64,000 nt of DNA from a virus (lineage: Duplodnaviria > Caudoviricetes): positions 12,234-76,233 of IMG/VR virus record IMGVR_UViG_3300005805_000073. One strand, written 5' to 3'. A model generated the notes under the pieces. That model saw nothing but the letters and a program-made list of their open reading frames with translations, made no database searches and was not told where the DNA came from. Positions 1-64,000 of the stretch are shown here, piece by piece; the stretch's first letter is position 1; each line of letters begins with the position of its first letter. The translations under genes and the position numbers were made by a program.

Positions 1-1855
1 CAATAGTAATTTCAGATTCAGCTGAATCACTGAATATGATGGAATCTGTCACACCAAATAATGTGACTTCCTTAATAGTTTGTTCATTAGTCAAGATGGA
101 ATCAGCAAACACAGGCTCCACATTTAATGCAACACTATCTACAGTGTCAACTGTGATTACATCCAATACCTTGTTGAAATCATAGACAAATGTTTCTCCA
201 TCCGTATATATTTCTGCAAAGTAATCGGGTGCATAAGATTGTGAAGCATACACAGTATCATCAACAGGTTTTCCAACATTCTTGGCAACACTATCAACAG
301 GTTGAACACCATCAATGAAGTTTTGAACGTAGTATTGTGTGCTTTCAATTGTGATGGGTTCAAAGTTAATGGCATCTTCAACTAACAATTCACCGAATAC
401 AATAAATCCAGCTGGGTGGGCACTATTTTTGTATAGATTATTCCATGTTTCATATGGGGTATTTTTTGTTTGTACCACATATGAATATGGTTGATAATAG
501 TAATTATCTTGTAGCTTATTGATGTCTGATAGGAAACCTGCATTGTTCTTCCAGGCGCCTGGATGTTCATAGATGTAACCTACTTGGAAACGAATGCGTG
601 CTGCTGTGATGTTATAGGTATCAACATTGAAATCCGTATATCCTGTGTCATCATTGGTTTCCATGTATCTGGAATCACCGCTGTATTCTTGGAAATAATC
701 TCCTGTAACCAACGTGGCATATTCATTACCGCGTGGGTTATCAAATACACGGTCAAAGTCCTTATATGTGGTATAATCATTGCTTTCATCATATGCCTCA
801 GCAAAATAATCACCTGTGATATCAAATCTATGTCCAGTTGAAATGAATCGTAATGAGTTGATGATACCACTGAAAGCATCACTTATGGCATATTCTGAGC
901 CTGGAGTCACATAGTCGGTTGCAAAATATTCTTCGGCATCTTTTGATGTTGTTCCTGCCACACGAACTATACCGTTATTATTTTCTTGACCAGGAATAGG
1001 ATATAAAGCTGATTCTGATACTTCAACAGTAAAGGTGTCACGACGACGGAAGTTTTCACCTCCGTACAGCACTTCATATCCTATGAGTTGTTGTGTCAAA
1101 AATCCATATACGTATTCTACGCCATTATCAAATGCTGTCACCCAAACGGTATCATAATATGGCAAGGTAGACAATGCCGTGTTCACATCATCAATACGTG
1201 TGGCTTTTGGAATATCAATTTCAAGTTTATAGATATCTTGATTTGTAATGATTTGACTGGTGTTTACGCAACCAAATTCAAGACTATACAAATTTAATCC
1301 TGTTTCTTCTCGACGATGATACTTCAAATAGATGGTTTTCTCCTTTAGAGAAAATACATCAGATGGTTCAGCTCGTAGTGTAGCTGGTGCTAACGCCAGA
1401 GAACTAGGATCTATCTGTGTGTAGTCAGTATCAATCTTGATGGTTTTCTTTGATTCCCAAATACCATCTGAGGCACGAAGTACATAATCACCTGGGTACT
1501 TAATGGTGACGGTATCATTATACATCATGCGGAAGAATAATTCCGCAGCATTTTCTGTACCCTTGGATTCGTAATATTGATTGATGAACTTAATTAATCT
1601 ACGTTGTTCAACCAAGGCTTCAGGAGAAATATCGTAAGCATATTGCTTACGCATTTCCTCCACAAACAAATCCAATGTTAAGTCAACATCTGTCCACTTG
1701 CTAGAATTTAAAAGAACACCATTAACCTGACGATTTTCGTCAAGAAATGTATAGTACTCTTTTAAAAATGAAGCAAATTTTGGGTATGACTCCCGAAGAT
1801 AATCGGGAATCTGTCCTTCAATAAGATGCTGTAACTTATTTTTTAAAGTAGACAT
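1..1855 (-). CDS. Baseplate wedge subunit, gp7-like (partial, runs off the window edge; not in the ORF track)
   Basis: Hand translation at several points: N-terminus MSTLKNKLQHLIEGQIPDYLRESYPKFASFLKEYY, internal YKNSAHPAGFIVFGEL (HPAG motif of T4-like wedge proteins). ATG at 1855 overlaps the gp6 stop (TAATG). Confidence 0.7.
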   Translation of the reverse strand, partial: MSTLKNKLQHLIEGQIPDYLRESYPKFASFLKEYYTFLDENRQVNGVLLNSSKWTDVDLTLDLFVEEMRKQYAYDISPEALVEQRRLIKFINQYYESKGTENAAELFFRMMYNDTVTIKYPGDYVLRASDGIWESKKTIKIDTDYTQIDPSSLALAPATLRAEPSDVFSLKEKTIYLKYHRREETGLNLYSLEFGCVNTSQIITNQDIYKLEIDIPKATRIDDVNTALSTLPYYDTVWVTAFDNGVEYVYGFLTQQLIGYEVLYGGENFRRRDTFTVEVSESALYPIPGQENNNGIVRVAGTTSKDAEEYFATDYVTPGSEYAISDAFSGIINSLRFISTGHRFDITGDYFAEAYDESNDYTTYKDFDRVFDNPRGNEYATLVTGDYFQEYSGDSRYMETNDDTGYTDFNVDTYNITAARIRFQVGYIYEHPGAWKNNAGFLSDINKLQDNYYYQPYSYVVQTKNTPYETWNNLYKNSAHPAGFIVFGELLVEDAINFEPITIESTQYYVQNFIDGVQPVDSVAKNVGKPVDDTVYASQSYAPDYFAEIYTDGETFVYDFNKVLDVITVDTVDSVALNVEPVFADSILTNEQTIKEVTLFGVTDSIIFSDSAESEITI

Positions 1856-3723
1856 TATCCATCAATAGGTTGAGCAGTTACAGTTAATCCTGAAAGTGTT
1901 CCTATGTTTCTGTTCTGTTCACTATCATCAAGAATAACAACAATGTTTTGTGATGGATAAGGATACACAGCCTGTGACAGTGTAGGTGTGGTGCGTATAA
2001 TTGTAGGAGATAAATTTTTACTTAAATCTTGTGGTAAAGCATTGAAGCGAACATCAGATGTTCCTGAAAGTAACCCTATTATGAATAATTTCGACAATTT
2101 AAACAATCCTGAACCACCATAGTTAATAGTACCGTAGTTCTCATCAATAATGGTACCATCTAATGTATTGATAAGTTTTAATGTACCTGTACCTGTACGT
2201 GATGGTGGGAAGACATCAGGATAATCACGAACATATGCAGTGTATTCAACACCATTCACTTTTGTTATGAAATTTGTACTTGTGAAGGAGTTAGGTTCAA
2301 TGGCAGTTGTAAAATATAAATCTATTGCTTCTTGAACGTTTAAAATAGGAATGATGCGTCGTTGTAAACGTAGGTCAATCAATGTACCTACAATGGCACG
2401 CTGTGATGTTTGAATTCTATTTACTAATTGTGCATAGTAAAAATTTTTATCAAGTGTAGACAATTCACTTGTAAAGTATCTACGAATTTCTCCTGCCACT
2501 AAACTTGCAACCTGTGTGTTACTGTAACGAGTAATTTTCTTATCATAAGTTACCTTTACATTCATACCTACATGAAGGTACACAGGATCAACAAATTCAT
2601 GTTGCAATGAAAGTACACTTCGTGGACGAATAACATTATTTAATAGATAATTTTTATCTGAATCTGTGACAATATAATCATCGTTAGGATCAATAGAAAT
2701 GAATACTTTGCCATAAATTGGTGGAACATTTTGTTCTCCGCCCCACACGGCAACTGATTTTGCCTTGTCAAAGTTTGACATAATCAATGACTTATAATCA
2801 TCCACAGTCACAGCTCTGCCACGTGTGGCATTATACCGAGGGGCATTGAAACGAATACTGTCAATGTTTTCTCTGTCAGATCCTCCTGAAGCAGCATATA
2901 CCAAAGAGGTAACTAAAGTACCCCCTAAAGAGAACTGAGCAGAAAATGACGCGGCACCATTTGAAAGAGCGCCTTTCGATGCAACATATGTTATGTTAAT
3001 AATGTTACCTACGGTTAAACTTTTTCCAATGACGTTATCACCGAAAAATAGTTTGTAATATCCATCTGTACCTTCTTCTACCCAGTAAACTTTATCAGTT
3101 GGAGTTACATCAATAACCGTTTCAGAACGCTTCCAAGAAGATGTTGTTAAGTCTGAGGTACTATTTTGTACTACAACATCTAAAGTTGATAGGTCGATGT
3201 TGTTATTTCGAATGGTAATAGGACCTGTAATTTGGTCTGATGCTATAGTTTGTTCTTGTGTGATGACAGCACCTTCACATAAGTCCACATTGGTAAACGT
3301 GAAAGTACCTGCCACCTTATTAGCAGAATGTTCGTCTAAAGAAATGAAACTATAAGATTGATTATTTACTGTGGTGTTAAATTTTGAATATTTAGGAATC
3401 GTTAAAGGACCTGCAGCAGAACTAGTCACAACAACATTGACCCGAGCTCGTGCAGATATAACAGAACGAGGAGTGTATCCTAATGTTTTTGCAATTGATA
3501 CAACGGATGAACGTTTAATAGCAGTATCAATGAACATTTCATTGGCTTGTAAATGTGCCAATAATGCATTGTAATGTGTATTATATGCCAACACATCTAA
3601 TAGATTATTGATACCAGAACCTTCAAAATTATAATCTGAAAATTGTTCAGATGCTCCAAGATAATTTTTTAAATTATCTTTAATTTGTGAAAATTCTAGT
3701 TCGGTAATTCGTAGTTCTGCCAT
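1855..3723 (-). CDS. gp6: Baseplate wedge subunit gp6
   Basis: LRITELEFSQIKDNL..DYNFEGSG..LAYNTHY, RAVTVDDY and VAVWGGEQNVPPIYGKVFISI motifs; synteny with gp25. Confidence 0.93.
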   Translation of the reverse strand: MAELRITELEFSQIKDNLKNYLGASEQFSDYNFEGSGINNLLDVLAYNTHYNALLAHLQANEMFIDTAIKRSSVVSIAKTLGYTPRSVISARARVNVVVTSSAAGPLTIPKYSKFNTTVNNQSYSFISLDEHSANKVAGTFTFTNVDLCEGAVITQEQTIASDQITGPITIRNNNIDLSTLDVVVQNSTSDLTTSSWKRSETVIDVTPTDKVYWVEEGTDGYYKLFFGDNVIGKSLTVGNIINITYVASKGALSNGAASFSAQFSLGGTLVTSLVYAASGGSDRENIDSIRFNAPRYNATRGRAVTVDDYKSLIMSNFDKAKSVAVWGGEQNVPPIYGKVFISIDPNDDYIVTDSDKNYLLNNVIRPRSVLSLQHEFVDPVYLHVGMNVKVTYDKKITRYSNTQVASLVAGEIRRYFTSELSTLDKNFYYAQLVNRIQTSQRAIVGTLIDLRLQRRIIPILNVQEAIDLYFTTAIEPNSFTSTNFITKVNGVEYTAYVRDYPDVFPPSRTGTGTLKLINTLDGTIIDENYGTINYGGSGLFKLSKLFIIGLLSGTSDVRFNALPQDLSKNLSPTIIRTTPTLSQAVYPYPSQNIVVILDDSEQNRNIGTLSGLTVTAQPIDG

Positions 3724-4112
3724 TAGCGAAGTCTCTGTAAGGTTAAGTTAAATGTAACAGGTTCTAAAATTCCTACGACATAGAAATAAAGAATGACATC
3801 ATACGAATTGCTATCATACTGAGGATTGATTTCAACATCCTGAAGGGTAACTCGAGGTTCGTATTTCTTGATAACTTCTTTGATAATGTCTCTCATCAAA
3901 TCAACTGTGAGAAAATCCATAGGTTCAAACAATACTTTATGTAGGTCTGAACCTATTTCTGGACGAAATGGTTTTTCTCCCTTGCGTATGAACAAGAGAT
4001 TTTTCAACGATTGTTTCACAGCATTGACATCCACACGCTTTGCAACATCCTTCGTTGCTGTTTGTCCAAATGTCAAGTCTAAATCTAAATAGAGGCGATT
4101 TGGTTTGGTCAT
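3723..4112 (-). CDS. gp25: Baseplate wedge subunit gp25
   Basis: YLDLDLTF..AVKQSLKNLLF..KGEKPFRPEIGS..YEPRV motif. Confidence 0.93.
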   Translation of the reverse strand: MTKPNRLYLDLDLTFGQTATKDVAKRVDVNAVKQSLKNLLFIRKGEKPFRPEIGSDLHKVLFEPMDFLTVDLMRDIIKEVIKKYEPRVTLQDVEINPQYDSNSYDVILYFYVVGILEPVTFNLTLQRLR

Positions 4113-4117
4113 GACAT

Positions 4118-4125
4118 TATTTATA
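4118..4125 (-). promoter_or_regulatory. T4-type late promoter TATAAATA upstream of gp25
   Basis: Exact TATAAATA on the minus strand a few nt before the gp25 ATG. Confidence 0.75.
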
Positions 4126-4129
4126 TGGT

Positions 4130-7100
4130 TTATAACTTATTCTGTGTCGCCACATATTTCAAAGCACCCCAGTGGTCAATGTTTCGAGGTGTTTCTGAGG
4201 CCCCAGCAATACCTCGTCCACGTTCCGCAGAAGGTCCTACTGTGACGTTTCGTGCAGGAACTCCGCGTTGTATTGCACTCTCTACAATGGTTTTTACACG
4301 TGCAGATGCGGCGTATGGTTCAATAATATACACTTTATTCTTATCTGCCAAGTTTTCAGTTGCAACTAAATCATATGATTTGGCGCATCCTGCACTGAAG
4401 CAGAAGATTGGAATCTTGGGATTTTGACGCATAAATGTGATGATTTCTACAGTTGGGGTATTGTATCTGAATCCCTTCACTTTGGCATTTACACCAAATC
4501 CTGTCTTGAACAACTTCACTTGTGCTTCTAAATCAAGGTCTCCTGGTCTGTTATCCAATCCTGCAACAAGGATGGCATCCCATTCCGACTTATTTTCAGC
4601 TGCCGGTTCTTCTGTTGCTGGGGCGGCGGCAGGAAGGAGATTCACAAGATTCTTAGGATCATGCACAGTAGCACCCTTCATGGTCAATGTTTCCATACGA
4701 ATTTTTGAACCTTCACGTCCTCCTTCTAACTTCACACCTTGTTGTTGCCATTGAATATGAACCCAAGGTTTATATGTTGTTTGTCCGTTCACTTCACCCA
4801 ATTGATATTCCAAATGTAGCCGGTCATATTGCAATGCCTGTTTCAATTGTACAGCAACATCATAATATTCTGAGAATTGTTTATTTGGGAATGTGATGTC
4901 AATTGCCAATCCTAATTCATGAAATGATGCTACAGTTGGTGTGTTCAATGCACCTGTTACAACAGATGAATTCTGTAATCCGATTATGATATTGACATTG
5001 TTCTTACCCAGTTTTTCAAACAAGGGTTCAATCACATTAGTAGCCAATTGTTTCATGTTACAAACAATATCTTCTTCTTTCAACCCATGTTGTGCACGAA
5101 GTGTGGCGCCAGTCAACAACATACCCAGTGTAACGTTAGGAGATAAATCCAGGGTTGTTGGGAATGTTGTAACACCATTCAATGTTTCACAAGATGCCAC
5201 CTTAGGTGGTTCAGCAGCAGGTGCGGGTGTCTCATCACGCGCACCTTCAGTGAGAGGCCTATTTAAATCTTCAGATGTTACCACACCTTCATTGACTGCC
5301 TTTGATTTCACTGCATTAATGGCATCACGATTTTGGTCAGGATTTTCTGCCAAAGATGATAATGTAGATGACATTTTATCTACACGACCTTCTAATGTTA
5401 ACGGAGGTAACACAGGTTCTTGAGGAGATTTCAATCCTACAGGATCTCCCACATTAGCACCCCCTGCTGTTTGTGCTCGATTTGCCTGTGCCAAAGCCGC
5501 TGCGGCACCACCTGGTTGAGGTAGTAAACCTAATCCTGTGCCATTCACCACAACTGTTCCTGCCCCTGCTAAAAGTAATGCTTGCCCTGCAGGAGAAGCT
5601 AGGGATGCTTTCTTTTCTCCTGAGAGGCGAAGTACGCCATTTGCTTTAATGTTAACATTATCTCCCGTCATGCTTGCTGTTTGTGCTGACTTGATGTTAA
5701 TATTTCTTTGCGCTGTGGCATTAATGAATTCTTTAGCTTTGAAATTTATACTTCCTCCAGCCGTGACATTGAAATCTTTTGCCACACTGAAGTTTACAGA
5801 TTTATGGACATCAGCGTTTAGATTACCATCAACTTGTAAGTTACAATCTGTTTTAACATAGATGTTACAGTTTCCTTCCACAGTAATATTTGCACGACCT
5901 CCAATGTAAATATTACCATGACGTTCATAAATTTCATATCCATCACCTACAATTTTACGAATCATGCTACCATTACGGTCAATTTCCATGAAGGTACCTT
6001 CACGATGATACCAATGTAAACGTTCATTGTTTGGTGTATCATCTTCCTCAATAACGTGTCCTGATTCTGATTCTCTTACATGATTATATGGATATCGTGC
6101 ATTATAAGGTGAACGAGGTTGGTCCCAAGCAGGTTCTCCTCGTGCAACAGGAATTTTTGTGATACGTTCCTTGTCTTTTGCTCCTACAATGGTATCTTGA
6201 ATTTTTTGATTTCGTGCTAAACGATTTGTATCAGGTTCTCCAATACGATTTACACGAGGATATACTCTATTAGGGTCATAAAATCCTTGATTGTCGGGAA
6301 CTTCACGTAATGCAGCATTGGTAGGTTGTGCTTCAACATTAGTAAAATCACCATATCTACGTGTTGTGTTCGGACCGCCGGATGTAGCAGGAGGCTCAGG
6401 ATCAGGTACGGATTCTGCTGCTTTATCAATGTCAGCTGCAGACAAAACAGATTCTCCTGCTGCCGCCTTTTCTGCAATACCAACAGCAGGACCTTCAATG
6501 ACAACAAGACCTGTTCCTTCTACGGTTTCACCTAAATCTGTAGTTTCGGTTGTATCTTTAATTTCTCGTTCAGCAATTTTGCTTGCAATGGCTTTAAATC
6601 CACGTTTAAAGATATCTTGTACTTTTCGTCCTATGATACTAGCAAACTGTCCGCCTAAACCAAATGCACGCGCAGCTCTTTCACCTACTAAACGAGCTGC
6701 CAACATATGTCCTAAAATTTGTGCCTTGTTAGTAATAGCATTTTGTAGGAAGTAGGCAAATGTTGTTTTCCATTGACGAAGTGCATGACGATACATCAAC
6801 AATCGTTGAATTTTTTGTAAGGTTAGAAAATTCTTAGGACCAATAAGTTTTTCTAACCAATATTGTCTATTTGCCAATACATACCAACTTAATGATGAAC
6901 GTAGTACATATGGGATATTTCCATAAATGGCGGCTGTGATGACACCTGCCAATACAGCTTGATAGGCATAATCTTCACGTTCATTAGAAGGTATGGCTTG
7001 CCATGAGGTTACAGCAGTTTGACTTACAACACCTATTTCCACAAGGTCTGAAACTGTTAAACCATATAACCCTATTTTTCCATTTTCATCTACTGTATCA

Positions 7101-7750
7101 AGACCATGAGGTATACCCTGTGCCTCACGTTCTCTCCGAATTTCATCCTCAAGAAGTATGGCAAATATTTCCACCTCGTCAGGATTTAACGGTCCAATGT
7201 GTCCTTCAGGACTCTTTTCAGGTGCAAGAACTCTTTTATTTGGAGTAGGTGCTTCAATTAATGACCCTTCTCTATCAAGAACGATGTTGCCTTCAGCGGT
7301 AGTTAATAAGGTTAGTTCCTGAGCCGGGATATCTTCAAAATTTTCATATTGCGCAGCAGCACTTAAATCATCGGGAGTAATAAGAAAAGGATTTGTTGAA
7401 TTAGAAGTTTCTAATAATTGAGGTAAGGCTGATAATGCATTAATAGTATTTGTAGCTGAGTCAAGGGATTTTTTAACAGCAGAAGATGTTTGTGCAACAG
7501 TATTTAATAATGGATCTGTTGTACCATCAGCATTGACATCACCTACTAATCCTCGAGCCTCGGCAATTTCTTGAACAATTTGATTGACAATAGCAGGTGT
7601 TAGAAACGCTAACGTACTAAAAGAACCCTCATTATCAATAATATTTTTTAAGGTAGGGGATATAGTCATCAAGGTTTCAATACTATAATCTCCTTCCTTA
7701 GGAAATTGTCTTTGTATTTCATTAATAATAACTCGTTTTGTCGATGCCAT
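4130..7750 (-). CDS. gp5: gp5 C-terminal part: degenerate lysozyme-like region, gp5 beta-helix/needle region, M15-type peptidase domain and C-terminal hydrolase-like domain
   Basis: YPYNHVRESESGHVIEEDDTPNNERLHWYHREGTFMEI and the beta-helix repeats are gp5 hallmarks; SFHELGLAIDI resembles the M15 SxHxxGxAxD motif. Confidence 0.85.
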   Translation of the reverse strand: MASTKRVIINEIQRQFPKEGDYSIETLMTISPTLKNIIDNEGSFSTLAFLTPAIVNQIVQEIAEARGLVGDVNADGTTDPLLNTVAQTSSAVKKSLDSATNTINALSALPQLLETSNSTNPFLITPDDLSAAAQYENFEDIPAQELTLLTTAEGNIVLDREGSLIEAPTPNKRVLAPEKSPEGHIGPLNPDEVEIFAILLEDEIRREREAQGIPHGLDTVDENGKIGLYGLTVSDLVEIGVVSQTAVTSWQAIPSNEREDYAYQAVLAGVITAAIYGNIPYVLRSSLSWYVLANRQYWLEKLIGPKNFLTLQKIQRLLMYRHALRQWKTTFAYFLQNAITNKAQILGHMLAARLVGERAARAFGLGGQFASIIGRKVQDIFKRGFKAIASKIAEREIKDTTETTDLGETVEGTGLVVIEGPAVGIAEKAAAGESVLSAADIDKAAESVPDPEPPATSGGPNTTRRYGDFTNVEAQPTNAALREVPDNQGFYDPNRVYPRVNRIGEPDTNRLARNQKIQDTIVGAKDKERITKIPVARGEPAWDQPRSPYNARYPYNHVRESESGHVIEEDDTPNNERLHWYHREGTFMEIDRNGSMIRKIVGDGYEIYERHGNIYIGGRANITVEGNCNIYVKTDCNLQVDGNLNADVHKSVNFSVAKDFNVTAGGSINFKAKEFINATAQRNINIKSAQTASMTGDNVNIKANGVLRLSGEKKASLASPAGQALLLAGAGTVVVNGTGLGLLPQPGGAAAALAQANRAQTAGGANVGDPVGLKSPQEPVLPPLTLEGRVDKMSSTLSSLAENPDQNRDAINAVKSKAVNEGVVTSEDLNRPLTEGARDETPAPAAEPPKVASCETLNGVTTFPTTLDLSPNVTLGMLLTGATLRAQHGLKEEDIVCNMKQLATNVIEPLFEKLGKNNVNIIIGLQNSSVVTGALNTPTVASFHELGLAIDITFPNKQFSEYYDVAVQLKQALQYDRLHLEYQLGEVNGQTTYKPWVHIQWQQQGVKLEGGREGSKIRMETLTMKGATVHDPKNLVNLLPAAAPATEEPAAENKSEWDAILVAGLDNRPGDLDLEAQVKLFKTGFGVNAKVKGFRYNTPTVEIITFMRQNPKIPIFCFSAGCAKSYDLVATENLADKNKVYIIEPYAASARVKTIVESAIQRGVPARNVTVGPSAERGRGIAGASETPRNIDHWGALKYVATQNKL

Positions 7751-7753
7751 AAT

Positions 7754-8902
7754 TTATCCTGCTGCAGGTGGAATGGGTTGCTTCAATGGAATAGTTGTAT
7801 ATTCCCAGTGCCATGATTCTTTAGGAATGTTTTTAAATCCATATGTTGCTGCATTTTGATTAAGCCATTTAAATGTCACAGAACCATATCCACAATTTGT
7901 AACGTCAATACCAAGACCCCAACCGTGATTTGATGTTCCCGGTGTTCCGCCCAGACCCATACTTTGTGTTCTGCCTTCTGTTGAATCAGGAGGATTTTTA
8001 TCATACCATCCTTTTCTCTTAATCAAATCAATGGAAACTTCAATTCGACGATACGAATCTGTGATTTTTAATGTTTGACCTGTATCTGCCTTAAACTGTA
8101 CTGCCATTCTATCAAAAGCCTCTGCTGCATCTTTATATAAACGATGTCCAGGAGCTTGTGCTAATGGTGTAAGAGCATTAGGTGAAATTCTTCCGTTACG
8201 ATATCCTGCATTGTACAACGCAGCTGAATTGGCTGAACTACCAATAGAATCTTTCTTGATAGGTACACGAATAAGTTCGCCTGCTGTCCAACCTCTTTCT
8301 GGATTAGTTAATCTTCCATTATATTCAACATACCCATCAACCGTACCAGGAGACACTGCTGCACGAACAGCAGCTTCTGCAACAGTAGCGGCACCTGACA
8401 CGGCTTGTACAACAGCTCGACCTGCGCTGGTTATTGCCTCAGCTAATCTACTACGTGTTGATTCACGTTCTTTTTTCACAGCATCAGCTGATGGATAGGG
8501 TTTAGCCAGTGCAGATAATCCTTTAGATGGGAAAGTAAGTGTTCTTAATAAAGCTTCGGCAAGCTTAGATAAAATCTCAAGGATTGAAATTGATTCAGCA
8601 CGTCCTGGAAATGTACCCATCATTACAGGTAATTGAGCTTCATCACCATCAAGAAAGAATCCCATGATCCATGTACCTTCAACTGGACCTATAGGCGCAC
8701 TACCTGTCCCTGACACTGAGGCTGAGGTGATAGGCATAATAGGAATAGCCCAAGGTAAATCTTTTGTGGGTAAAATTGTTTTATCAGGATTGTGATATCC
8801 CACAATTCTGACTCGACATCTTCCTAACATTTCTGGGTCATTTCTATCTTCAACTACAGCCATGAACCAATGAAATCCCCCATTACTATACATATTAGAC
8901 AT
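7754..8902 (-). CDS. gp5: gp5 N-terminal OB-fold domain fused to a VanY/M15B D-Ala-D-Ala carboxypeptidase-like domain
   Basis: WFMAVVEDRNDPEMLGRCRVRI..DLPWA..GTWIMGFFLDG (Gp5 OB fold); DSYR..PGTSNHGWGLGIDV..ESWHWEY (M15B). Confidence 0.88.
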   Translation of the reverse strand: MSNMYSNGGFHWFMAVVEDRNDPEMLGRCRVRIVGYHNPDKTILPTKDLPWAIPIMPITSASVSGTGSAPIGPVEGTWIMGFFLDGDEAQLPVMMGTFPGRAESISILEILSKLAEALLRTLTFPSKGLSALAKPYPSADAVKKERESTRSRLAEAITSAGRAVVQAVSGAATVAEAAVRAAVSPGTVDGYVEYNGRLTNPERGWTAGELIRVPIKKDSIGSSANSAALYNAGYRNGRISPNALTPLAQAPGHRLYKDAAEAFDRMAVQFKADTGQTLKITDSYRRIEVSIDLIKRKGWYDKNPPDSTEGRTQSMGLGGTPGTSNHGWGLGIDVTNCGYGSVTFKWLNQNAATYGFKNIPKESWHWEYTTIPLKQPIPPAAG

Positions 8903-10302
8903 TATCCCAAACCCTTGGCATAAGATTCCTTAATCAATTCTAACTTCATTGTATATTTGCTAGGCGTGATGATATGCCGAACAGCAGTCACTAAATAACT
9001 ACCTGACATATAATTATCCACAAGATTATCAATATTTTCATCTGCACCTTTCTCACCCATATGCGGATAATAGAATTGAACAACTTCTCCTGCTTGTGTA
9101 CTTGTTAATCCAGGAATAGTTATTTCTACTCTAATGTTACTTATATCATTCAACAAACTTGTTCGCTGAAGGACCCAATCTTCGTGTTTTGGTTCTTCGT
9201 AATCATCAAATATTTTTTTATGTTTAGGACGAAATACTTGATAGGACATCACATTTCGAATTTGTTCTGAAGGAAATGTAGGTGCTTCACGATCCATTAA
9301 ATGTTCATACTTAGAAAAATTACTTGGAAAATCCCAAATGAATTCTTTAAATCGTTTGGTCACTACATCAAATTCATATAAAATAGACGCATAGTGCCCG
9401 TGTTCTTGACTTCGGAGCACATCAAAATTTCTAGGTACATCAACTTTTTCTACTTTCTTATATCCTTCAGATAATGTATTTTTTGTTTTATCCTTTTCAG
9501 AAATTTTCTTAATCATGGAATCGTCAAAACCATAAAAATACATTTTTCTGTTTGTTACATCTTCTTGAGCTTTGAAGATGCTATCAATGCTTGCAAAATA
9601 AAATTGTTGAGATGTTTCCCAAAACAATGTATTAGGTGCTTCACTATCTGTATCAATATGTCGATTTGCCAACCAGTTAATACATTTCATGGGACTCCAC
9701 ATAGGCGCCACCCATACAACCTTATTTTTTGAATCTACCCCTGGCTTCAATGCTAAATTTGTTCGTAACTTCGACGGCATACCTTCTTTCCAATCAGGGA
9801 TGGTCAATGTTTCACCTGCAGATAATCCATTAGGTACAGGATAATCTTTTTCCCATACTCTAGGCATTGACAAATACTTGTCAAAAATTTCTTTGGCAAT
9901 TTCATGAGTTTTGCCATTAAATTTCTTCGACACATAGGTAACAGTGTCAACTGCACCCTCCATAGAAATCAACGACATCATATACATCTGCTGACGGTCT
10001 GTGCTTACAGGACTTCTATCTCGCACAGCATAGACATAAAATGCCTTGGCAAAAACATCAGTATCTTCAAACCCCGGTACCACATAGCGAATGTTCATCA
10101 CTTCGCCGCCTGTTAATGGGATAGTACCTATCAAATTAGCGCCATCAGATACCACCACAGTAGCCGACAAGGTGTTTGAAAAAATATCTTCATAGATAGA
10201 TAGTTCCACAATAAATTCTGTGAAGTCATATTCTTGTCCACCCTTAAACAACTTCACTTCAGTTATATTAATGGACCCAGGTTTTATAGGGATTTCAGCC
10301 AT
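8902..10302 (-). CDS. Baseplate hub protein, gp27-like
   Basis: ELSIYEDIFSNTLSATVVVSDG, FWETSQQFYFASIDS and GSYLVTAVRHII; position between gp53 and gp5. Confidence 0.65.
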   Translation of the reverse strand: MAEIPIKPGSINITEVKLFKGGQEYDFTEFIVELSIYEDIFSNTLSATVVVSDGANLIGTIPLTGGEVMNIRYVVPGFEDTDVFAKAFYVYAVRDRSPVSTDRQQMYMMSLISMEGAVDTVTYVSKKFNGKTHEIAKEIFDKYLSMPRVWEKDYPVPNGLSAGETLTIPDWKEGMPSKLRTNLALKPGVDSKNKVVWVAPMWSPMKCINWLANRHIDTDSEAPNTLFWETSQQFYFASIDSIFKAQEDVTNRKMYFYGFDDSMIKKISEKDKTKNTLSEGYKKVEKVDVPRNFDVLRSQEHGHYASILYEFDVVTKRFKEFIWDFPSNFSKYEHLMDREAPTFPSEQIRNVMSYQVFRPKHKKIFDDYEEPKHEDWVLQRTSLLNDISNIRVEITIPGLTSTQAGEVVQFYYPHMGEKGADENIDNLVDNYMSGSYLVTAVRHIITPSKYTMKLELIKESYAKGLG

Positions 10303-10304
10303 GA

Positions 10305-11042
10305 TTAATAGGGAGCTTGATTATATGCTGTGATGAACTGTTGTAGAAATACGGGTTCAATTAATTTAATGTTGCGCTTAGCTTCATTTTTTTCTGTCTC
10401 ATATTCGTATATAGACACAGAATATATATCACCATTGGTAGCCAATACAGCATCGTAATCCACAACATATCCTGTTGTTGTATCACGCCATTCATACACA
10501 TCACTAGAAAGATTGTCTGGATATTTCAAATCAATCATGTCAGTAAGTTGACGTTCAGATAAAGGCCATTCTTCTCTTGGGTCTGTGATTTCATTAATAA
10601 TGAGAATGACCCAATGATATAAAGGTGTACCATAAAACTTGTACGATACATTTTCAGGTGTATCACCATCAGATACCACATAAGGAACTAGAATTGTGGA
10701 TTTTTCCAAATATTTTTTTGTAGGTTGAATTCTAACCAATATATCCGTCATTGTGATGGGACTACCTAAATCACTTTTTATAAAATTTCTTACTGTGGCC
10801 ACACCTGAATATGCCTCTGCTTCTTCTTCAAGATAACATTTAGTATCAGTATCAATTCTAGAAATCATACCCACCATAATATCATTTACATATAATTCTG
10901 CACCAGGTGTTATTTCTCTAATAAACAAGGTGTTTGTTCCTGTAATTATTTTTCCAGAAATAGAAATGGTACCTGTTAACGTACTATCCGTTCCTGTGAA
11001 TTCTGAAACAGGGACTATAATTTGAGGTAAATTACGCAACAT
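10305..11042 (-). CDS. gp53: Baseplate wedge subunit gp53 with N-terminal beta-rich insertion
   Basis: YVVSDGDTPENVSYKFYGTPLYHWVILIINEITDPREEWPLS and YEYETEKNEAKRNIKLI motifs. Confidence 0.88.
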   Translation of the reverse strand: MLRNLPQIIVPVSEFTGTDSTLTGTISISGKIITGTNTLFIREITPGAELYVNDIMVGMISRIDTDTKCYLEEEAEAYSGVATVRNFIKSDLGSPITMTDILVRIQPTKKYLEKSTILVPYVVSDGDTPENVSYKFYGTPLYHWVILIINEITDPREEWPLSERQLTDMIDLKYPDNLSSDVYEWRDTTTGYVVDYDAVLATNGDIYSVSIYEYETEKNEAKRNIKLIEPVFLQQFITAYNQAPY

Positions 11043-12103
11043 TATAGATTCTCATTGGCTACACGGTCGCCTGTGATAGGTACGATTTCTCGGAATGTTA
11101 AGCTCATCACAATATCAGCTGGAACACCGCCACTGTTTTTAAATGTAACAAAGTCTTGTCCCCCATATTTTACTGTCATATTGGTTAACACACAATCACT
11201 AAATTGATGAACATGAGTATTTACCGATCCTTGGTACATATAATATAAGGAAAATTCTGAAGGATAGATAAGATAAAAGGCATTTTCTGCCACTTCAGGT
11301 AACATATTTTGACGTAAAATTTTTATAATTTGTAAAGCATTTTGAGCTTCAGCTACACTGCCGGGAAGAAAAGTATACTCAAAAGTAAAGGTACGAAATT
11401 CAACTTGTTTGAAAATTTGTTCACGATAAGGATTTTTAATCTTACCAAGTCCTTTAGTGACGGCAGCACGTTGTGCGGCAGCATCCGCCTGTGTTAATAA
11501 TTCTCCTTTTTTACTTGGATTAATTTTATCTAACATGGCTTCACCTGCTATACCTTTGGCAATATTGAATGCACCTATTTTTCCCCCGGATAATACAGCA
11601 CCTAAAGCTTGTTCTTCCCAAGTAGCGGAATATTCAGCTCTAGGGGGTTCTTGTAATCCTAGACATATGGATTTTGCTAAGGTTGTTAACTGATTACTAC
11701 CTGAAATCGCTGCTGCACCTAATCCAGCAAGAGCTCTACCACCTTTAGCTAGTAAATTTCCTGTAACTATTTTTTCTGTTAAAGAACCACCCCCAGCAGC
11801 AGATGCTCCTACGATAGCGGCAGTAGTTCCTGCATTTCCAGCATCTGCACGGCGTGCACTAGTTTCTGTATAAGTTCCGCCGGTGGTTCCTCCACCTCTG
11901 GCTTGACTATTCTGTTCTCGAACACGGATAAGAATTTTCAACCAATGAGGTTGTTCTGGTGTTCCTACACCTTCAGGATATCGAAGCTGTTCAGTTGAAC
12001 GTGATGTGGATGCTCCTTCTTGATACCTAGGCTGACTGGCAACTGAGGCATCTTGTGAGCTTACACCATTAGGTCCCGGTGCGGCAGGAGTTTGATTAGC
12101 CAT
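11042..12103 (-). CDS. gp48: Baseplate tail-tube cap gp48
   Basis: NPYREQIFKQVEFRTFTFEYTFLP..LIYPSEF..CVLTNMTVKY..LTFREI motif. Confidence 0.85.
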   Translation of the reverse strand: MANQTPAAPGPNGVSSQDASVASQPRYQEGASTSRSTEQLRYPEGVGTPEQPHWLKILIRVREQNSQARGGGTTGGTYTETSARRADAGNAGTTAAIVGASAAGGGSLTEKIVTGNLLAKGGRALAGLGAAAISGSNQLTTLAKSICLGLQEPPRAEYSATWEEQALGAVLSGGKIGAFNIAKGIAGEAMLDKINPSKKGELLTQADAAAQRAAVTKGLGKIKNPYREQIFKQVEFRTFTFEYTFLPGSVAEAQNALQIIKILRQNMLPEVAENAFYLIYPSEFSLYYMYQGSVNTHVHQFSDCVLTNMTVKYGGQDFVTFKNSGGVPADIVMSLTFREIVPITGDRVANENL

Positions 12104-12133
12104 CTAAATATTCCTATATGGAGTGTTACCAAT

Positions 12134-12141
12134 TATTTATA
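12134..12141 (-). promoter_or_regulatory. Late promoter TATAAATA for the gp48-gp6 operon (a divergent CTAAATA-type element lies at about 12104-12111 on +)
   Basis: Exact motif in the divergent gp48/gp4 gap. Confidence 0.7.
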
Positions 12142-12608
12142 TGGCCTATACGAAAGATACCTATCGAGGACGATACGTTCCTAAAAATCCACACAAATAT
12201 CGTGGAGATGTCACCAATATTGTATATCGTTCAAGTTATGAAGTACGATTCATGAAATGGTGTGACTATAATGAAGGGGTAATGGAATGGGGTTCAGAGG
12301 AGATTGTGGTCCCCTATCTGAACCCCATGGACAGAAAAATTCACAGATATTTTGTGGACTTCTTCATCAAGATTAAGACGAAAGATGGTAAGTTGAAGAA
12401 GTATTTAATAGAGGTGAAACCATTTCGTTTCACACAAGAACCTCAAATCCCTAAAAGGAAAACTCAACGTTTCATGAGTGAGGTTGTACAATGGGCTGTA
12501 AATAATGCAAAATGGGATGCGGCCCGTAAAGCGGCTTCACAACATGGATGGGAGTTTATGCTCATCACAGAGAAAGACTTGGGTGTTTTACAAAACTCAG
12601 ATAAATAG
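12141..12608 (+). CDS. gp4: Head completion protein gp4 (TnsA-like nuclease fold)
   Basis: YRGRYVPKNPHKYRGD..YRSSYE..WGSEEIVVPY..HRYFVDF..EVKP..NNAKWDAA; start moved to the ATG at 12141. Confidence 0.93.
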   Translation: MAYTKDTYRGRYVPKNPHKYRGDVTNIVYRSSYEVRFMKWCDYNEGVMEWGSEEIVVPYLNPMDRKIHRYFVDFFIKIKTKDGKLKKYLIEVKPFRFTQEPQIPKRKTQRFMSEVVQWAVNNAKWDAARKAASQHGWEFMLITEKDLGVLQNSDK

Positions 12609-12690
12609 TAAGAGTATTTTTACTTCATCCCCAACATAGTGATTTTAACACCTTGTCAAGCCCTAGTCAAGCCCCCAATTTCACCACTTT

Positions 12691-13272
12691 ATGAAAACTA
12701 ATAATCCCTTTGAAGCTCTACGTACCGGAAGTAAGGAAAAGAAATCCTATCAATGGTATCAAGCTCAAATTAGAAAATTAGGATTGAACAGTTTAACACC
12801 TGAAAAGACTTTGGACTCTGGTATAGGAAAACTAGTGGCTAAGGTTGAAATAGGAAAAATGTACTTGTTCATGTATAGTCCAAAGATGTTCAAGACACTT
12901 CCTTACTATGATGAATTTCCATTGGTGATGCCATTCAATGCCATTAAAGGAGGATTTGCTGGGTTGAACCTTCACTATATTCCCCCTTTATTACGCATGA
13001 AACTTTTAGATAGTTTGTTGAAGTTGAGTGACACCCCCGCGTTAACTAAAACAACAAAACTCAGAATGACTTGGGATATTGTGGGGAATTTTTCTCGCTT
13101 TCCTGAAACAAGAGCCTGTGTGAAACGATATCTTTTACCAAATGTACAATCTCGGTTTCTTGAAATAAATCCACAAGATTGGAAAGCTGCTATACTTCTT
13201 CCTGTTGAATCCTTCCAAAATGAAACAAAGTCAAACGTGTATCAAATTTCAAGAGAGCTTATAGATGCTTAA
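12691..13272 (+). CDS. gp2: DNA end protector protein gp2
   Basis: GKMYLFMYSPK..LPYYDEFPLV..GLNLHYIPP..CVKRYL motif. Confidence 0.9.
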   Translation: MKTNNPFEALRTGSKEKKSYQWYQAQIRKLGLNSLTPEKTLDSGIGKLVAKVEIGKMYLFMYSPKMFKTLPYYDEFPLVMPFNAIKGGFAGLNLHYIPPLLRMKLLDSLLKLSDTPALTKTTKLRMTWDIVGNFSRFPETRACVKRYLLPNVQSRFLEINPQDWKAAILLPVESFQNETKSNVYQISRELIDA

Positions 13273-13284
13273 TGGAGACATGAA

Positions 13285-13851
13285 ATGTCAATAGAACAAT
13301 TTCTCACCGTTGTTCGTAGTAAAGGATTGGCCCGTGTTGAGAAATTTTCAGCCAGAATATATCCTCCTGCATCATTGACAGCTGCAGGACCTGAAAATGA
13401 CACACTGATGTTGATGTGTGAAGAGGCCGCCTTTCCTGGAAAAACTGTTCTAACCAGAGCCGCCCGTATCCACAATTTAAATATACAACGTCCTTCTACT
13501 GTAGATTTCTTTGGTGAATCAGCCAACTTCACCTTCTTTATGGATTCTGAATGGAAAGTGAAAACATTCTTTGATAACTGGATGGATACAATTATTGGAA
13601 CATCCCGTGAGGTGTCCCCTTATAATGATATCATAGGAAATGTAGAAATTTATGCTGTACATGAAGGTGCTATAGGAGAAGATACATCAACCGCCTATAA
13701 AGAAACAATTCGTTATAAAATAAAATTACATGAAGCATTTCCTAAATCAATGAACTTAATGCAGGTGTCATATTCTACACCAGGTATTCATCGGTTAAAC
13801 GTGGGATTTGCCTATAAATATTGGACTGTTGAAAATTATAACCAGGGTTAA
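13285..13851 (+). CDS. gp54: Baseplate tail-tube initiator gp54 (tube-like fold)
   Basis: MCEEAAFPG..FTFFMD..FFDNWM..LHEAFPKS..LNVGFAYKYW; synteny. Confidence 0.75.
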   Translation: MSIEQFLTVVRSKGLARVEKFSARIYPPASLTAAGPENDTLMLMCEEAAFPGKTVLTRAARIHNLNIQRPSTVDFFGESANFTFFMDSEWKVKTFFDNWMDTIIGTSREVSPYNDIIGNVEIYAVHEGAIGEDTSTAYKETIRYKIKLHEAFPKSMNLMQVSYSTPGIHRLNVGFAYKYWTVENYNQG

Positions 13852-13854
13852 ATT

Positions 13855-14553
13855 ATGAAACTAAATCATTTACCAACATTTGAAACCACATTACCTATCA
13901 CAAAACAACAAATCTCTTTTCGTCCTTTTGTGATGAAAGAAGAAAAATTGTTGTTATTGGCATCAGAAAGTGAGGATAGAGAATCCATTTATCGTGCTTT
14001 AAACGATTCTATTAAAGCATGTACAAATGATGCTGTCTCATGTGATACTCATCCTATGGTTGATGTACAAAAATTATTTCTTGAAATTCGAGGAAAATCT
14101 GTAGGAGAAATCATTGAGTTCAATTTAGTTTGCGGTAACTGTAAACACACAACACCTTCATCATTAGATGTAAATACTGTTGAAGTAAAGTTTGATGAAG
14201 GACATACTAATGTTATCAAGCTTTCAAACGATTTGATTGTGACTATGAGATATCCAAAGCTCAAACATCTTTCAAATCTATCGAATCCTGAAGGATCCAT
14301 TGATGACATCTATGATATGGTAGCTGATTGTATTGAAATTATACAAACCAAGGATGAAGTGTATAATCGTGAGAACGCCTCGAATTCAGACTTTCGTGAA
14401 TTTATTGACAACATCACAAGTGGACAATTTGAAACATTGAAGGAATTTTTTGACACCATGCCAGTGATTCATCATGACATTCGCTTTTCATGTCCAAAAT
14501 GTGCTCGAAACAATTTAGTTAACATCAACGAGATTGTAAATTTTTTCGTCTAA
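13855..14553 (+). CDS. gp26: Baseplate hub subunit gp26
   Basis: LPTFETTLP..FRPFVMKEEKLLL..LEIRGKSVGE..MRYP..FFDTMP..CPKC motif. Confidence 0.9.
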   Translation: MKLNHLPTFETTLPITKQQISFRPFVMKEEKLLLLASESEDRESIYRALNDSIKACTNDAVSCDTHPMVDVQKLFLEIRGKSVGEIIEFNLVCGNCKHTTPSSLDVNTVEVKFDEGHTNVIKLSNDLIVTMRYPKLKHLSNLSNPEGSIDDIYDMVADCIEIIQTKDEVYNRENASNSDFREFIDNITSGQFETLKEFFDTMPVIHHDIRFSCPKCARNNLVNINEIVNFFV

Positions 14554-14603
14554 CTCTTTCTCATGATTCAGTTGTAAATTATTATGAAACCAACTTTATT
14601 TTG

Positions 14604-14729
14604 ATGCAGGAACATCAATATTCTTTAACCGAGCTAGAGAATATGATGCCATGGGAAAGAGATGTGTATATTGGGATGTTGATTCGTCATCTTGAAAAGA
14701 AAGCTCAGAAGAAAAATTCTCAATACTAA
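14604..14729 (+). CDS. gp51: gp51-like baseplate hub assembly protein (41 aa from ATG; frame open back to 14541, see frameshift finding)
   Basis: Hand translation MQEHQYSLTELENMMPWERDVYIGMLIRHLEKKAQKKNSQY carries the MMPWER motif. Confidence 0.8.
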   Translation: MQEHQYSLTELENMMPWERDVYIGMLIRHLEKKAQKKNSQY

Positions 14730-14742
14730 CAGGTAAAGATTC

Positions 14743-17112
14743 ATGGTACAAAAAGGTAAAACTACCAAGACCAAAAGAACACAACAGACAAAAGGTAAGT
14801 CAAAGGACCAACTGGCCCGTGACCTGCAAGCCGGATTGTTAAATAGTTCTCCTGCACATAATATGGAGCGCAATGTTGAGTTTGGTGGAAAAATGACTAC
14901 TAGTATTGGGTCTATAATTGAAAATCTTACTGTAGAAAATGATGTAACACTTTCTGAAGAACAAAATAAATTGTTCCAAGAAATGTTAAAGGCATTAAAA
15001 AAGATTTCTACTAGTACAGGTGATACCTCACGTGACCGTGAAGAATTGCGAACCATGATGGCTAAAATGGTTGTACAAACAGAAAAACAAACAGAACAAT
15101 TACAAAAAGAAGTAGAAAAGAGTGATAAGTCAATAGAAAGCAAGGAAGAAGAAATTCGTTATCTTCAACAATGGCAAGATAAAGCAGAAGAAGATGCTAA
15201 TCTGTCTGAGGATGAGAAAGAGGCTATTAAGAAAGACCTTGAAGGACGAAAGAAAGAACTAGAAGTTTTACAAGCAGAAAAACAAAAACTTCAAAAAACA
15301 AAAGAAAGTCAGGAAAAACTATCCCAAGATATCAAGGGAAAAATGGAAGAACCTGAGCCCAAGAGATTGACATTAAAAGGCGCCATCAAAGGTGACATGA
15401 CCAATATGTTACAGGGTATGATTCCTGGATTGGATTGGACTCCAAAGCCTGGCCAGGGTTATCGGGATATGTTGAAGGGTAATACAAAAGAATTGTTCAC
15501 AGGAAAAGGATTCATGAAAGCATTTAATAGTGTGCTTCTTGAACCAGGTAAACATGCCCCATCAAATGAACAACTAATTGAATCTCAACGTTTGGCATCA
15601 AAGCAAGAAGAAGAATTACAAGGATTACAGGCTAGAATGATAGGAAATGAAGAAAAGAAGCCTGAAACCAGTGGTGCTATAGAACAAGCCACAACAGAAG
15701 CAGCTCCTGAAAGTCTCTTACCAACTCTTACAAGTTTGTTAGAAGAAGTGGCTGTCATCAGAAAGATTGTTGAAGGAAGTTTGGAACGAGATAAGGGTGG
15801 AAAATATCGTAGTACTGACACCGGTGAATATCTTGATAAAGAAAAGGTACGAACTGCAGGAACTGGATTGTACACAAAGAATGAATTGAATCAACAATTA
15901 AGACTTTCTGAAACAGAACTAAAGAAAACAAAAATTGATGAGCTAGAACGTATGGCTGTGGAAGAGGGTCGTATCTCTCCTCTTGAACGAGCCTTGCCTG
16001 AAGAATCTGTTGATGAAGTGGAGGAAGATGTTGTTAAGGGTGAAATAGCAGAACCTACAAAGATGCTCGAAACTCTTGAAGAACAAGGAAAAATTCAGAC
16101 AAAGGTTCTGACAACACTTGAAGAAATTGAAAAAGATACAACAATCAGTGCCAAGGTAGATAAGGAACTTGATGCTGAGAAAGATGCAGATGAATCAACT
16201 TTGGATACCAAAGAAGATAATTTAGTGAAGGGGTCTGTCCAAGCTGAAAAGAAAGAAACGGCAGTTGCTACTATGGAAGGAGGACCCGAATCTCAAGGAG
16301 GGGGTAATCCTCTACTTGATAGATTGAAAAATAGAATCATGAATAGAGTGGGGGCACGTTTAGGAGATATGGCAAAATCTAGAACAGGTATGAGTGGCAG
16401 AGTACTTCGAGGTGCTTCTCGTATGCTAGGTGGCGGAGGAGGAGGCGGATTACGTGCCGCAGGAATGTTAACTAGGGCTGCTCCTTTAGTGACTGGTGCC
16501 GGAACTGCTGCGGCCGGAGGCGCCGCAGCCGCTGGCGGAGCAGCCGCAGCAGGAGGTGCCGCAGCCGCAGGTGGTTTGGCTGCTGGGGGTGCTGCTGCTG
16601 GGGGTGCCGCAGCCGCAGGTGGATTGGCGGCAGGTGCCGGAGGAGCAGCTGCAGCAGGCGGCGCCGCAGCCGCAGGCGGAGCAGCCGCAGCAGGAGGTGG
16701 AGCTATGGCAGCCTTGGGAGGTGCAGCAGCAGCTGCCGCACCGTTTGTGTTAGGAGCTCTGGCTGTAGGGGCCATTGGTTATGGTGCTTACAAATTATGG
16801 CAATGGCGAAAGAAGAAGCGTGAAGAAAAGAAACAACAGGAAGAATTAAAGAAAGCCATGATGCAGGCACAAATTGCACAAGCAAGTCAGATGGCAAACA
16901 ATAAGCCTGCCACAAGTACTGCACAACAAGTTTCTTCTGCAACCGAAGCAGCAACACCTGATATGCCAAGTTCAGGCACATCAACAACCATCAATAATAT
17001 GGGGGTGGCATCAGGAGGCGGCGATCCTATTACACCGCCCGGCCCCACATCGGTTCGTATTCAAGACAATAGTTTCATACGATTCCAAGATAAACGAACA
17101 GCACGGGTATAG
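14743..17112 (+). CDS. Tape-measure/gp29-like protein with coiled coils and a Gly/Ala repeat
   Basis: Position after gp26/gp51; E/K-rich helical sequence; hydrophobic segment APFVLGALAVGAIGYGAYKLWQW. Confidence 0.55.
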   Translation: MVQKGKTTKTKRTQQTKGKSKDQLARDLQAGLLNSSPAHNMERNVEFGGKMTTSIGSIIENLTVENDVTLSEEQNKLFQEMLKALKKISTSTGDTSRDREELRTMMAKMVVQTEKQTEQLQKEVEKSDKSIESKEEEIRYLQQWQDKAEEDANLSEDEKEAIKKDLEGRKKELEVLQAEKQKLQKTKESQEKLSQDIKGKMEEPEPKRLTLKGAIKGDMTNMLQGMIPGLDWTPKPGQGYRDMLKGNTKELFTGKGFMKAFNSVLLEPGKHAPSNEQLIESQRLASKQEEELQGLQARMIGNEEKKPETSGAIEQATTEAAPESLLPTLTSLLEEVAVIRKIVEGSLERDKGGKYRSTDTGEYLDKEKVRTAGTGLYTKNELNQQLRLSETELKKTKIDELERMAVEEGRISPLERALPEESVDEVEEDVVKGEIAEPTKMLETLEEQGKIQTKVLTTLEEIEKDTTISAKVDKELDAEKDADESTLDTKEDNLVKGSVQAEKKETAVATMEGGPESQGGGNPLLDRLKNRIMNRVGARLGDMAKSRTGMSGRVLRGASRMLGGGGGGGLRAAGMLTRAAPLVTGAGTAAAGGAAAAGGAAAAGGAAAAGGLAAGGAAAGGAAAAGGLAAGAGGAAAAGGAAAAGGAAAAGGGAMAALGGAAAAAAPFVLGALAVGAIGYGAYKLWQWRKKKREEKKQQEELKKAMMQAQIAQASQMANNKPATSTAQQVSSATEAATPDMPSSGTSTTINNMGVASGGGDPITPPGPTSVRIQDNSFIRFQDKRTARV
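16490..16745 (+). repeat. GC-rich coding tandem repeat (AAAAGG units)
   Basis: Recurrent gccgcagccgcagg / gcagccgcaggagg units encoding about a dozen imperfect (A)AAAGG repeats. Confidence 0.85.
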
Positions 17113-17115
17113 CAG

Positions 17116-17150
17116 GAAAGGGGGCTTTTTAGGCCCCCTTTCTTTTTTGC
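17116..17150. terminator. Intrinsic terminator between convergent gp29-like and gp32 genes
   Basis: GAAAGGGGGC-7 nt loop-GCCCCCTTTC followed by a T tract on +. Confidence 0.85.
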
Positions 17151-17161
17151 TTTTTATTGAA

Positions 17162-18085
17162 TTAATCTTCAGCTAACTTGCTGAAATAACTCAAGGTGTC
17201 ATCGTCATCATCTTCATCTGCCTTAGAGGTCTTGATGACAGGCGCAGAAGCTGATTTCATCTTAGGTGCTGCTGCAACAGGTTCATCTTCCATACGACTC
17301 TCGGAAATCTTATCGGCTGTCATGGATGATACCGGACTTCCCTTTAACACCATGTCGAGCTTCTTCTTCAATTCTTCATAGCTCTTGAAGTTCTTGGCGT
17401 CCAAGAAGGTTTGAAGGGGATGCTGCTGATTCCAGATGGCCTCGATAGCGGCATCATCATCAGCAATGGCTGACACAGGCTCAAATTCAGACTTATCATA
17501 GTTCCGATATCCTTCAACATTACGAATCTTCAACTTGAAGTTAGCACCCTTCCAGAAATCAAAGGGATTGGTGGGATCCTCATCCTCGAACTGAGGTTGC
17601 ATCACATCCTTAATCTTGTCGAAAATCTTCTTACCAAACTTGTACAAGAACACCTTGCCCTCGTTCTGAGGATTGGCAGAGTCCTTCACAACAAGAATGT
17701 TTGTGATGTAACTCAAACGACGCTTTTGCTTACGAGCAATTTCCTTATTGCTCTCAATGCCAGAGTTCCAAAGTTCTGAATTCAATTCAGATACCGGATC
17801 CGGCTGATTCAATGTGGTCAAGCTGTTCTCAATATACCAGCGACCAGAGGGACCTTGGAATCCATGATTCCATAGACGTACCCAGGGAAGTTCCTCACCC
17901 TTTGTGGGAGGAAGAAAACGAATCACGGCATAACCATTGCCTGCCTTATCAACGGCGGGACTCCAGAAGCGGTCATCTTCCCGGCGTTCGTTCGTTTGTG
18001 GGTTTGCAATCTTTTCCACCTCTTTCATGAGGTTATCGAAGTTGCCACGATTCTTGCGTAAATCAGATAAACTTGTGTAAGACAT
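17162..18085 (-). CDS. gp32: Single-stranded DNA-binding protein gp32
   Basis: DDRFWSPAVDKAGNGYAVIRFLP..GFQGPSGRWYIENSLTT..NPFDFWKGANFKLK..YRNYDKSEF; acidic tail. Confidence 0.97.
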   Translation of the reverse strand: MSYTSLSDLRKNRGNFDNLMKEVEKIANPQTNERREDDRFWSPAVDKAGNGYAVIRFLPPTKGEELPWVRLWNHGFQGPSGRWYIENSLTTLNQPDPVSELNSELWNSGIESNKEIARKQKRRLSYITNILVVKDSANPQNEGKVFLYKFGKKIFDKIKDVMQPQFEDEDPTNPFDFWKGANFKLKIRNVEGYRNYDKSEFEPVSAIADDDAAIEAIWNQQHPLQTFLDAKNFKSYEELKKKLDMVLKGSPVSSMTADKISESRMEDEPVAAAPKMKSASAPVIKTSKADEDDDDDTLSYFSKLAED

Positions 18086-18147
18086 TGTGTTTCTCCTTGT
18101 ATAACGGTGTATGTAAAGTGTATGTTGCGTATGGTACTGCCATAATA

Positions 18148-18336
18148 TTAATACCTATCATCAATCTCATCATATTCTTCGTCTGAATAACTCTCATCAA
18201 AATAATCTTCATCAAATTCAGTGTCAAGCATATCGTAGATTGCCTTACGATGTTTGCCAAACTTATCCCGTTCTACTCTCTTGGGCTTTTTGAAGCTGCG
18301 ATATTCATCTTCTTCCCAATCATTATTTTTACTCAT
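18148..18336 (-). CDS. Small acidic hypothetical protein
   Basis: 62-aa ORF between gp59 and gp32, overlapping the gp59 stop. Confidence 0.6.
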   Translation of the reverse strand: MSKNNDWEEDEYRSFKKPKRVERDKFGKHRKAIYDMLDTEFDEDYFDESYSDEEYDEIDDRY

Positions 18337-18910
18337 AGAAGGCCTTGTGTGTAATCATTGAAAACTTGTCTTTCTCCACTTTGATGAATGGTGAATATTT
18401 GTGTATCATTCGTGAGACAGAATTCCAAACTGGGTCTAACACCAGATGTTCATCTATCTCTATAGTAAATTTATATAGTTTATTTAGAATTACAAGTGTT
18501 TCTAACCGACATTTTTTACCACAATACGCCTTTAATATCACCGGATGTCCCTGAGAACAATTCCATGCATCTTCTATAATGGATACCTGTGTTGCCAAAT
18601 ATTGAATATCCTGCGTGTAACTATATGTTAATCGTTCCTGACTTCTTTTCCAATCAATGTAAATTTCAGGACCTGTGGTTTCAAAAATGCCCCATTCATT
18701 CCCATGTAAAAAATTTGATACCAAATAACCAATAAATTCATCTTGGTCATAGTTATACTGTTTCATCAACATTTCTAGCTTCTTTTTGAAACTTGGTTTT
18801 ACACCTGCTTTAGGTTTACGAGGTGTGATACCACTACGAATATCATAATTATCTGTTGTGAAATGTAATCTAAGAGCAGTGTAAATTTTATAGGCGTCAG
18901 TAACATTCAT
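18329..18910 (-). CDS. gp59: Helicase loader gp59
   Basis: AYKIYTALRLHFTTDNYD..LETLVILNK..KYSPF motif; synteny. Confidence 0.88.
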   Translation of the reverse strand: MNVTDAYKIYTALRLHFTTDNYDIRSGITPRKPKAGVKPSFKKKLEMLMKQYNYDQDEFIGYLVSNFLHGNEWGIFETTGPEIYIDWKRSQERLTYSYTQDIQYLATQVSIIEDAWNCSQGHPVILKAYCGKKCRLETLVILNKLYKFTIEIDEHLVLDPVWNSVSRMIHKYSPFIKVEKDKFSMITHKAFYE

Positions 18911-19176
18911 AAAGGTAGCTTAGATGACTTCTTCAATAAATTCATTTCCTCAGCTTCAGCTTGTATCTTAGCCTTCAATGAGCTAGTAATCATGGTTGCT
19001 ACGGCCACAGGTTCAATACCCTTTTCTTCACAATATTCTATTAGAGCTTCGAAGCATCCAATGTTTCGTCGAATGGCTTCTTTTTCAATATGAATAGAAA
19101 ATTCAACCGAACTTGTGAATTCTCTAGTAATAAGGTATTCAACTGTTAATATTTTAGGGTCTTGCTCATCTGTCAT
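18907..19176 (-). CDS. gp33: Late-transcription coactivator gp33
   Basis: EALIEYCEEKGIEPVAVATMITSSLKAKIQAEAEEMNLL motif. Confidence 0.9.
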   Translation of the reverse strand: MTDEQDPKILTVEYLITREFTSSVEFSIHIEKEAIRRNIGCFEALIEYCEEKGIEPVAVATMITSSLKAKIQAEAEEMNLLKKSSKLPL

Positions 19177-19664
19177 GTTTTAGGCTCGTAGAAAATATGT
19201 CCACCTATACGAACAATGGGTCTTGCAAATGTCCAATTAGGTGACACTTTAGTATTGTGAAAGTATAATGCATTCTCTAAACTAACAACATTCACATCAT
19301 TTGTCAATACCTGTTCGGCAATTTCTTTTGCTTTGGCATATATCTGAGCATTGAAACGTGCCTTAGGCCCGCACGTCCAAGAGAATTGACAACCACGTGG
19401 GTTGCGTTGATATACGACACCACAAATAGTTTTTGGAAAATCAGGATGTCGAACACGGTTCATGGTTACAATGGCGACGGCTAATTTTCCAAGATATGGT
19501 TCAGCGGGTGCTTCGTAATAGATGTTTTTAGCCAAACATTCAACATCTTTTGGATTTAACAATGTAATAGGTTCTAATACAGGAACACGTTCCAATGGTT
19601 TTGCATTAGGTGATAACGCTATGGACACAAATAACAGCAAGGACAAAATAATGAATTTTTTCAT
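19173..19664 (-). CDS. SleB-like cell wall hydrolase (Hydrolase_2) with signal peptide
   Basis: CLAKNIYYEA..GKLAVAIVTMNRV..FPKTICGVVYQ..CQFSW..ALYFH..IGGHIFY. Confidence 0.92.
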   Translation of the reverse strand: MKKFIILSLLLFVSIALSPNAKPLERVPVLEPITLLNPKDVECLAKNIYYEAPAEPYLGKLAVAIVTMNRVRHPDFPKTICGVVYQRNPRGCQFSWTCGPKARFNAQIYAKAKEIAEQVLTNDVNVVSLENALYFHNTKVSPNWTFARPIVRIGGHIFYEPKT

Positions 19665-19684
19665 AATACCTCCTTGTTATAGAA

Positions 19685-19713
19685 ACATACTATAAAGTTT
19701 GGATAATGTCAAG
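19685..19713 (-). promoter_or_regulatory. Sigma70-like promoter for the sleB-gp33-gp59 genes
   Basis: TTGACA-17 nt-TATGTT. Confidence 0.6.
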
Positions 19714-20461
19714 AGTATCCAAACATCTCATAGTCATCTTGAAACAGGTAGCGTACTACATCGTCAAATTTTTTTGTAGTGAAATCAATATTTACACTTG
19801 TATTGTTACTTGAATTAATTTGTTCAAGGTTGTTAGTTGAATATCCTAACGTTTTTTCAATCCAATAATTAAACTCTGATAGGTTTTCATAACGAAATGT
19901 TTTTACTTGTGGATGATAAGCATACTCAGTTTGTGTTACAAACATACTTGTAACGAATGATGGATTTTCTGTTTGAAAAATCTCACCTACAATACAACCG
20001 GGTTTTAATTTACTATTTTTATCAAAATGTGTATATATGAAATTGTAAAATACTTCTTCATTTTCTAAGAAATTAAAAAAACTTCTGCTTTTTTTAAAAT
20101 CAGCTATACTGTTATCCTTCTCCACAATTTCAATTTCACCACAAAATTCACATATGGACAAAATGTTATGTACATCCATTTCTTTTAATTGTGAATTCAA
20201 CTTACTTTGTAAATGTCTCAACCCTGAAATGAAACGACTTTTTGGATGTCTAACTAATCCAAATGCAAGTTCTATGTTTGGTTTATTTGCACACTGTGCA
20301 GATTTCATGCGAGAAAAACTTGCATGAGCATGAACTATCATATTAGTACTTTGTTCATTGAGCAATTCAGAAAAAAATAATTTTTGATATGAATGTGTTG
20401 CTGTTCTTGGCACCTTAACCCAAAAATATTTTTTACCATCTAATAACGAAGAAACAATCAT
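19709..20461 (-). CDS. Sulfotransferase family (Sulfotransfer_2-like) protein
   Basis: WVKVPRTATHS (PSB loop-like), VRHPKSRFISG, C-terminal FQDDYEMFGY. Confidence 0.7.
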   Translation of the reverse strand: MIVSSLLDGKKYFWVKVPRTATHSYQKLFFSELLNEQSTNMIVHAHASFSRMKSAQCANKPNIELAFGLVRHPKSRFISGLRHLQSKLNSQLKEMDVHNILSICEFCGEIEIVEKDNSIADFKKSRSFFNFLENEEVFYNFIYTHFDKNSKLKPGCIVGEIFQTENPSFVTSMFVTQTEYAYHPQVKTFRYENLSEFNYWIEKTLGYSTNNLEQINSSNNTSVNIDFTTKKFDDVVRYLFQDDYEMFGYS

Positions 20462-20466
20462 ATTGT

Positions 20467-21975
20467 TTATGAAGTGAATTGTGTATAGCAGCTGTATGAA
20501 GAATTACACACACACGGAAAACTTGCCTTATAACAAACACCATAAGGGTTATAACACGCATATCCACAGAATGCTGTGATTACAGACACCTCTGAATTGA
20601 TATTCTCAGTGAAAAATCTATAGGATTCTACTGCTTCTTCAGGTGCTGAAGTGTATATTTTAAGAAACATATGTTTTGTTTCTACTTTATTATTTTCTGA
20701 ATCTAGAGCTCTAGTAACAATCCGATATGCGGCTGAAGGTAAATCAACAGGAGGATTTATCGTCAATTTTGTACCATCAACGGTTATCCAACTAGGAAGG
20801 CTTGTGAATCCTCCTCCCTCGTTTGGTATTCCGTTAAATTGTAATTGTGTGGCATATAAATTGTTATATTCCAACACTATCTCATGTGAAGTCCCTTTTT
20901 GAATTGATACTTCATTAGGACCTGTGATGATACTAGATAATGTGGCAGCTCGAACCAATCGGTTAGGTGTAGTGCCATAGGTGATTTCGTTGCGGAATAG
21001 GATATCAATGCTACATCGTTCAATTAAATGAGTTTGTATTGCAGAGGCGTTCATGCTAGGATTTTCTACAATATGTTGAGCCAAAGCTCCTGACACCACA
21101 CCTGCAGCAATGGAAGTACCTGAGGCTTCCAACATACCTCCACTTATATCTGCAACATTCACATCTATGCCTGGGGCAAAAACATCAACTTCAGGGCCAA
21201 AATTGCTTAGTGCACCTTCACCCCAGCTAATCACACGGTCATAGGCATCACTTGCACCAACTCCTAATACCATATTTAATCCCACAGGTGAATAATCATC
21301 AGCAGCAACGCCTGTATTACCCGCAGCTGCAACCACCACAAGATTATCTGCGTACAACTCAGCAATTTTCAAATCTAGAATTTGACTCTTAGGAACCAAC
21401 CAAGAACAATTCACAATGGCGACGGATGCAACATCATGATGATTTAAAATGGCATCAAAAGCAGCCAGTAAAACACTATATGTCGTTGATGAACCCGTTG
21501 GAATTTTCACATCATTAAGGTTCACATTTTTGGAAATGCCTAAAGTTTTACCTGCAATCACGCTGGCAACCGAAGTACCGTGTCCATTTGTAGGGGTGAA
21601 ATCTGAATTATAACTAAACAATTTGTTTACTGTTGTATGAGAGAATTCTGGGTGTGTATCATCAATACCAGAGTCAACAACATAAACATTCACACCATCA
21701 CCATAGTTCTTTACCTTATAGAAGTTGGTCATGGGCAATCCTTCAGATACAATACGAAGCTGATGCCATTCAAATGATTCTACTGGTGTAACCTCAGAAT
21801 CAATTTCAAAAGTGATAACTCCTGAAACTTCTGAAAATGAGGTTGATTCTGCACTCAAGGTTAAAACACCAATATTCGAAAACACATCATGAATCACAGT
21901 GCCAGCTGATTCTAACTCAGACCGTAGAACATCGATGTCAACATTTTTATCATATATTACATTATACTTTACCAT
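20467..21975 (-). CDS. Subtilisin-like S8 serine protease with prodomain, Ig-like domain and Cys-rich tail
   Basis: Catalytic motifs VYVVDSGI, NGHGTSVAS and SGTSIAA; VAAAGN oxyanion motif. Confidence 0.92.
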   Translation of the reverse strand: MVKYNVIYDKNVDIDVLRSELESAGTVIHDVFSNIGVLTLSAESTSFSEVSGVITFEIDSEVTPVESFEWHQLRIVSEGLPMTNFYKVKNYGDGVNVYVVDSGIDDTHPEFSHTTVNKLFSYNSDFTPTNGHGTSVASVIAGKTLGISKNVNLNDVKIPTGSSTTYSVLLAAFDAILNHHDVASVAIVNCSWLVPKSQILDLKIAELYADNLVVVAAAGNTGVAADDYSPVGLNMVLGVGASDAYDRVISWGEGALSNFGPEVDVFAPGIDVNVADISGGMLEASGTSIAAGVVSGALAQHIVENPSMNASAIQTHLIERCSIDILFRNEITYGTTPNRLVRAATLSSIITGPNEVSIQKGTSHEIVLEYNNLYATQLQFNGIPNEGGGFTSLPSWITVDGTKLTINPPVDLPSAAYRIVTRALDSENNKVETKHMFLKIYTSAPEEAVESYRFFTENINSEVSVITAFCGYACYNPYGVCYKASFPCVCNSSYSCYTQFTS

Positions 21976-21999
21976 GGGATTCCTCGTTTATAGTACAAG

Positions 22000-22605
22000 T
22001 TATCTATTATTTATATTGTTTGTATAACTAAACATTTCATTTATCCCTAAAATTTTTGTGGCCCATATCTTTTCCATACAAAAATAACATCCCCCGCATT
22101 CGTTATAAGATACTCCGCAGGAAGCAGTCATTTTCAACAAGTCTAAAAGGTCATATTCTATATATTTTCTCACAATTTCTATCTTGTCCCACTCAATAAA
22201 TGGTCTAATGTGACGCTCATTCAACGGGTCTCCACGAACAGGAGGGGTATCATCTGGGATGTATACTGTGGGAATAAATTGGTCGGTCACCACCTTGTTA
22301 CATCCCGTAAACACGTAATCTGAATGACATACATTAAATACATCTCGAACCACATTTCGTATCCAATCTCTGGGAGCTGAGCAATTATATGTGATAGTCA
22401 ACGGAAATTTTTCCTGTATCCAAGAAATAATAGCTCTAACATAGGAGGGTCTTACTGTACCTCCTCTATAGGAAACGCAATCCAAATGCACGTTTAATTT
22501 ATTCTCGTGGATTTCTTTTGCTAGCAAATATAACAATAATGTACTGTCTATTCCGCCTGAAACTAATACGGTTATCTTACGAGCGTCGTTAGGTATCATA
22601 TTCAT
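22000..22605 (-). CDS. QueC-like PP-loop ATPase (paralog 1)
   Basis: SGGIDS PP-loop; C-terminal SC..CGGCYFC zinc motif. Confidence 0.75.
   Translation of the reverse strand: MNMIPNDARKITVLVSGGIDSTLLLYLLAKEIHENKLNVHLDCVSYRGGTVRPSYVRAIISWIQEKFPLTITYNCSAPRDWIRNVVRDVFNVCHSDYVFTGCNKVVTDQFIPTVYIPDDTPPVRGDPLNERHIRPFIEWDKIEIVRKYIEYDLLDLLKMTASCGVSYNECGGCYFCMEKIWATKILGINEMFSYTNNINNR
22008..22015 (-). promoter_or_regulatory. Late promoter TATAAATA upstream of the S8 protease
   Basis: Exact motif about 33 nt upstream of the ATG. Confidence 0.65.
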
Positions 22606-22614
22606 AGAAAAGGT

Positions 22615-22885
22615 AATGGGGGTATTCTGTTCCCAGGAACCCCCTAACCCGGCTAAAATGTCTTACGCAGCTAGGGCGTAAGAGGTAGCGAATGACATAT
22701 AATTGTTGTCATTTAATGTTTTTGCTCTGCTTAGGGCAGTCGCCTATCCGGTAGCTCTATCCTATACTTCTTCCCCTGTCGAAACCAAGCACCCCCGAAT
22801 ATACCACACAAAACACTAATGGAGGTGAGGGGAGTCGAACCCCTGTCCAAGAAAAGTTTCCATTTTAGCAATCTACTACCATCCT
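22615..22885 (-). ncRNA. ssrA: Circularly permuted (two-piece) tmRNA gene
   Basis: Minus strand: acceptor piece ending GGACAGGGGTTCGACTCCCCTCACCTCCA (3' end at 22820), 23-nt spacer, coding piece starting GGGGGTGCTTGGTTTCGAC (22796). Acceptor stem has the G3:U70 pair. Tag frame 22710-22663 encodes DNNYMSFATSYALAA*. Outer ends approximate. Confidence 0.9.
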
Positions 22886-22891
22886 ACTAAA

Positions 22892-23551
22892 TTATTTATA
22901 CACCTCGTATAAATCACGATAATACAACAACTGTTCCACATGAAGGTCACGTTTGCTTTCAAACACTTGCATGAACCCATCTGATACTGCAATCAAGATG
23001 GTCAGTCTGTTCACAGGTATCTTGGTTCGTTCCTCAAACATGATGGCATAGGCAGCTGCTTGCATGAAATAGTGTTGGATGTGTTCCACATCTTTCTCTC
23101 GTCGCGCCGTCTTGAAGTCAATCACACTGAGTTTACCATCAAAATTGGCTATGCAATCCACTCGACCTGCCAACCGAAGATGGTGTGACCATAACGCCAC
23201 TTCTTGAGCTCTGATATTGTCAATTCTGTCTAACACAGGATTAGCAACCTGAAACATCTCATGGTCCCAGAGGGACATATCTCTGCCTGACAAATTGTTC
23301 TGAAGATATTTTTCTACTAAAGTATGAAATCTAGTACCCCAGGCAGCTGCTTGTCGAGACACCTTATTGGCCTCTTCAGCACCAACACGTGCCCTCCACT
23401 CCTGAATACCCTTTTTGGTGTGCTCAGAAAGAACAGAGGTGACAGATGGATAGAGCCCACCATCAGGTGTTTGATAGGCTCTGGTTCCATCTGCCTGTGT
23501 CACGGCGGATATGGTTTCTATTGTTACTGGATCATGGAGGAATGTTTTCAT
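22892..23551 (-). CDS. PD-(D/E)XK exonuclease (Cas4-like superfamily)
   Basis: YPSVTSVL..GTRFH..LAGRVDCIA..VIDFKT..YFMQAAAY. Confidence 0.85.
   Translation of the reverse strand: MKTFLHDPVTIETISAVTQADGTRAYQTPDGGLYPSVTSVLSEHTKKGIQEWRARVGAEEANKVSRQAAAWGTRFHTLVEKYLQNNLSGRDMSLWDHEMFQVANPVLDRIDNIRAQEVALWSHHLRLAGRVDCIANFDGKLSVIDFKTARREKDVEHIQHYFMQAAAYAIMFEERTKIPVNRLTILIAVSDGFMQVFESKRDLHVEQLLYYRDLYEVYK
22893..22900 (-). promoter_or_regulatory. Late promoter TATAAATA directly upstream of the tmRNA precursor
   Basis: Exact motif overlapping the exonuclease stop codon. Confidence 0.7.
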
Positions 23552-23582
23552 AACAATAATATATCACATCACTAGAATTTTG

Positions 23583-24338
23583 TCAAGCCACAGCCATGTC
23601 CTCACAAGCCATTCTGGCCATGATGTATTCCTTCACCAAAGGACCTCGAACAATGTCTTCCACATCAAACTCCACGTGACGGAAAGATGGCATATGGTGA
23701 GCAATGGCCATGAACTTTTTCAATCCTGACATGTCTGACCGTTTCTGTAAATCCGTCTGGCGGAAATCACCACAGAAGATGATTTTGGTGTTTTGCCCGA
23801 CACGGGTCATGATGCTGTTCAGTTCCATATCATTCATGTTTTGGGCTTCATCCACAATCACAATGCAGTTGTCCAAGGTCAATCCACGAACATAGGAAGT
23901 GACCATGAAATGGATGAGACTTTGTTCTTTCAATTTGTTATAGGCACGTTCCCCGAATCGTGGGAACAAATCAGCACAAATTTCTTGATAGGGTTGTGAG
24001 TAGATTTCCACTTTCTCCTTTTCATTTCCCGGAAGAAACCCAATGTCACGGGAAGGCACTGCTGAACGAACTATCACGACTTTACTATAATTGGAATTTT
24101 CCAGTATCTCCTTGAAAGCGCTGTGCATGGCGATGTATGTTTTCCCTGTTCCTGCCACACCATGGCACAAGATGGCCTTGTGTCCTTTACGATAGAAATT
24201 GAAGAAGTTCTCCTGATTATTAGTGAGGGGATAAATTTCCTTTAAATCTGTGAGTTTTACTTTATGTTTGGATTCTTGTTCTTCTTGATAGATGTAGGTT
24301 TGGGAGGTGACCAACTTAAGGCGCTTTTTTCTGGACAT
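23583..24338 (-). CDS. phoH: PhoH-like ATPase
   Basis: GVAGTGKT, RSAV, GFLPG, SYVRGLTL, DEAQN, GDFRQTDL and DIVR motifs. Confidence 0.95.
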   Translation of the reverse strand: MSRKKRLKLVTSQTYIYQEEQESKHKVKLTDLKEIYPLTNNQENFFNFYRKGHKAILCHGVAGTGKTYIAMHSAFKEILENSNYSKVVIVRSAVPSRDIGFLPGNEKEKVEIYSQPYQEICADLFPRFGERAYNKLKEQSLIHFMVTSYVRGLTLDNCIVIVDEAQNMNDMELNSIMTRVGQNTKIIFCGDFRQTDLQKRSDMSGLKKFMAIAHHMPSFRHVEFDVEDIVRGPLVKEYIMARMACEDMAVA

Positions 24339-24361
24339 AACGTACTCGTTGGGTTAAAGGT

Positions 24362-24395
24362 AAAAAACCCCGACGAGGCCGAAGCCTCACCGGGG
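24362..24395 (-). terminator. Intrinsic terminator with UUCG loop
   Basis: CCCCGGTGAGGC-TTCG-GCCTCGTCGGGG-TTTTTT on the minus strand. Confidence 0.85.
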
Positions 24396-24416
24396 TATAC
24401 TACGGACGGAGAGTCC

Positions 24417-24683
24417 TTAGATAAAACTACTATTGTTTTTAATTGTAGAACCGGGGGTTTTTTCATGAATCTTTTGTAGTACCTCTCTGAATCCATTGTC
24501 GGGCCGGCGAATTCGTAATCGCACGGCATCTCCGATGGTAGGTGCTGTAAACATGACTTTTTGCACCTTCATCTCACCACACTTAGGACAGGGCTCCTCC
24601 GTAGGCTGATTCATGTTAGGTATACTTAGATACTTCGTGAAATACTCCTCACAAGCTTCACATTGGTATTCATATGTTGGCAT
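24417..24683 (-). CDS. FmdB-family zinc-ribbon protein
   Basis: MPTYEYQCEAC..CPKCG; start moved to MPTY. Confidence 0.85.
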   Translation of the reverse strand: MPTYEYQCEACEEYFTKYLSIPNMNQPTEEPCPKCGEMKVQKVMFTAPTIGDAVRLRIRRPDNGFREVLQKIHEKTPGSTIKNNSSFI

Positions 24684-24691
24684 ATTTTTAT

Positions 24692-24871
24692 TTATCTTTC
24701 GTAGTTTTCTGCCACACGTTGCACCGTGTCTCGTACCCATTGCAATAGCAATACTGCTGATTCATTTCCTTGCACCAGACGTTCAATGTTGTCTAGTTCT
24801 TCGTGTATTTCTATCACAAAGAAACGTATTCTATTGTCTACTTCTTCATAGTATTCTTCATGCTTTTCCAT
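24692..24871 (-). CDS. Hypothetical 59-aa helical protein (not in the ORF track)
   Basis: MEKHEEYYEEVDNRIRFFVIEIHEELDNIERLV..; AGGAG upstream; fills the gap after ligase. Confidence 0.65.
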   Translation of the reverse strand: MEKHEEYYEEVDNRIRFFVIEIHEELDNIERLVQGNESAVLLLQWVRDTVQRVAENYER

Positions 24872-24879
24872 ACATACTC

Positions 24880-26175
24880 CTACTTGATATCAGTTGAAAC
24901 ATCAGCGTCCGTCTTATCCTCACGAAGTTCAAGGAACACTGGCAGAAACAAGCTTGTTTGTCCAGTTTTCTTATCTTGAATTCTGGCATTGTACTTCACT
25001 GCCACCACCTTGCCTACTGTGTTCTTCTTGGTATATTTATCTCGCTGTTCATCCGTGAATCCAGAACCCACGTTCACTTTCACCACACCATCAGCCGATG
25101 TCAACACCAAGGCACCCAACTTGCCTACATTCTTACCTGTTCCCTCCTGCCAATCCATGCAAAGCAAATCACATTCCAATTCACCTTTGAACTTCACTTG
25201 ATGCTTCACACGCTTGTCTTCCCATCCCTGTGTGATGTCCTTCAGGATGATGCCTTCTTCACCTTTGTTGAAATATTCCTGAAACAACTCATGAGCTTCA
25301 TCTTCAGTGTTCACCACACGATTTTCAATCAATGAGATGCGACCAGGCAACACCTGTTGCTGTAGTTTACCAAAACGTTCCTGATAGGAAGTCTTGTACA
25401 CACCTTGCTGAAATGCTGAGAAAGGAATAATGTCCCAGATGGTGGCGTGTACCATGGAAGCTTCCATAGCAGAGATGGTACCCTTCACAGCCTTGTTCAG
25501 GATGCCATTACCCTTCTGACGATTCATGATGCCTTGGCTGTCACGAACCACTAGTTCTCCATCAAACACGCAGGATTCAGACCCTGCCATGAATAGAAAT
25601 TCTTGTTCCAGATTGCCAAGCAAGTCAATCTGCTTGCCGTTTCTGGAACGAAACTCCACCTTGCCATTATCAACAATGGCATTGAATCGCATCCCATCCA
25701 GCTTCAATTGTACATAGGCAGGATAGGACATCTTGGTCATCACCTTTTCATCAAAGCCTGATGCCAACATCACGGGATAGGTGGGAATCAACCCAGGCCA
25801 AATTTTGTTCACTGTGGCCTCAGATACACCACAGCGCAAATCCTTTTCAATGATGCGCTCAATCACCTTGGCATCGTCGGCAGTGACACTTTCCAAAATG
25901 ATTTTCAGATGATTGATGGCAGCATTACCTGTGACCATACGCTTGCTGATTTGATTCAGGTTGTCCAAAGCACTCTCCAACATCATGGTGCTTCTGTTTG
26001 TTGAAGTAGGTCCTGGAATATAACTGGGAATCTTTCGAATGTAGAATTGTGTATAGGGATCCAATGCCAAGAACAACACACGCTGAAGCAGTTGGTTCTT
26101 AATATTCTGCTTTAGAATGTGTTCTTTTTCCAAACGACTTGTGGTATTGGCTAGGTCACAAAAAATGGATTCCAT
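24880..26175 (-). CDS. gp30: ATP-dependent DNA ligase gp30
   Basis: QLKLDGMR (KxDG), VFDGEL, EEGIILK, VKFK, OB domain and LFLPVF motif. Confidence 0.96.
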   Translation of the reverse strand: MESIFCDLANTTSRLEKEHILKQNIKNQLLQRVLFLALDPYTQFYIRKIPSYIPGPTSTNRSTMMLESALDNLNQISKRMVTGNAAINHLKIILESVTADDAKVIERIIEKDLRCGVSEATVNKIWPGLIPTYPVMLASGFDEKVMTKMSYPAYVQLKLDGMRFNAIVDNGKVEFRSRNGKQIDLLGNLEQEFLFMAGSESCVFDGELVVRDSQGIMNRQKGNGILNKAVKGTISAMEASMVHATIWDIIPFSAFQQGVYKTSYQERFGKLQQQVLPGRISLIENRVVNTEDEAHELFQEYFNKGEEGIILKDITQGWEDKRVKHQVKFKGELECDLLCMDWQEGTGKNVGKLGALVLTSADGVVKVNVGSGFTDEQRDKYTKKNTVGKVVAVKYNARIQDKKTGQTSLFLPVFLELREDKTDADVSTDIK

Positions 26176-26224
26176 GATATCCTCCTTGAGATATCATGGA
26201 ATCTAACACCATATATGGTATTTG

Positions 26225-27328
26225 TCAAGTGTTATTTAACAAATGGTGAAAATTGTGTCCAACTGTAGCACCACTTACAGTTTTTTTATTGTGTATTTTT
26301 TGTAGTTCCAAAAGGAATTGTTGATGTTGTTCATGTTCTGGTTCAAATACTGAAATAGCTTTAACATGAGCAGAAGAATATGCACCCGTTCCCCAATACA
26401 CATGTTGTCTATAGTGGATATAAAGTTGAATTTTAGATTTAGAAAAAATATCGTTAAATGTGTGATAAAAATCTTCCATCTCTTTGTAATTATATTCGCT
26501 GACCACCATAGAAACAATAAAGTGTTCTATACTATCTTGTGTGCTTAAATATTGTATGTTGGAAATTAATCTATCCCAATCTCCGTTCAACCGCGTAATG
26601 TTTTCATATGTATCTTTGGTTCCTGCGTCTACACTAATTTCTATTCGTTTGATGAACTTTCTGGCACCTAAACTCATCCACATTTTTTCATTTAACAAAT
26701 TGCCATTTGTAATAATCTGTATTTCTTCTAGTTTAGGATATTTTTTAGGATCAAAATCTATCAGATAATTTCTATACAGTTTAGAGTAAAAAGGATCACC
26801 GCTTCCAGTTATCATTAAACGTTTCACATTAGCAGCAAATTTTGTTTCAATTTGTTCTAAAAGATATTCTTTTCTTTTGTGTGCAAATGAATTTACATCG
26901 TCATTCGGCACTTGTTCATTTCTGCATGATGGACATTTTAAGTTACAACTCCTATCGAATCCGAATAAAATATACTCAGGGAGACCCTGAAAATTCTCAA
27001 CATCTTCTAAAGAAGTTATATTAAAAGTTTTGAGTGCTTCAGACTTTTCTATGAATTCTATAGGTACTTCATCGGTATTAATTAATTTAGATAAAGAAGG
27101 ACAAACTTTATGGTCGCAGTGACGATAAGTTCCATCTAGTACTGATTTTCTAATATCAGTTACCGTAGGACCTTGCCAATCTTTTAATAGGTCTTCCTGC
27201 ATCGGTGGGGCATCGCCCCCTATATTAGTAGGTGCCCAACTAGGACAACATATCCACTGACCTATAGGTTGAATATCTAGATATGTGAAAGGATTTTTAC
27301 AGACATACTTTTTTAATTTTTCTGACAT
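26225..27328 (-). CDS. Radical SAM protein with N-terminal SPASM/twitch-like domain (paralog 1)
   Basis: SCNLKCPSC (CxxxCxxC), GSGDPF, TNGNL; N-terminal CKNPF..CCPSW. Confidence 0.88.
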   Translation of the reverse strand: MSEKLKKYVCKNPFTYLDIQPIGQWICCPSWAPTNIGGDAPPMQEDLLKDWQGPTVTDIRKSVLDGTYRHCDHKVCPSLSKLINTDEVPIEFIEKSEALKTFNITSLEDVENFQGLPEYILFGFDRSCNLKCPSCRNEQVPNDDVNSFAHKRKEYLLEQIETKFAANVKRLMITGSGDPFYSKLYRNYLIDFDPKKYPKLEEIQIITNGNLLNEKMWMSLGARKFIKRIEISVDAGTKDTYENITRLNGDWDRLISNIQYLSTQDSIEHFIVSMVVSEYNYKEMEDFYHTFNDIFSKSKIQLYIHYRQHVYWGTGAYSSAHVKAISVFEPEHEQHQQFLLELQKIHNKKTVSGATVGHNFHHLLNNT

Positions 27329-27954
27329 TAGAATGCCACCCATTTTCCTGATCCGTAGTGTGGATATTTGGATTTATAGGTGTAATGAATTACATCTGCA
27401 GGTATCTCTCGTTTTTTGTTCCATGTGGCTTCAGTCGGTGTGTAGGTAGAAACACCATTATCTTCAACTATAAAATATAATGGCAAATCAAAATTTCTAG
27501 CATACTTATGTACCTCATAGAATATACCAGTCTCAAAACACATATCACCAATAAAGCACCAAACTTTATCTGAACTATTTTGTAACTTTAATGATTTTGC
27601 TACGCCTAAGGCAATAGGTAAAGTAGCAGTTACAATAGCGGATGAATAGAATTTTTCATCAATATTACATAGAGTTATAGACTTCCCTTGCAATATTTCA
27701 TTCTTAACCCATTCAGAAGATATACCTTTTAACAAAGCATGATAATGTGACCTCCAAGTACTAAAAACCCAATCTGAAGGCTTTATACGCTTGAATATTT
27801 CGATGAGTTGAGATTCGTTACCATCGGAAAGATGAATAGGACCGCGTATTTGTCCGGCCTCCCAATGTGCAACTATATCTGTTTCAAACTCCTGCAAATC
27901 CTTTTCACTGATGGTTACTTCTCGCACGGATGCATATTGCTCTAGATTAATCAT
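27328..27954 (-). CDS. TPP-dependent enzyme, E1-alpha/transketolase N-like subunit
   Basis: GPIHLSDGNE, STWRSHYH, GDMCFETG..EDN (TPP motif), HYGSGKW end. Confidence 0.85.
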   Translation of the reverse strand: MINLEQYASVREVTISEKDLQEFETDIVAHWEAGQIRGPIHLSDGNESQLIEIFKRIKPSDWVFSTWRSHYHALLKGISSEWVKNEILQGKSITLCNIDEKFYSSAIVTATLPIALGVAKSLKLQNSSDKVWCFIGDMCFETGIFYEVHKYARNFDLPLYFIVEDNGVSTYTPTEATWNKKREIPADVIHYTYKSKYPHYGSGKWVAF

Positions 27955-27955
27955 T

Positions 27956-28516
27956 TTACATCTCCACTAAAACGTTCTTGTCCCTATTCTGTAATATCGG
28001 ATTATCGCTGGGCCATTCTATATTGAAACGAGGATCATTCCATTTTACAACTTTTTGCGATGATTCATCTACATATTCCCCCTCATAAAATAAATTATAG
28101 TGGAAGATGCAATCTGTCAAGGCGTAGTGACCATTTGCAAAACCAGGGGGTATAAGTACTTGGTCTCTATTCTTTTCAGAAATTATATAGGATTCCCACT
28201 TGCCAAAGGTGGGTAATGTTTCTCGCATATCTAGCACCACCAAATATATATCACCCACTAATGCTTGTACTAGCTTCCATGTTTTAAAATCATAATGAAG
28301 CCCTCGAAGAACACCTTTATAAGATTGAGAAAACCGTGAATGAATATTGTCCAAAGATACTAAGGAATTTACAGGATGATGTTTGCTATGATAGGTTGTG
28401 AATATTTCTCCACGAAATTCTTTATACACAGACGGTGTATATATTGGAACCCATTTATCAAAAGTTTTTAAATAACTTATGTCATATTCATTCCATTTTC
28501 TATTTTTATAATTCAT
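27956..28516 (-). CDS. rmlC: dTDP-4-dehydrorhamnose 3,5-epimerase (RmlC family)
   Basis: SQSYKGVLRGLHY..KLVQ..VVLDMR..IPPGFANG..WNDPRFNIEWP. Confidence 0.9.
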   Translation of the reverse strand: MNYKNRKWNEYDISYLKTFDKWVPIYTPSVYKEFRGEIFTTYHSKHHPVNSLVSLDNIHSRFSQSYKGVLRGLHYDFKTWKLVQALVGDIYLVVLDMRETLPTFGKWESYIISEKNRDQVLIPPGFANGHYALTDCIFHYNLFYEGEYVDESSQKVVKWNDPRFNIEWPSDNPILQNRDKNVLVEM

Positions 28517-28517
28517 A

Positions 28518-29684
28518 TCACACCTCTGTATATATTTTTTCTGTTGCATTTTTCAATAAATCAAAATACATTATTTTACAGTTATCTTTTGTGAAATTGT
28601 TATATTCTTTTTTAAATTCAGACAATTCTCTTTTTTCCATAGAAACAATTTTATCTACAAACTTCTGTGCATGTACCATTCGCTGTGCAGCATCTTCAAT
28701 TTGGTCATAATCATGATTCCAAAAATCAAAACGGTATTTCAGTCCTAAATTCTCTAATGCCTGTAACACGTTTGGTTTACCAAGAAACACAAATGGGTGA
28801 CCAGTAAACGTAGGGCGCATTATTTTTTCAGAAATATGCCCCCATGTCTTGGAAGTATGTAATGTGCCTCCTCCCATATCAGGAGTTATATGATAAAATC
28901 TTGTTTCAGCAACAATTTCAAAGTAGCTATCTAAGTATGATACTAAATTAAAACTATTTCCTCGAATATTGTAGTCATCATATCCTTGATAATCATGGAA
29001 ATATGGTAACTGCTTTAAAATATCAAAGCTATTAAATTTTTCTTTAAACACGCGCGGAACTAGGTCATCAATTATACCTAGGTCATAATCAGGTGCAGTA
29101 CTCCCCCACATGAAATCATTTAAGTATCCTCTTTGATGTAAAAATTCCAACATCTCAACTTTATGATATCTAGTATGTCCTACATGGTATATACCTTTAT
29201 ACTTTCTTAAAAATTGGTGTTGAGTTCTTTCAATATTACGTAAGGATTCAAAAGATGAATAGTTAACATCATCCACTCCTGTATAATGAAACATTAATGC
29301 AGGAAACCAAAAATGATTTTGTCTTTTAGACAATAAATTTCCGCTGATTATTCCGCAGTCTACATCTATCAGACTTTCACATGCAAGAAAAAAATCCTCG
29401 GATACTTCCTGTAGGTCGTAACCAGATACATCATAAAATATTTTTTTGAATTTTCTATGCTGTAACTGTTTTTTTAAAGAAGGTAAAATTACATCAAATG
29501 ACCGCCAATCTGAAAAACCAACAAATAAAGTGGTGTTTTCATCCATTTCAGAGAAATCTACAATTTCAACATCTGTATATCTTATGAAACAATGCTTTAG
29601 TTCAGTAAATTGGTCATGTTCATGCATTAATAACCAATCACCGTTTAATAATTTAAATTTTATGAAGCAAAGTTTTTTTGTCAT
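28518..29684 (-). CDS. Hypothetical protein, island paralog family A (possible glycosyltransferase-like)
   Basis: C-terminal YFEIVAET..SEKIMRP..HPFVFLG..LENLG..DYD motif shared with two other island ORFs. Confidence 0.6.
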   Translation of the reverse strand: MTKKLCFIKFKLLNGDWLLMHEHDQFTELKHCFIRYTDVEIVDFSEMDENTTLFVGFSDWRSFDVILPSLKKQLQHRKFKKIFYDVSGYDLQEVSEDFFLACESLIDVDCGIISGNLLSKRQNHFWFPALMFHYTGVDDVNYSSFESLRNIERTQHQFLRKYKGIYHVGHTRYHKVEMLEFLHQRGYLNDFMWGSTAPDYDLGIIDDLVPRVFKEKFNSFDILKQLPYFHDYQGYDDYNIRGNSFNLVSYLDSYFEIVAETRFYHITPDMGGGTLHTSKTWGHISEKIMRPTFTGHPFVFLGKPNVLQALENLGLKYRFDFWNHDYDQIEDAAQRMVHAQKFVDKIVSMEKRELSEFKKEYNNFTKDNCKIMYFDLLKNATEKIYTEV

Positions 29685-30880
29685 CTTAAATATTTTTGTA
29701 GATAGGAAAGTTTTATAGGTAGGGAAGTTTTATTATATTTGTGACCAAACTCTATGAAATTACGGAAATAATGTAGCGTATTATTTGTATCCATGTTTGT
29801 ATAATCTTTAGAATTTTTCAAATATTGTATAAAATTTAGGATTTGTTGTTTTAGTTCTCCAGGCAAAAGTTGCATCATATTTTTTTCTAAATGTTCAATA
29901 ACTTCTAACCTTATATCAAAATTTATAGCATTTAAATAAAAGGGACCTTCAACAAAACCAAAAGATATTTGTCCGTCATCAAATATATAACGTTCCTCAA
30001 ATAATTTCTTCCGAAATTCAAAAAAATGAAAACAATTCAACACTGAACAGGTGTATTGAATTCTATAACTAACATTACCATATATTTTTCCTGCTTCTTG
30101 TACTTTTCGAAGGTTGTTACAAAAAACTTTCCAATTGAAATTGGTACGAACATACTCTCCAACTTCTTCTGCGCCATCACAGGAAACACCAAAATGAACT
30201 GTCTTGAAATTTTTTAATAAATCAAAAACTGATTTTCCTTTATGTTCAATGATACTAAGATTTGTATTAAAGGTTAAAGTTATTTTATCCTTATTTTCAA
30301 GACTTTCTAAAAATTGATACATGGCATCCATATACAGAGGTTCACCGCCAGCAAAATATATCTTTTCAAGACCTTTCAAATTTTCCTTAGGTATTTCAAA
30401 TGAAGTTTTTTGAGAAGTATCTAATACAATTTCTGATGATCCTATAAGTTTATTAAACTCCTTTCTCTCTGATATCCATGCTGTGGAATAGTCAGGCGTA
30501 CACGTTCTACACTTGAAATTGCATATATTAGAAGGCCTTAAATCTAAGTATACAAAATCAGGTGTTATAGATCCATCGCTTTTTGTACTATTTAAAATTT
30601 TTTCCTTTAAATGACCGTAATCTTCATTACTTTTAATTCGCTCACTTTTCCCGCCGGATTTTTCCATATCCCAACAATAGGAACAATGAGAATTTTGCAC
30701 ACCGGTTAATAAATCTCGTCTAATTTGTTTATATTCCTCACTGTTAAATGCATCTGTTGTTGATTGATGTTCTAGGTTAATATCAGAAATAAAGGTTCTA
30801 GAATAACAACAAACTTTTAGCTTATTGTTGGGATATGCATTTAAATGTATAAAAGGAAGGGAACAAAAAGTATCAGACAT
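29681..30880 (-). CDS. Radical SAM protein with twitch-like domain (paralog 2)
   Basis: FCSLPFIH..CC; SNICNFKCRTC; FAGGEPL; alternative start 30901. Confidence 0.9.
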   Translation of the reverse strand: MSDTFCSLPFIHLNAYPNNKLKVCCYSRTFISDINLEHQSTTDAFNSEEYKQIRRDLLTGVQNSHCSYCWDMEKSGGKSERIKSNEDYGHLKEKILNSTKSDGSITPDFVYLDLRPSNICNFKCRTCTPDYSTAWISERKEFNKLIGSSEIVLDTSQKTSFEIPKENLKGLEKIYFAGGEPLYMDAMYQFLESLENKDKITLTFNTNLSIIEHKGKSVFDLLKNFKTVHFGVSCDGAEEVGEYVRTNFNWKVFCNNLRKVQEAGKIYGNVSYRIQYTCSVLNCFHFFEFRKKLFEERYIFDDGQISFGFVEGPFYLNAINFDIRLEVIEHLEKNMMQLLPGELKQQILNFIQYLKNSKDYTNMDTNNTLHYFRNFIEFGHKYNKTSLPIKLSYLQKYLR

Positions 30881-31406
30881 AATATAATTCAGGATATTCA
30901 ACTAAACAATGAATTCCTCCCTTTAAGGCTTCTTGATAGCCTAAAACGATATCATCGGATGTTTTTAAATCATGAAACGTGACATGCTTGCACATGGAAC
31001 GAAATTCATTAATGTAATTATTTTTATGTTGATGTCCGGGGTCTAAAGGTTTATCGCTACCTTTTCCTAAACGAATCAATAAATTTATTGGTTTACCTGT
31101 CATCAAGCTATACTTGTCCACACTATTAATTAACTGGTTAGACGCTACAATGATGAAGTCCCAGCGAGGATAAAAGGTAACGACATTTTTACCTGTCATA
31201 GCTAATCCTAGCGACATGCCCATTTGAGTTTCTTCCATAACAGGCGTTTCAATCATATTTTCTTTCGGCACATTTCCTAGAGTAGTACTCATAGGATTTC
31301 CGGGATATATAATTTGTTGCCCTACGAAAATAAAATTTTCTTTTGCCAGTAAAGTCATGGCATCAGTTAAGGAATCTTTATATGGGGTGAAATTTGTATT
31401 GCTCAT
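30873..31406 (-). CDS. TPP-dependent enzyme, E1-beta/transketolase pyrimidine-binding subunit (short, no C-terminal domain)
   Basis: ETPVMEETQMGMSLGLAMTG..YPRWDF..NQLIN..GHQH. Confidence 0.82.
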   Translation of the reverse strand: MSNTNFTPYKDSLTDAMTLLAKENFIFVGQQIIYPGNPMSTTLGNVPKENMIETPVMEETQMGMSLGLAMTGKNVVTFYPRWDFIIVASNQLINSVDKYSLMTGKPINLLIRLGKGSDKPLDPGHQHKNNYINEFRSMCKHVTFHDLKTSDDIVLGYQEALKGGIHCLVEYPELYYV

Positions 31407-31407
31407 A

Positions 31408-32346
31408 TTAACGATGTATCCAATTAATGTCCATAGTTGTTACCAAAGATTCAGCTATCAACTCATGGCATTTTTTTGAAGGATGATGGTCACCTGGACC
31501 AATAGAAAAGAACGGATCTGAATCAATTTTCATCTCATTATTCTCTTCCATTAAATGTTCTAATGATGTATAGTTTTTTTCATTATAATGAAATGTAACA
31601 AATCTATCTCGCATCCATTCATCATTCATAATGTGAGGAACATTTTCTTTAGGCCACGATAATATTCTGGCCTTAACTCCGCGTTGCTCAAATTTCTGAA
31701 GAAAAGACTTCACCATGTTTACAACATTTATACAGTGTCTCTGAAGCAATTCTTCATAGGTTATATTATTTTCTAACAAATAGCTTGTGATATATTCTAA
31801 ATTTTCTTCATCCATCCCATGTTGATGCAAAGTCACTTCCTTTACTGTACCATCCTGATACTTCAACACATATTTGGTTCTTGATGGCATTGTAAACTGA
31901 TAAGTTATGTATGCAAACTCATCAAAATCATAGTTAGGTTCAGATATGGCGTACATGCTATCTCCCTGCATGGGACGATGTGACACATCATAATTAGTAA
32001 AATATCTGTGATTATGTGGATTAAATACTCGTTCCCAATAATCTATGATGTTAAATTCTGCTCCTCCGTTATTAGGATGAACCACCTCAAATGTATTTAA
32101 TTTATTAGCTAATAAACGAGGATATCGCAAGGATTCCATAGCTCGCAGATGAGCATCATTAATTAAATGCCTATGAAAATGATTTGGAGGAGGCTCCATG
32201 ATGGTAGGCAAATTATAATAATAATATAATCCTTGCCCCCATGTGAATGAACACCCCGCAGATACTATTCCTCTACGGATTTTAGAATCAGGAAGTTTAA
32301 ATTTAGTATCTGGGGTTTTACCTGAATAGAATTCTAATGGATGCAT
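31408..32346 (-). CDS. SGNH-like hypothetical protein
   Basis: GCSFTWGQG near the N-terminus and DHHPSKKCH near the C-terminus. Confidence 0.5.
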   Translation of the reverse strand: MHPLEFYSGKTPDTKFKLPDSKIRRGIVSAGCSFTWGQGLYYYYNLPTIMEPPPNHFHRHLINDAHLRAMESLRYPRLLANKLNTFEVVHPNNGGAEFNIIDYWERVFNPHNHRYFTNYDVSHRPMQGDSMYAISEPNYDFDEFAYITYQFTMPSRTKYVLKYQDGTVKEVTLHQHGMDEENLEYITSYLLENNITYEELLQRHCINVVNMVKSFLQKFEQRGVKARILSWPKENVPHIMNDEWMRDRFVTFHYNEKNYTSLEHLMEENNEMKIDSDPFFSIGPGDHHPSKKCHELIAESLVTTMDINWIHR

Positions 32347-32373
32347 AATCTAGTAGTTTGAAGTTTATTTTAT

Positions 32374-33432
32374 TTATGACTGTTTGTTAAATTGAGATTT
32401 AGGAGACCACATGAATAAATGCTCTCGTATTTCAGGATAATTCATAGGATATTCATTCTCAAAATTTTTCATAATATCTTGCTGTAGAATAAACAATTGG
32501 TTTTTATTATGAAGGAAAATATCTTTGTACTGAGAAGTCAAATCCTGAAGCTCTTCGATTGTCCTATGACTCAATTTAATTAACTCCTTTTCAATTGCTA
32601 AAATTCTGTCATTGACAGATAGTTCATCATATGTTTCATCTATTAAAGGAGAAAATGTCCTGAATCCTAAATCTCGTAAACCTCGTAAGGTATTTTTTGA
32701 TGCAACTATAATAAATGGTTGAGGTATGAGAAATTGTCTAAAAATTTTTTGACTGAAGAAACTATGTTCTATACCGGTAGTAAATCCATTTCTAGTATAC
32801 CAGTGCCATTCACCTGTTTCATCAATCACATCCTTAAAAATAGTATCGGTTATGATGTTAACACAGGTAGATTTATACAGATGCAACAAATGTTCATGAT
32901 AGGTCCAATTATCATTTAAATTTTCAGAGGGATTTTCAAGAAAATTTTTTTTATTATCCCATACTATGGAATAGTAACAATCGTTTAATAAATTTTCACT
33001 GTTCAAAAAATTTATTAAATGAGTTCGATGTGGTTTATGTTCCTTATTTAAAAATAAAAATTTTTTCTCCTTGATAGAAAAATCATGTTCCTTTCGGAAT
33101 ACTGTATCTGCCATGAATACCAACCAAAAAGGACAGAAAACATATTTAAATCCCAACTTCTCTATGAATTTTTTGTAAGACGAACTAAAATTTTCTGAAA
33201 TGATGACAATTTGACCAATGTCTATATTTTCCCATAATAAAAGAGAATGAAGTGTCTGTAAATTTTCTATGTGCTGAAATGTTAAAGGTTCTCCTCTTTC
33301 ATGATAGAAAAATTTTTTCCCTTGTTTTAATAAAGGAACAATTTCTTGAAATAATGTTATAATCTCTTGTTTTGAAGAAAATATTAAAAACGGAGATTTA
33401 GATATGATACTATATTGGGTTACCTGATACAT
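32374..33432 (-). CDS. Hypothetical protein, island paralog family A
   Basis: FLFLNKEHKPHR..VNIITDT..SQKIFR..QPFIIV..LRDLGFRTF..IDETYD. Confidence 0.6.
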   Translation of the reverse strand: MYQVTQYSIISKSPFLIFSSKQEIITLFQEIVPLLKQGKKFFYHERGEPLTFQHIENLQTLHSLLLWENIDIGQIVIISENFSSSYKKFIEKLGFKYVFCPFWLVFMADTVFRKEHDFSIKEKKFLFLNKEHKPHRTHLINFLNSENLLNDCYYSIVWDNKKNFLENPSENLNDNWTYHEHLLHLYKSTCVNIITDTIFKDVIDETGEWHWYTRNGFTTGIEHSFFSQKIFRQFLIPQPFIIVASKNTLRGLRDLGFRTFSPLIDETYDELSVNDRILAIEKELIKLSHRTIEELQDLTSQYKDIFLHNKNQLFILQQDIMKNFENEYPMNYPEIREHLFMWSPKSQFNKQS

Positions 33433-34219
33433 CTAAAGCCTCACCCTCAAAATTTATATATCCCTCAGGACATGCTAATCTAGTAAAAGCTAAATATGAC
33501 CATCTCTTGAACCCATGCCGCACAGGAAGAACCTCATGCCATACATTATTCTTTGTGAAGTCTATCATCACATAAGTCCCACGAACAGGAGGTATTTTTT
33601 CAGATATAGGTTCTGTATTTTCAAAATTGTTTGCAGTACATACAAATTCTCCCCCATTCTTTTCACTCCATTCTTCCTTATTAGTTAGATACACGATAAC
33701 AGCTGCAATTTTACCAGATGCAGAATGATTTTTAGCTTCTCCTCCGTCCTGATGTTTGCAAATATAACATCCTTTATCATCATACATTGTGATGTTATCA
33801 TTGAAATTTATAATCCAACCTTTCTTCAAATTTTCAGTGGTAAAAATATGTGAATATACGTCATTACGTAAAAATCTTTCTACTAAAATTCGTAGATTAT
33901 TTTTCGGTTCCTCCAATGGCTCTGGGATCGAAATTAATCTATACCATTTTTGATGCCACTGTAAATTATTTTTTCGCACAAACATATCTCTTTCTGGTAC
34001 ATCTTGCAGAGGAATTATTGGAGGCATATCCAGGTTATTATGAAAATTTACAATTGGATAAAAGCAATCCCAGTGTGATGGTTCATAATCAGGAAAGTTT
34101 ATAATTGTATCGCAGGTAGCATTAAACCATTCTGAATTATCTGTGAGTTCTTCTATTGAACCCACATGAAATCCTGTCTCAAAGAAATTTTTAAGTTGTT
34201 CTGATGTAAGCATATACAA
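33410..34219 (-). CDS. 2OG-Fe(II) oxygenase
   Basis: HQD (HxD), distal WHEV, RWS. Confidence 0.75.
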   Translation of the reverse strand: MYMLTSEQLKNFFETGFHVGSIEELTDNSEWFNATCDTIINFPDYEPSHWDCFYPIVNFHNNLDMPPIIPLQDVPERDMFVRKNNLQWHQKWYRLISIPEPLEEPKNNLRILVERFLRNDVYSHIFTTENLKKGWIINFNDNITMYDDKGCYICKHQDGGEAKNHSASGKIAAVIVYLTNKEEWSEKNGGEFVCTANNFENTEPISEKIPPVRGTYVMIDFTKNNVWHEVLPVRHGFKRWSYLAFTRLACPEGYINFEGEALDVSGNPI

Positions 34220-34225
34220 TGCCTC

Positions 34226-35218
34226 TTACGGTGTTGAATTAGGATTAAATTGTCCTTTGTTGTTTTTATACCATACTATTGTTTCTTTTAAAGCCTGCTT
34301 TAAATCTCTCTTAGGTTTCCAACCTAAAGCATTAATTTTCTTTGAGGATAGCAGTCGTACAGGTATCATAGGTGCCTTATTGTTAACATATGAAATAGGA
34401 TTGATGTTACTATCTAACTCCTTAATCCAACCTAGCACCTCATTCACGCTGAATCCTTCCCCATAACACACATTAAAGATATCATACCGGTCGCAATTTT
34501 CAACTACAAAAATAAATCCTTCTGCCATATCTTCAACATGAAGCAAATCTCGCACTTCAGTGCCATCTCCCCAAATTGGAATTGGATTTAACCCATCAGC
34601 AACTTTTCTAATATTGGCAGGCGTCACGTGACACTTTTCATAATCAAACTTATCATTTGGTCCAAAAGCATTAGAAGGTCTCACAATTAAACATTGCATA
34701 GGATCGTGAATTTGATTGGAAAAGAAATCACATAACATTTCACCATATCGCTTTTGCCCACCCACAGCCTTATATACAGGAACTAAAGGAGTAGCATGTA
34801 CATTCATATCCTCTACACACCAATCTTCGCCCATATCGGGGTATGTTGTATTAGATGAGATGAATAAAAACTTGCGCACCTTATTCTTCCAGCTCTGTTC
34901 CATTAAATTGACATTCATTTCCACATTAGGAGTTACATGCAATAATGGATTATATTTTGTATCTAATGCGTTGGATGTATTGGCAGCACAATGAAACACT
35001 ACATCAACATTTCTAGAAACTTCCGCACAAAATTCTGCGTCTTGTAAATTTCCTACCATGTGTTCAATTGTATCACATCCCTCAAAATCATTTCTTAAAT
35101 TTCTACTAAATGAAGTGGCTCGTAGGTTGCGATATCCTTTTTGATATAACAGACGCAATAAATGGGAACCTATAAATCCACTAGCACCTGTGACTAAAAT
35201 TTTATCCTCAAAACGCAT
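34226..35218 (-). CDS. NAD-dependent epimerase/reductase (GDP-L-fucose synthase-like)
   Basis: VTGASGFIG, YxxxK-like motif, RPSNAFGPNDKF, IWGDGTEVRDLLHV. Confidence 0.85.
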   Translation of the reverse strand: MRFEDKILVTGASGFIGSHLLRLLYQKGYRNLRATSFSRNLRNDFEGCDTIEHMVGNLQDAEFCAEVSRNVDVVFHCAANTSNALDTKYNPLLHVTPNVEMNVNLMEQSWKNKVRKFLFISSNTTYPDMGEDWCVEDMNVHATPLVPVYKAVGGQKRYGEMLCDFFSNQIHDPMQCLIVRPSNAFGPNDKFDYEKCHVTPANIRKVADGLNPIPIWGDGTEVRDLLHVEDMAEGFIFVVENCDRYDIFNVCYGEGFSVNEVLGWIKELDSNINPISYVNNKAPMIPVRLLSSKKINALGWKPKRDLKQALKETIVWYKNNKGQFNPNSTP

Positions 35219-36227
35219 TTTTATTCTCCTTCATGGGGTTCATATAACATTGTATAGTCTTATTTATTCCTTCCTGCAAAGTTGTTTGAGGTAAAATTCC
35301 ATATTGTGTTTGCCTCTCTGCACCTAAGCAACGAATGGCATCGCCGTTCATCTTAGTAGTGTCCCAAACAATCTTCTTTTTCTTTCCTGTGATTTTTTGA
35401 TACTCATCAACAATGGTTTCAATTGTCTGTTTGATAGTCACAGCCTCACCACATCCAAAATTAATGACATCTCGTACTTCCTTCTTTACCACATCAATTG
35501 TTGCCTGTGCAACATCGTCTCCAAATACAAAGTCTCTACGAGGAGAACCATCACCCCAGCATACCATTTCTTCCTCATCCTGATTGAATAGCTTCCATAT
35601 ATTTGTACTAATAACTGTTGCATCAGGAGCAAAATTATCATGTATACCGTAAATATTAGAAGGACGAATGACTGTCCAATTGTCCCAGCCATACTGAACC
35701 TTTAAAGCATCCAAAGACAATTCACCCATACGCTTTGACCAACCTGGGTGCCAATCGTTTTTTGAAGGAGTAGATGCCCAAGTTTCTTCACGATTCCAAG
35801 TATCGCCTTCATGCATGATATCTGCTGGCTTATACACACCAACCGATGAAAGATAAACGAACCAATCTACATTTGCGTCAAATGACGCTTTAATCATATT
35901 GGTATTAAACATTAGCATTGGAAAAAGATAATCTGCCGGTCTTGTTGAAGAACGCAAAGGAGATCCTTTTACACCTGCTATATGTAAAACAACATGAATT
36001 TTTTCTTTTTGAAATAATTCCTGACAGTTATTGAGATAAGTTAGGTCCGTTTCAATTAATTTCAATTGCCCACGACAATCCACTGCCCATTGTTTTATTT
36101 CATTTGAAAATTTAAGGTCCACTGCATAGACAGTGTTAGCACCTTCCTCTAAACATTTTCTAACTGTAGGAGTTCCTACCAATCCGTTAGCACCTGTCAC
36201 AATTATATTTTTTCCTCTCAGTTCCAT
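35208..36227 (-). CDS. NAD-dependent epimerase/reductase (GDP-L-fucose synthase-like)
   Basis: VTGANGLVG, GWSKR, RPSNIYGIHDNF, WGDGSPRRDF. Confidence 0.85.
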   Translation of the reverse strand: MELRGKNIIVTGANGLVGTPTVRKCLEEGANTVYAVDLKFSNEIKQWAVDCRGQLKLIETDLTYLNNCQELFQKEKIHVVLHIAGVKGSPLRSSTRPADYLFPMLMFNTNMIKASFDANVDWFVYLSSVGVYKPADIMHEGDTWNREETWASTPSKNDWHPGWSKRMGELSLDALKVQYGWDNWTVIRPSNIYGIHDNFAPDATVISTNIWKLFNQDEEEMVCWGDGSPRRDFVFGDDVAQATIDVVKKEVRDVINFGCGEAVTIKQTIETIVDEYQKITGKKKKIVWDTTKMNGDAIRCLGAERQTQYGILPQTTLQEGINKTIQCYMNPMKENKNAF

Positions 36228-36229
36228 AA

Positions 36230-36439
36230 TTACTCCTGGTAGAATCTACCGTAGTTTATATGACTCCATGCTCGCTCAAAAAAATAAAAAGCAAAGAATC
36301 CTGTTAAATTCATTAATAATGCATTATTAAAATTAGAACTACTCAAAGATAAACTGAGTATTGCCCAAGAATTTACAACAGCAACTATTCTCCAAGTTAT
36401 TGCTTTGAGTGTTGTTCTTTTTTTATTCTCTACTATCAT
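36230..36439 (-). CDS. DUF2061-like small membrane protein
   Basis: RTTLKAITWR..YFFERAWSHINYG. Confidence 0.8.
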   Translation of the reverse strand: MIVENKKRTTLKAITWRIVAVVNSWAILSLSLSSSNFNNALLMNLTGFFAFYFFERAWSHINYGRFYQE

Positions 36440-36875
36440 CTTTTTTTAACCAACCATCATCGGCTCTTTTGTTCCAGCTTATTTCCCAATCTTTAAAATC
36501 AGCGGCCAAACAATCTACTTTATAATCTTTTCTACCTCCGACAACCTCCTGAATCACATTTTTAGCTGTATTGCGAATACCATTTAATCCATGTGTTAGT
36601 TCTAGGTTGTTACCATCGCGTATACCACGACGATAATTAGATTCATTATGCCAAATATGAAGGTTCATTTGTGATACTACCACAATAGCACGGATAGTTT
36701 CAGCTGTGATGGGTTCCTCTGCATCGTTCAAAATTAATTGAATATCATGCACGATATCTTTAATTTCTTCTGCATACTCCTGCTTATACTCAGGAATGAA
36801 TACTTCTTTCAACTGTACAATACTTAAACGGTCAATTAAATCACCTAACGTGTGTAGATATTTACGCTCTGTCAT
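36423..36875 (-). CDS. Conserved-looking hypothetical protein of sugar clusters
   Basis: TLGDLIDRLSIVQLKE..NLHIWH..NGIRN; overlaps both neighbours. Confidence 0.6.
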   Translation of the reverse strand: MTERKYLHTLGDLIDRLSIVQLKEVFIPEYKQEYAEEIKDIVHDIQLILNDAEEPITAETIRAIVVVSQMNLHIWHNESNYRRGIRDGNNLELTHGLNGIRNTAKNVIQEVVGGRKDYKVDCLAADFKDWEISWNKRADDGWLKKDDSRE

Positions 36876-37816
36876 AAATTAGTGAAATTCCTATGGTTGT
36901 GTGTGATAATGAGTTTATACGCTTCTATAAGTTGCTTGATACCGTAATCTAAATCAAAAACTGGAAACCATCCCAAACGTTCCAGTTTTTCATTGGACAC
37001 AATATAATTTCTCTTGTCAAAATCCTCCTTGAAGTTATCTTGTTTAATAACCAAAGAAGGAATATATTGTTTAATTTTTTCTGCCAATTCCAGTTTACTT
37101 AAATTAGCAGAAGATAAACCAACATTGAATGCCTGACCTTTGCACTTAGTATAATTTTCAATAACAAACTCAAAGGTACGAGCAATATCTCGTATGTGTA
37201 TATAGTTACGTTTAAAATCAGCCTCAAACAACACTAGGTACCCATCTACCACAGACCTGTATACAAAATCATTCACTAACAAATCTTGACGCATTCTTGG
37301 CGACACACCAAATACAGTGGCGAGTCGTAAGGATACTCCATTGCCTTTTTTCAACATGGCATTTTCAGCATCACATTTTGTTTTAGCATATAAAGAAAGA
37401 GGGTTAAAAGGGCTCTCCTCAGTGATGATATCATTTGAAGAACCATACTGACTATTAGTGTTAGGTAGTATTAATTTTTGATGATCCTCTAGAACTTCTA
37501 ATATATGTTCAATTTGATGAAAATTCAAGTCCATTGCTAGTTGTGGATTCTTATCACAGGCAGGCATACCTACTATAGCTGCCAATGGAATAATAACATC
37601 GTGCTGTTTTACTAGGTCTTGTAACATATTTTTGTTACGAACATCCCCTAAAATAAATTTAAACTGTGGATGTTTGAACAAGTGTAACAAAGACAACTGT
37701 TTATAGTGTAGATTATCTAATACTGTAACCGGATATCCCAACGAAAGAAAATGTTCTGTTATTACCGTTCCTAGATATCCTGCTCCGCCTGTAATTAATA
37801 TTCTATTCTGTACCAT
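36872..37816 (-). CDS. NAD-dependent epimerase/dehydratase
   Basis: ITGGAGYLG, LAAIVG, YAKTK, LRLATVFGVSPRMR; start uncertain (37816/37822). Confidence 0.9.
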   Translation of the reverse strand: MVQNRILITGGAGYLGTVITEHFLSLGYPVTVLDNLHYKQLSLLHLFKHPQFKFILGDVRNKNMLQDLVKQHDVIIPLAAIVGMPACDKNPQLAMDLNFHQIEHILEVLEDHQKLILPNTNSQYGSSNDIITEESPFNPLSLYAKTKCDAENAMLKKGNGVSLRLATVFGVSPRMRQDLLVNDFVYRSVVDGYLVLFEADFKRNYIHIRDIARTFEFVIENYTKCKGQAFNVGLSSANLSKLELAEKIKQYIPSLVIKQDNFKEDFDKRNYIVSNEKLERLGWFPVFDLDYGIKQLIEAYKLIITHNHRNFTNL

Positions 37817-39164
37817 AAACATACCTGTTAATATTGTCACGAAACATTGTTTTATCAGCAAAGGTTAAAAGATGATTTCTATTATGTATCAGTACTTCAG
37901 ATATTGAATTATACCAGTCATGAATTTCAGATAAACTTTTGCTAGATAATCTATCAATTTCTGAACATAACATTAAGTATCGTTTATCCCCGCTCTTTTC
38001 ATTATCGTAGCTTTCATCTATAAAAGGATGAAAAGTTTTAAATCCTAAATTTTGTAAATATTTCAAATATCCATGCGCACCGAAAACAATGAATGGTTGA
38101 AGCACCACCATAGGATTAAATATTTTTTCAGTTATAAAAATATCATGGTCAAAATTTGTTTCTGTAACAATATGTATATAAGAATCTAAATAAACCTCTT
38201 TTTTGAATGCTCGAAAAGATTCGAAAGATTCTTTATCATTTGAATTTTGTGTATCAAACTCAATAGGTATTTTATTGATAAAACTCATTGCCGATAATAC
38301 AATTTTTTTATTGAATTCTGGATCCGATGTTTTATATACAGGAACTCCATTATCAGGTACTCGAAGAAAACTAGCATAGATATTTTCCCATAAATTCCTA
38401 CTTTCAAAAAAACAACCTATTGTAAATCTGTGAGCTTTTGCAGAATTTCTATTTGGACATACAAAATGTTTACCTCGTAGCTTATCAGAAAAAACTTCAT
38501 GTTCAGAAAACCAGGTAGTTTCATAACCTAAAGCATGATTTGGATTATATTTCAATTCTTTAGCTTTTTTTGCGGTACTAAGAATAAGATTATCTTCAAA
38601 GAAGAATTTGAAGTTATAGCGTTTCACCGTAGGATGTAAGTCATATAAATTGGATGTACCTACAAAAAATATAAAATTATCTTCATCTAATCCTAGAGAT
38701 TTTATTTCTTTGGAGAACTCCTGCAAAAAATACATATCAGAAAATGGTTCATGAGAATAGTTAATCACGAAAGTTAACTTACCCTTTTTAGCAAGTGTAA
38801 CTGCCATTTCAGACACATTATCAACAAAAGATGTAGTATAAAACTCTCCAAACTTATTTTTTTCTCTATAAGTTTTTAAAAGTCTCCTATGATTTCCAAA
38901 AATTTCTATGGGATAGAAATAGGTGTCATTATCAGAAAGAACATCGGTTTTTTCTAAAACAATTATATTTTCCCATGTTACCATGTTACCACAAAATTCA
39001 GAATGGCAAGTATGCAGAAAAAAATCTTGGGTGTTGTAGTCAAAGTTGTAATGTGGATATTTCTCTACATCTAAGGAATTATGTTTTCTAACCGCATCAC
39101 TCCAAAGATTGGGAAATGGAATTTTTCTTCCTGCATCAAAAAAATCATACACGTATTTTATCAT
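37803..39164 (-). CDS. Hypothetical protein, island paralog family A
   Basis: FVCPNR..HR..YIHIVTET..ITEKIFNP..QPFIVFG..LQNLGFKTFHPFIDESYD. Confidence 0.6.
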   Translation of the reverse strand: MIKYVYDFFDAGRKIPFPNLWSDAVRKHNSLDVEKYPHYNFDYNTQDFFLHTCHSEFCGNMVTWENIIVLEKTDVLSDNDTYFYPIEIFGNHRRLLKTYREKNKFGEFYTTSFVDNVSEMAVTLAKKGKLTFVINYSHEPFSDMYFLQEFSKEIKSLGLDEDNFIFFVGTSNLYDLHPTVKRYNFKFFFEDNLILSTAKKAKELKYNPNHALGYETTWFSEHEVFSDKLRGKHFVCPNRNSAKAHRFTIGCFFESRNLWENIYASFLRVPDNGVPVYKTSDPEFNKKIVLSAMSFINKIPIEFDTQNSNDKESFESFRAFKKEVYLDSYIHIVTETNFDHDIFITEKIFNPMVVLQPFIVFGAHGYLKYLQNLGFKTFHPFIDESYDNEKSGDKRYLMLCSEIDRLSSKSLSEIHDWYNSISEVLIHNRNHLLTFADKTMFRDNINRYVYGTE

Positions 39165-40612
39165 AAAACCTTTACGTTATATTTTTCACTAAATTCAATG
39201 GCATCTTTTCTGTTATTCACCATGGGCTTGCCTTTGATGTTCAAGCTGGTGTTCAACACCATGGGACACCCTGTTTCACGATACCATTCTTGAAGAAATT
39301 CATAGAAATCAGGAGAATCCGTTTTGGATACTGTTTGTACTCTGGAAGTTCCATCAGCATGAATAATGGCAGGGAAGGCTAATGGATGTTTACACACGGC
39401 CGTGTATTGCATATACGGGCTTTCTGCTGTAGGCATATGAAAATATTCATGTGCATGTTCAGCTAGGATGGCAGGTGCAAATGGACGGAACTTCTGACGT
39501 TTCTTGATGGCATTCACCTTGTCTTTGATGTCATCACCACGTGGGTCAGCCAACAAACTTCTATGACCTAGTGCTCTGGGACCGAACTCAGCTCTTCCGG
39601 ATGCCACACCTGCAATTTTATCTTGTTGCAATGTTTCAATTAATTGTTCTGTGGGATATTTTATACCCATATCATAACCAAGATATGGCCCATGCCAATT
39701 TAAAAATTCTTGTTGATGTGCTGTGATTGCACCCAAACTATTGCCAGCATCTCCTGGATTTGGCATGATCCAAACTCTTTCAAAATACTGAAAGGCTATG
39801 CTATTAGCCACACAATTTAAAGCACACCCCCCGCCTAATACTAGATTTTTGCTGCCAGTCAATTTCTTAGCTTCATCTAATAAATCATGCAGATACAGCT
39901 CATATACGAATTGTGTGGCAGCAGCAATATCATACATATCTTGTTCAGTATGTAACTCAGGTCTCCACCACATACAACCACGATGAAGATTATGATTGAA
40001 TTTTAGAATATGTCGGCTGTCAAAAAAATCTTCCAGAATCATGGCTGTGTATTTCAACGGGTCACCATAGGCTGCCATGCCCATCAAGATGTATTCTTCT
40101 TCATTGGGTTTCAATCCCACACGTTGCGTCATGGCTGAGTACCACAGCCCCAAACTATGTGGATATTTGATGGAAAACTTCTTTTCCAACTTGGTTCCCT
40201 TGCCATGCCAGATGGAGGTGGTGTCAAACTCACCAATGGCATCAATTACCAACACAGCGGCTTCATCAAAATTGCTGGTGTAGTATCCGCCGGCTGCGTG
40301 ACTATGATGGTGGTCCACTGTGATGACAGGTGCCGTGATGCCATAGTTCCGAACATATTGTTTGGCATTATTGTTCACCCAACCTTGTCCAGCCTGGAGT
40401 TGGCGTAGTGACTTCATGAGAGGTCGTTCATACCAGACCACTTCATCAGGTTCACCATATCTATAGGCATCTGCCACGATGTACGCATTTAGATGAGCGT
40501 CATTCTTCACACCAGAATATCGTTCTGATTGTGAGGCAAACAATATCTCCTTGTCTTGCACCACCGTGATGGCAGCATCATGGCTATTAGCCGAAATTCC
40601 CCAAATAATCAT
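39161..40612 (-). CDS. Carbamoyltransferase (NodU/CmcH family)
   Basis: HDAA, HHHSHAA, EYILMGMAAYG, GGCALNC, GDAG, EFGPRALGHRS, FRPFAP, LNTSLN. Confidence 0.95.
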   Translation of the reverse strand: MIIWGISANSHDAAITVVQDKEILFASQSERYSGVKNDAHLNAYIVADAYRYGEPDEVVWYERPLMKSLRQLQAGQGWVNNNAKQYVRNYGITAPVITVDHHHSHAAGGYYTSNFDEAAVLVIDAIGEFDTTSIWHGKGTKLEKKFSIKYPHSLGLWYSAMTQRVGLKPNEEEYILMGMAAYGDPLKYTAMILEDFFDSRHILKFNHNLHRGCMWWRPELHTEQDMYDIAAATQFVYELYLHDLLDEAKKLTGSKNLVLGGGCALNCVANSIAFQYFERVWIMPNPGDAGNSLGAITAHQQEFLNWHGPYLGYDMGIKYPTEQLIETLQQDKIAGVASGRAEFGPRALGHRSLLADPRGDDIKDKVNAIKKRQKFRPFAPAILAEHAHEYFHMPTAESPYMQYTAVCKHPLAFPAIIHADGTSRVQTVSKTDSPDFYEFLQEWYRETGCPMVLNTSLNIKGKPMVNNRKDAIEFSEKYNVKVL

Positions 40613-42054
40613 TGTATTTTAAGTGTGACTTCCTCTTCATTCGGTAAAACTGTTTCCTTGCAGTAATGATAAAAGTCTGTATATTCTGGAAACACTTCAA
40701 GGAAATTTGTATCTCGGCGCTTATCATACTCATCAACAAACATAGCAAAATTTTTTCTGGCCCGCAAATTCTTTAAAGAATTTCCCATTTGTTCAGCACA
40801 CAAATTATATAACCTGTGCATTCTATGTATCTCATGGTCGTAAAATCCCTTATTAATAAGAGGGAACCATGTGGTTTCTTCGTGATTTCTAAACATAAAT
40901 GTCACACAATCTTCGAGGTGCTTTAAAAAGTTTTCCGTAGCAATCCAAGGAGCAAGAAATTCTGGATGTCGCAGATAAGGTGTGTCTACACTCAAAGGTA
41001 AAAGACGGTCAGGAGTTCCATATGTGTTTTTAATTTCTAGCATGTCTGCCAAGAAATCTTTAAACGTGGTTATAGATAATAAATTAAAGGTAGACATAAT
41101 TGTAACCCTAGAATTTTCCACACGTTGTAGAATCTTATGTATATTCTTTAACCAGTAATCATAATTCAGTCCAAAACGAATATACTCAGCTTTTTTACCA
41201 TATGCCTCACAACTAGTAAACACATTGATAGTTTTAACTGACTTATTTTCACTAATTATCTCCAACTTTTCGATGAATTTTTCAATAATTTCAGGGGGAC
41301 TGCCTAAATTGGAGTTGATGGAAAATTCTAATTGTGGTTGTGGATTTTCAATCAAAAAGTCCAATACCTTAAATGTGTTTTTACTTAAAAGAGGTTCTCC
41401 CCCTGTAATACGAAATGTGTGCATCTTCTTCACTGCATCTGGCCACCATTGCCAAAATGCTTCGATGTAGGGATTTTCTTCACTTTGTAAAATAGGTAGC
41501 CCTTTACCTCGTTCTAAATCACTTATGTCATTAAATGATCCCCCAAGAAGAGGATATGGACCATGCTGCTTAATCTCCTGCATCCATGTAGTAGAATATA
41601 AGGGAGAACAATAGGCACATTTAAAATTACAGGTGGTGTCGAAATCTACTTCCACGTATGTAGGGACTACATCAGCGTCCCATGGCATTTTTGCTATTTC
41701 TCTTAGATGAGGTGCTGCCCAAAATTCTGAACTTTTTGTGATACGGTCACTGTAAACATTTTCTTGCCCTTTGGTAGCATCTTCCACCCGCCAGCAATAA
41801 TCACATTCACCTGGGCGTTCTCCCTCCAACATCTGCTTTCTAAGTTCTTTCTTATACTCCGTATTGTGTAGAGCTGATGGATTTTTCTTTAGCTCATCTA
41901 ATGGAATTAAGTGCACTTTAGGATGGTGACAACTATGATTTGTCCCAGTACTCAAATGTAATGTTACTTGTAGCCATTTGGCTGCACAAAAAGAGGGACT
42001 GATGGCTTCAAGATGTCTTTTGGTGCCTTCAAAAATTGTAAGAGCCTGCTTCAT
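40609..42054 (-). CDS. Radical SAM protein with twitch-like domain (paralog 3)
   Basis: FCAAKW..HSCHHP; TCNFKCAYC; ITGGEPLL. Confidence 0.9.
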   Translation of the reverse strand: MKQALTIFEGTKRHLEAISPSFCAAKWLQVTLHLSTGTNHSCHHPKVHLIPLDELKKNPSALHNTEYKKELRKQMLEGERPGECDYCWRVEDATKGQENVYSDRITKSSEFWAAPHLREIAKMPWDADVVPTYVEVDFDTTCNFKCAYCSPLYSTTWMQEIKQHGPYPLLGGSFNDISDLERGKGLPILQSEENPYIEAFWQWWPDAVKKMHTFRITGGEPLLSKNTFKVLDFLIENPQPQLEFSINSNLGSPPEIIEKFIEKLEIISENKSVKTINVFTSCEAYGKKAEYIRFGLNYDYWLKNIHKILQRVENSRVTIMSTFNLLSITTFKDFLADMLEIKNTYGTPDRLLPLSVDTPYLRHPEFLAPWIATENFLKHLEDCVTFMFRNHEETTWFPLINKGFYDHEIHRMHRLYNLCAEQMGNSLKNLRARKNFAMFVDEYDKRRDTNFLEVFPEYTDFYHYCKETVLPNEEEVTLKIQ

Positions 42055-42068
42055 AATATCCTCAAAAG

Positions 42069-42716
42069 TTAATTTTTATATCCTATTGTCATATATCTGT
42101 GAAATTGTGTACAATCCAAGGACTTGGTATATACTATTCTTTTCAAAGAATGTACCTCATTAAATTCGTATAAGGTATTTTGACAACGTATGTGGTCAGC
42201 ACAATTGTAGAAATTATTTCCTTGTAAAACAATAGGAACGTCCTCTGGAACATCTTTTAACCAAAAATTATAATCTTCTTGCGTCATATGTTCGGTACTA
42301 GTGTTAGCTATGACCGATACATTTTTATAATTGGTAAAAAATTTTGCATTTAAGGTATAGAATTTTATTCTAGAATCCTCGCCGCACAATCTTTTTCCTA
42401 TAAATTCACATTCTGGGTCAACATCAACACTAAACACTTTGTCTAGTTTAAAATTGTCTACTAGTAGTTGTGGCAACAGACCGTACCAACCACCAATAAC
42501 ACAAGCATTTCCTGCCATATCAGGAAAATAGTTTTTCAGAACATTTATTAACCAGGCCTTGCTGCGTACTTGACTAGACCAAAAATTTTCTAGAATACGA
42601 AATTGTGTTTTGGAGCTATTACCTTCAGTTCTGATTAAATCCATCCAATTAATGATTCTTTTACTTGAAATGTTAATCGAATCAAAAAAATCTGCATCTA
42701 ATTCTTGTAGGTTCAT
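42069..42716 (-). CDS. Class I SAM-dependent methyltransferase-like protein
   Basis: VIGGWYG, VDVD, ANTSTEHM. Confidence 0.6.
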   Translation of the reverse strand: MNLQELDADFFDSINISSKRIINWMDLIRTEGNSSKTQFRILENFWSSQVRSKAWLINVLKNYFPDMAGNACVIGGWYGLLPQLLVDNFKLDKVFSVDVDPECEFIGKRLCGEDSRIKFYTLNAKFFTNYKNVSVIANTSTEHMTQEDYNFWLKDVPEDVPIVLQGNNFYNCADHIRCQNTLYEFNEVHSLKRIVYTKSLDCTQFHRYMTIGYKN

Positions 42717-42719
42717 AAT

Positions 42720-42833
42720 TTAATGATAGATGAAAGGATCTCGCTTCTTCAATTCTTCAAGTTTTCTCTTGGTTTTGTATGCCATCAACTTTTTCAACAG
42801 CACATCTACAATTTTATCAATAATTTTCATCAT
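42720..42833 (-). CDS. 37-aa hypothetical protein (not in the ORF track)
   Basis: MMKIIDKIVDVLLKKLMAYKTKRKLEELKKRDPFIYH; overlaps the guaC stop. Confidence 0.6.
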   Translation of the reverse strand: MMKIIDKIVDVLLKKLMAYKTKRKLEELKKRDPFIYH

Positions 42834-43849
42834 CGCACCGTGTATTGCTCCAATGAGCGGTTCAGTTGGTTGTTTACTTGTATGAATTGTGACTTTTCGG
42901 ACAATTCAGAAATATTTAGTGCTCCTACATAGGCACAAGTGGAACGAATTCCACCCAAAATATCAGAAATGGTGTGTTCCACCAAGCCTTTGTATGGGAT
43001 TTGTACCACTCTACCCTCGGAAGCACGGTATTTCTTCACTTGATTGTGTCGCTGTTGGGCTGCATGACTGCTCATCCCGTAAAAAGTGACTTTTCCATCA
43101 CGAATTTCCTGTTCCGACTCATCATGACCGGCAAAAATACTGCCGGCCATCACCATTTTAGCTCCCACAGCCAAAGCTTTTGAGAAATCTCCGGGAAAAA
43201 CACAACCTCCATCACTTTGCACCCCACCTCCCACCTCTTCAGCGGCAGGAACACACTCCATGAGAGCGGAAAATTGAGGATATCCCACACCTGCCACACG
43301 CCGAGTGGTGCAAACAGCGCCAGTCCCAATGCCAACCCGAGCCAAATCAGCTCCAGATGTGATGCAACGTTGAACTGCTTCAGGTGTCACCACGGTTCCT
43401 GCCATGATGAAGGCATCTGGAACACATTCTCTAACCTTTTCAATGAAATTATAGAAAGGATTCATGTATCCATTAGCCACATCAATGACAATTTTTGGAA
43501 TGAAGTTGGGAATTCTGTCCTTCCAGGTACTAATAATGGCATCTGCTTGGTTCAATTCACCATCATTCATGCCAATGGTGATGAACGCATGGCTGACATC
43601 CTGTTGATGCACCCAATCTGCCAAGGTGTGATGCTTGGTGATGGCAGTAAATGCACCGAATTTCTTCAAGGCATGATGCATGCTGAACGTACCCACACCA
43701 TCCATGTTGGCAACAATCACGGGAACACCGGTGATAGATGCTCCCCAACGACCTGAAATCGTTGTGGATACATCCACCTGGCTTCTGGAAGTGATATCCG
43801 AGAATTGTGGCACAATCAACACATCATCAAAATCCAACTTCACCGTCAT
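42830..43849 (-). CDS. guaC: GMP reductase
   Basis: LDFDDVLIVP, ANMDGVG, DVANGY, VGIGTGAVCTTR, SDGGC, FYGMSS, ASEG, LGGIRSTCAY. Confidence 0.95.
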   Translation of the reverse strand: MTVKLDFDDVLIVPQFSDITSRSQVDVSTTISGRWGASITGVPVIVANMDGVGTFSMHHALKKFGAFTAITKHHTLADWVHQQDVSHAFITIGMNDGELNQADAIISTWKDRIPNFIPKIVIDVANGYMNPFYNFIEKVRECVPDAFIMAGTVVTPEAVQRCITSGADLARVGIGTGAVCTTRRVAGVGYPQFSALMECVPAAEEVGGGVQSDGGCVFPGDFSKALAVGAKMVMAGSIFAGHDESEQEIRDGKVTFYGMSSHAAQQRHNQVKKYRASEGRVVQIPYKGLVEHTISDILGGIRSTCAYVGALNISELSEKSQFIQVNNQLNRSLEQYTVR

Positions 43850-43850
43850 A

Positions 43851-44111
43851 TTATAGAACCTTTTTAGTTACTGTCTCGTAAAGCTTTTCAAAATCCTTAT
43901 GCAATTCCACTTCTTCATTAAAATTTCCCTTGTGATAGGTGCGCGCCAGCTTATTCAACACCTTCCGATTCAGTTGCAAAGCATCACAAATGTCATCCTT
44001 TAGATTTTTAATGAGGTCTCGTTCTGCCTCAACACGGGACATACTGGCGGAAATTTCCTTTAATGCATCAAGTAGCTTAAGTTTTTCTTCAGGGGTTGCA
44101 GTCAAGTTCAT
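43851..44111 (-). CDS. Small dsDNA-binding protein, T4 DsbA-like
   Basis: LKEISASMSRVEAERDLIK..KLARTYHKGNF..FEKLYE. Confidence 0.6.
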   Translation of the reverse strand: MNLTATPEEKLKLLDALKEISASMSRVEAERDLIKNLKDDICDALQLNRKVLNKLARTYHKGNFNEEVELHKDFEKLYETVTKKVL

Positions 44112-44598
44112 TGTTTATTTTCCTCAAGTCAAAGTTGGGTCCTGGGTCATGTTTTCTCCCTCTGGGCCATGCAATTTCTGCATGTGTAAGTATGGGATAG
44201 TTGTTTGAATCAGGATACCGTAAGTTAATATAATCTAATAATTTTTTCAAGCCCTTATATTGATTACAGGTGTATTCCATGAAATTTACGCCCTGTAATG
44301 CTATACCTATACTAAAATTGTTCCAACCTGATATACCATTCCAGGAAGTAATGCCTGCATGTTTTGCGACATACCGTAAATCCATAAATTGATGTATGGA
44401 GCCGTCACGTTGTATGAAATAGTGGTATGCCAATTTTCTTGTCCTGAGAACCAGTCTCGTACTAATGGCATTTAAATTTCCTCCGTCATTATGTATCACA
44501 ATGTAATTACGTGTAGTGTCGCGTGGTGTTTTACTCGGCAAGAAATTCTTTGTTACCGCTGGTGCTTGGAGTTGTAGTATCAGTAGTAGTTGTAGCAT
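44089..44598 (-). CDS. N-acetylmuramoyl-L-alanine amidase (Amidase_2)
   Basis: IVIHND, AYHYFI, AKHAG, NNFSIGI, THAEIA..RKHDPG. Confidence 0.88.
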   Translation of the reverse strand: MLQLLLILQLQAPAVTKNFLPSKTPRDTTRNYIVIHNDGGNLNAISTRLVLRTRKLAYHYFIQRDGSIHQFMDLRYVAKHAGITSWNGISGWNNFSIGIALQGVNFMEYTCNQYKGLKKLLDYINLRYPDSNNYPILTHAEIAWPRGRKHDPGPNFDLRKINNELDCNP

Positions 44599-44785
44599 GG
44601 AGTTCCTCCTTGTCTGGTACGATGAACCATGCTATAACATAACCTAATATTGCTGGGAATGGAGTCCAAATAGCGGCCACCCACACAAAACGTATTAGTG
44701 TGACATCTATCTCCCACATATCGCTCAATCCTGCACACAGTCCACCTAGTTTGCCCTTCTTTTTGTCACGATACCAACGCTTCAT
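44531..44785 (-). CDS. pspC: PspC-domain membrane protein
   Basis: WYRDKKKGKLGGLCAGLSDMWEIDVTLIR..YVIAWFIVP. Confidence 0.88.
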   Translation of the reverse strand: MKRWYRDKKKGKLGGLCAGLSDMWEIDVTLIRFVWVAAIWTPFPAILGYVIAWFIVPDKEELHATTTTDTTTPSTSGNKEFLAE

Positions 44786-45678
44786 AATACCTCCAGATAT
44801 TTAAAATAGGCTAGTTCTTTTGCCTTGGTCTCCAAATCAACATCAATATTTAGTCCATAATCATCAATCTTTTTGAACGCATAGTCGGAGTGAGCTCGGG
44901 GATTACCTTCCACATTTTCGTTTAAATTTTTGCTTTCACTGTAATGAAACAAAGGTGTGGTATCCCAGGTAGATGCTGCCAACTCAGCTGCTTGTTGAGA
45001 AGTCAACCCAGCTGGGTGAAATGTGTGATGAAAATAATCAAATGTGATGGGTGTCTTGATACGAGAATAAATTTCCTCGTACAATTGCTTCACAGAAAAA
45101 GAGTTGGCTTTGTCATCATTCTCTACAACTAACCGTTGTTGTGTAGCACTGTTTAGATTTTGAAACTGCTCACAGAACCGGTCAATAATGTCCTGAGAAT
45201 AATTCATACCTACATGAATGTTCAAAGGATAATAATGGCTTACAGGAATACCCATCATGTCAAACAACAGATTATGATGTTGTAAATCATGAATGGACCT
45301 ACGGACCACCTCTGATTTACTAGACGCTAACTTTACAAAATGGTCAGGATGAAAACTTACACGTTGACCCGACATCTTGACAATTTCTCCAGCAAGCTGT
45401 AGTTGTTCAACAATGTCCATATGATTAGGTAGGTCAGTTACTTCATATTCAGAATTCCATGGGTAAATATTGCTACCAATACGAAATACCTGGACGCTAT
45501 TTGTGGCATTCCATTTTAGAATGGTAACTAAATCTTTCGCGTTCTGTAAGGCTAGCAAGGACGTGCGTTCAAGCTTTGTGTCCTGTTTGAAAGAAGCTTG
45601 GCGCAACGTCCGGCCAGTAGTTATTTTTTGTTTACCTAATGTGAGATTGATACAGCAGTACCCAACACGATGTGGCAT
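44782..45678 (-). CDS. uvsE: UV-damage endonuclease (UvsE/UvdE)
   Basis: VGYCCI, FRIGS, RVSFHPDHF, RLVVENDD, FDYFHH, HYSES, AHSD, LETKAKE. Confidence 0.93.
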   Translation of the reverse strand: MPHRVGYCCINLTLGKQKITTGRTLRQASFKQDTKLERTSLLALQNAKDLVTILKWNATNSVQVFRIGSNIYPWNSEYEVTDLPNHMDIVEQLQLAGEIVKMSGQRVSFHPDHFVKLASSKSEVVRRSIHDLQHHNLLFDMMGIPVSHYYPLNIHVGMNYSQDIIDRFCEQFQNLNSATQQRLVVENDDKANSFSVKQLYEEIYSRIKTPITFDYFHHTFHPAGLTSQQAAELAASTWDTTPLFHYSESKNLNENVEGNPRAHSDYAFKKIDDYGLNIDVDLETKAKELAYFKYLEVL

Positions 45679-45717
45679 AACACCTCACTTGAAGTCATAC
45701 TGAAATATAACACTTTG

Positions 45718-46275
45718 TTATGTGGAAGTCAAGTCCTGAATACCACATTTTCTAAAGGCCCAGGCGCGTTCTCGGCACTGCCAACACTGGCGACAGCGGC
45801 CAATAGCTCTTTCCGTACAGGTGTGTGTTAATGGTAACAAGTCCATCACATCATGTTCCATATACAATTTCAGGATGTCAATCTTGGTCAGATGAAAGAA
45901 TGGATATATGGCTCTTTCACTTTTCATCTGAATTCTTTTTGGTCCCTCTGGTAATTCATCTTCTGGATAACTGTTATCACCTATGTAAAAAGAATCACAC
46001 AAATTGTGTCGCACCACACGATTAATGGCATCACCTAGTATCATTTCATGCGATAAATCTGGATTTCCTAACACAACGGGAGAATGAATACAGGAGTTGG
46101 TTTTGTTAATCACCCAATCAATGATGGGTTGCACATATGTGGTCGCACCATCATGTTTAGGCACCGTGAATGGTTGAATACATGATGGTGTTTTCTGGGC
46201 CACAAGATATAGAAGAAGTGCACTATCCATGCCGCCGGATAAAAAAATGCCTACTCTATGTTCTGCTGTATGCAT
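45718..46275 (-). CDS. QueC-like PP-loop ATPase (paralog 2)
   Basis: SGGMDS; THTC..CRQCWQCRER. Confidence 0.78.
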   Translation of the reverse strand: MHTAEHRVGIFLSGGMDSALLLYLVAQKTPSCIQPFTVPKHDGATTYVQPIIDWVINKTNSCIHSPVVLGNPDLSHEMILGDAINRVVRHNLCDSFYIGDNSYPEDELPEGPKRIQMKSERAIYPFFHLTKIDILKLYMEHDVMDLLPLTHTCTERAIGRCRQCWQCRERAWAFRKCGIQDLTST

Positions 46276-46281
46276 TACTTC

Positions 46282-46374
46282 TTAGCGCTTCTTCCGATTG
46301 GAACGGTTCTTTCGTTTCTTGCTACCAATCTTTCTGCGACCACGGCGTGGTCGGTTCTTATGCGGATGTGGCAT
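46282..46374 (-). CDS. 30-aa highly basic peptide (not in the ORF track)
   Basis: MPHPHKNRPRRGRRKIGSKKRKNRSNRKKR with AAGGAG 6 nt upstream of the ATG. Confidence 0.7.
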   Translation of the reverse strand: MPHPHKNRPRRGRRKIGSKKRKNRSNRKKR

Positions 46375-46412
46375 ATTCTACTCCTTGTCTTGTGGCTTGT
46401 TCTTTGATGGCT

Positions 46413-46625
46413 TCAACATGCTGTCCACTCAATTCTGTTGCCATCTTCATCAATTCTGGGAAATTCTCCTTCGTGAGTTTCATTTCGTTTGGGTGCATCA
46501 TATAATCCTATCTCCTGTGAAAATGCAGTTAATTCATCTGCTTTGTTAAAAATTCTATCCCAATTATCATCAAACTGTTTCTTGTTAACACTCAATGGTC
46601 GAGGACTATCACCTTTGCCGTTCAT
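46413..46625 (-). CDS. Small hypothetical protein
   Basis: GKGDSPRPLSV..FDDNWDRIF, a motif I recall from T4-like phage ORFs. Confidence 0.6.
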   Translation of the reverse strand: MNGKGDSPRPLSVNKKQFDDNWDRIFNKADELTAFSQEIGLYDAPKRNETHEGEFPRIDEDGNRIEWTAC

Positions 46626-47226
46626 AAACACTCTCAAATAACTGGTTGAACTGATTCACATCCTGTAACATTTCTTCATCACTATATTTAGATGGATTGT
46701 AACGATATTGATTTTTTACAATAGGCAAATTTAATGCTTCATTTATCATGAATGGATTATTAAGAATATCTAAATCATAGAAACTATAGTCACACCTAGA
46801 TTCAAAATTCATATGCTTATAGTAATAATCTAATCGTTCTTGTATCTCCTGTTCAGATATTACCAATGTACCAACGTAAGGATATCGGACATCTTTATTT
46901 GCATAAGAATCGGTTTGTTTGGCTACAACGTTTTTTAACACATATCTTCGAATATCCTTAGGTTTGATAAAAACCGTTTTATATTTACTATTCAATATAT
47001 TTTCTACCATGTCCCAACTGTGATTGGAAATGATTTTAATCAAAGGTAAATCAACTATAACCTTTTCATATTTTTCCTGTATCTGTTCCGGTGTGTTGTA
47101 TCTAGGATTGAAAATAGAGCTAGCAAAGGAACTACGATTTTTAAAATCCAAGAACACCAACCCTGCATGAATTTGATGCCAGGTGAAGGTGGATGCTGTT
47201 CTAGGTAATGATATAATGCAATACAT
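46609..47226 (-). CDS. Hypothetical protein (possible sulfotransferase/P-loop-like)
   Basis: N-terminal SLPRTAST resembles a PAPS-binding loop. Confidence 0.4.
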   Translation of the reverse strand: MYCIISLPRTASTFTWHQIHAGLVFLDFKNRSSFASSIFNPRYNTPEQIQEKYEKVIVDLPLIKIISNHSWDMVENILNSKYKTVFIKPKDIRRYVLKNVVAKQTDSYANKDVRYPYVGTLVISEQEIQERLDYYYKHMNFESRCDYSFYDLDILNNPFMINEALNLPIVKNQYRYNPSKYSDEEMLQDVNQFNQLFESVYERQR

Positions 47227-47441
47227 TAGTCACCTTTTTTTTCTAAACCAAAATTTATATACTTATACCAAACACGTTCATGAATGAAGTATATTATAGG
47301 CTTTATTATTAATTCAACAACACCTGCGATGGATGAAATGTAAATGCTACCTGTAAGAATATATCCTATTATTACTGTCTGTAAACTTCCTAGTATCCTA
47401 TACGAAATGGATTTTGCAATATGCCGTTTTACATGAACCAT
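47226..47441 (-). CDS. DUF2061-like small membrane protein
   Basis: RHIAKSISYR..YFIHERVWY. Confidence 0.82.
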   Translation of the reverse strand: MVHVKRHIAKSISYRILGSLQTVIIGYILTGSIYISSIAGVVELIIKPIIYFIHERVWYKYINFGLEKKGD

Positions 47442-48206
47442 TTACCTACCCATCTCCTTACGAATCTTGGTTGCTGAGATGTTTTCTATCTCGGCATCAA
47501 GTGAAATTTTCTCAACTTCATATCCCACATCTCTTCCGTAATACACACCACAGATGTTAGGTGCCTGAATGACAATATATTTGTTATTGTATTCCTTTAA
47601 TGCCTCATGAATTCTATTTTTCACAAAGATGAAGTCAAATGGATTCTTTTCATCAGTGCCATGAGTATCACGAACCATAATCATCACTTGTCCTTGCTTC
47701 TTCAAAATCTCCTCGAACAGCTTCTTATGACCATCATGGAAAGGTTGGAATCTTCCAATCATTAGTCCTGTAGGCTTTTTGTTGTCAAAGGCAATACCCA
47801 TGTTGATACGCCACATAATATCCTTTACTTGATCCTCAACAACTCCCCACTCGGTAATCACATAGTCGGGATGTATAGGGCGTTCAAATGCTCGGTTGGT
47901 ATCCTCAAACCGCCCTTCTGAAATAGTATCCATGAAGATGGTAAAATCAGCAGAATAGTGTCTCCGAGTTTCCTCAGTGGGACATACAAAGTCTGCTACT
48001 ACGTGTTTTTCGTAATCTTCTGCCACCCAGGCCAGGTCTGCCATACGTTGTGCTTGTCGAACTCGACCTTCATTGGTGAAATCCCAATCATTATATTGTT
48101 TGCGAACTTCATCAGCATTTAAATACACAGCATCTAACTTTTCGGCTAACACTTTTGATAACGTGGTCTTACCTGAGCCAGGAAGACCCATCACTAAAAT
48201 TCTCAT
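47442..48206 (-). CDS. Adenylylsulfate kinase-like domain fused to a cytidylyltransferase-like (HxGH) domain
   Basis: GLPGSGKT..ADEVR..DFVCP; GRFQPFHDGH..SATKIR. Confidence 0.82.
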   Translation of the reverse strand: MRILVMGLPGSGKTTLSKVLAEKLDAVYLNADEVRKQYNDWDFTNEGRVRQAQRMADLAWVAEDYEKHVVADFVCPTEETRRHYSADFTIFMDTISEGRFEDTNRAFERPIHPDYVITEWGVVEDQVKDIMWRINMGIAFDNKKPTGLMIGRFQPFHDGHKKLFEEILKKQGQVMIMVRDTHGTDEKNPFDFIFVKNRIHEALKEYNNKYIVIQAPNICGVYYGRDVGYEVEKISLDAEIENISATKIRKEMGR

Positions 48207-49228
48207 ACTCCCTCCGGCGTTGTAGACCAAACTATGGTTCGTAATTCAGGTTTATATTCCTTTCGTATCTGTGTTTCTACAAAACGTTTAAAATCATTTA
48301 CATCTCTAAATGTGTGTCGAACACCGCGGTGATAAACACCAAACATCCCTACAATTTCAAGAACATCAATCTTATTGATGATGAGGTCTGTGACATCATT
48401 AATGTACATGGCTTGAATGACATCATCAAGATGCAACCAACGTACCTGACGCTTTCTTCCTGTTGTAGCTCCAAATTCTTGTCCAGCTTCCTGAATCTTG
48501 TCTAGAAGTTCCTGGTCACCTTTATCATTATAAGATTTAAATCCTGAATATGTTTCATAAGCCTTCATCACACCATACACACTACGCCAAGTTCTAGGAG
48601 GCACACCATTCAATGCCACAGCACCTGAAGTGCAATGTGAACTGGTGACATAGGGATAATCACCCCAATCAATATCAATTTGAAATCCTTGAGCACCCTC
48701 ACAGAGGATGTTTAAGTCACGATGTTCATTATGAAAGAATTGATATGTATCAATCATATCATATGGCAGGTCCCAACTATTATATTTCAAAAACTCACGC
48801 ATACGGGTTCCTGTTCTTCCATACTTGTCACGATAGGTAGGACCAATGCCCTGACGTGTGGTACCTATTTTTGTATCACTACTATCTTCATCAAGGTGTT
48901 TTTGTGTTGTGATATGACACCGAGCATCAATCATGATGGGAGCATCAAATCCTAATTGTTCCAGCATTTCAATTTCTTCACGAAGCTTCGGTAAATTCAC
49001 AACACACCCAACACCAATCACGCAAGGAATGCCGTAAAATATTCCCACTGGGACTTGGTGTGTAACAATTTTCTTACCTTCATGATAAATGGTATGTCCG
49101 GCATTGGCACCGCCATTATACCGTAACACAACATCATAATTATTGTTCTTGGCCAACCAGTGGGATACCTTCCCTTTGCCTGTATCACCTGCCTGTAAAT
49201 CTACCACAATGTCTGCATAACGAATCAT
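48203..49228 (-). CDS. purA: Adenylosuccinate synthetase (short phage form)
   Basis: GDTGKGK, GGANAGHT, EGAQG, YPYVTSS, TTGRKR, NKID. Confidence 0.95.
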   Translation of the reverse strand: MIRYADIVVDLQAGDTGKGKVSHWLAKNNNYDVVLRYNGGANAGHTIYHEGKKIVTHQVPVGIFYGIPCVIGVGCVVNLPKLREEIEMLEQLGFDAPIMIDARCHITTQKHLDEDSSDTKIGTTRQGIGPTYRDKYGRTGTRMREFLKYNSWDLPYDMIDTYQFFHNEHRDLNILCEGAQGFQIDIDWGDYPYVTSSHCTSGAVALNGVPPRTWRSVYGVMKAYETYSGFKSYNDKGDQELLDKIQEAGQEFGATTGRKRQVRWLHLDDVIQAMYINDVTDLIINKIDVLEIVGMFGVYHRGVRHTFRDVNDFKRFVETQIRKEYKPELRTIVWSTTPEGV

Positions 49229-49237
49229 AATTTATCC

Positions 49238-49561
49238 TCAGGCGCTGAAGCTACTCCCACAGCCGCATCCACCTGTTGCATTAGGGTTATTGAATTTAAA
49301 TCCTGAAGCTTCCATCGTAGATATGTAGTCTAAATTTAATTCATTAAGATATTGACTACTAAAAGGATCTACTAGAATTTTCACTTTATCTGATACTTCT
49401 ACTACCTCATCATCTTCATTGGAGGCTTCTTCTATTCCCATGGAGTATCTAAATCCAGAACAGCCGCCTGGCATTACACTAATTCTTACGTAACTGCATT
49501 TCTCTCGTTCCAATGCAGTTTCTAATTCTGATAATGCAGAAGGGGTTACTTGAATATTCAT
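49238..49561 (-). CDS. A-type Fe-S carrier (IscA/ErpA/HesB)
   Basis: GGCSGFRY..FNNPNATGGCGCGSSF. Confidence 0.95.
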   Translation of the reverse strand: MNIQVTPSALSELETALEREKCSYVRISVMPGGCSGFRYSMGIEEASNEDDEVVEVSDKVKILVDPFSSQYLNELNLDYISTMEASGFKFNNPNATGGCGCGSSFSA

Positions 49562-49773
49562 CAGCGACCTCGATTCACGAAACGAGTTAAAGTATGTACA
49601 GCTTGCTTGTTTTCAGGTCGGACGAACACCACTCTACCTGCTGTCTTGTGGTCATACACCATGGCACCCACATACTTCTGCACACCTGAGCACCCCACAC
49701 AAGTTTGTGTGTCTGGAAGCACTTCCAGCCGACTACTAGGAATCATGGACTTACACCGAGCACAGGTTCTCAT
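49561..49773 (-). CDS. DksA/TraR-type C4 zinc-finger protein
   Basis: CARC..IPSSRLEVLP..CVGC. Confidence 0.75.
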   Translation of the reverse strand: MRTCARCKSMIPSSRLEVLPDTQTCVGCSGVQKYVGAMVYDHKTAGRVVFVRPENKQAVHTLTRFVNRGR

Positions 49774-50459
49774 ATTTCCTCAAAGGTTAATTTGATTGGG
49801 TCAACAAGTTCCGATTCATCATGAACATAGTATTTTAATACAGCAACCGCGCCTACCGGATATTGCACATTGGAATAACTATAAAATCTATAATTAGAGT
49901 TTTTAATAAAGTCAAACACAGCATTCTGTAAAGATTTCACTACCCAAAAATCATCAACCATAATATATCTAGGTTGTAATCTTTTAGTTAACATAAGCTC
50001 TTCCATTAAACAATCATAGGTATGACCACTATCCAACCAGGCAAAATCTATACGAACATTATCTCGTTTTAATTTTTGAAGAAGCTCTGTTCCTGTTGTA
50101 TGATAATATTCCACATTATTTTTTTCATAATGCGAATTAATGAAATCAACGCAGCGTTGTGAATGATTCTTTACATCATAATCACACGTATATAATTTAA
50201 ATTCATCCAAGGTTTCATACAACAGATAGCTAAAGGATCCATAGTTGGTTCCTGTTTCAACAAATGTGAGGGGTCTAGATTCTTCTGCAGCTGCCTGTAA
50301 AATGGTTTCCCGCATAAATGTGGTACCAATTTTAGAAAATTTTAAATCATTTTCAGTAAGCATATCAATACAACCTGCATTGCCACCCCAGCCCATGCGG
50401 TTATTCAAGCTCTCATTCTTTAAAAATTCAAAGACAGGACCTTGGTAAATGTCTTTCAT
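49770..50459 (-). CDS. Class I SAM methyltransferase-like (Methyltransf_24-like)
   Basis: VETGTNYGS, FAWLDSGH, IMVDD. Confidence 0.7.
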   Translation of the reverse strand: MKDIYQGPVFEFLKNESLNNRMGWGGNAGCIDMLTENDLKFSKIGTTFMRETILQAAAEESRPLTFVETGTNYGSFSYLLYETLDEFKLYTCDYDVKNHSQRCVDFINSHYEKNNVEYYHTTGTELLQKLKRDNVRIDFAWLDSGHTYDCLMEELMLTKRLQPRYIMVDDFWVVKSLQNAVFDFIKNSNYRFYSYSNVQYPVGAVAVLKYYVHDESELVDPIKLTFEEI

Positions 50460-50514
50460 ATCATCTCCTAATTGGATATCATGTAATATAATATTTTTTC
50501 TATTGTTGTCAAGT

Positions 50515-51633
50515 CTATTTTTTATAAAGTAAATTACCGGCCTCGATATAGAATTTACGTTCTACTGCACCGGTTGAGGCAGAGGTTCGGATTTTAATAC
50601 GAGTGGAAAATAGCATCAAACTGGTGCTACCCTTCACCATGAACTTGATGTTATTACCTGATTTCACAGCTTCAAACTTCATGGTGCGAATCATACTATC
50701 AAACACACTCTTAGGAATTTCTTTGATTTTTCCTCCATCAATATCCACTAGGTCAGCAAGGTCACTACCAAACACCTCTTTGGAAATGAACTCAATGGCA
50801 TTTTTTGAAAACATGACATCACCTGACTTCTTCACCATGTGTTCACCTAGTTTATTATAGATGGCACTGATGGCCTTGTTCACGGCTTCTTTTTCCGTGT
50901 CCGTCATGGCACGTTGTTCAAAGATGGGACGATATTCTTCAATGAATGCTGTGGAGATGTTAAACGCCTCAGCAATCTTCTTCATTCCATTAAAGGGACT
51001 GAGATTGGACACCGTCTTGGATTTAGACTTCACAGAGAAAGGAATCTTTTCAGTGGCAATCACTTTCTTCTGAGCATTCATCACTTGTAGGGTGACATCC
51101 ACATCGGACTTGATTTCTCCGCCTGATACTTCACCGGCGATGCCATCGGCAATCACACGGAAATATAATAATTCTTTGGTATTGTTCTCCACATATTTCT
51201 TTTTAGTATCGAGCAATCGCTTACCAAAATTACTGGTTTGCACACCTTTCACCAGAGTATCAATCTTTTGATTGATGCCCCCTATATCATTTTGATTTTC
51301 ATAAAGAATTTTATAATCTGGACCAAAGGCATCACTTGTGCTTTTGGCTTTTAATCGAATGACACATTCCACACTCACCAAATCTTTGTTCTCCACGTGA
51401 TCCTTGATGACCGTGATTTCCTCATGCCCATCAATGAATTTCATGGGATTGATGATGGTGCGAAGTTCATTCAACTTCTTTTTATCAATTTCATCATAGG
51501 CAAGATATAATCCTGTGGCGAGACAGAAAATCCCTTCCATGATGTCGCCTTCGTTAACTTTTGCCATGTTGGATGATGTCGTAATAGAATTGGTTGCTAT
51601 CTTCTGTAGAATATTTAGGGGAATTCTCCACAC
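50515..51633 (-). CDS. Hypothetical protein, possible PD-(D/E)XK endonuclease
   Basis: NEGDIMEG and KSDV..FSVK resemble restriction-like catalytic spacing; weak. Confidence 0.4.
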   Translation of the reverse strand: MWRIPLNILQKIATNSITTSSNMAKVNEGDIMEGIFCLATGLYLAYDEIDKKKLNELRTIINPMKFIDGHEEITVIKDHVENKDLVSVECVIRLKAKSTSDAFGPDYKILYENQNDIGGINQKIDTLVKGVQTSNFGKRLLDTKKKYVENNTKELLYFRVIADGIAGEVSGGEIKSDVDVTLQVMNAQKKVIATEKIPFSVKSKSKTVSNLSPFNGMKKIAEAFNISTAFIEEYRPIFEQRAMTDTEKEAVNKAISAIYNKLGEHMVKKSGDVMFSKNAIEFISKEVFGSDLADLVDIDGGKIKEIPKSVFDSMIRTMKFEAVKSGNNIKFMVKGSTSLMLFSTRIKIRTSASTGAVERKFYIEAGNLLYKK

Positions 51634-52192
51634 GATAGGTGTGATGATTAATCAAACGAGAGACCACGAGGTCTCGTTTCGTGGTGAAACTCGGGTCAAA
51701 GAAACGCATTCTGTTGTTGGGTTGAATGGCATAATGGCCTGAGTCTAAACGAATCACATGTCCGCATTTATGATTGTCGGGCGTTTCGGCATATCCATAT
51801 CGAAGTTCCGAGTAATCTCCTTGACTCCAATCTATCGTGAACAGATATTCTCCAGCATGTTTCTGATTGTCTCTATCATAATAGACACAACTTAATCCCG
51901 ATAATGCAGCAAACGTGGTGACTGCCACGTTGTAACTGAAATTGTTCCAAAGTTGTAATTGTGATAATTCACGATGCTCACATTCCTTCCAGCACAAGGC
52001 GCTGATGGGAACACCCCACCAGACACCGCCATCTTCCATGAGGATGTTGAACAACGTCACTTCACCCGGACGACTGATGATGCCAAATGCCACACAGGGG
52101 AAAAATTCCCCATGGCCTCGTTCATGATTTTGAAGATATTCCGCCCGGACAAGACAACTCATCACCGGGATGTTGCTGTTTAAATATGCCAT
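51554..52192 (-). CDS. Conserved hypothetical phage protein
   Basis: YLNSNIP..QLWNNFSY..YLFTIDW..HKCGH..QPNNR. Confidence 0.7.
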   Translation of the reverse strand: MAYLNSNIPVMSCLVRAEYLQNHERGHGEFFPCVAFGIISRPGEVTLFNILMEDGGVWWGVPISALCWKECEHRELSQLQLWNNFSYNVAVTTFAALSGLSCVYYDRDNQKHAGEYLFTIDWSQGDYSELRYGYAETPDNHKCGHVIRLDSGHYAIQPNNRMRFFDPSFTTKRDLVVSRLINHHTYRVENSPKYSTEDSNQFYYDIIQHGKS

Positions 52193-52416
52193 TTATTCTT
52201 CGGGCAGGCATCTTCTCCTTTGGGAGAATATACTTTTTTATTCAAGGGACACCCACAGGCACCGCACACATAACTCCGAACCAATGTTCGAAATTCTTTA
52301 TGTTCGCAGTCATTGCAAATGTTCATGCGTTGTTCTGCCACGTGTTGTTGTTCTTCCGTGGGATTGGCGGCACGTTTCCATGCCACGGCAATTTCTAGTA
52401 AATCAGGTATTTTCAT
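52180..52416 (-). CDS. Small Cys-rich protein
   Basis: RMNICNDC..CGACGC..CPKNKW; ATGA overlap at 52413-52416. Confidence 0.7.
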   Translation of the reverse strand: MKIPDLLEIAVAWKRAANPTEEQQHVAEQRMNICNDCEHKEFRTLVRSYVCGACGCPLNKKVYSPKGEDACPKNKWHI

Positions 52417-52589
52417 TTCTGCTCCTCCACAACATCTCGTCGAATCACGGCACATCGTCCCATCACAGCCAACGCTTCACGATATCCATATTGTCGTGCC
52501 TGTTTCACACTGTTGGCATACACCACCGTGGAATATTTATAGTGGTTGGTGAAGCAGGTGTAAACATAGCTTTTTCGTTGAAAACGCAT
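52413..52589 (-). CDS. Hypothetical protein
   Basis: 58-aa ORF starting MRFQRK immediately after the upstream stop. Confidence 0.5.
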   Translation of the reverse strand: MRFQRKSYVYTCFTNHYKYSTVVYANSVKQARQYGYREALAVMGRCAVIRRDVVEEQK

Positions 52590-52590
52590 C

Positions 52591-52947
52591 TTATCGCACC
52601 GTGTAACAACCTGACACCCGACTTCCCTGAGTTGTCGCCTGGTCACCATATCGAGGATGAACAGTACTTCCTGAATAATAATCACGATATGTCAGGAATG
52701 CACGAAGTAACCCGGGTTGTAGGAAATATCGCTTTCTGATGTCCCAGCATACAGTACCCCAGGTGATGTCCACAGGATAACTCATGGTCCCAAATCCTGA
52801 CACCACTTGATTCCCAATGACACCTTCCCATTCCCCGTCAGATTCCACACGCACAATGAATCCTGAGGTGTTTGGAGCCATGAAATAGGGGATGTAACAT
52901 GCTGACATGAAGATAACAGAACAGATGAGAATGGTGCGACGTATCAT
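52591..52947 (-). CDS. Putative lipoprotein
   Basis: MIRRTILICSVIFMSAC signal with lipobox-like Cys; GGAG RBS; upstream promoter TTGACA-17-TATCAT. Confidence 0.6.
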   Translation of the reverse strand: MIRRTILICSVIFMSACYIPYFMAPNTSGFIVRVESDGEWEGVIGNQVVSGFGTMSYPVDITWGTVCWDIRKRYFLQPGLLRAFLTYRDYYSGSTVHPRYGDQATTQGSRVSGCYTVR

Positions 52948-53244
52948 GGAAACACCCTCCAAATGTATGAGAGAAACAACACTACTATCATGATAACACT
53001 TGTCCACACGATTGTCAATGACAGAGTGATGAGATGTACCACCAGTTTCGGGGGTAACTGAGATAACAGATGAGAGAATACGATGGGAAATGTCACGAAA
53101 AACAATAGAGAAACGAGGACACCTAGGGTCATGGATTTTGCTGGGAAAAATTTTTCTAATAGGGAATTCAAGAAAACACCAGAGTTTTCATACCGAAATG
53201 TAGAGAAAGGAATATACACATCGGGGGTTTATGTCGCCTTACAG

Positions 53245-53280
53245 AACCAGGTAGACTAGAGATTTCCCTACCTGGTTTTT
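53245..53280. terminator. Hairpin/terminator
   Basis: AACCAGGTAG..CTACCTGGTT followed by Ts on +. Confidence 0.6.
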
Positions 53281-53288
53281 CATCCTGG

Positions 53289-53453
53289 TTATCTGAGCAG
53301 CTCCACCTCGAGTCGATACGCCGACTCCAGAATCATTTCCCAGGAGCGAATCGCCTCAACGTCCGATTGGAACCGATAGATGCTGGCATCACCGAGCATC
53401 TGATAACCTTCCTGCAATATGCGCTGTGCCTGACGACGAAGATTCCTATCCAT
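53289..53453 (-). CDS. Hypothetical protein
   Basis: Short ORF directly after the ATPase stop. Confidence 0.55.
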   Translation of the reverse strand: MDRNLRRQAQRILQEGYQMLGDASIYRFQSDVEAIRSWEMILESAYRLEVELLR

Positions 53454-53454
53454 A

Positions 53455-54297
53455 TTACACACCTCGCAGAAGAAGGACACGACCCATGCGCTCCCAGTCC
53501 TGGGGATGCGTCTTGGCGAGGGAGCAGAGCTTCATCACAGTACGCAGTGAGTACTCACGCAGGTCGTCACGATACTGCTTGAGGAACTGCATGATATTCT
53601 TGCCTACTGCATCGGTGACGCCCTCGCGCTGGAACATCTTACCGGCCGTCGCCACGTGCTCAACCCACAAGTGGATGGCCTGACGGTCATGCAACCGGAG
53701 ATCCAGATACAGGGAACGTGACATGAGCGCCTCGAAATGCTTCACATACTTATTGGCGCCCTCGTCCACGTACTTCTGGAAATCCAGGTTGCTAATGAAG
53801 ATGAACGATCCATGAAAGTCATACCACTGCGGAACGTCATCCTGCCGCAGAGTCGCCGAGTCCTTGAGCCAAGAGACACGCCGCACAGGCGACGAATCGC
53901 ACAGCGCCTTGAGGATGTTGAGTGCATCCTCGTCGGTGAAGATGGAGTCGGCGTCATCCAGAACAATCACGGAACCCGGCTTGCGCATACGATACCCGAG
54001 CTTGTAGAGTTCCACCGCCGAGATGGCCCCGGACACCGACTCACGGCGTTCCTCGGGAATCTTGGAGAGCGTCTGCGTGACCGTGAACGTCTTCCCGACG
54101 CCTGGGGCACCCGTCACCACCATGCTACGGATGTTGCTCTGGGTGGCGCCCTGCGTGAGCTTGCCCAGCATTTCGAAACGATCCTTGAGGTCAGTCAACA
54201 CCTCGACATCGGTGCGAGCCTTCTTCATGGTGAGCTTGGCACGCTCGGCGAGCATAGCCTTCGAAGGACGACCGCGACGCTTAATCTGGAGACTCAT
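53455..54297 (-). CDS. AAA+ family ATPase with N-terminal RRGRP motif
   Basis: Walker A GAPGVGKT, Walker B VIVLDDAD, ISN sensor, ALMSR; promoter TTGACC-17-TATATT upstream. Confidence 0.8.
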   Translation of the reverse strand: MSLQIKRRGRPSKAMLAERAKLTMKKARTDVEVLTDLKDRFEMLGKLTQGATQSNIRSMVVTGAPGVGKTFTVTQTLSKIPEERRESVSGAISAVELYKLGYRMRKPGSVIVLDDADSIFTDEDALNILKALCDSSPVRRVSWLKDSATLRQDDVPQWYDFHGSFIFISNLDFQKYVDEGANKYVKHFEALMSRSLYLDLRLHDRQAIHLWVEHVATAGKMFQREGVTDAVGKNIMQFLKQYRDDLREYSLRTVMKLCSLAKTHPQDWERMGRVLLLRGV

Positions 54298-54438
54298 GGT
54301 ATATCCTGTTTTAGAGTGTTTTGCAATATAACGAAATACACGAAAAAGGTCAACACCAACACCATCGAAACACCATCGAGACATTCAATCTGGTCAGCTC
54401 CTGGAGAATAACCCCCTTATTCCCTTTTGCTTTTTCTC

Positions 54439-54645
54439 TCATTTCTCCATTATCTCGTCTTGGTACACACCGTGCATCTCCACTTCTTCCTGGTGATGAT
54501 ATGGCGTCTCCATGTCTTCCACCAACTCCACGCTCAACACCTCGTCCACCCCGATGTCCAGTAACTCCCACCAATCCCAGGTCTCTGGGTGTCCGTTCAT
54601 CTTACTAGCATCCGTGTAGTGAAGAACAATCCGGTAGCTACGCAT
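54439..54645 (-). CDS. Hypothetical protein
   Basis: 68-aa ORF overlapping the upstream stop (TAATG). Confidence 0.55.
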   Translation of the reverse strand: MRSYRIVLHYTDASKMNGHPETWDWWELLDIGVDEVLSVELVEDMETPYHHQEEVEMHGVYQDEIMEK

Positions 54646-55349
54646 TACGCCACCCTCCTAGTCAACACCGTGAACCCCGTCTGGTCTTTCTTGGCTTTCC
54701 CGTTCGCCTTCAGACCCACCACGACCGCGCGCTCATCCAGGAATCGGAGATCCGTCTCCGTGCCGTCAATCACCGTGACGCCCGCCCACTTGTTCGGGAG
54801 TTGGTCAAACACCACGGCGACATTCATGGTGCCAGAGCTAAGTACCTGCAACGCCTCCAGCTCGTTCACCTCACTGCGTGAGAACGTGAGGTGGTAGTTG
54901 GCTGGGATGTTGCGACGGTTGGGAATCTTGGTGTAATCGTAAAACTGCACCGTGGGGAACGCATCCATGATGTTGTTATGCCAGAACCCATCGGCGAACA
55001 CCGAGATGGTCTCCCAGCGAATATCGCTGGTACCATTCAACCGGAATACCGGCGTGAGACCCGCCTTCAACGAGCTACGAATCGCCGCCCGAATCTCCTT
55101 CAGGAGCGTGAACATAAACAACCCCCGATCCTCGAAGAAGAGCCGGGTCTTGGCGATACGCGCCGCCTGGACGTTGCTGAAACGACCCATGCCTGACAGG
55201 TTCAGACACGCCGACGCGCACCCCGGCGAAGCCATGGGGCAGACCTGATAGCCTGACAGAGTGGAGGGAGCCAGGTGCATGATATACGTCCGAAAACCCA
55301 GTGCTTCGCCCTTCATGGTCTTGGTGTTGGCGATTCCTAAAAGCTTCAC
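54645..55349 (-). CDS. Gp88-family-like phage protein (Cys motif CPxASxGCxxxCL)
   Basis: CPMASPGCASACL, RLNGTSD, FYDYTK, YHLTFS, DLRFLD, GLKA; GTG start with AGGAG. Confidence 0.7.
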   Translation of the reverse strand: MKLLGIANTKTMKGEALGFRTYIMHLAPSTLSGYQVCPMASPGCASACLNLSGMGRFSNVQAARIAKTRLFFEDRGLFMFTLLKEIRAAIRSSLKAGLTPVFRLNGTSDIRWETISVFADGFWHNNIMDAFPTVQFYDYTKIPNRRNIPANYHLTFSRSEVNELEALQVLSSGTMNVAVVFDQLPNKWAGVTVIDGTETDLRFLDERAVVVGLKANGKAKKDQTGFTVLTRRVA

Positions 55350-55434
55350 AGCGTCTCCTTGAGTGTTATGCTATGCAATCTAATGGATTTTCACCACTTT
55401 GTCAATAGCCTGTAAGTTGTTGATTTACATGGAC

Positions 55435-55605
55435 TTACCTGCTCCCCTGGGACAGCATCTCCATCATATGGAGCTTGGCCAGACGCTGCGCGCGGTATTT
55501 CTCCTTCGTCCATTTATGGTCCTTTTTCTTATTTTTCAGCCAAGCCTCATATTCCTCCTTGGCTTCCTTCATGGCATTGCGATATTCCACCGTATCCGGT
55601 TGCAT
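55435..55605 (-). CDS. Hypothetical 56-aa protein (not in the ORF track)
   Basis: MQPDTVEYRNAMKEAKEEYEAWLK..; overlaps the upstream stop. Confidence 0.55.
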   Translation of the reverse strand: MQPDTVEYRNAMKEAKEEYEAWLKNKKKDHKWTKEKYRAQRLAKLHMMEMLSQGSR

Positions 55606-55844
55606 CAGGTGTTCTCCTCGAGGTGAATGTTCAGGTCCTTCGCGGTTTCTAGCAGTTGCTCATCCGAGAGCGTTTCGGTCCACTCTTTCTGCATATCCCA
55701 ATACACCTGGGCCAAATCGCTAAACTCGGCGGAGTCCAGCAACTTGTCGGCAATCAGCTCTTCCAGCTGGGTTCGCTGATCCTGGGCAAACTTCACCCAA
55801 TCCTGAAGCGCCTCATCCAATGGGGTCTCCTTGTGCTGATCCAT
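55605..55844 (-). CDS. Hypothetical acidic protein
   Basis: ORF in a tightly packed operon. Confidence 0.6.
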   Translation of the reverse strand: MDQHKETPLDEALQDWVKFAQDQRTQLEELIADKLLDSAEFSDLAQVYWDMQKEWTETLSDEQLLETAKDLNIHLEENT

Positions 55845-55846
55845 GA

Positions 55847-56050
55847 TTATAGCTCCTCCTGAAGCATTTCTGGGTCAATAATCCCTGCCTGAATCATTTC
55901 ATCCCGAAGGTCATCTATGGCACACTCCAGGTCCCAGAGCGAGACATAGTAGCCATCCGGCGTGTGAGTGCCCTTGCTGGCATAGAGCGCGCGCTCAAAC
56001 TTCACCCACGCCTCAGCCACCAGATCCATTTGCGTTTTCACCTTTGCCAT
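55847..56050 (-). CDS. Hypothetical protein
   Basis: GGAGG RBS; packed operon. Confidence 0.6.
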   Translation of the reverse strand: MAKVKTQMDLVAEAWVKFERALYASKGTHTPDGYYVSLWDLECAIDDLRDEMIQAGIIDPEMLQEEL

Positions 56051-56053
56051 TGT

Positions 56054-56386
56054 TCATCCCTCCAGGTTGATGTAATCCGCCTCGCCCACCAGCTGCCAAT
56101 ATTTCTCAGCAAACGTCTCCAGAGTATAGAGCTGCTCCGGGATGACCCAACTCAACTCATTGGCGGCGCGCCGATCCTCTGCTTCGTCCATCATTTGATA
56201 ATAATCCTGCAATCCCTCCCAAATGCAATCCAAGGCGAACACATTGCCCACCAGGGTCATATCCGCATCCCCGAAGGACACGTTGCTGAACCCTGTCTGG
56301 TCCACGTGCCGGACCATGTCATCGGTCAGGCCCAGGTTGTGATACAGCTCCGATGCATCCACGAACGTCACGGTGGTCCTAATCAT
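56054..56386 (-). CDS. Hypothetical acidic protein
   Basis: Start MIRTT overlaps the upstream TGA. Confidence 0.6.
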   Translation of the reverse strand: MIRTTVTFVDASELYHNLGLTDDMVRHVDQTGFSNVSFGDADMTLVGNVFALDCIWEGLQDYYQMMDEAEDRRAANELSWVIPEQLYTLETFAEKYWQLVGEADYINLEG

Positions 56387-56559
56387 CACTTCTCCAGGTT
56401 GGAAGGATTGTTGTCTGCCCACTGCATCCACGCCATGAGCGTCTTTCTGGCCTCACGCTTGTCCAGGAGAAAGTAATCCTCCAGCCAAGGCGCGGCGCCG
56501 AACATATTCACCTCACCAGTGCGGCGAAGCGCATTCAGGAACAGGAAGTGCTCATTCAT
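56386..56559 (-). CDS. Small conserved-type phage protein, 57 aa (not in the ORF track)
   Basis: FLNALRRTGEVNMFGAAPWL..LMAWM. Confidence 0.7.
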   Translation of the reverse strand: MNEHFLFLNALRRTGEVNMFGAAPWLEDYFLLDKREARKTLMAWMQWADNNPSNLEK

Positions 56560-56993
56560 TATGCCATCCCCATTTCAGCGGCGTGCCGAGCCAGTTCCAC
56601 CACGCTCTCCACACCGTCCAGACTCTTGGGATTGCGGCGAAGGTCATAATGCTCCCAGACACGCGCCGACGCATCCCAGACATAGGCATGCTCGCAGCCT
56701 GAGCCATCGGCGTGACCGAGCATATCACTCAGGAAATCGAACTGGACAGAAGGCTCGCCGAACGTCTTCCACTCGCCATCATTGCCACCCAGGTCACGAC
56801 CACCCGGCGTGAGCAAGGAGCTGATATTGCCACGACCCAGAAGCACCTGAAGCTCACCGTCGTGGGAATAATGGTCGCGGAGCATCACGCCCACATATTG
56901 CGGATATCCATCCCAGTGGCAATAGATGCCGGTGTAGCGGGGACCAGCCTCAGGGTTGTTGCTCTGACGGATGATGAAGCTGCGCGTAGCCAT
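56559..56993 (-). CDS. Conserved-type phage hypothetical protein
   Basis: MATRSFI..IYCHWDGYPQYVGVML..EHAYVWD. Confidence 0.75.
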   Translation of the reverse strand: MATRSFIIRQSNNPEAGPRYTGIYCHWDGYPQYVGVMLRDHYSHDGELQVLLGRGNISSLLTPGGRDLGGNDGEWKTFGEPSVQFDFLSDMLGHADGSGCEHAYVWDASARVWEHYDLRRNPKSLDGVESVVELARHAAEMGMA

Positions 56994-57166
56994 TAGCGAT
57001 TCTCCTTGGAAAGTTGGACGTACCCATCAGCCAGCCCCGCCATCCGGCGAAGCTCTGACTCGGCCACTTGGCGACCTTTGAGGCTGTCGCTGTTTAGCAG
57101 AGCAATAAGACTGGGCAGGATGCCCTGCCACGTAGGTGTGAGGTCAATGGTCTTGGTTTTGGTCAT
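56993..57166 (-). CDS. Hypothetical 57-aa protein
   Basis: MTKTKTIDLTPTWQGILP..ELRRMA; AGGAG RBS. Confidence 0.65.
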   Translation of the reverse strand: MTKTKTIDLTPTWQGILPSLIALLNSDSLKGRQVAESELRRMAGLADGYVQLSKENR

Positions 57167-57170
57167 CTTA

Positions 57171-57248
57171 TCTCCTGTTGAGTATGCTACCAAGTTACTG
57201 CAAAAAGCAGAAATGGTCAATACCTGAAATGTAACGGAATTGTAACGG
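57171..57248 (-). promoter_or_regulatory. Repeated early promoter/RBS unit, copy 1
   Basis: TTGACC(57215-57220)-17-TAACTT(57192-57197), then CAGGAGA; near-identical to 57637-57715. Confidence 0.75.
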
Positions 57249-57279
57249 ACTCATTAAGGTTGAGAATCGTTCTCAACCG

Positions 57280-57459
57280 TTACCATTCACCACGGAGACG
57301 TTCCTGCTCGTCCTGCCATTCATTATAGGATTCCCAATATTCCTTATTGGTCAGTCCTGCCTCATTGGATGGACCATGATATTTGCCGCCATAGAGCGAC
57401 TCATCCCGGTACACCTCTTCCGCCTGTTGCTGCGTGTCGAAATCGTCGAACCCATTCAT
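57280..57459 (-). CDS. Hypothetical 59-aa acidic protein (not in the ORF track)
   Basis: MNGFDDFDTQQQAEEVY..; ATGA overlap. Confidence 0.6.
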   Translation of the reverse strand: MNGFDDFDTQQQAEEVYRDESLYGGKYHGPSNEAGLTNKEYWESYNEWQDEQERLRGEW

Positions 57460-57632
57460 CGCGTGTATTCCTTGTTGAGGTAATCTTCGGCGGCATCCTT
57501 AGAGAAAAATCCGCCATCCACCACCAAGTCGGTGACGGTATCGCAGATGGCCCAGCGTCGGCGGTATCCCTGCGTCGGATGGAATGAAGGACCATCCTGA
57601 ATCACAACATAGCGCGGCGTAGCGTTGTCCAT
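57456..57632 (-). CDS. Hypothetical 58-aa protein (not in the ORF track)
   Basis: MDNATPRYVVIQDG..; AAGGAG RBS after promoter copy 2. Confidence 0.65.
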   Translation of the reverse strand: MDNATPRYVVIQDGPSFHPTQGYRRRWAICDTVTDLVVDGGFFSKDAAEDYLNKEYTR

Positions 57633-57636
57633 TCTG

Positions 57637-57725
57637 TCTCCTTGTTGAGTATGCTACCAAGTTACTATAAAACGCAGAAATGGTCAATACCTGAAATGTA
57701 ACGGATTTGTAACGGATTTGTAACA
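57637..57725 (-). promoter_or_regulatory. Repeated early promoter/RBS unit, copy 2
   Basis: Direct repeat of 57171-57248 with an extra GTAACGGATTT unit. Confidence 0.75.
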
Positions 57726-57728
57726 GGA

Positions 57729-57823
57729 GTTTTCCACATGGAAAATGTGGAAAATCAGGAATGTGATGTGGAAAAAGTTTTCCACATGGAAAATGTGGAA
57801 AACTGGATTTGTGATGTGGAAAA
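57729..57823. repeat. 48-bp tandem repeat (2 copies) containing the palindrome TTTTCCACAT-N5-ATGTGGAAAA
   Basis: Seen directly. Confidence 0.9.
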
Positions 57824-57988
57824 CCTCGGATGAGAATCGTTCTCAACCGAGGTGTTATTTTAGGAATTCCGAATATTTTTTTCGGGAATCAGGTTAGCTC
57901 CGGTAGTGCGCATAGGGGTGCGCATATATGTGCGCATAGGGATGCGCTCGCCGGCGCTAGCCAAAAACCATAATACACATTTTAGGAT

Positions 57989-58210
57989 TTAGAAATCGCG
58001 GCGCTTCATCTCTCGGAAAATCTCATCGGCTGAGGCGTCTTGGACCAAAACATCCTTCTCTCCTTGAGTATCTACGTAGCGGCGTTGTGTGTGTTCTCCC
58101 ACAACCTCATCATCATCCTGATTGGAACCTGGGCGTTTCATGACCTGCTTTCTCATCTTTCGAATCAAAGCTTCCATTTCCCTGTCTGAACGCGCACCAT
58201 TATTTCCCAT
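57989..58210 (-). CDS. Hypothetical 73-aa protein
   Basis: CAGGAGA RBS before MGNNGAR; start moved from 58414. Confidence 0.6.
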   Translation of the reverse strand: MGNNGARSDREMEALIRKMRKQVMKRPGSNQDDDEVVGEHTQRRYVDTQGEKDVLVQDASADEIFREMKRRDF

Positions 58211-58338
58211 AGCATCTCCTGTTTTGAGTGATAATATATATAATATATAGAATTTTTTACATTTGTCAATACACATTTTAATTTTATTTCCCACGTTTTC
58301 GGTTAGGATAACGTGACCCGCACACACTTCATGAAACA

Positions 58339-58396
58339 CCCGCAGTTTCTCCCGCACTTTTTCCCGCACTTTTTCCCGCACTTCCACCCGCACTTG
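58339..58396. repeat. 12-bp periodic CCCGCACT repeats
   Basis: Copies at 58351, 58363, 58375 and 58387, with a variant at 58339. Confidence 0.85.
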
Positions 58397-58515
58397 TATC
58401 TCTCTATGCGCCATGTTATATTTTCTCTAATATATGTTCCTATTTTATTATTAGGAATTTTATCTCTTTCGCTATTGGCTGCATGTTACACACTTGTTCA
58501 GTATTTCTCCTCATT

Positions 58516-58806
58516 ATGGAATCCAAAATGAAATTTCTCCACTTGAAACCCATTTCTCTTTCTGAAACTGCCGAACACCGAATACACACAAGAAAATGGG
58601 CAGCTGTCATCATTTTAGTTATCGGTGGTTTGCTCTTGGCAGGCCGTGCACCTGTGCCCATGTCATTTAGTTATTTTCTTTTGTTCTTTGGACACGCCGG
58701 AATGCTGCATCAAATGTATTTGAAGCGTGATGTCCCTTTGTTTCTTATCAATATCATTTGGTGTGGTATTGATTTGCTAGGAATGTATCGCTGGTGGGGT
58801 AATTGA
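58516..58806 (+). CDS. Small multi-pass membrane protein
   Basis: Three hydrophobic segments ending GMYRWW; overlaps the dCMP deaminase start. Confidence 0.65.
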   Translation: MESKMKFLHLKPISLSETAEHRIHTRKWAAVIILVIGGLLLAGRAPVPMSFSYFLLFFGHAGMLHQMYLKRDVPLFLINIIWCGIDLLGMYRWWGN

Positions 58807-59231
58807 TGCATCCAGGTGATTTGCACTTTTGTGTTCGAACCGTAAGGCTATTAGCTGCACGGAGTCGAGCCTCACGTGCCCGGGTGGGATGTGTCATTTG
58901 GCACGTTCCTACACGCAGAATCATCACGCTAGGATATAATGGCACACCTGAAGGTGAAGATAACACCATGGAACACAACAACGTCACGTTGTCCCATGTC
59001 ATTCATGCTGAAATGAATGCATTGAATAAGCTTTCTTGGTGGGAAAAGTTTTGGTTATTGAAAGATTGCATCCTTGTGGTGACACATACTCCTTGTGCAA
59101 ATTGTACAGCAGCAATTCTACAAACCAAAATTTCTACAATATATTTTCTAGATAGTTATGGCAATCACAGCCAAACTGTACGAATGTTTCAACGACATAA
59201 CCGTAAATTAATTCGTTTACTTGAAACATGA
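58803..59231 (+). CDS. dCMP deaminase
   Basis: VGCVI, GYNGTP, HAEMNA, PCANC. Confidence 0.92.
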   Translation: MMHPGDLHFCVRTVRLLAARSRASRARVGCVIWHVPTRRIITLGYNGTPEGEDNTMEHNNVTLSHVIHAEMNALNKLSWWEKFWLLKDCILVVTHTPCANCTAAILQTKISTIYFLDSYGNHSQTVRMFQRHNRKLIRLLET

Positions 59232-59731
59232 TATTTCTATATCAAGCATCAGATGGTGTACGAATCACAGAAACAACACCTCGGGAGCATAGAACAACAT
59301 ATCCTCGAGATGAATTCCTGATGCAATTTCATACCATTCAGGATGCTCGACGATATTGTGAACGAATGAAATATAATATCATTGAAGATATAAAGAAATC
59401 ATGGACAGGACACACACCTGAAGGTTTAGAGCGTATTCGTGAGGCAAAACGAGGATATAAAAATCCTAACGCCAAAGGATTATCCGATACACATAAACGA
59501 AAGATAGGATTGGCAATGAGAGTACGCCGAGGTGAGCATCATCATTTTTATAATATGCGTCACTCACCTCGAAGCAAAATGAAAATCTCATTGGGACTAC
59601 GCAGGAAACCCCCCAGGAAGTGGTGCTTAGATCCTGAGGGGTACGAGCATCTTGTTTATATGCCTTTCTTTTTACCTGCCGGTTGGTGTTGGGGACGGAA
59701 AAGAGGATCCATTCGATTAAGAACATCCTGA
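59228..59731 (+). CDS. NUMOD3-repeat DNA-binding protein (homing-endonuclease-related)
   Basis: HTPEGLERIREAKRG, LSDTHKRKIG and HSPRSKMKIS repeats; PAGWCWGR tail. Confidence 0.65.
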   Translation: MIFLYQASDGVRITETTPREHRTTYPRDEFLMQFHTIQDARRYCERMKYNIIEDIKKSWTGHTPEGLERIREAKRGYKNPNAKGLSDTHKRKIGLAMRVRRGEHHHFYNMRHSPRSKMKISLGLRRKPPRKWCLDPEGYEHLVYMPFFLPAGWCWGRKRGSIRLRTS

Positions 59732-60159
59732 GAACTCCAATCATTGTTCTCCATACTTTTCACAGCATTACATACCCAGCACAACGTTTGAATGTTGTCA
59801 GGTGTGTCAGCACCGCCTGACTTTCTGGGAATGATATGGTCTCCAATCAATTGACTGCTCCATAACGCCTTTTGTTTCTGTGGCGTCCAATCTTTCTTGA
59901 GCAATCGAACATCCTGTCGTGGGTCATACTGACACATGCTACATTCCCAACTGCGATGATATGTGTGCCATCGACCATGATATCCTAATCCCCATTCATA
60001 TTCAGCATCTTTCAGCTGACAATCTCGGCATAAACTATCTTGCCCAGGTCCTTGATAGATGGTTAATCCTTGATGCCCACAGGCTCGACACAACATCTCG
60101 CGTTGTTCTTTAATTAAGCGTTCAATTTTCAATTGATCCTGCTCAGGAATACGCCACAT
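59656..60159 (-). CDS. HNH endonuclease
   Basis: DHIIPRKSGGADTPDNIQTLCWVCNAVK with upstream CxxC pairs. Confidence 0.88.
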   Translation of the reverse strand: MWRIPEQDQLKIERLIKEQREMLCRACGHQGLTIYQGPGQDSLCRDCQLKDAEYEWGLGYHGRWHTYHRSWECSMCQYDPRQDVRLLKKDWTPQKQKALWSSQLIGDHIIPRKSGGADTPDNIQTLCWVCNAVKSMENNDWSSQDVLNRMDPLFRPQHQPAGKKKGI

Positions 60160-61343
60160 TATCGTAGTCCTTTGAAGTCCGACTTGGTGAGTACATATCC
60201 TTCATTCAATTTAGTACTCGGTAGCCAGAAACGCATATCAGCCTGACACACATGCTCAAGATATCCATGAAGCACATTCATGTAAATGTGTTCATTCTTT
60301 TGCATCTTAGGTGACGTTTGATTCACAGGATACACCACACGCTGATGCCAGGCATCATAGACCTGCTTGACGATACGTTCCCAAGCAACACCTTCGAAAT
60401 CATGCTGAAACTTCTTGGTGAACACCAGAAGCTGCTGAATCTCATCCTGAAGGAAAGGTGCCCCGGTATTCTTATACATCATTTGGAAATACTTGTAAGG
60501 AATAATGGCATTCCAGTGAATCATGGGGCGTGCCTGCTGTTGCTGAGAATACCAGGTGACATAATTCTCTAAGGCACCGTGATTCTTGTCGCTCTTATCC
60601 TTGAACTCTGGGATACGACCAAACATCCCATTGGTCTGATAATGATAGCGATCCTTATCCTTGAAAGGTGTGAGATGCAATCCCTTTTCAAGCATCAACC
60701 ACAGGCGTGAATTGATTCGGAAATGCTCAGGCTCTGGGCGCTGTTGAAACTTCTGTGCCTCTTCCACAGCCATGAACTGCTGACGAATCATTTCAAATTC
60801 AGAAATCCATTCCTTGCCTTCGGCGCTGCCATTGCTAATATAGGCATCACGGGCCTCAGGCGTGGTGTGGGGAAAATACACATTGGGAACAAGAATGTGT
60901 AGGTCCTCGAGGTTGAACACATATTTTGCTGTGAAATATAAATCAAGAATGGTATGCTGACCATCCCACACAACCTTGTGGCCATTCTCATCACGATACC
61001 AATGAACAGCAACCACACGGTTTGTCTTGAAGTTATTCAGAATTTTCTTAAGGTGCTCAACCTCTACACTGCGTTGGAGTGTGTGGCGAATACGCGCCTG
61101 GTCGAGATATAGTGCATCAGCATCGGTTCGACCGATTGGGAGATGTTGAGTCAAATCATCCCAGCTATGAATGTTTCGTGCTGAAAAATATTGCCGGAGC
61201 TTCTTGGCAAGCTCTTGAATGGTAACAGGATCCAAATGTAAATTGTCGAATCTCTGTTCAATGGTCATCCAATCACTATCGGAATTGAATGAAAAATATT
61301 GATTATAATGATTAGCAACTACCGGATGCGGCGTTCGTGTCAT
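60159..61343 (-). CDS. Hypothetical 394-aa protein (possible ParB/Srx-like N-terminal region)
   Basis: LQR..VVWDGQHT motif; AGGAG RBS. Confidence 0.5.
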   Translation of the reverse strand: MTRTPHPVVANHYNQYFSFNSDSDWMTIEQRFDNLHLDPVTIQELAKKLRQYFSARNIHSWDDLTQHLPIGRTDADALYLDQARIRHTLQRSVEVEHLKKILNNFKTNRVVAVHWYRDENGHKVVWDGQHTILDLYFTAKYVFNLEDLHILVPNVYFPHTTPEARDAYISNGSAEGKEWISEFEMIRQQFMAVEEAQKFQQRPEPEHFRINSRLWLMLEKGLHLTPFKDKDRYHYQTNGMFGRIPEFKDKSDKNHGALENYVTWYSQQQQARPMIHWNAIIPYKYFQMMYKNTGAPFLQDEIQQLLVFTKKFQHDFEGVAWERIVKQVYDAWHQRVVYPVNQTSPKMQKNEHIYMNVLHGYLEHVCQADMRFWLPSTKLNEGYVLTKSDFKGLR

Positions 61344-61412
61344 GTTATTCTCCTAAGGCGCTCTGGGCCTTATATGTTGTGATGTGAAATCGTTCAGAGA
61401 TTTCACTAATGT

Positions 61413-61450
61413 AATATAGCATGAAAGGGAGCCTTTGTCAAGCTCCCCTT
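61413..61450 (-). promoter_or_regulatory. Terminator hairpin with -35 in the loop plus sigma70 promoter
   Basis: GGGAGC-TTGACAAAG-GCTCCC-TTT; TTGACA-17-TATATT. Confidence 0.75.
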
Positions 61451-61456
61451 CACCAC

Positions 61457-61642
61457 TTACTGCTCAATATATTCCTTCATTTTGCGAGCCATCTCACGAT
61501 TCCGCTTATGAGCCCCATTTCTATTAGGCTCCACATTTCGGATATGGTCAGTCAAACCACCCACAGCCTCACCGTTCTTTCGGATAGGCTCCCAGCTCTG
61601 GAAGTCCTCATATTCCTCATCCAGATAATCCCACTTGCTCAT
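61457..61642 (-). CDS. Hypothetical protein
   Basis: 61-aa ORF; ATGA overlap. Confidence 0.55.
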   Translation of the reverse strand: MSKWDYLDEEYEDFQSWEPIRKNGEAVGGLTDHIRNVEPNRNGAHKRNREMARKMKEYIEQ

Positions 61643-61710
61643 TTGTGTACAATCTCCAAGATTAGAATGATGATACAGCTACCAATGAAAATGCTAAGTC
61701 CAAAGTCCAT
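61639..61710 (-). CDS. 23-aa hydrophobic microprotein (not in the ORF track)
   Basis: MDFGLSIFIGSCIIILILEIVHK; coupled at both ends (TAATG, ATGA). Confidence 0.5.
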   Translation of the reverse strand: MDFGLSIFIGSCIIILILEIVHK

Positions 61711-61832
61711 TATGAAATATCCCTCTCCTCATCCTTCCTGATTAAGTGTAGGCTGATATGAGCATACATGGCGGATATCAATACCACGATGGCAAACAAA
61801 CACACCAACACCACAGATACCTTGAATAACAT
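61710..61832 (-). CDS. 40-aa single-TM microprotein (not in the ORF track)
   Basis: MLFKVSVVLVCLFAIVVLISAMYAHISLHLIRKDEERDIS. Confidence 0.55.
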   Translation of the reverse strand: MLFKVSVVLVCLFAIVVLISAMYAHISLHLIRKDEERDIS

Positions 61833-61837
61833 TTCTA

Positions 61838-62311
61838 TTACCAGAACAAGGAGTTAGTAAGATTTACATTTGCCCAATTCACCTGTCGAATAGTCACCTC
61901 ACGCAAATCTGTTTGTGTGAAATCAGACTTTCGCATATCACATTTTACCAATTCACTGTTTCGCATATCAGCACCTGTGAAGTTTACTCCTACACATACT
62001 GCATGAGTGAAATCTGCATATCGAAGCAACGCCTTTGTGAAATTGGCGTTTCGGATATTAGCTCCTTGAAGATTGGCACCTGTTAAATCAGCATTGGTGA
62101 AATTTGCCTGATTTAAATTGGCACCTCGAAAGTCAGCATACCGAAGGTTCACACCTGAAAAATCTTGTGCGGCAAGATTGGTATTCATGAAATTAGCAAC
62201 AACACCATCCTCGTCGCCATTCAAAAATTTCTGATGGAGTTCTAGAATACCTGTGATATCCACATTAGTTCTACGTCCATCACGCTCTTTACCTGAACCG
62301 AATAATCCCAT
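61838..62311 (-). CDS. Pentapeptide repeat protein
   Basis: A(D/N)LxGAxF-type repeats: ADFRGANLNQANFTNADLTGANLQGANIRNANF. Confidence 0.93.
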   Translation of the reverse strand: MGLFGSGKERDGRRTNVDITGILELHQKFLNGDEDGVVANFMNTNLAAQDFSGVNLRYADFRGANLNQANFTNADLTGANLQGANIRNANFTKALLRYADFTHAVCVGVNFTGADMRNSELVKCDMRKSDFTQTDLREVTIRQVNWANVNLTNSLFW

Positions 62312-62312
62312 T

Positions 62313-62414
62313 TTAATCCTCTGTAATTACTAAAAATATGATTATAATGAATCCAATAGCAGCCGACACCCAGCCTGCGTTTCCACGACTCAACCACAAT
62401 CCAATGGCAGACAT
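62313..62414 (-). CDS. 33-aa single-TM microprotein (not in the ORF track)
   Basis: MSAIGLWLSRGNAGWVSAAIGFIIIIFLVITED; TAATG coupling. Confidence 0.55.
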   Translation of the reverse strand: MSAIGLWLSRGNAGWVSAAIGFIIIIFLVITED

Positions 62415-62668
62415 TAGAACCCCCAGGTCTTCACAGCCTGACGCATCTGCTGTTGCTGTGGCGTGTGTGAAATGGTGACCCAGGCATCAGCAATGCTCGC
62501 CTCTACAATGTCATGAGCATACACACTGCCAATCTCCGTGACATAACCTTCCACATTGGCCATGCGAGTGTTACCACGTGCATTGTCCACCAAAGTGGCA
62601 TACCAACCGTTCGCTAGCTTCACACGGGTTCCCTTCTTCAGGTCATTGGTCTTAACTAAGCTCGTCAT
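62414..62668 (-). CDS. Hypothetical protein (SH3-like beta fold suspected)
   Basis: KTNDLKKGTRVKL..DNARGNTRMA..GSVYAHDI; AAGGAG RBS; promoter TTGACA-17-TACATT upstream. Confidence 0.65.
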   Translation of the reverse strand: MTSLVKTNDLKKGTRVKLANGWYATLVDNARGNTRMANVEGYVTEIGSVYAHDIVEASIADAWVTISHTPQQQQMRQAVKTWGF

Positions 62669-62854
62669 ACGTGGTCTCCTTTGATGGATAGAGGGCTTCC
62701 CAACAATCACGACACATTTGGCCTGCACCTTCAATGTAATACAATCGTTGCTGAATGTCAAGAGTTTTTGGTGTACCAGTTAATTCTTTACAACTAATGC
62801 AATGTTCATACAGCTCGTCTTTATGTATCTGGCGTTGAATGAACATTCCATCCG

Positions 62855-63121
62855 TCATACCAAATACTCCGCGGAGTGCTTGCACTTTCTCCGATAGGTA
62901 AATCCAGGGCAATCGCATGTCACCTTCCCGTTATCATAAATTTCCACAATGTATTTTCCCACGTGCTTCTTCTTCACCTGCGCCTTCACTTGAACTGGCC
63001 GAATCCAATCAATGTCATCCAATGTGGTACCATCAGGCACCACGGTCCACGTGGGCATCACAATGGTCTTGCCACCCAACACCGTGATGGCAGGATTGTG
63101 AATGCTGGTGATTGGAATCAT
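62855..63121 (-). CDS. SWIM zinc-finger protein
   Basis: TCDCPGFTYRRKCKH. Confidence 0.82.
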   Translation of the reverse strand: MIPITSIHNPAITVLGGKTIVMPTWTVVPDGTTLDDIDWIRPVQVKAQVKKKHVGKYIVEIYDNGKVTCDCPGFTYRRKCKHSAEYLV

Positions 63122-63264
63122 ACCATCACCTGCTGTCCTTCATAATGAGCCAGCGCCTGAACCTCGTAGTAATCATTCTCACACTCAGGCGTGCAAAACT
63201 CCTCGTCCGCCTCAATCCATTCACCACAGATACAGAGCTTGGGATCCACCAGGTCGGGATTCAT
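63118..63264 (-). CDS. 48-aa Cys-containing hypothetical protein (not in the ORF track)
   Basis: MNPDLVDPKLCICG..FCTPEC; GAGGAG RBS. Confidence 0.6.
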   Translation of the reverse strand: MNPDLVDPKLCICGEWIEADEEFCTPECENDYYEVQALAHYEGQQVMV

Positions 63265-63291
63265 AATCTCCTCATTGAAGGGTACATATGA

Positions 63292-63328
63292 AATATAACA
63301 AAAACGGGGACTTTTGTCAAGTCCCCGT
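63292..63328 (-). promoter_or_regulatory. Terminator hairpin with -35 in the loop plus sigma70 promoter
   Basis: ACGGGGAC-TTGACAAAA-GTCCCCGT-TTTT; TTGACA-17-TATATT. Confidence 0.8.
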
Positions 63329-63351
63329 CTAAGTGCTTGAAAATCAACAAC

Positions 63352-63939
63352 TTACACGATTTCTATAGGTGCGTATATGGTGTATCGTATATCTTCTGAT
63401 AGGTTTTCTGTTACATCATGAATATAATCAAATTTATCACTTTCTAACACAAGAACTTGACTAATATCGGGGACGATTTCAATTACATCATCTTCTATTA
63501 ATAATCTTGTTAAGGAACCTTGTTCTTTGGTTCTTCCGAAATTTAAAAACATCAATGATAAAAATTGTCTATTTGGTGCTTTATCACGATGAGGTTCAAT
63601 GAAAGATCCTTGGGGATAAACATTCATATGTCCAGCTATTTTTTTAGATTTACCTGTCAGTGAATAGGTAATATGCTCATGAACTTCATTTAGTAAAGGC
63701 GATATCATAGGATCGGTCTTTAAAAAGAAATTAAAGTAGCGAAAATCACATGGCATACCGCCATTATCAACACAATCTTTTGATAAAATTTTTGGACTAC
63801 TTATATTCAGTATTTTATTTACTTCACAAAATTTTTTAAAATCCTCAAAATTAATATTACTAGATTGTAAGATTGTAGGTCCTTCTACAGGATATAGCTT
63901 TATCAATTGATCCTTGACTTCATTACATATATGACCCAT
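63352..63939 (-). CDS. 2OG-Fe(II) oxygenase
   Basis: YPQGSFIEPHRD, YIHDVT, RYTI. Confidence 0.78.
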   Translation of the reverse strand: MGHICNEVKDQLIKLYPVEGPTILQSSNINFEDFKKFCEVNKILNISSPKILSKDCVDNGGMPCDFRYFNFFLKTDPMISPLLNEVHEHITYSLTGKSKKIAGHMNVYPQGSFIEPHRDKAPNRQFLSLMFLNFGRTKEQGSLTRLLIEDDVIEIVPDISQVLVLESDKFDYIHDVTENLSEDIRYTIYAPIEIV

Positions 63940-64000
63940 GTTTAAGAAAAATCTTTTTTCGTGTAAATTTTTCTTAAAATTTTCATTGAATTGTTTTATT

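Follow-up and report, generated by a model that had tools for sequence, protein, structure and literature searches.

The window, that is the whole stretch of DNA that was analysed (64 kb), is part of a 76 kb IMG/VR record of a T4-like myovirus carrying gp32 and baseplate genes, the genome type being T4-like and lytic. Between a gene for a PD-(D/E)XK exonuclease and one for a PP-loop ATPase lies a genuine circularly permuted (two-piece) tmRNA (ssrA) gene, whose features are collected in Table 1. ARAGORN called a permuted tmRNA (‘tmRNA*’) at 22572-22909 on the minus strand with the tag DNNYMSFATSYALAA, and the Rfam model RF04321 (tmRNA_permuted) aligned over its full length (1-213) at 119.7 bits (E 8.7e-23), against a curated gathering cut-off of 47 bits. 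The first-pass annotation of this DNA had proposed a phage-borne permuted tmRNA, and both searches bore this out, with all coordinates checking on that strand.

Table 1. Features of the tmRNA locus and its neighbouring genes (window coordinates)
Feature	Position	Strand	Details
PD-(D/E)XK exonuclease gene, 219 aa, upstream neighbour	22892..23551	-	Pfam PF12705; phrog_298 exonuclease, 3.9e-66
TATAAATA, T4-type late-promoter box	22893..22900	-	Overlaps exonuclease stop codon (22894-22892)
Acceptor piece (3' part of standard tmRNA)	22820..22886	-	RF04321 alignment, RNAalifold, pair counts; 5' end predicted
Conserved GTAGGATGG		-	At 5' end of acceptor piece
P2 pairing GGTAGT with GCTACC	22880-22875 with 22755-22750	-	
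P2 pairing CTTTTCTTG with CAGGGGAAG	22856-22848 with 22778-22770	-	
T-arm	A22844-U22828	-	GGGG 22843-22840 with CCCC 22832-22829
Acceptor 3' strand CACCTCC	22827-22821	-	
Discriminator A	22820	-	TTA next, so CCA not encoded
Intervening segment, 23 nt	22797..22819	-	No ORF
Coding piece (5' part of standard tmRNA)	22615..22796	-	Alignments to RF01850 (1-331) and RF01849 (1-355), covariation; 3' end predicted
Acceptor 5' strand GGGGGTG	22796-22790	-	7-bp stem with CACCTCC, includes G3:U70
GGTTTCGAC		-	In coding piece, with acceptor 5' strand, P2 3' strands, PK1 and tag frame
PK1 region	about 22750-22724	-	
Tag reading frame	22663..22710	-	Resume GAC 22710-22708; DNNYMSFATSYALAA 22710-22666; stop TAA 22665-22663
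3' element	22618..22651	-	CCGGG 22651-22647, then hairpin GGGGG 22644-22640/CCCCC 22622-22618
PP-loop ATPase gene, 201 aa, weakly QueC/TilS-like, downstream neighbour	22000..22605	-	Pfam and NCBIfam, weak matches only

The gene has its two pieces in permuted order, the T-arm and acceptor 3' strand (22844-22820) coming before the spacer and the acceptor 5' strand. The T-arm has 5 bp and the loop GGUUCGANUCC, as in a tRNA-Ala-like domain, and CCA is encoded in none of 16 homologues. The 7-bp alanine-identity acceptor stem, the lack of an encoded CCA, the 23-nt separation, the P2 pairings and the GAC resume codon had all been read from the letters by the first-pass annotation, and each was confirmed. 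Across the clade of related phages described below the spacer varies from 21 to 37 nt and is only 35-41% identical, whereas identity in the RNA on either side of it exceeds 82%; it is presumed to be discarded during maturation. The 3' element fits the 3' parts of both the alpha and beta Rfam models, and its hairpin loop CCUGGGAACAGAA is invariant while the stem is made of other letters, with pairing kept, in the homologues L072 (GGTAGTTTGG/CCAAACTACC) and L073. CCGGG and the CCUGG of the loop could pair as a 3' pseudoknot, a pairing which is invariant (although out of register in L072) and so beyond the reach of covariation.

The predicted tag, (A)DNNYMSFATSYALAA, has no start codon, follows PK1 and closes with YALAA before its stop, an end of the -ALAA type already noticed in the first-pass annotation. 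In the Rfam alignment GAC sits at the consensus GCA resume position. We weighed an in-frame GCA further upstream as an alternative resume codon and rejected it, as L073, L015 and L052 have a 1-nt insertion before GAC/GGC; in L073 the extra base lies between the PK1 GCA and GAC, leaving the tag frame intact and the upstream GCA out of frame. Both differences between the window and L073 tags are synonymous (AAT/AAC, CTA/TTA), which together with the preserved frame points to coding constraint on the tag. The resume codons are non-alanine (GAC or GGC) in all clade members, which carry two tag types on nearly identical backbones, the long Asp-resume DNNYMSFATSYALAA and a short Gly-resume GT[FY]N.PLALAA, and these show signs of recombination in which tags may have been exchanged as cassettes between backbones.

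Locus, promoter box and fold across the clade

A tmRNA gene is found at the same locus in at least 39 viral contigs, in the fixed gene order ligase, PhoH, exonuclease, tmRNA, PP-loop, S8 protease. The exonuclease gene is syntenic in most clade loci (67-90% amino acid identity) and the PP-loop gene in 12 of 16 (37-44%). Identical locus DNA was found in independent assemblies, showing that the locus is not an assembly artefact, and a 119.9-kb ENA contig bears the identical locus. Searches of the record and of a clade genome that is 99% complete turned up neither an SmpB gene nor a CCA-adding enzyme gene, in keeping with the first-pass expectation that the phage depends upon host SmpB and host CCA addition. 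Nor was psbA found in the 99%-complete genome, suggesting that these phages probably infect heterotrophs.

The late-promoter box upstream of the acceptor piece, also predicted in the first-pass annotation, was upheld by its conservation: TAAATA is the same in all 16 homologues, although its flanks vary, and the distance from ATAAATA to the T-loop downstream of it is 50-75 nt in 15 of 15 genes of the clade, an arrangement shared by only 2 of 71 other viral permuted tmRNAs. The box matches the T4-type late-promoter motif (NATAAATA in marine T4-likes), and the same octamer also precedes baseplate genes of this phage. With 6 copies against 5.2 expected, TATAAATA is not enriched in the window, and so support for the box comes from its position and conservation and not from its frequency; all six copies are sense-oriented and at gene boundaries, and three of them are followed, 30-34 nt downstream, by ORFs for baseplate proteins (the hub and the tail-tube cap) or a protease. 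A promoter scan found no sigma-70-like promoter on the tmRNA strand, and the tmRNA may also be transcribed by read-through from the upstream exonuclease gene. As the ATG of the PP-loop gene lies only about 10 nt past the 3' hairpin of the tmRNA, the two are probably co-transcribed; an intrinsic-terminator scan of the gene's strand found no terminator-like site between them.

When 41 pairs were scored on 18 viral homologues, 93.3% of cells were paired compared to 44-54% for slid partners. Compensatory changes were seen at 15 pairs, and the observed covariation score was reached in none of 500 shuffles; the first-pass annotation had named a covariance-model match and compensatory changes in homologues as checks of its call, and both were thus found. 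The changes include the acceptor pair 5:68 (G:C to A:U in L148, L161 and L156) and two T-arm pairs, and the G3:U70 pair is kept in 18 of 18 homologues. The clade also includes two or three deletion alleles (L037, L164) which have lost the tag end and the 3' hairpin, and the tmRNA is therefore dispensable in at least some phages. The single-sequence MFE was no better than that of shuffles (z = 0.13), a measure which is uninformative for a pseudoknotted two-piece RNA.

Relationship to known two-piece tmRNAs

Among the models of the Rfam clan, beta_tmRNA (RF01850) was the best for 11 of 11 clade members (the window and 10 relatives). For the window the score was 81.2 bits (E 5e-25), which falls slightly short of the curated 84-bit cut-off, and five of the 10 relatives were above that cut-off (89.9-114.5 bits); controls behaved as expected, a genuine Variovorax tmRNA reaching only 84.9 bits. 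The alphaproteobacterial model, alpha_tmRNA (RF01849), also passed its cut-off on the window (57.8 bits versus 50), but it was outcompeted by beta_tmRNA in both score and E-value, and an alphaproteobacterial-type assignment was rejected on this basis. The alpha alignment has non-canonical pairs in P2, and where the alpha consensus is AGGAUCGAC the window has GGUUUCGAC instead. In Caulobacter, Keiler, Shapiro and Williams reportedly established by experiment in 2000 that a single precursor gives rise to two RNAs, one acceptor and one coding, which work together.

The PK1 23-mer of the clade occurred in 10 bacterial genomes among the species-representative genomes scanned, all of them Burkholderiales-group betaproteobacteria; Variovorax, Roseateles and Caldimonas carry the identical PK1 motif. 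A quick ML tree (94 tmRNA cores, 220 columns) recovered the clade (99) but had support of 84 or less at its deep nodes, so that for the lineage we relied on the covariance models with their controls. By these models the tmRNA best fits the betaproteobacterial structural type, the third permuted lineage (Sharkady & Williams 2004, as cited in PMC9004378). The first-pass suggestion of an independent, phage-specific permutation lineage is not supported, given the beta_tmRNA scores and a PK1 23-mer whose matches among the bacterial genomes scanned were all in the Burkholderiales group. The phage gene shares with RF01850 the order of its pieces, the UGGUUUCGACAGGG that follows the acceptor 5' strand as in the model consensus, and P2 helices without mismatches, but it lacks the model's terminal terminator hairpin and encoded CCA, and has a phage-late box in place of the consensus TATAAT. 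Its resume codons, for Asp or Gly, differ from the Ala codon of betaproteobacterial genes, and the clade tags are longer than, and unlike, those of the nearest bacterial tmRNAs (ANDSFYLKQA type).

Two-piece tmRNAs have already been published for phages, where they account for 53 of the 133 unique tmRNAs counted, for the most part in aquatic phages, with many isolates named in Table S1 of that study (Buchholz et al. 2022, PMC9004378), and so the novelty that the first-pass annotation had seen in the gene does not stand. Those phages include the Methylophilales (OM43) phage Melnitz, the Pelagibacter phages HTVC008M and Mosig and several cyanomyophages, with which the window phage shares a permuted ssrA called by ARAGORN, a T4-like genome, the lack of a phage SmpB and a tag with a hydrophobic AA end (PMC9004378). 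The Melnitz tmRNA is of alphaproteobacterial type, with an early promoter and a glutamine riboswitch in its 3' domain (PMC9004378), whereas the window gene is of beta type with a late-type box, and no glutamine riboswitch was detected in it at E values up to 1.

When 50,697 isolate-phage records were searched by BLASTN, no match exceeded 77 nt and all were to tmRNAs of Stenotrophomonas phages, so that no close cultured relative was found among them. The phages matched were Mendera, Marzo and YB07 (Menderavirus), which have a permuted tmRNA in GenBank (76.5% over P2a/PK1). ARAGORN called the Marzo tmRNA as permuted and its best model was beta_tmRNA (94.6 bits). The Menderavirus tmRNA differs from that of the window in lying inside a tRNA cluster, in its tag (…ANDDSYTVRIAA) and in its long, separate tree branch, and it belongs to a phage family whose host is gammaproteobacterial.

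Possible role of the phage tmRNA

We consider it likely that the gene is a functional permuted ssrA of betaproteobacterial structural type, inherited vertically as a core-locus gene by an uncultured clade of T4-like myoviruses without psbA. Late in infection, phage-modified RNA polymerase would start at the [N]ATAAATA box and make a single precursor of acceptor piece, 23-nt spacer and coding piece, with the transcript probably continuing into the PP-loop gene. Host RNase P would then cut 5' of G22796, host 3' processing would trim after A22820 and the host CCA-adding enzyme would add CCA, the acceptor stem and P2 helices holding the two RNAs together. Host AlaRS is expected to charge the molecule via G3:U70 and A73, and host SmpB to bring it into stalled ribosomes, where translation would resume at GAC and append A-DNNYMSFATSYALAA. 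The YALAA end of the tagged peptides (…ADNNYMSFATSYALAA) would mark them for ClpXP-type proteolysis, and the ribosome would be freed. The phage would probably benefit by maintaining ribosome-rescue capacity once host transcription stops and mRNA fragments accumulate.

An RNA that works but serves mainly to manipulate the host, either by phage-specific re-tagging that steers proteolysis and amino-acid recycling or by competing with host tmRNA for SmpB, seems to us improbable as its principal use. It would fit the difference between the clade tags and those of the nearest bacterial tmRNAs, the apparent swapping of tag cassettes between backbones and the non-alanine resume codons throughout the clade, and selective tagging was raised as a possibility by Buchholz et al. 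(PMC9004378). A phage RNA consisting only of a tRNA-like domain, that of DS6A, reportedly inhibits tmRNA. However, plain trans-translation requires the full tmRNA architecture seen here, ordinary YALAA/LALAA degron end included, and tag diversity is normal among bacterial tmRNAs. The tagged products might instead feed the phage S8 protease, whose gene lies syntenically two genes downstream with its own TATAAATA, but gene order is all that ties this protease to the tag. Equally speculative is a role of the tag as an exchangeable module by which the phages could, under selection, vary the degradation signal so that it fits or escapes recognition by, for instance, host adaptors and proteases, an idea prompted by the tag exchange, the late-promoter control and the fast-evolving PP-loop and S8-protease genes directly downstream.

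Much weaker still is the proposition that the phage picked the gene up from a host and now carries it without function, as a neutral or decaying passenger. The deletion alleles would fit it, as would the statement that among phages of related groups tmRNA is ‘common but not defining’ (PMC9004378). Against it stand the retention of the gene at one locus in at least 39 contigs, its compensatory base changes and invariant G3:U70, the conservation of the promoter box, and tags which in close alleles differ at synonymous positions only. No close bacterial donor sequence turned up either: in a BLASTN search of 401 Burkholderiales genomes the matches were just 27-43 nt long, and no donor or host tmRNA was identified. 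Islands and prophages often integrate at tmRNA genes, and we also weighed whether the gene mimics an attachment site or was left behind when a temperate ancestor integrated into host ssrA. This is scarcely credible here: only one end of the gene would be present in an att fragment, whereas both pieces are complete, with tag and promoter, and no integrase was found in the record, which is of the T4-like lytic genome type.

The gene adds little by itself, as two-piece phage tmRNAs are documented and this one is found by ARAGORN and RF04321. What is added is a non-cyanophage T4-like clade of at least 39 contigs with a tmRNA of beta type, at a fixed locus and with a late box, together with the minor new details of non-alanine resume codons, an apparent shuffling of tag cassettes among backbones and a small number of decayed alleles. 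The beta-type structure is a weak pointer to a Burkholderiales-group host, and the clade forms a convenient natural series in which to study the circumstances and reasons that lead lytic phages to bring a ribosome-rescue RNA of their own.

Layout and conserved fold of the permuted gene

Reading the minus strand reproduced every element and coordinate of the first-pass annotation (table). ARAGORN called a permuted tmRNA with tag DNNYMSFATSYALAA at 22572-22909(-) as its sole gene in the whole window, and the full RF04321 model (Rfam tmRNA_permuted) aligned, scoring 119.7 bits (gathering score 47), bearing out the permuted tmRNA call; alpha_tmRNA gave 57.8 bits against 50. The ARAGORN limits exceed the real RNA: at the 5' end they include the promoter box, and at the 3' end they reach 34 nt into the PP-loop ORF, so that a gene annotated automatically would run into a CDS.

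Features of the tmRNA gene and of other regions of the window
Feature	Position	Strand	Remarks
Box TATAAATA	22900-22893	minus	overlaps upstream ORF's stop codon
T-arm	A22844 to U22828	minus	read from sequence
Acceptor 3' strand CACCTCC	22827-22821	minus	read from sequence
Discriminator A	22820	minus	followed by TTA, hence CCA not encoded
Spacer, 23 nt	22819-22797	minus	read from sequence
Acceptor 5' strand GGGGGTG	22796-22790	minus	forms 7-bp stem with G3:U70
Pairing CTTTTCTTG with CAGGGGAAG	22856-22848 with 22778-22770	minus	read from sequence
Pairing GGTAGT with GCTACC	22880-22875 with 22755-22750	minus	read from sequence
Tag frame	start GAC 22710, stop TAA 22665-22663	minus	read from sequence
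PD-(D/E)XK exonuclease gene	22892-23551	minus	one flank of tmRNA
PP-loop ATPase gene, 201 aa	22000-22605	minus	other flank of tmRNA
S8 protease gene		minus	beyond PP-loop gene
Own TATAAATA of S8 protease	22008-22015		within end of PP-loop ORF
Sulfotransferase gene	19709-20461	minus	follows S8 protease
Twitch-domain radical SAM proteins (three)	26225-27343, 29681-30901, 40609-42054	minus	low-GC island
TPP-enzyme fragment	27328-27954	minus	low-GC island
RmlC-like epimerase	27956-28549	minus	low-GC island
Carbamoyltransferase	39161-40612	minus	low-GC island
AAA-ATPase-like ORF	53455-54384		GC-rich stretch
GP88-family ORF	54645-55349		GC-rich stretch

A degenerate pattern (T-loop, acceptor, spacer and acceptor 5' strand) matched at least 119 IMG/VR stretches, and ARAGORN called at least 105 permuted tmRNAs in them among the matches listed. 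Homologues with the same piece order do therefore occur in IMG/VR: 17 of the calls among the matches listed, including the window's own locus, form a clade of T4-like contigs with 73-84% identity to the window, and a clade-specific 35-mer was found in at least 39 contigs, including a 99%-complete one of 177,878 bp. RNAalifold on 16 members recovered the acceptor stem, T-arm, three P2 helices (which join both pieces), a PK1 hairpin and a 3' hairpin. Across 18 members, standard pairs filled 93.3% of cells in the named structure, compared to 44-54% when the partners were offset by 1-3 columns, and the compensatory changes anticipated in homologues were present at 15 pairs (shuffled mean 7.2), with a covariation score of 0.202 (shuffled mean 0.091), neither value being reached in any of 500 shuffles. 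These pairs include two in the T-arm and acceptor 5:68 (G:C to A:U in contigs L148, L161 and L156), and G3:U70 is kept in 18/18 members. Single-sequence folding energy was unexceptional (z = 0.13), so the structural support rests on sequence comparison and not on thermodynamics. No aligned clade member encodes CCA. The spacer varies from 21 to 37 nt at 35-41% identity, as would be expected for a discarded segment, and that of the window is short (23 nt) and empty.

Tag constraint, exchange and decay

The coding sequence of the tag is constrained: both tag differences between the window and contig L073 are synonymous, and L073, L015 and L052 keep the tag frame despite a 1-nt indel located after PK1 and before the resume codon. 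The same indel rules out an upstream GCA as resume codon; all clade members resume at GAC (Asp, D-type) or GGC (Gly, G-type), not GCN. Clade tags are DNNYMSFATSYALAA (shared by the window with L146, L147, L153 and L157), DNSYMS[NY]AN(Y)SYALAA, G[AT]YN[AT]PLALAA, GTFNSPLALAA and GNQYGSYMSSGYALAA. The tag seems to be exchanged as a cassette, by recombination: L073 (477-826) and L015 (9901-10238) agree at 96-100% over the acceptor piece and over P2a-PK1, and at 91% over the spacer, and the L073 tag region is 96% identical to that of the window (22663-22710) and only 49% to that of L015. Likewise L146 and L160 share a common backbone with a 37-nt spacer, with a D-type tag in the former and a G-type tag in the latter. 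Two clade alleles, L037 (~10951-11100, +) and L164 (~3367-3520, +), have lost the tag end, stop codon and 3' hairpin by internal deletion; what is left is fused beside the start of the PP-loop gene, neither is still called by ARAGORN, and both are apparently decayed tmRNA genes.

Relationship to bacterial permuted tmRNAs

It had been proposed that the gene may belong to an independent, phage-specific permutation lineage. BLASTN found no close bacterial copy in 401 Burkholderiales genomes. Nothing supports a separate event, as beta_tmRNA (RF01850) was the best tmRNA-clan model by E-value reporting for the window (81.2 bits, E 5e-25, full model 1-331) and for 10/10 other clade members tested, five of them above the cut-off at 89.9-114.5 bits. 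The window's score is just below the gathering score of 84, with a clean P2 alignment, and a genuine Variovorax gene scored only 84.9 bits, showing that this cut-off is tight even for real betaproteobacteria. As a control, viral genes with cyanobacterial-style tags went to cyano_tmRNA (128 and 171 bits). A scan of one genome per species located the clade's PK1 23-mer in 10 bacterial contigs, 10/10 from Burkholderiales-group betaproteobacteria (Variovorax, Roseateles, Caldimonas, a Burkholderiaceae MAG and an uncultured betaproteobacterium), whose tags differ, being of the ANDSFYLKQA type. In a quick ML tree built on the non-coding core, the clade was recovered at 99 and the deep nodes had support of 84 or less. 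We conclude from these comparisons that the window gene probably belongs, as a divergent member, to the beta-type permuted lineage. The 99%-complete clade genome yielded no psbA, an argument against a cyanobacterial host.

Two other IMG/VR contigs, L019:1231-1556 and L041:489-815 (tag ANDERFA[LV]AA), scored 271-299 bits on beta_tmRNA, far above every other viral gene here and the real Variovorax gene; these genes may have been captured very recently, or may be prophage or host DNA classed as viral.

Replicon, expression and precedents

The source record is a 76,233-bp IMG/VR virus (window bases 12234-76233; CheckV completeness estimate 46%), and its gene content identifies it as a T4-like myovirus because gp32, PhoH, ATP-dependent DNA ligase, baseplate and tail genes (baseplate wedge, hub/lysozyme, tail-tube cap, hub) and a DNA end protector are present; its gp32 is at most ~55% identical to those of marine single-virus genomes and cyanomyophages. 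Independent assemblies, among them a Logan run and a 119,934-bp ENA contig, contain the 2.3-kb locus at 100% identity, so the tmRNA locus is not an assembly artefact. Clade-wide, the PP-loop ATPase and S8 protease genes directly downstream of the tmRNA (window 19709-22605 (-)) are syntenic at 37-50% amino acid identity, the upstream PhoH and exonuclease being much less divergent (67-94%). In L103, L005, L015 and L072 the tmRNA promoter box is separated from the exonuclease or PhoH gene by 0.9-2.8 kb of extra DNA, and this region directly ahead of the tmRNA may be an insertion hotspot. Elsewhere, a low-GC island (26225-42054 (-), 31-34% GC) holds sugar- or small-molecule-modification genes, and 52000-58000 is GC-rich (49-54% compared to ~37% for the phage).

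There is good support for inferring late-type transcription of the gene. The clade alignment shows an invariant TAAATA (as TATAAATA, GATAAATA, AATAAATA or ACTAAATA), 5 nt ahead of a conserved GTAGGATGG, while sequence farther upstream is unrelated among members. In 15/15 clade genes an ATAAATA precedes the T-loop by 50-75 nt, compared to 2/71 other viral permuted tmRNAs (about 8 more of the 71 have it at 47-48 nt), at the place where the bacterial beta model has a TATAAT box. TATAAATA occurs 6 times in the window (5.2 expected) and is thus not enriched, but every copy lies at a gene boundary in sense orientation; the ORFs of the baseplate hub, the tail-tube cap and the S8 protease each have one 30-34 nt upstream. 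Neither a sigma-70-like promoter nor an intrinsic terminator was found on the gene's strand.

The mechanism is most likely ordinary trans-translation, in which the RNA would be supplied from the late phage promoter and matured by host RNase P, 3' trimming and CCA-adding enzyme, with host AlaRS, SmpB and ClpXP-type proteases then serving. No SmpB, CCA-adding enzyme or integrase gene was found in the virus record, nor either of the first two in the 99%-complete clade genome, consistent with the suggested use of host SmpB and CCA-adding enzyme. Some T4 tRNAs already need host 3' trimming and CCA addition, so such reliance is not unusual.

Two-piece tmRNAs have been described in OM43 phage Melnitz and pelagimyophages (Buchholz et al. 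2022, PMC9004378), where 53 of 133 unique phage tmRNAs were two-piece, 50 of them from marine or aquatic phages, and Table S1 lists permuted genes in Stenotrophomonas, Caulobacter, Synechococcus, Pelagibacter, Bordetella and Citrobacter phages. We confirmed the GenBank-annotated tmRNA of Stenotrophomonas phage Marzo as permuted, and a curated tmRNA database (PMC11915505) lists 79 bacteriophage sequences and remarks that the gene does not always encode CCA. Thus, of the original reading, the permuted phage tmRNA stands, while the independent lineage and, given the precedents of PMC9004378, the novelty do not: the phage permuted tmRNA is already a known kind, of which the window gene is a new, uncultured example, adding the small new points of non-GCN resume codons, apparent movement of the tag as a cassette, deletion alleles and a short, empty spacer.
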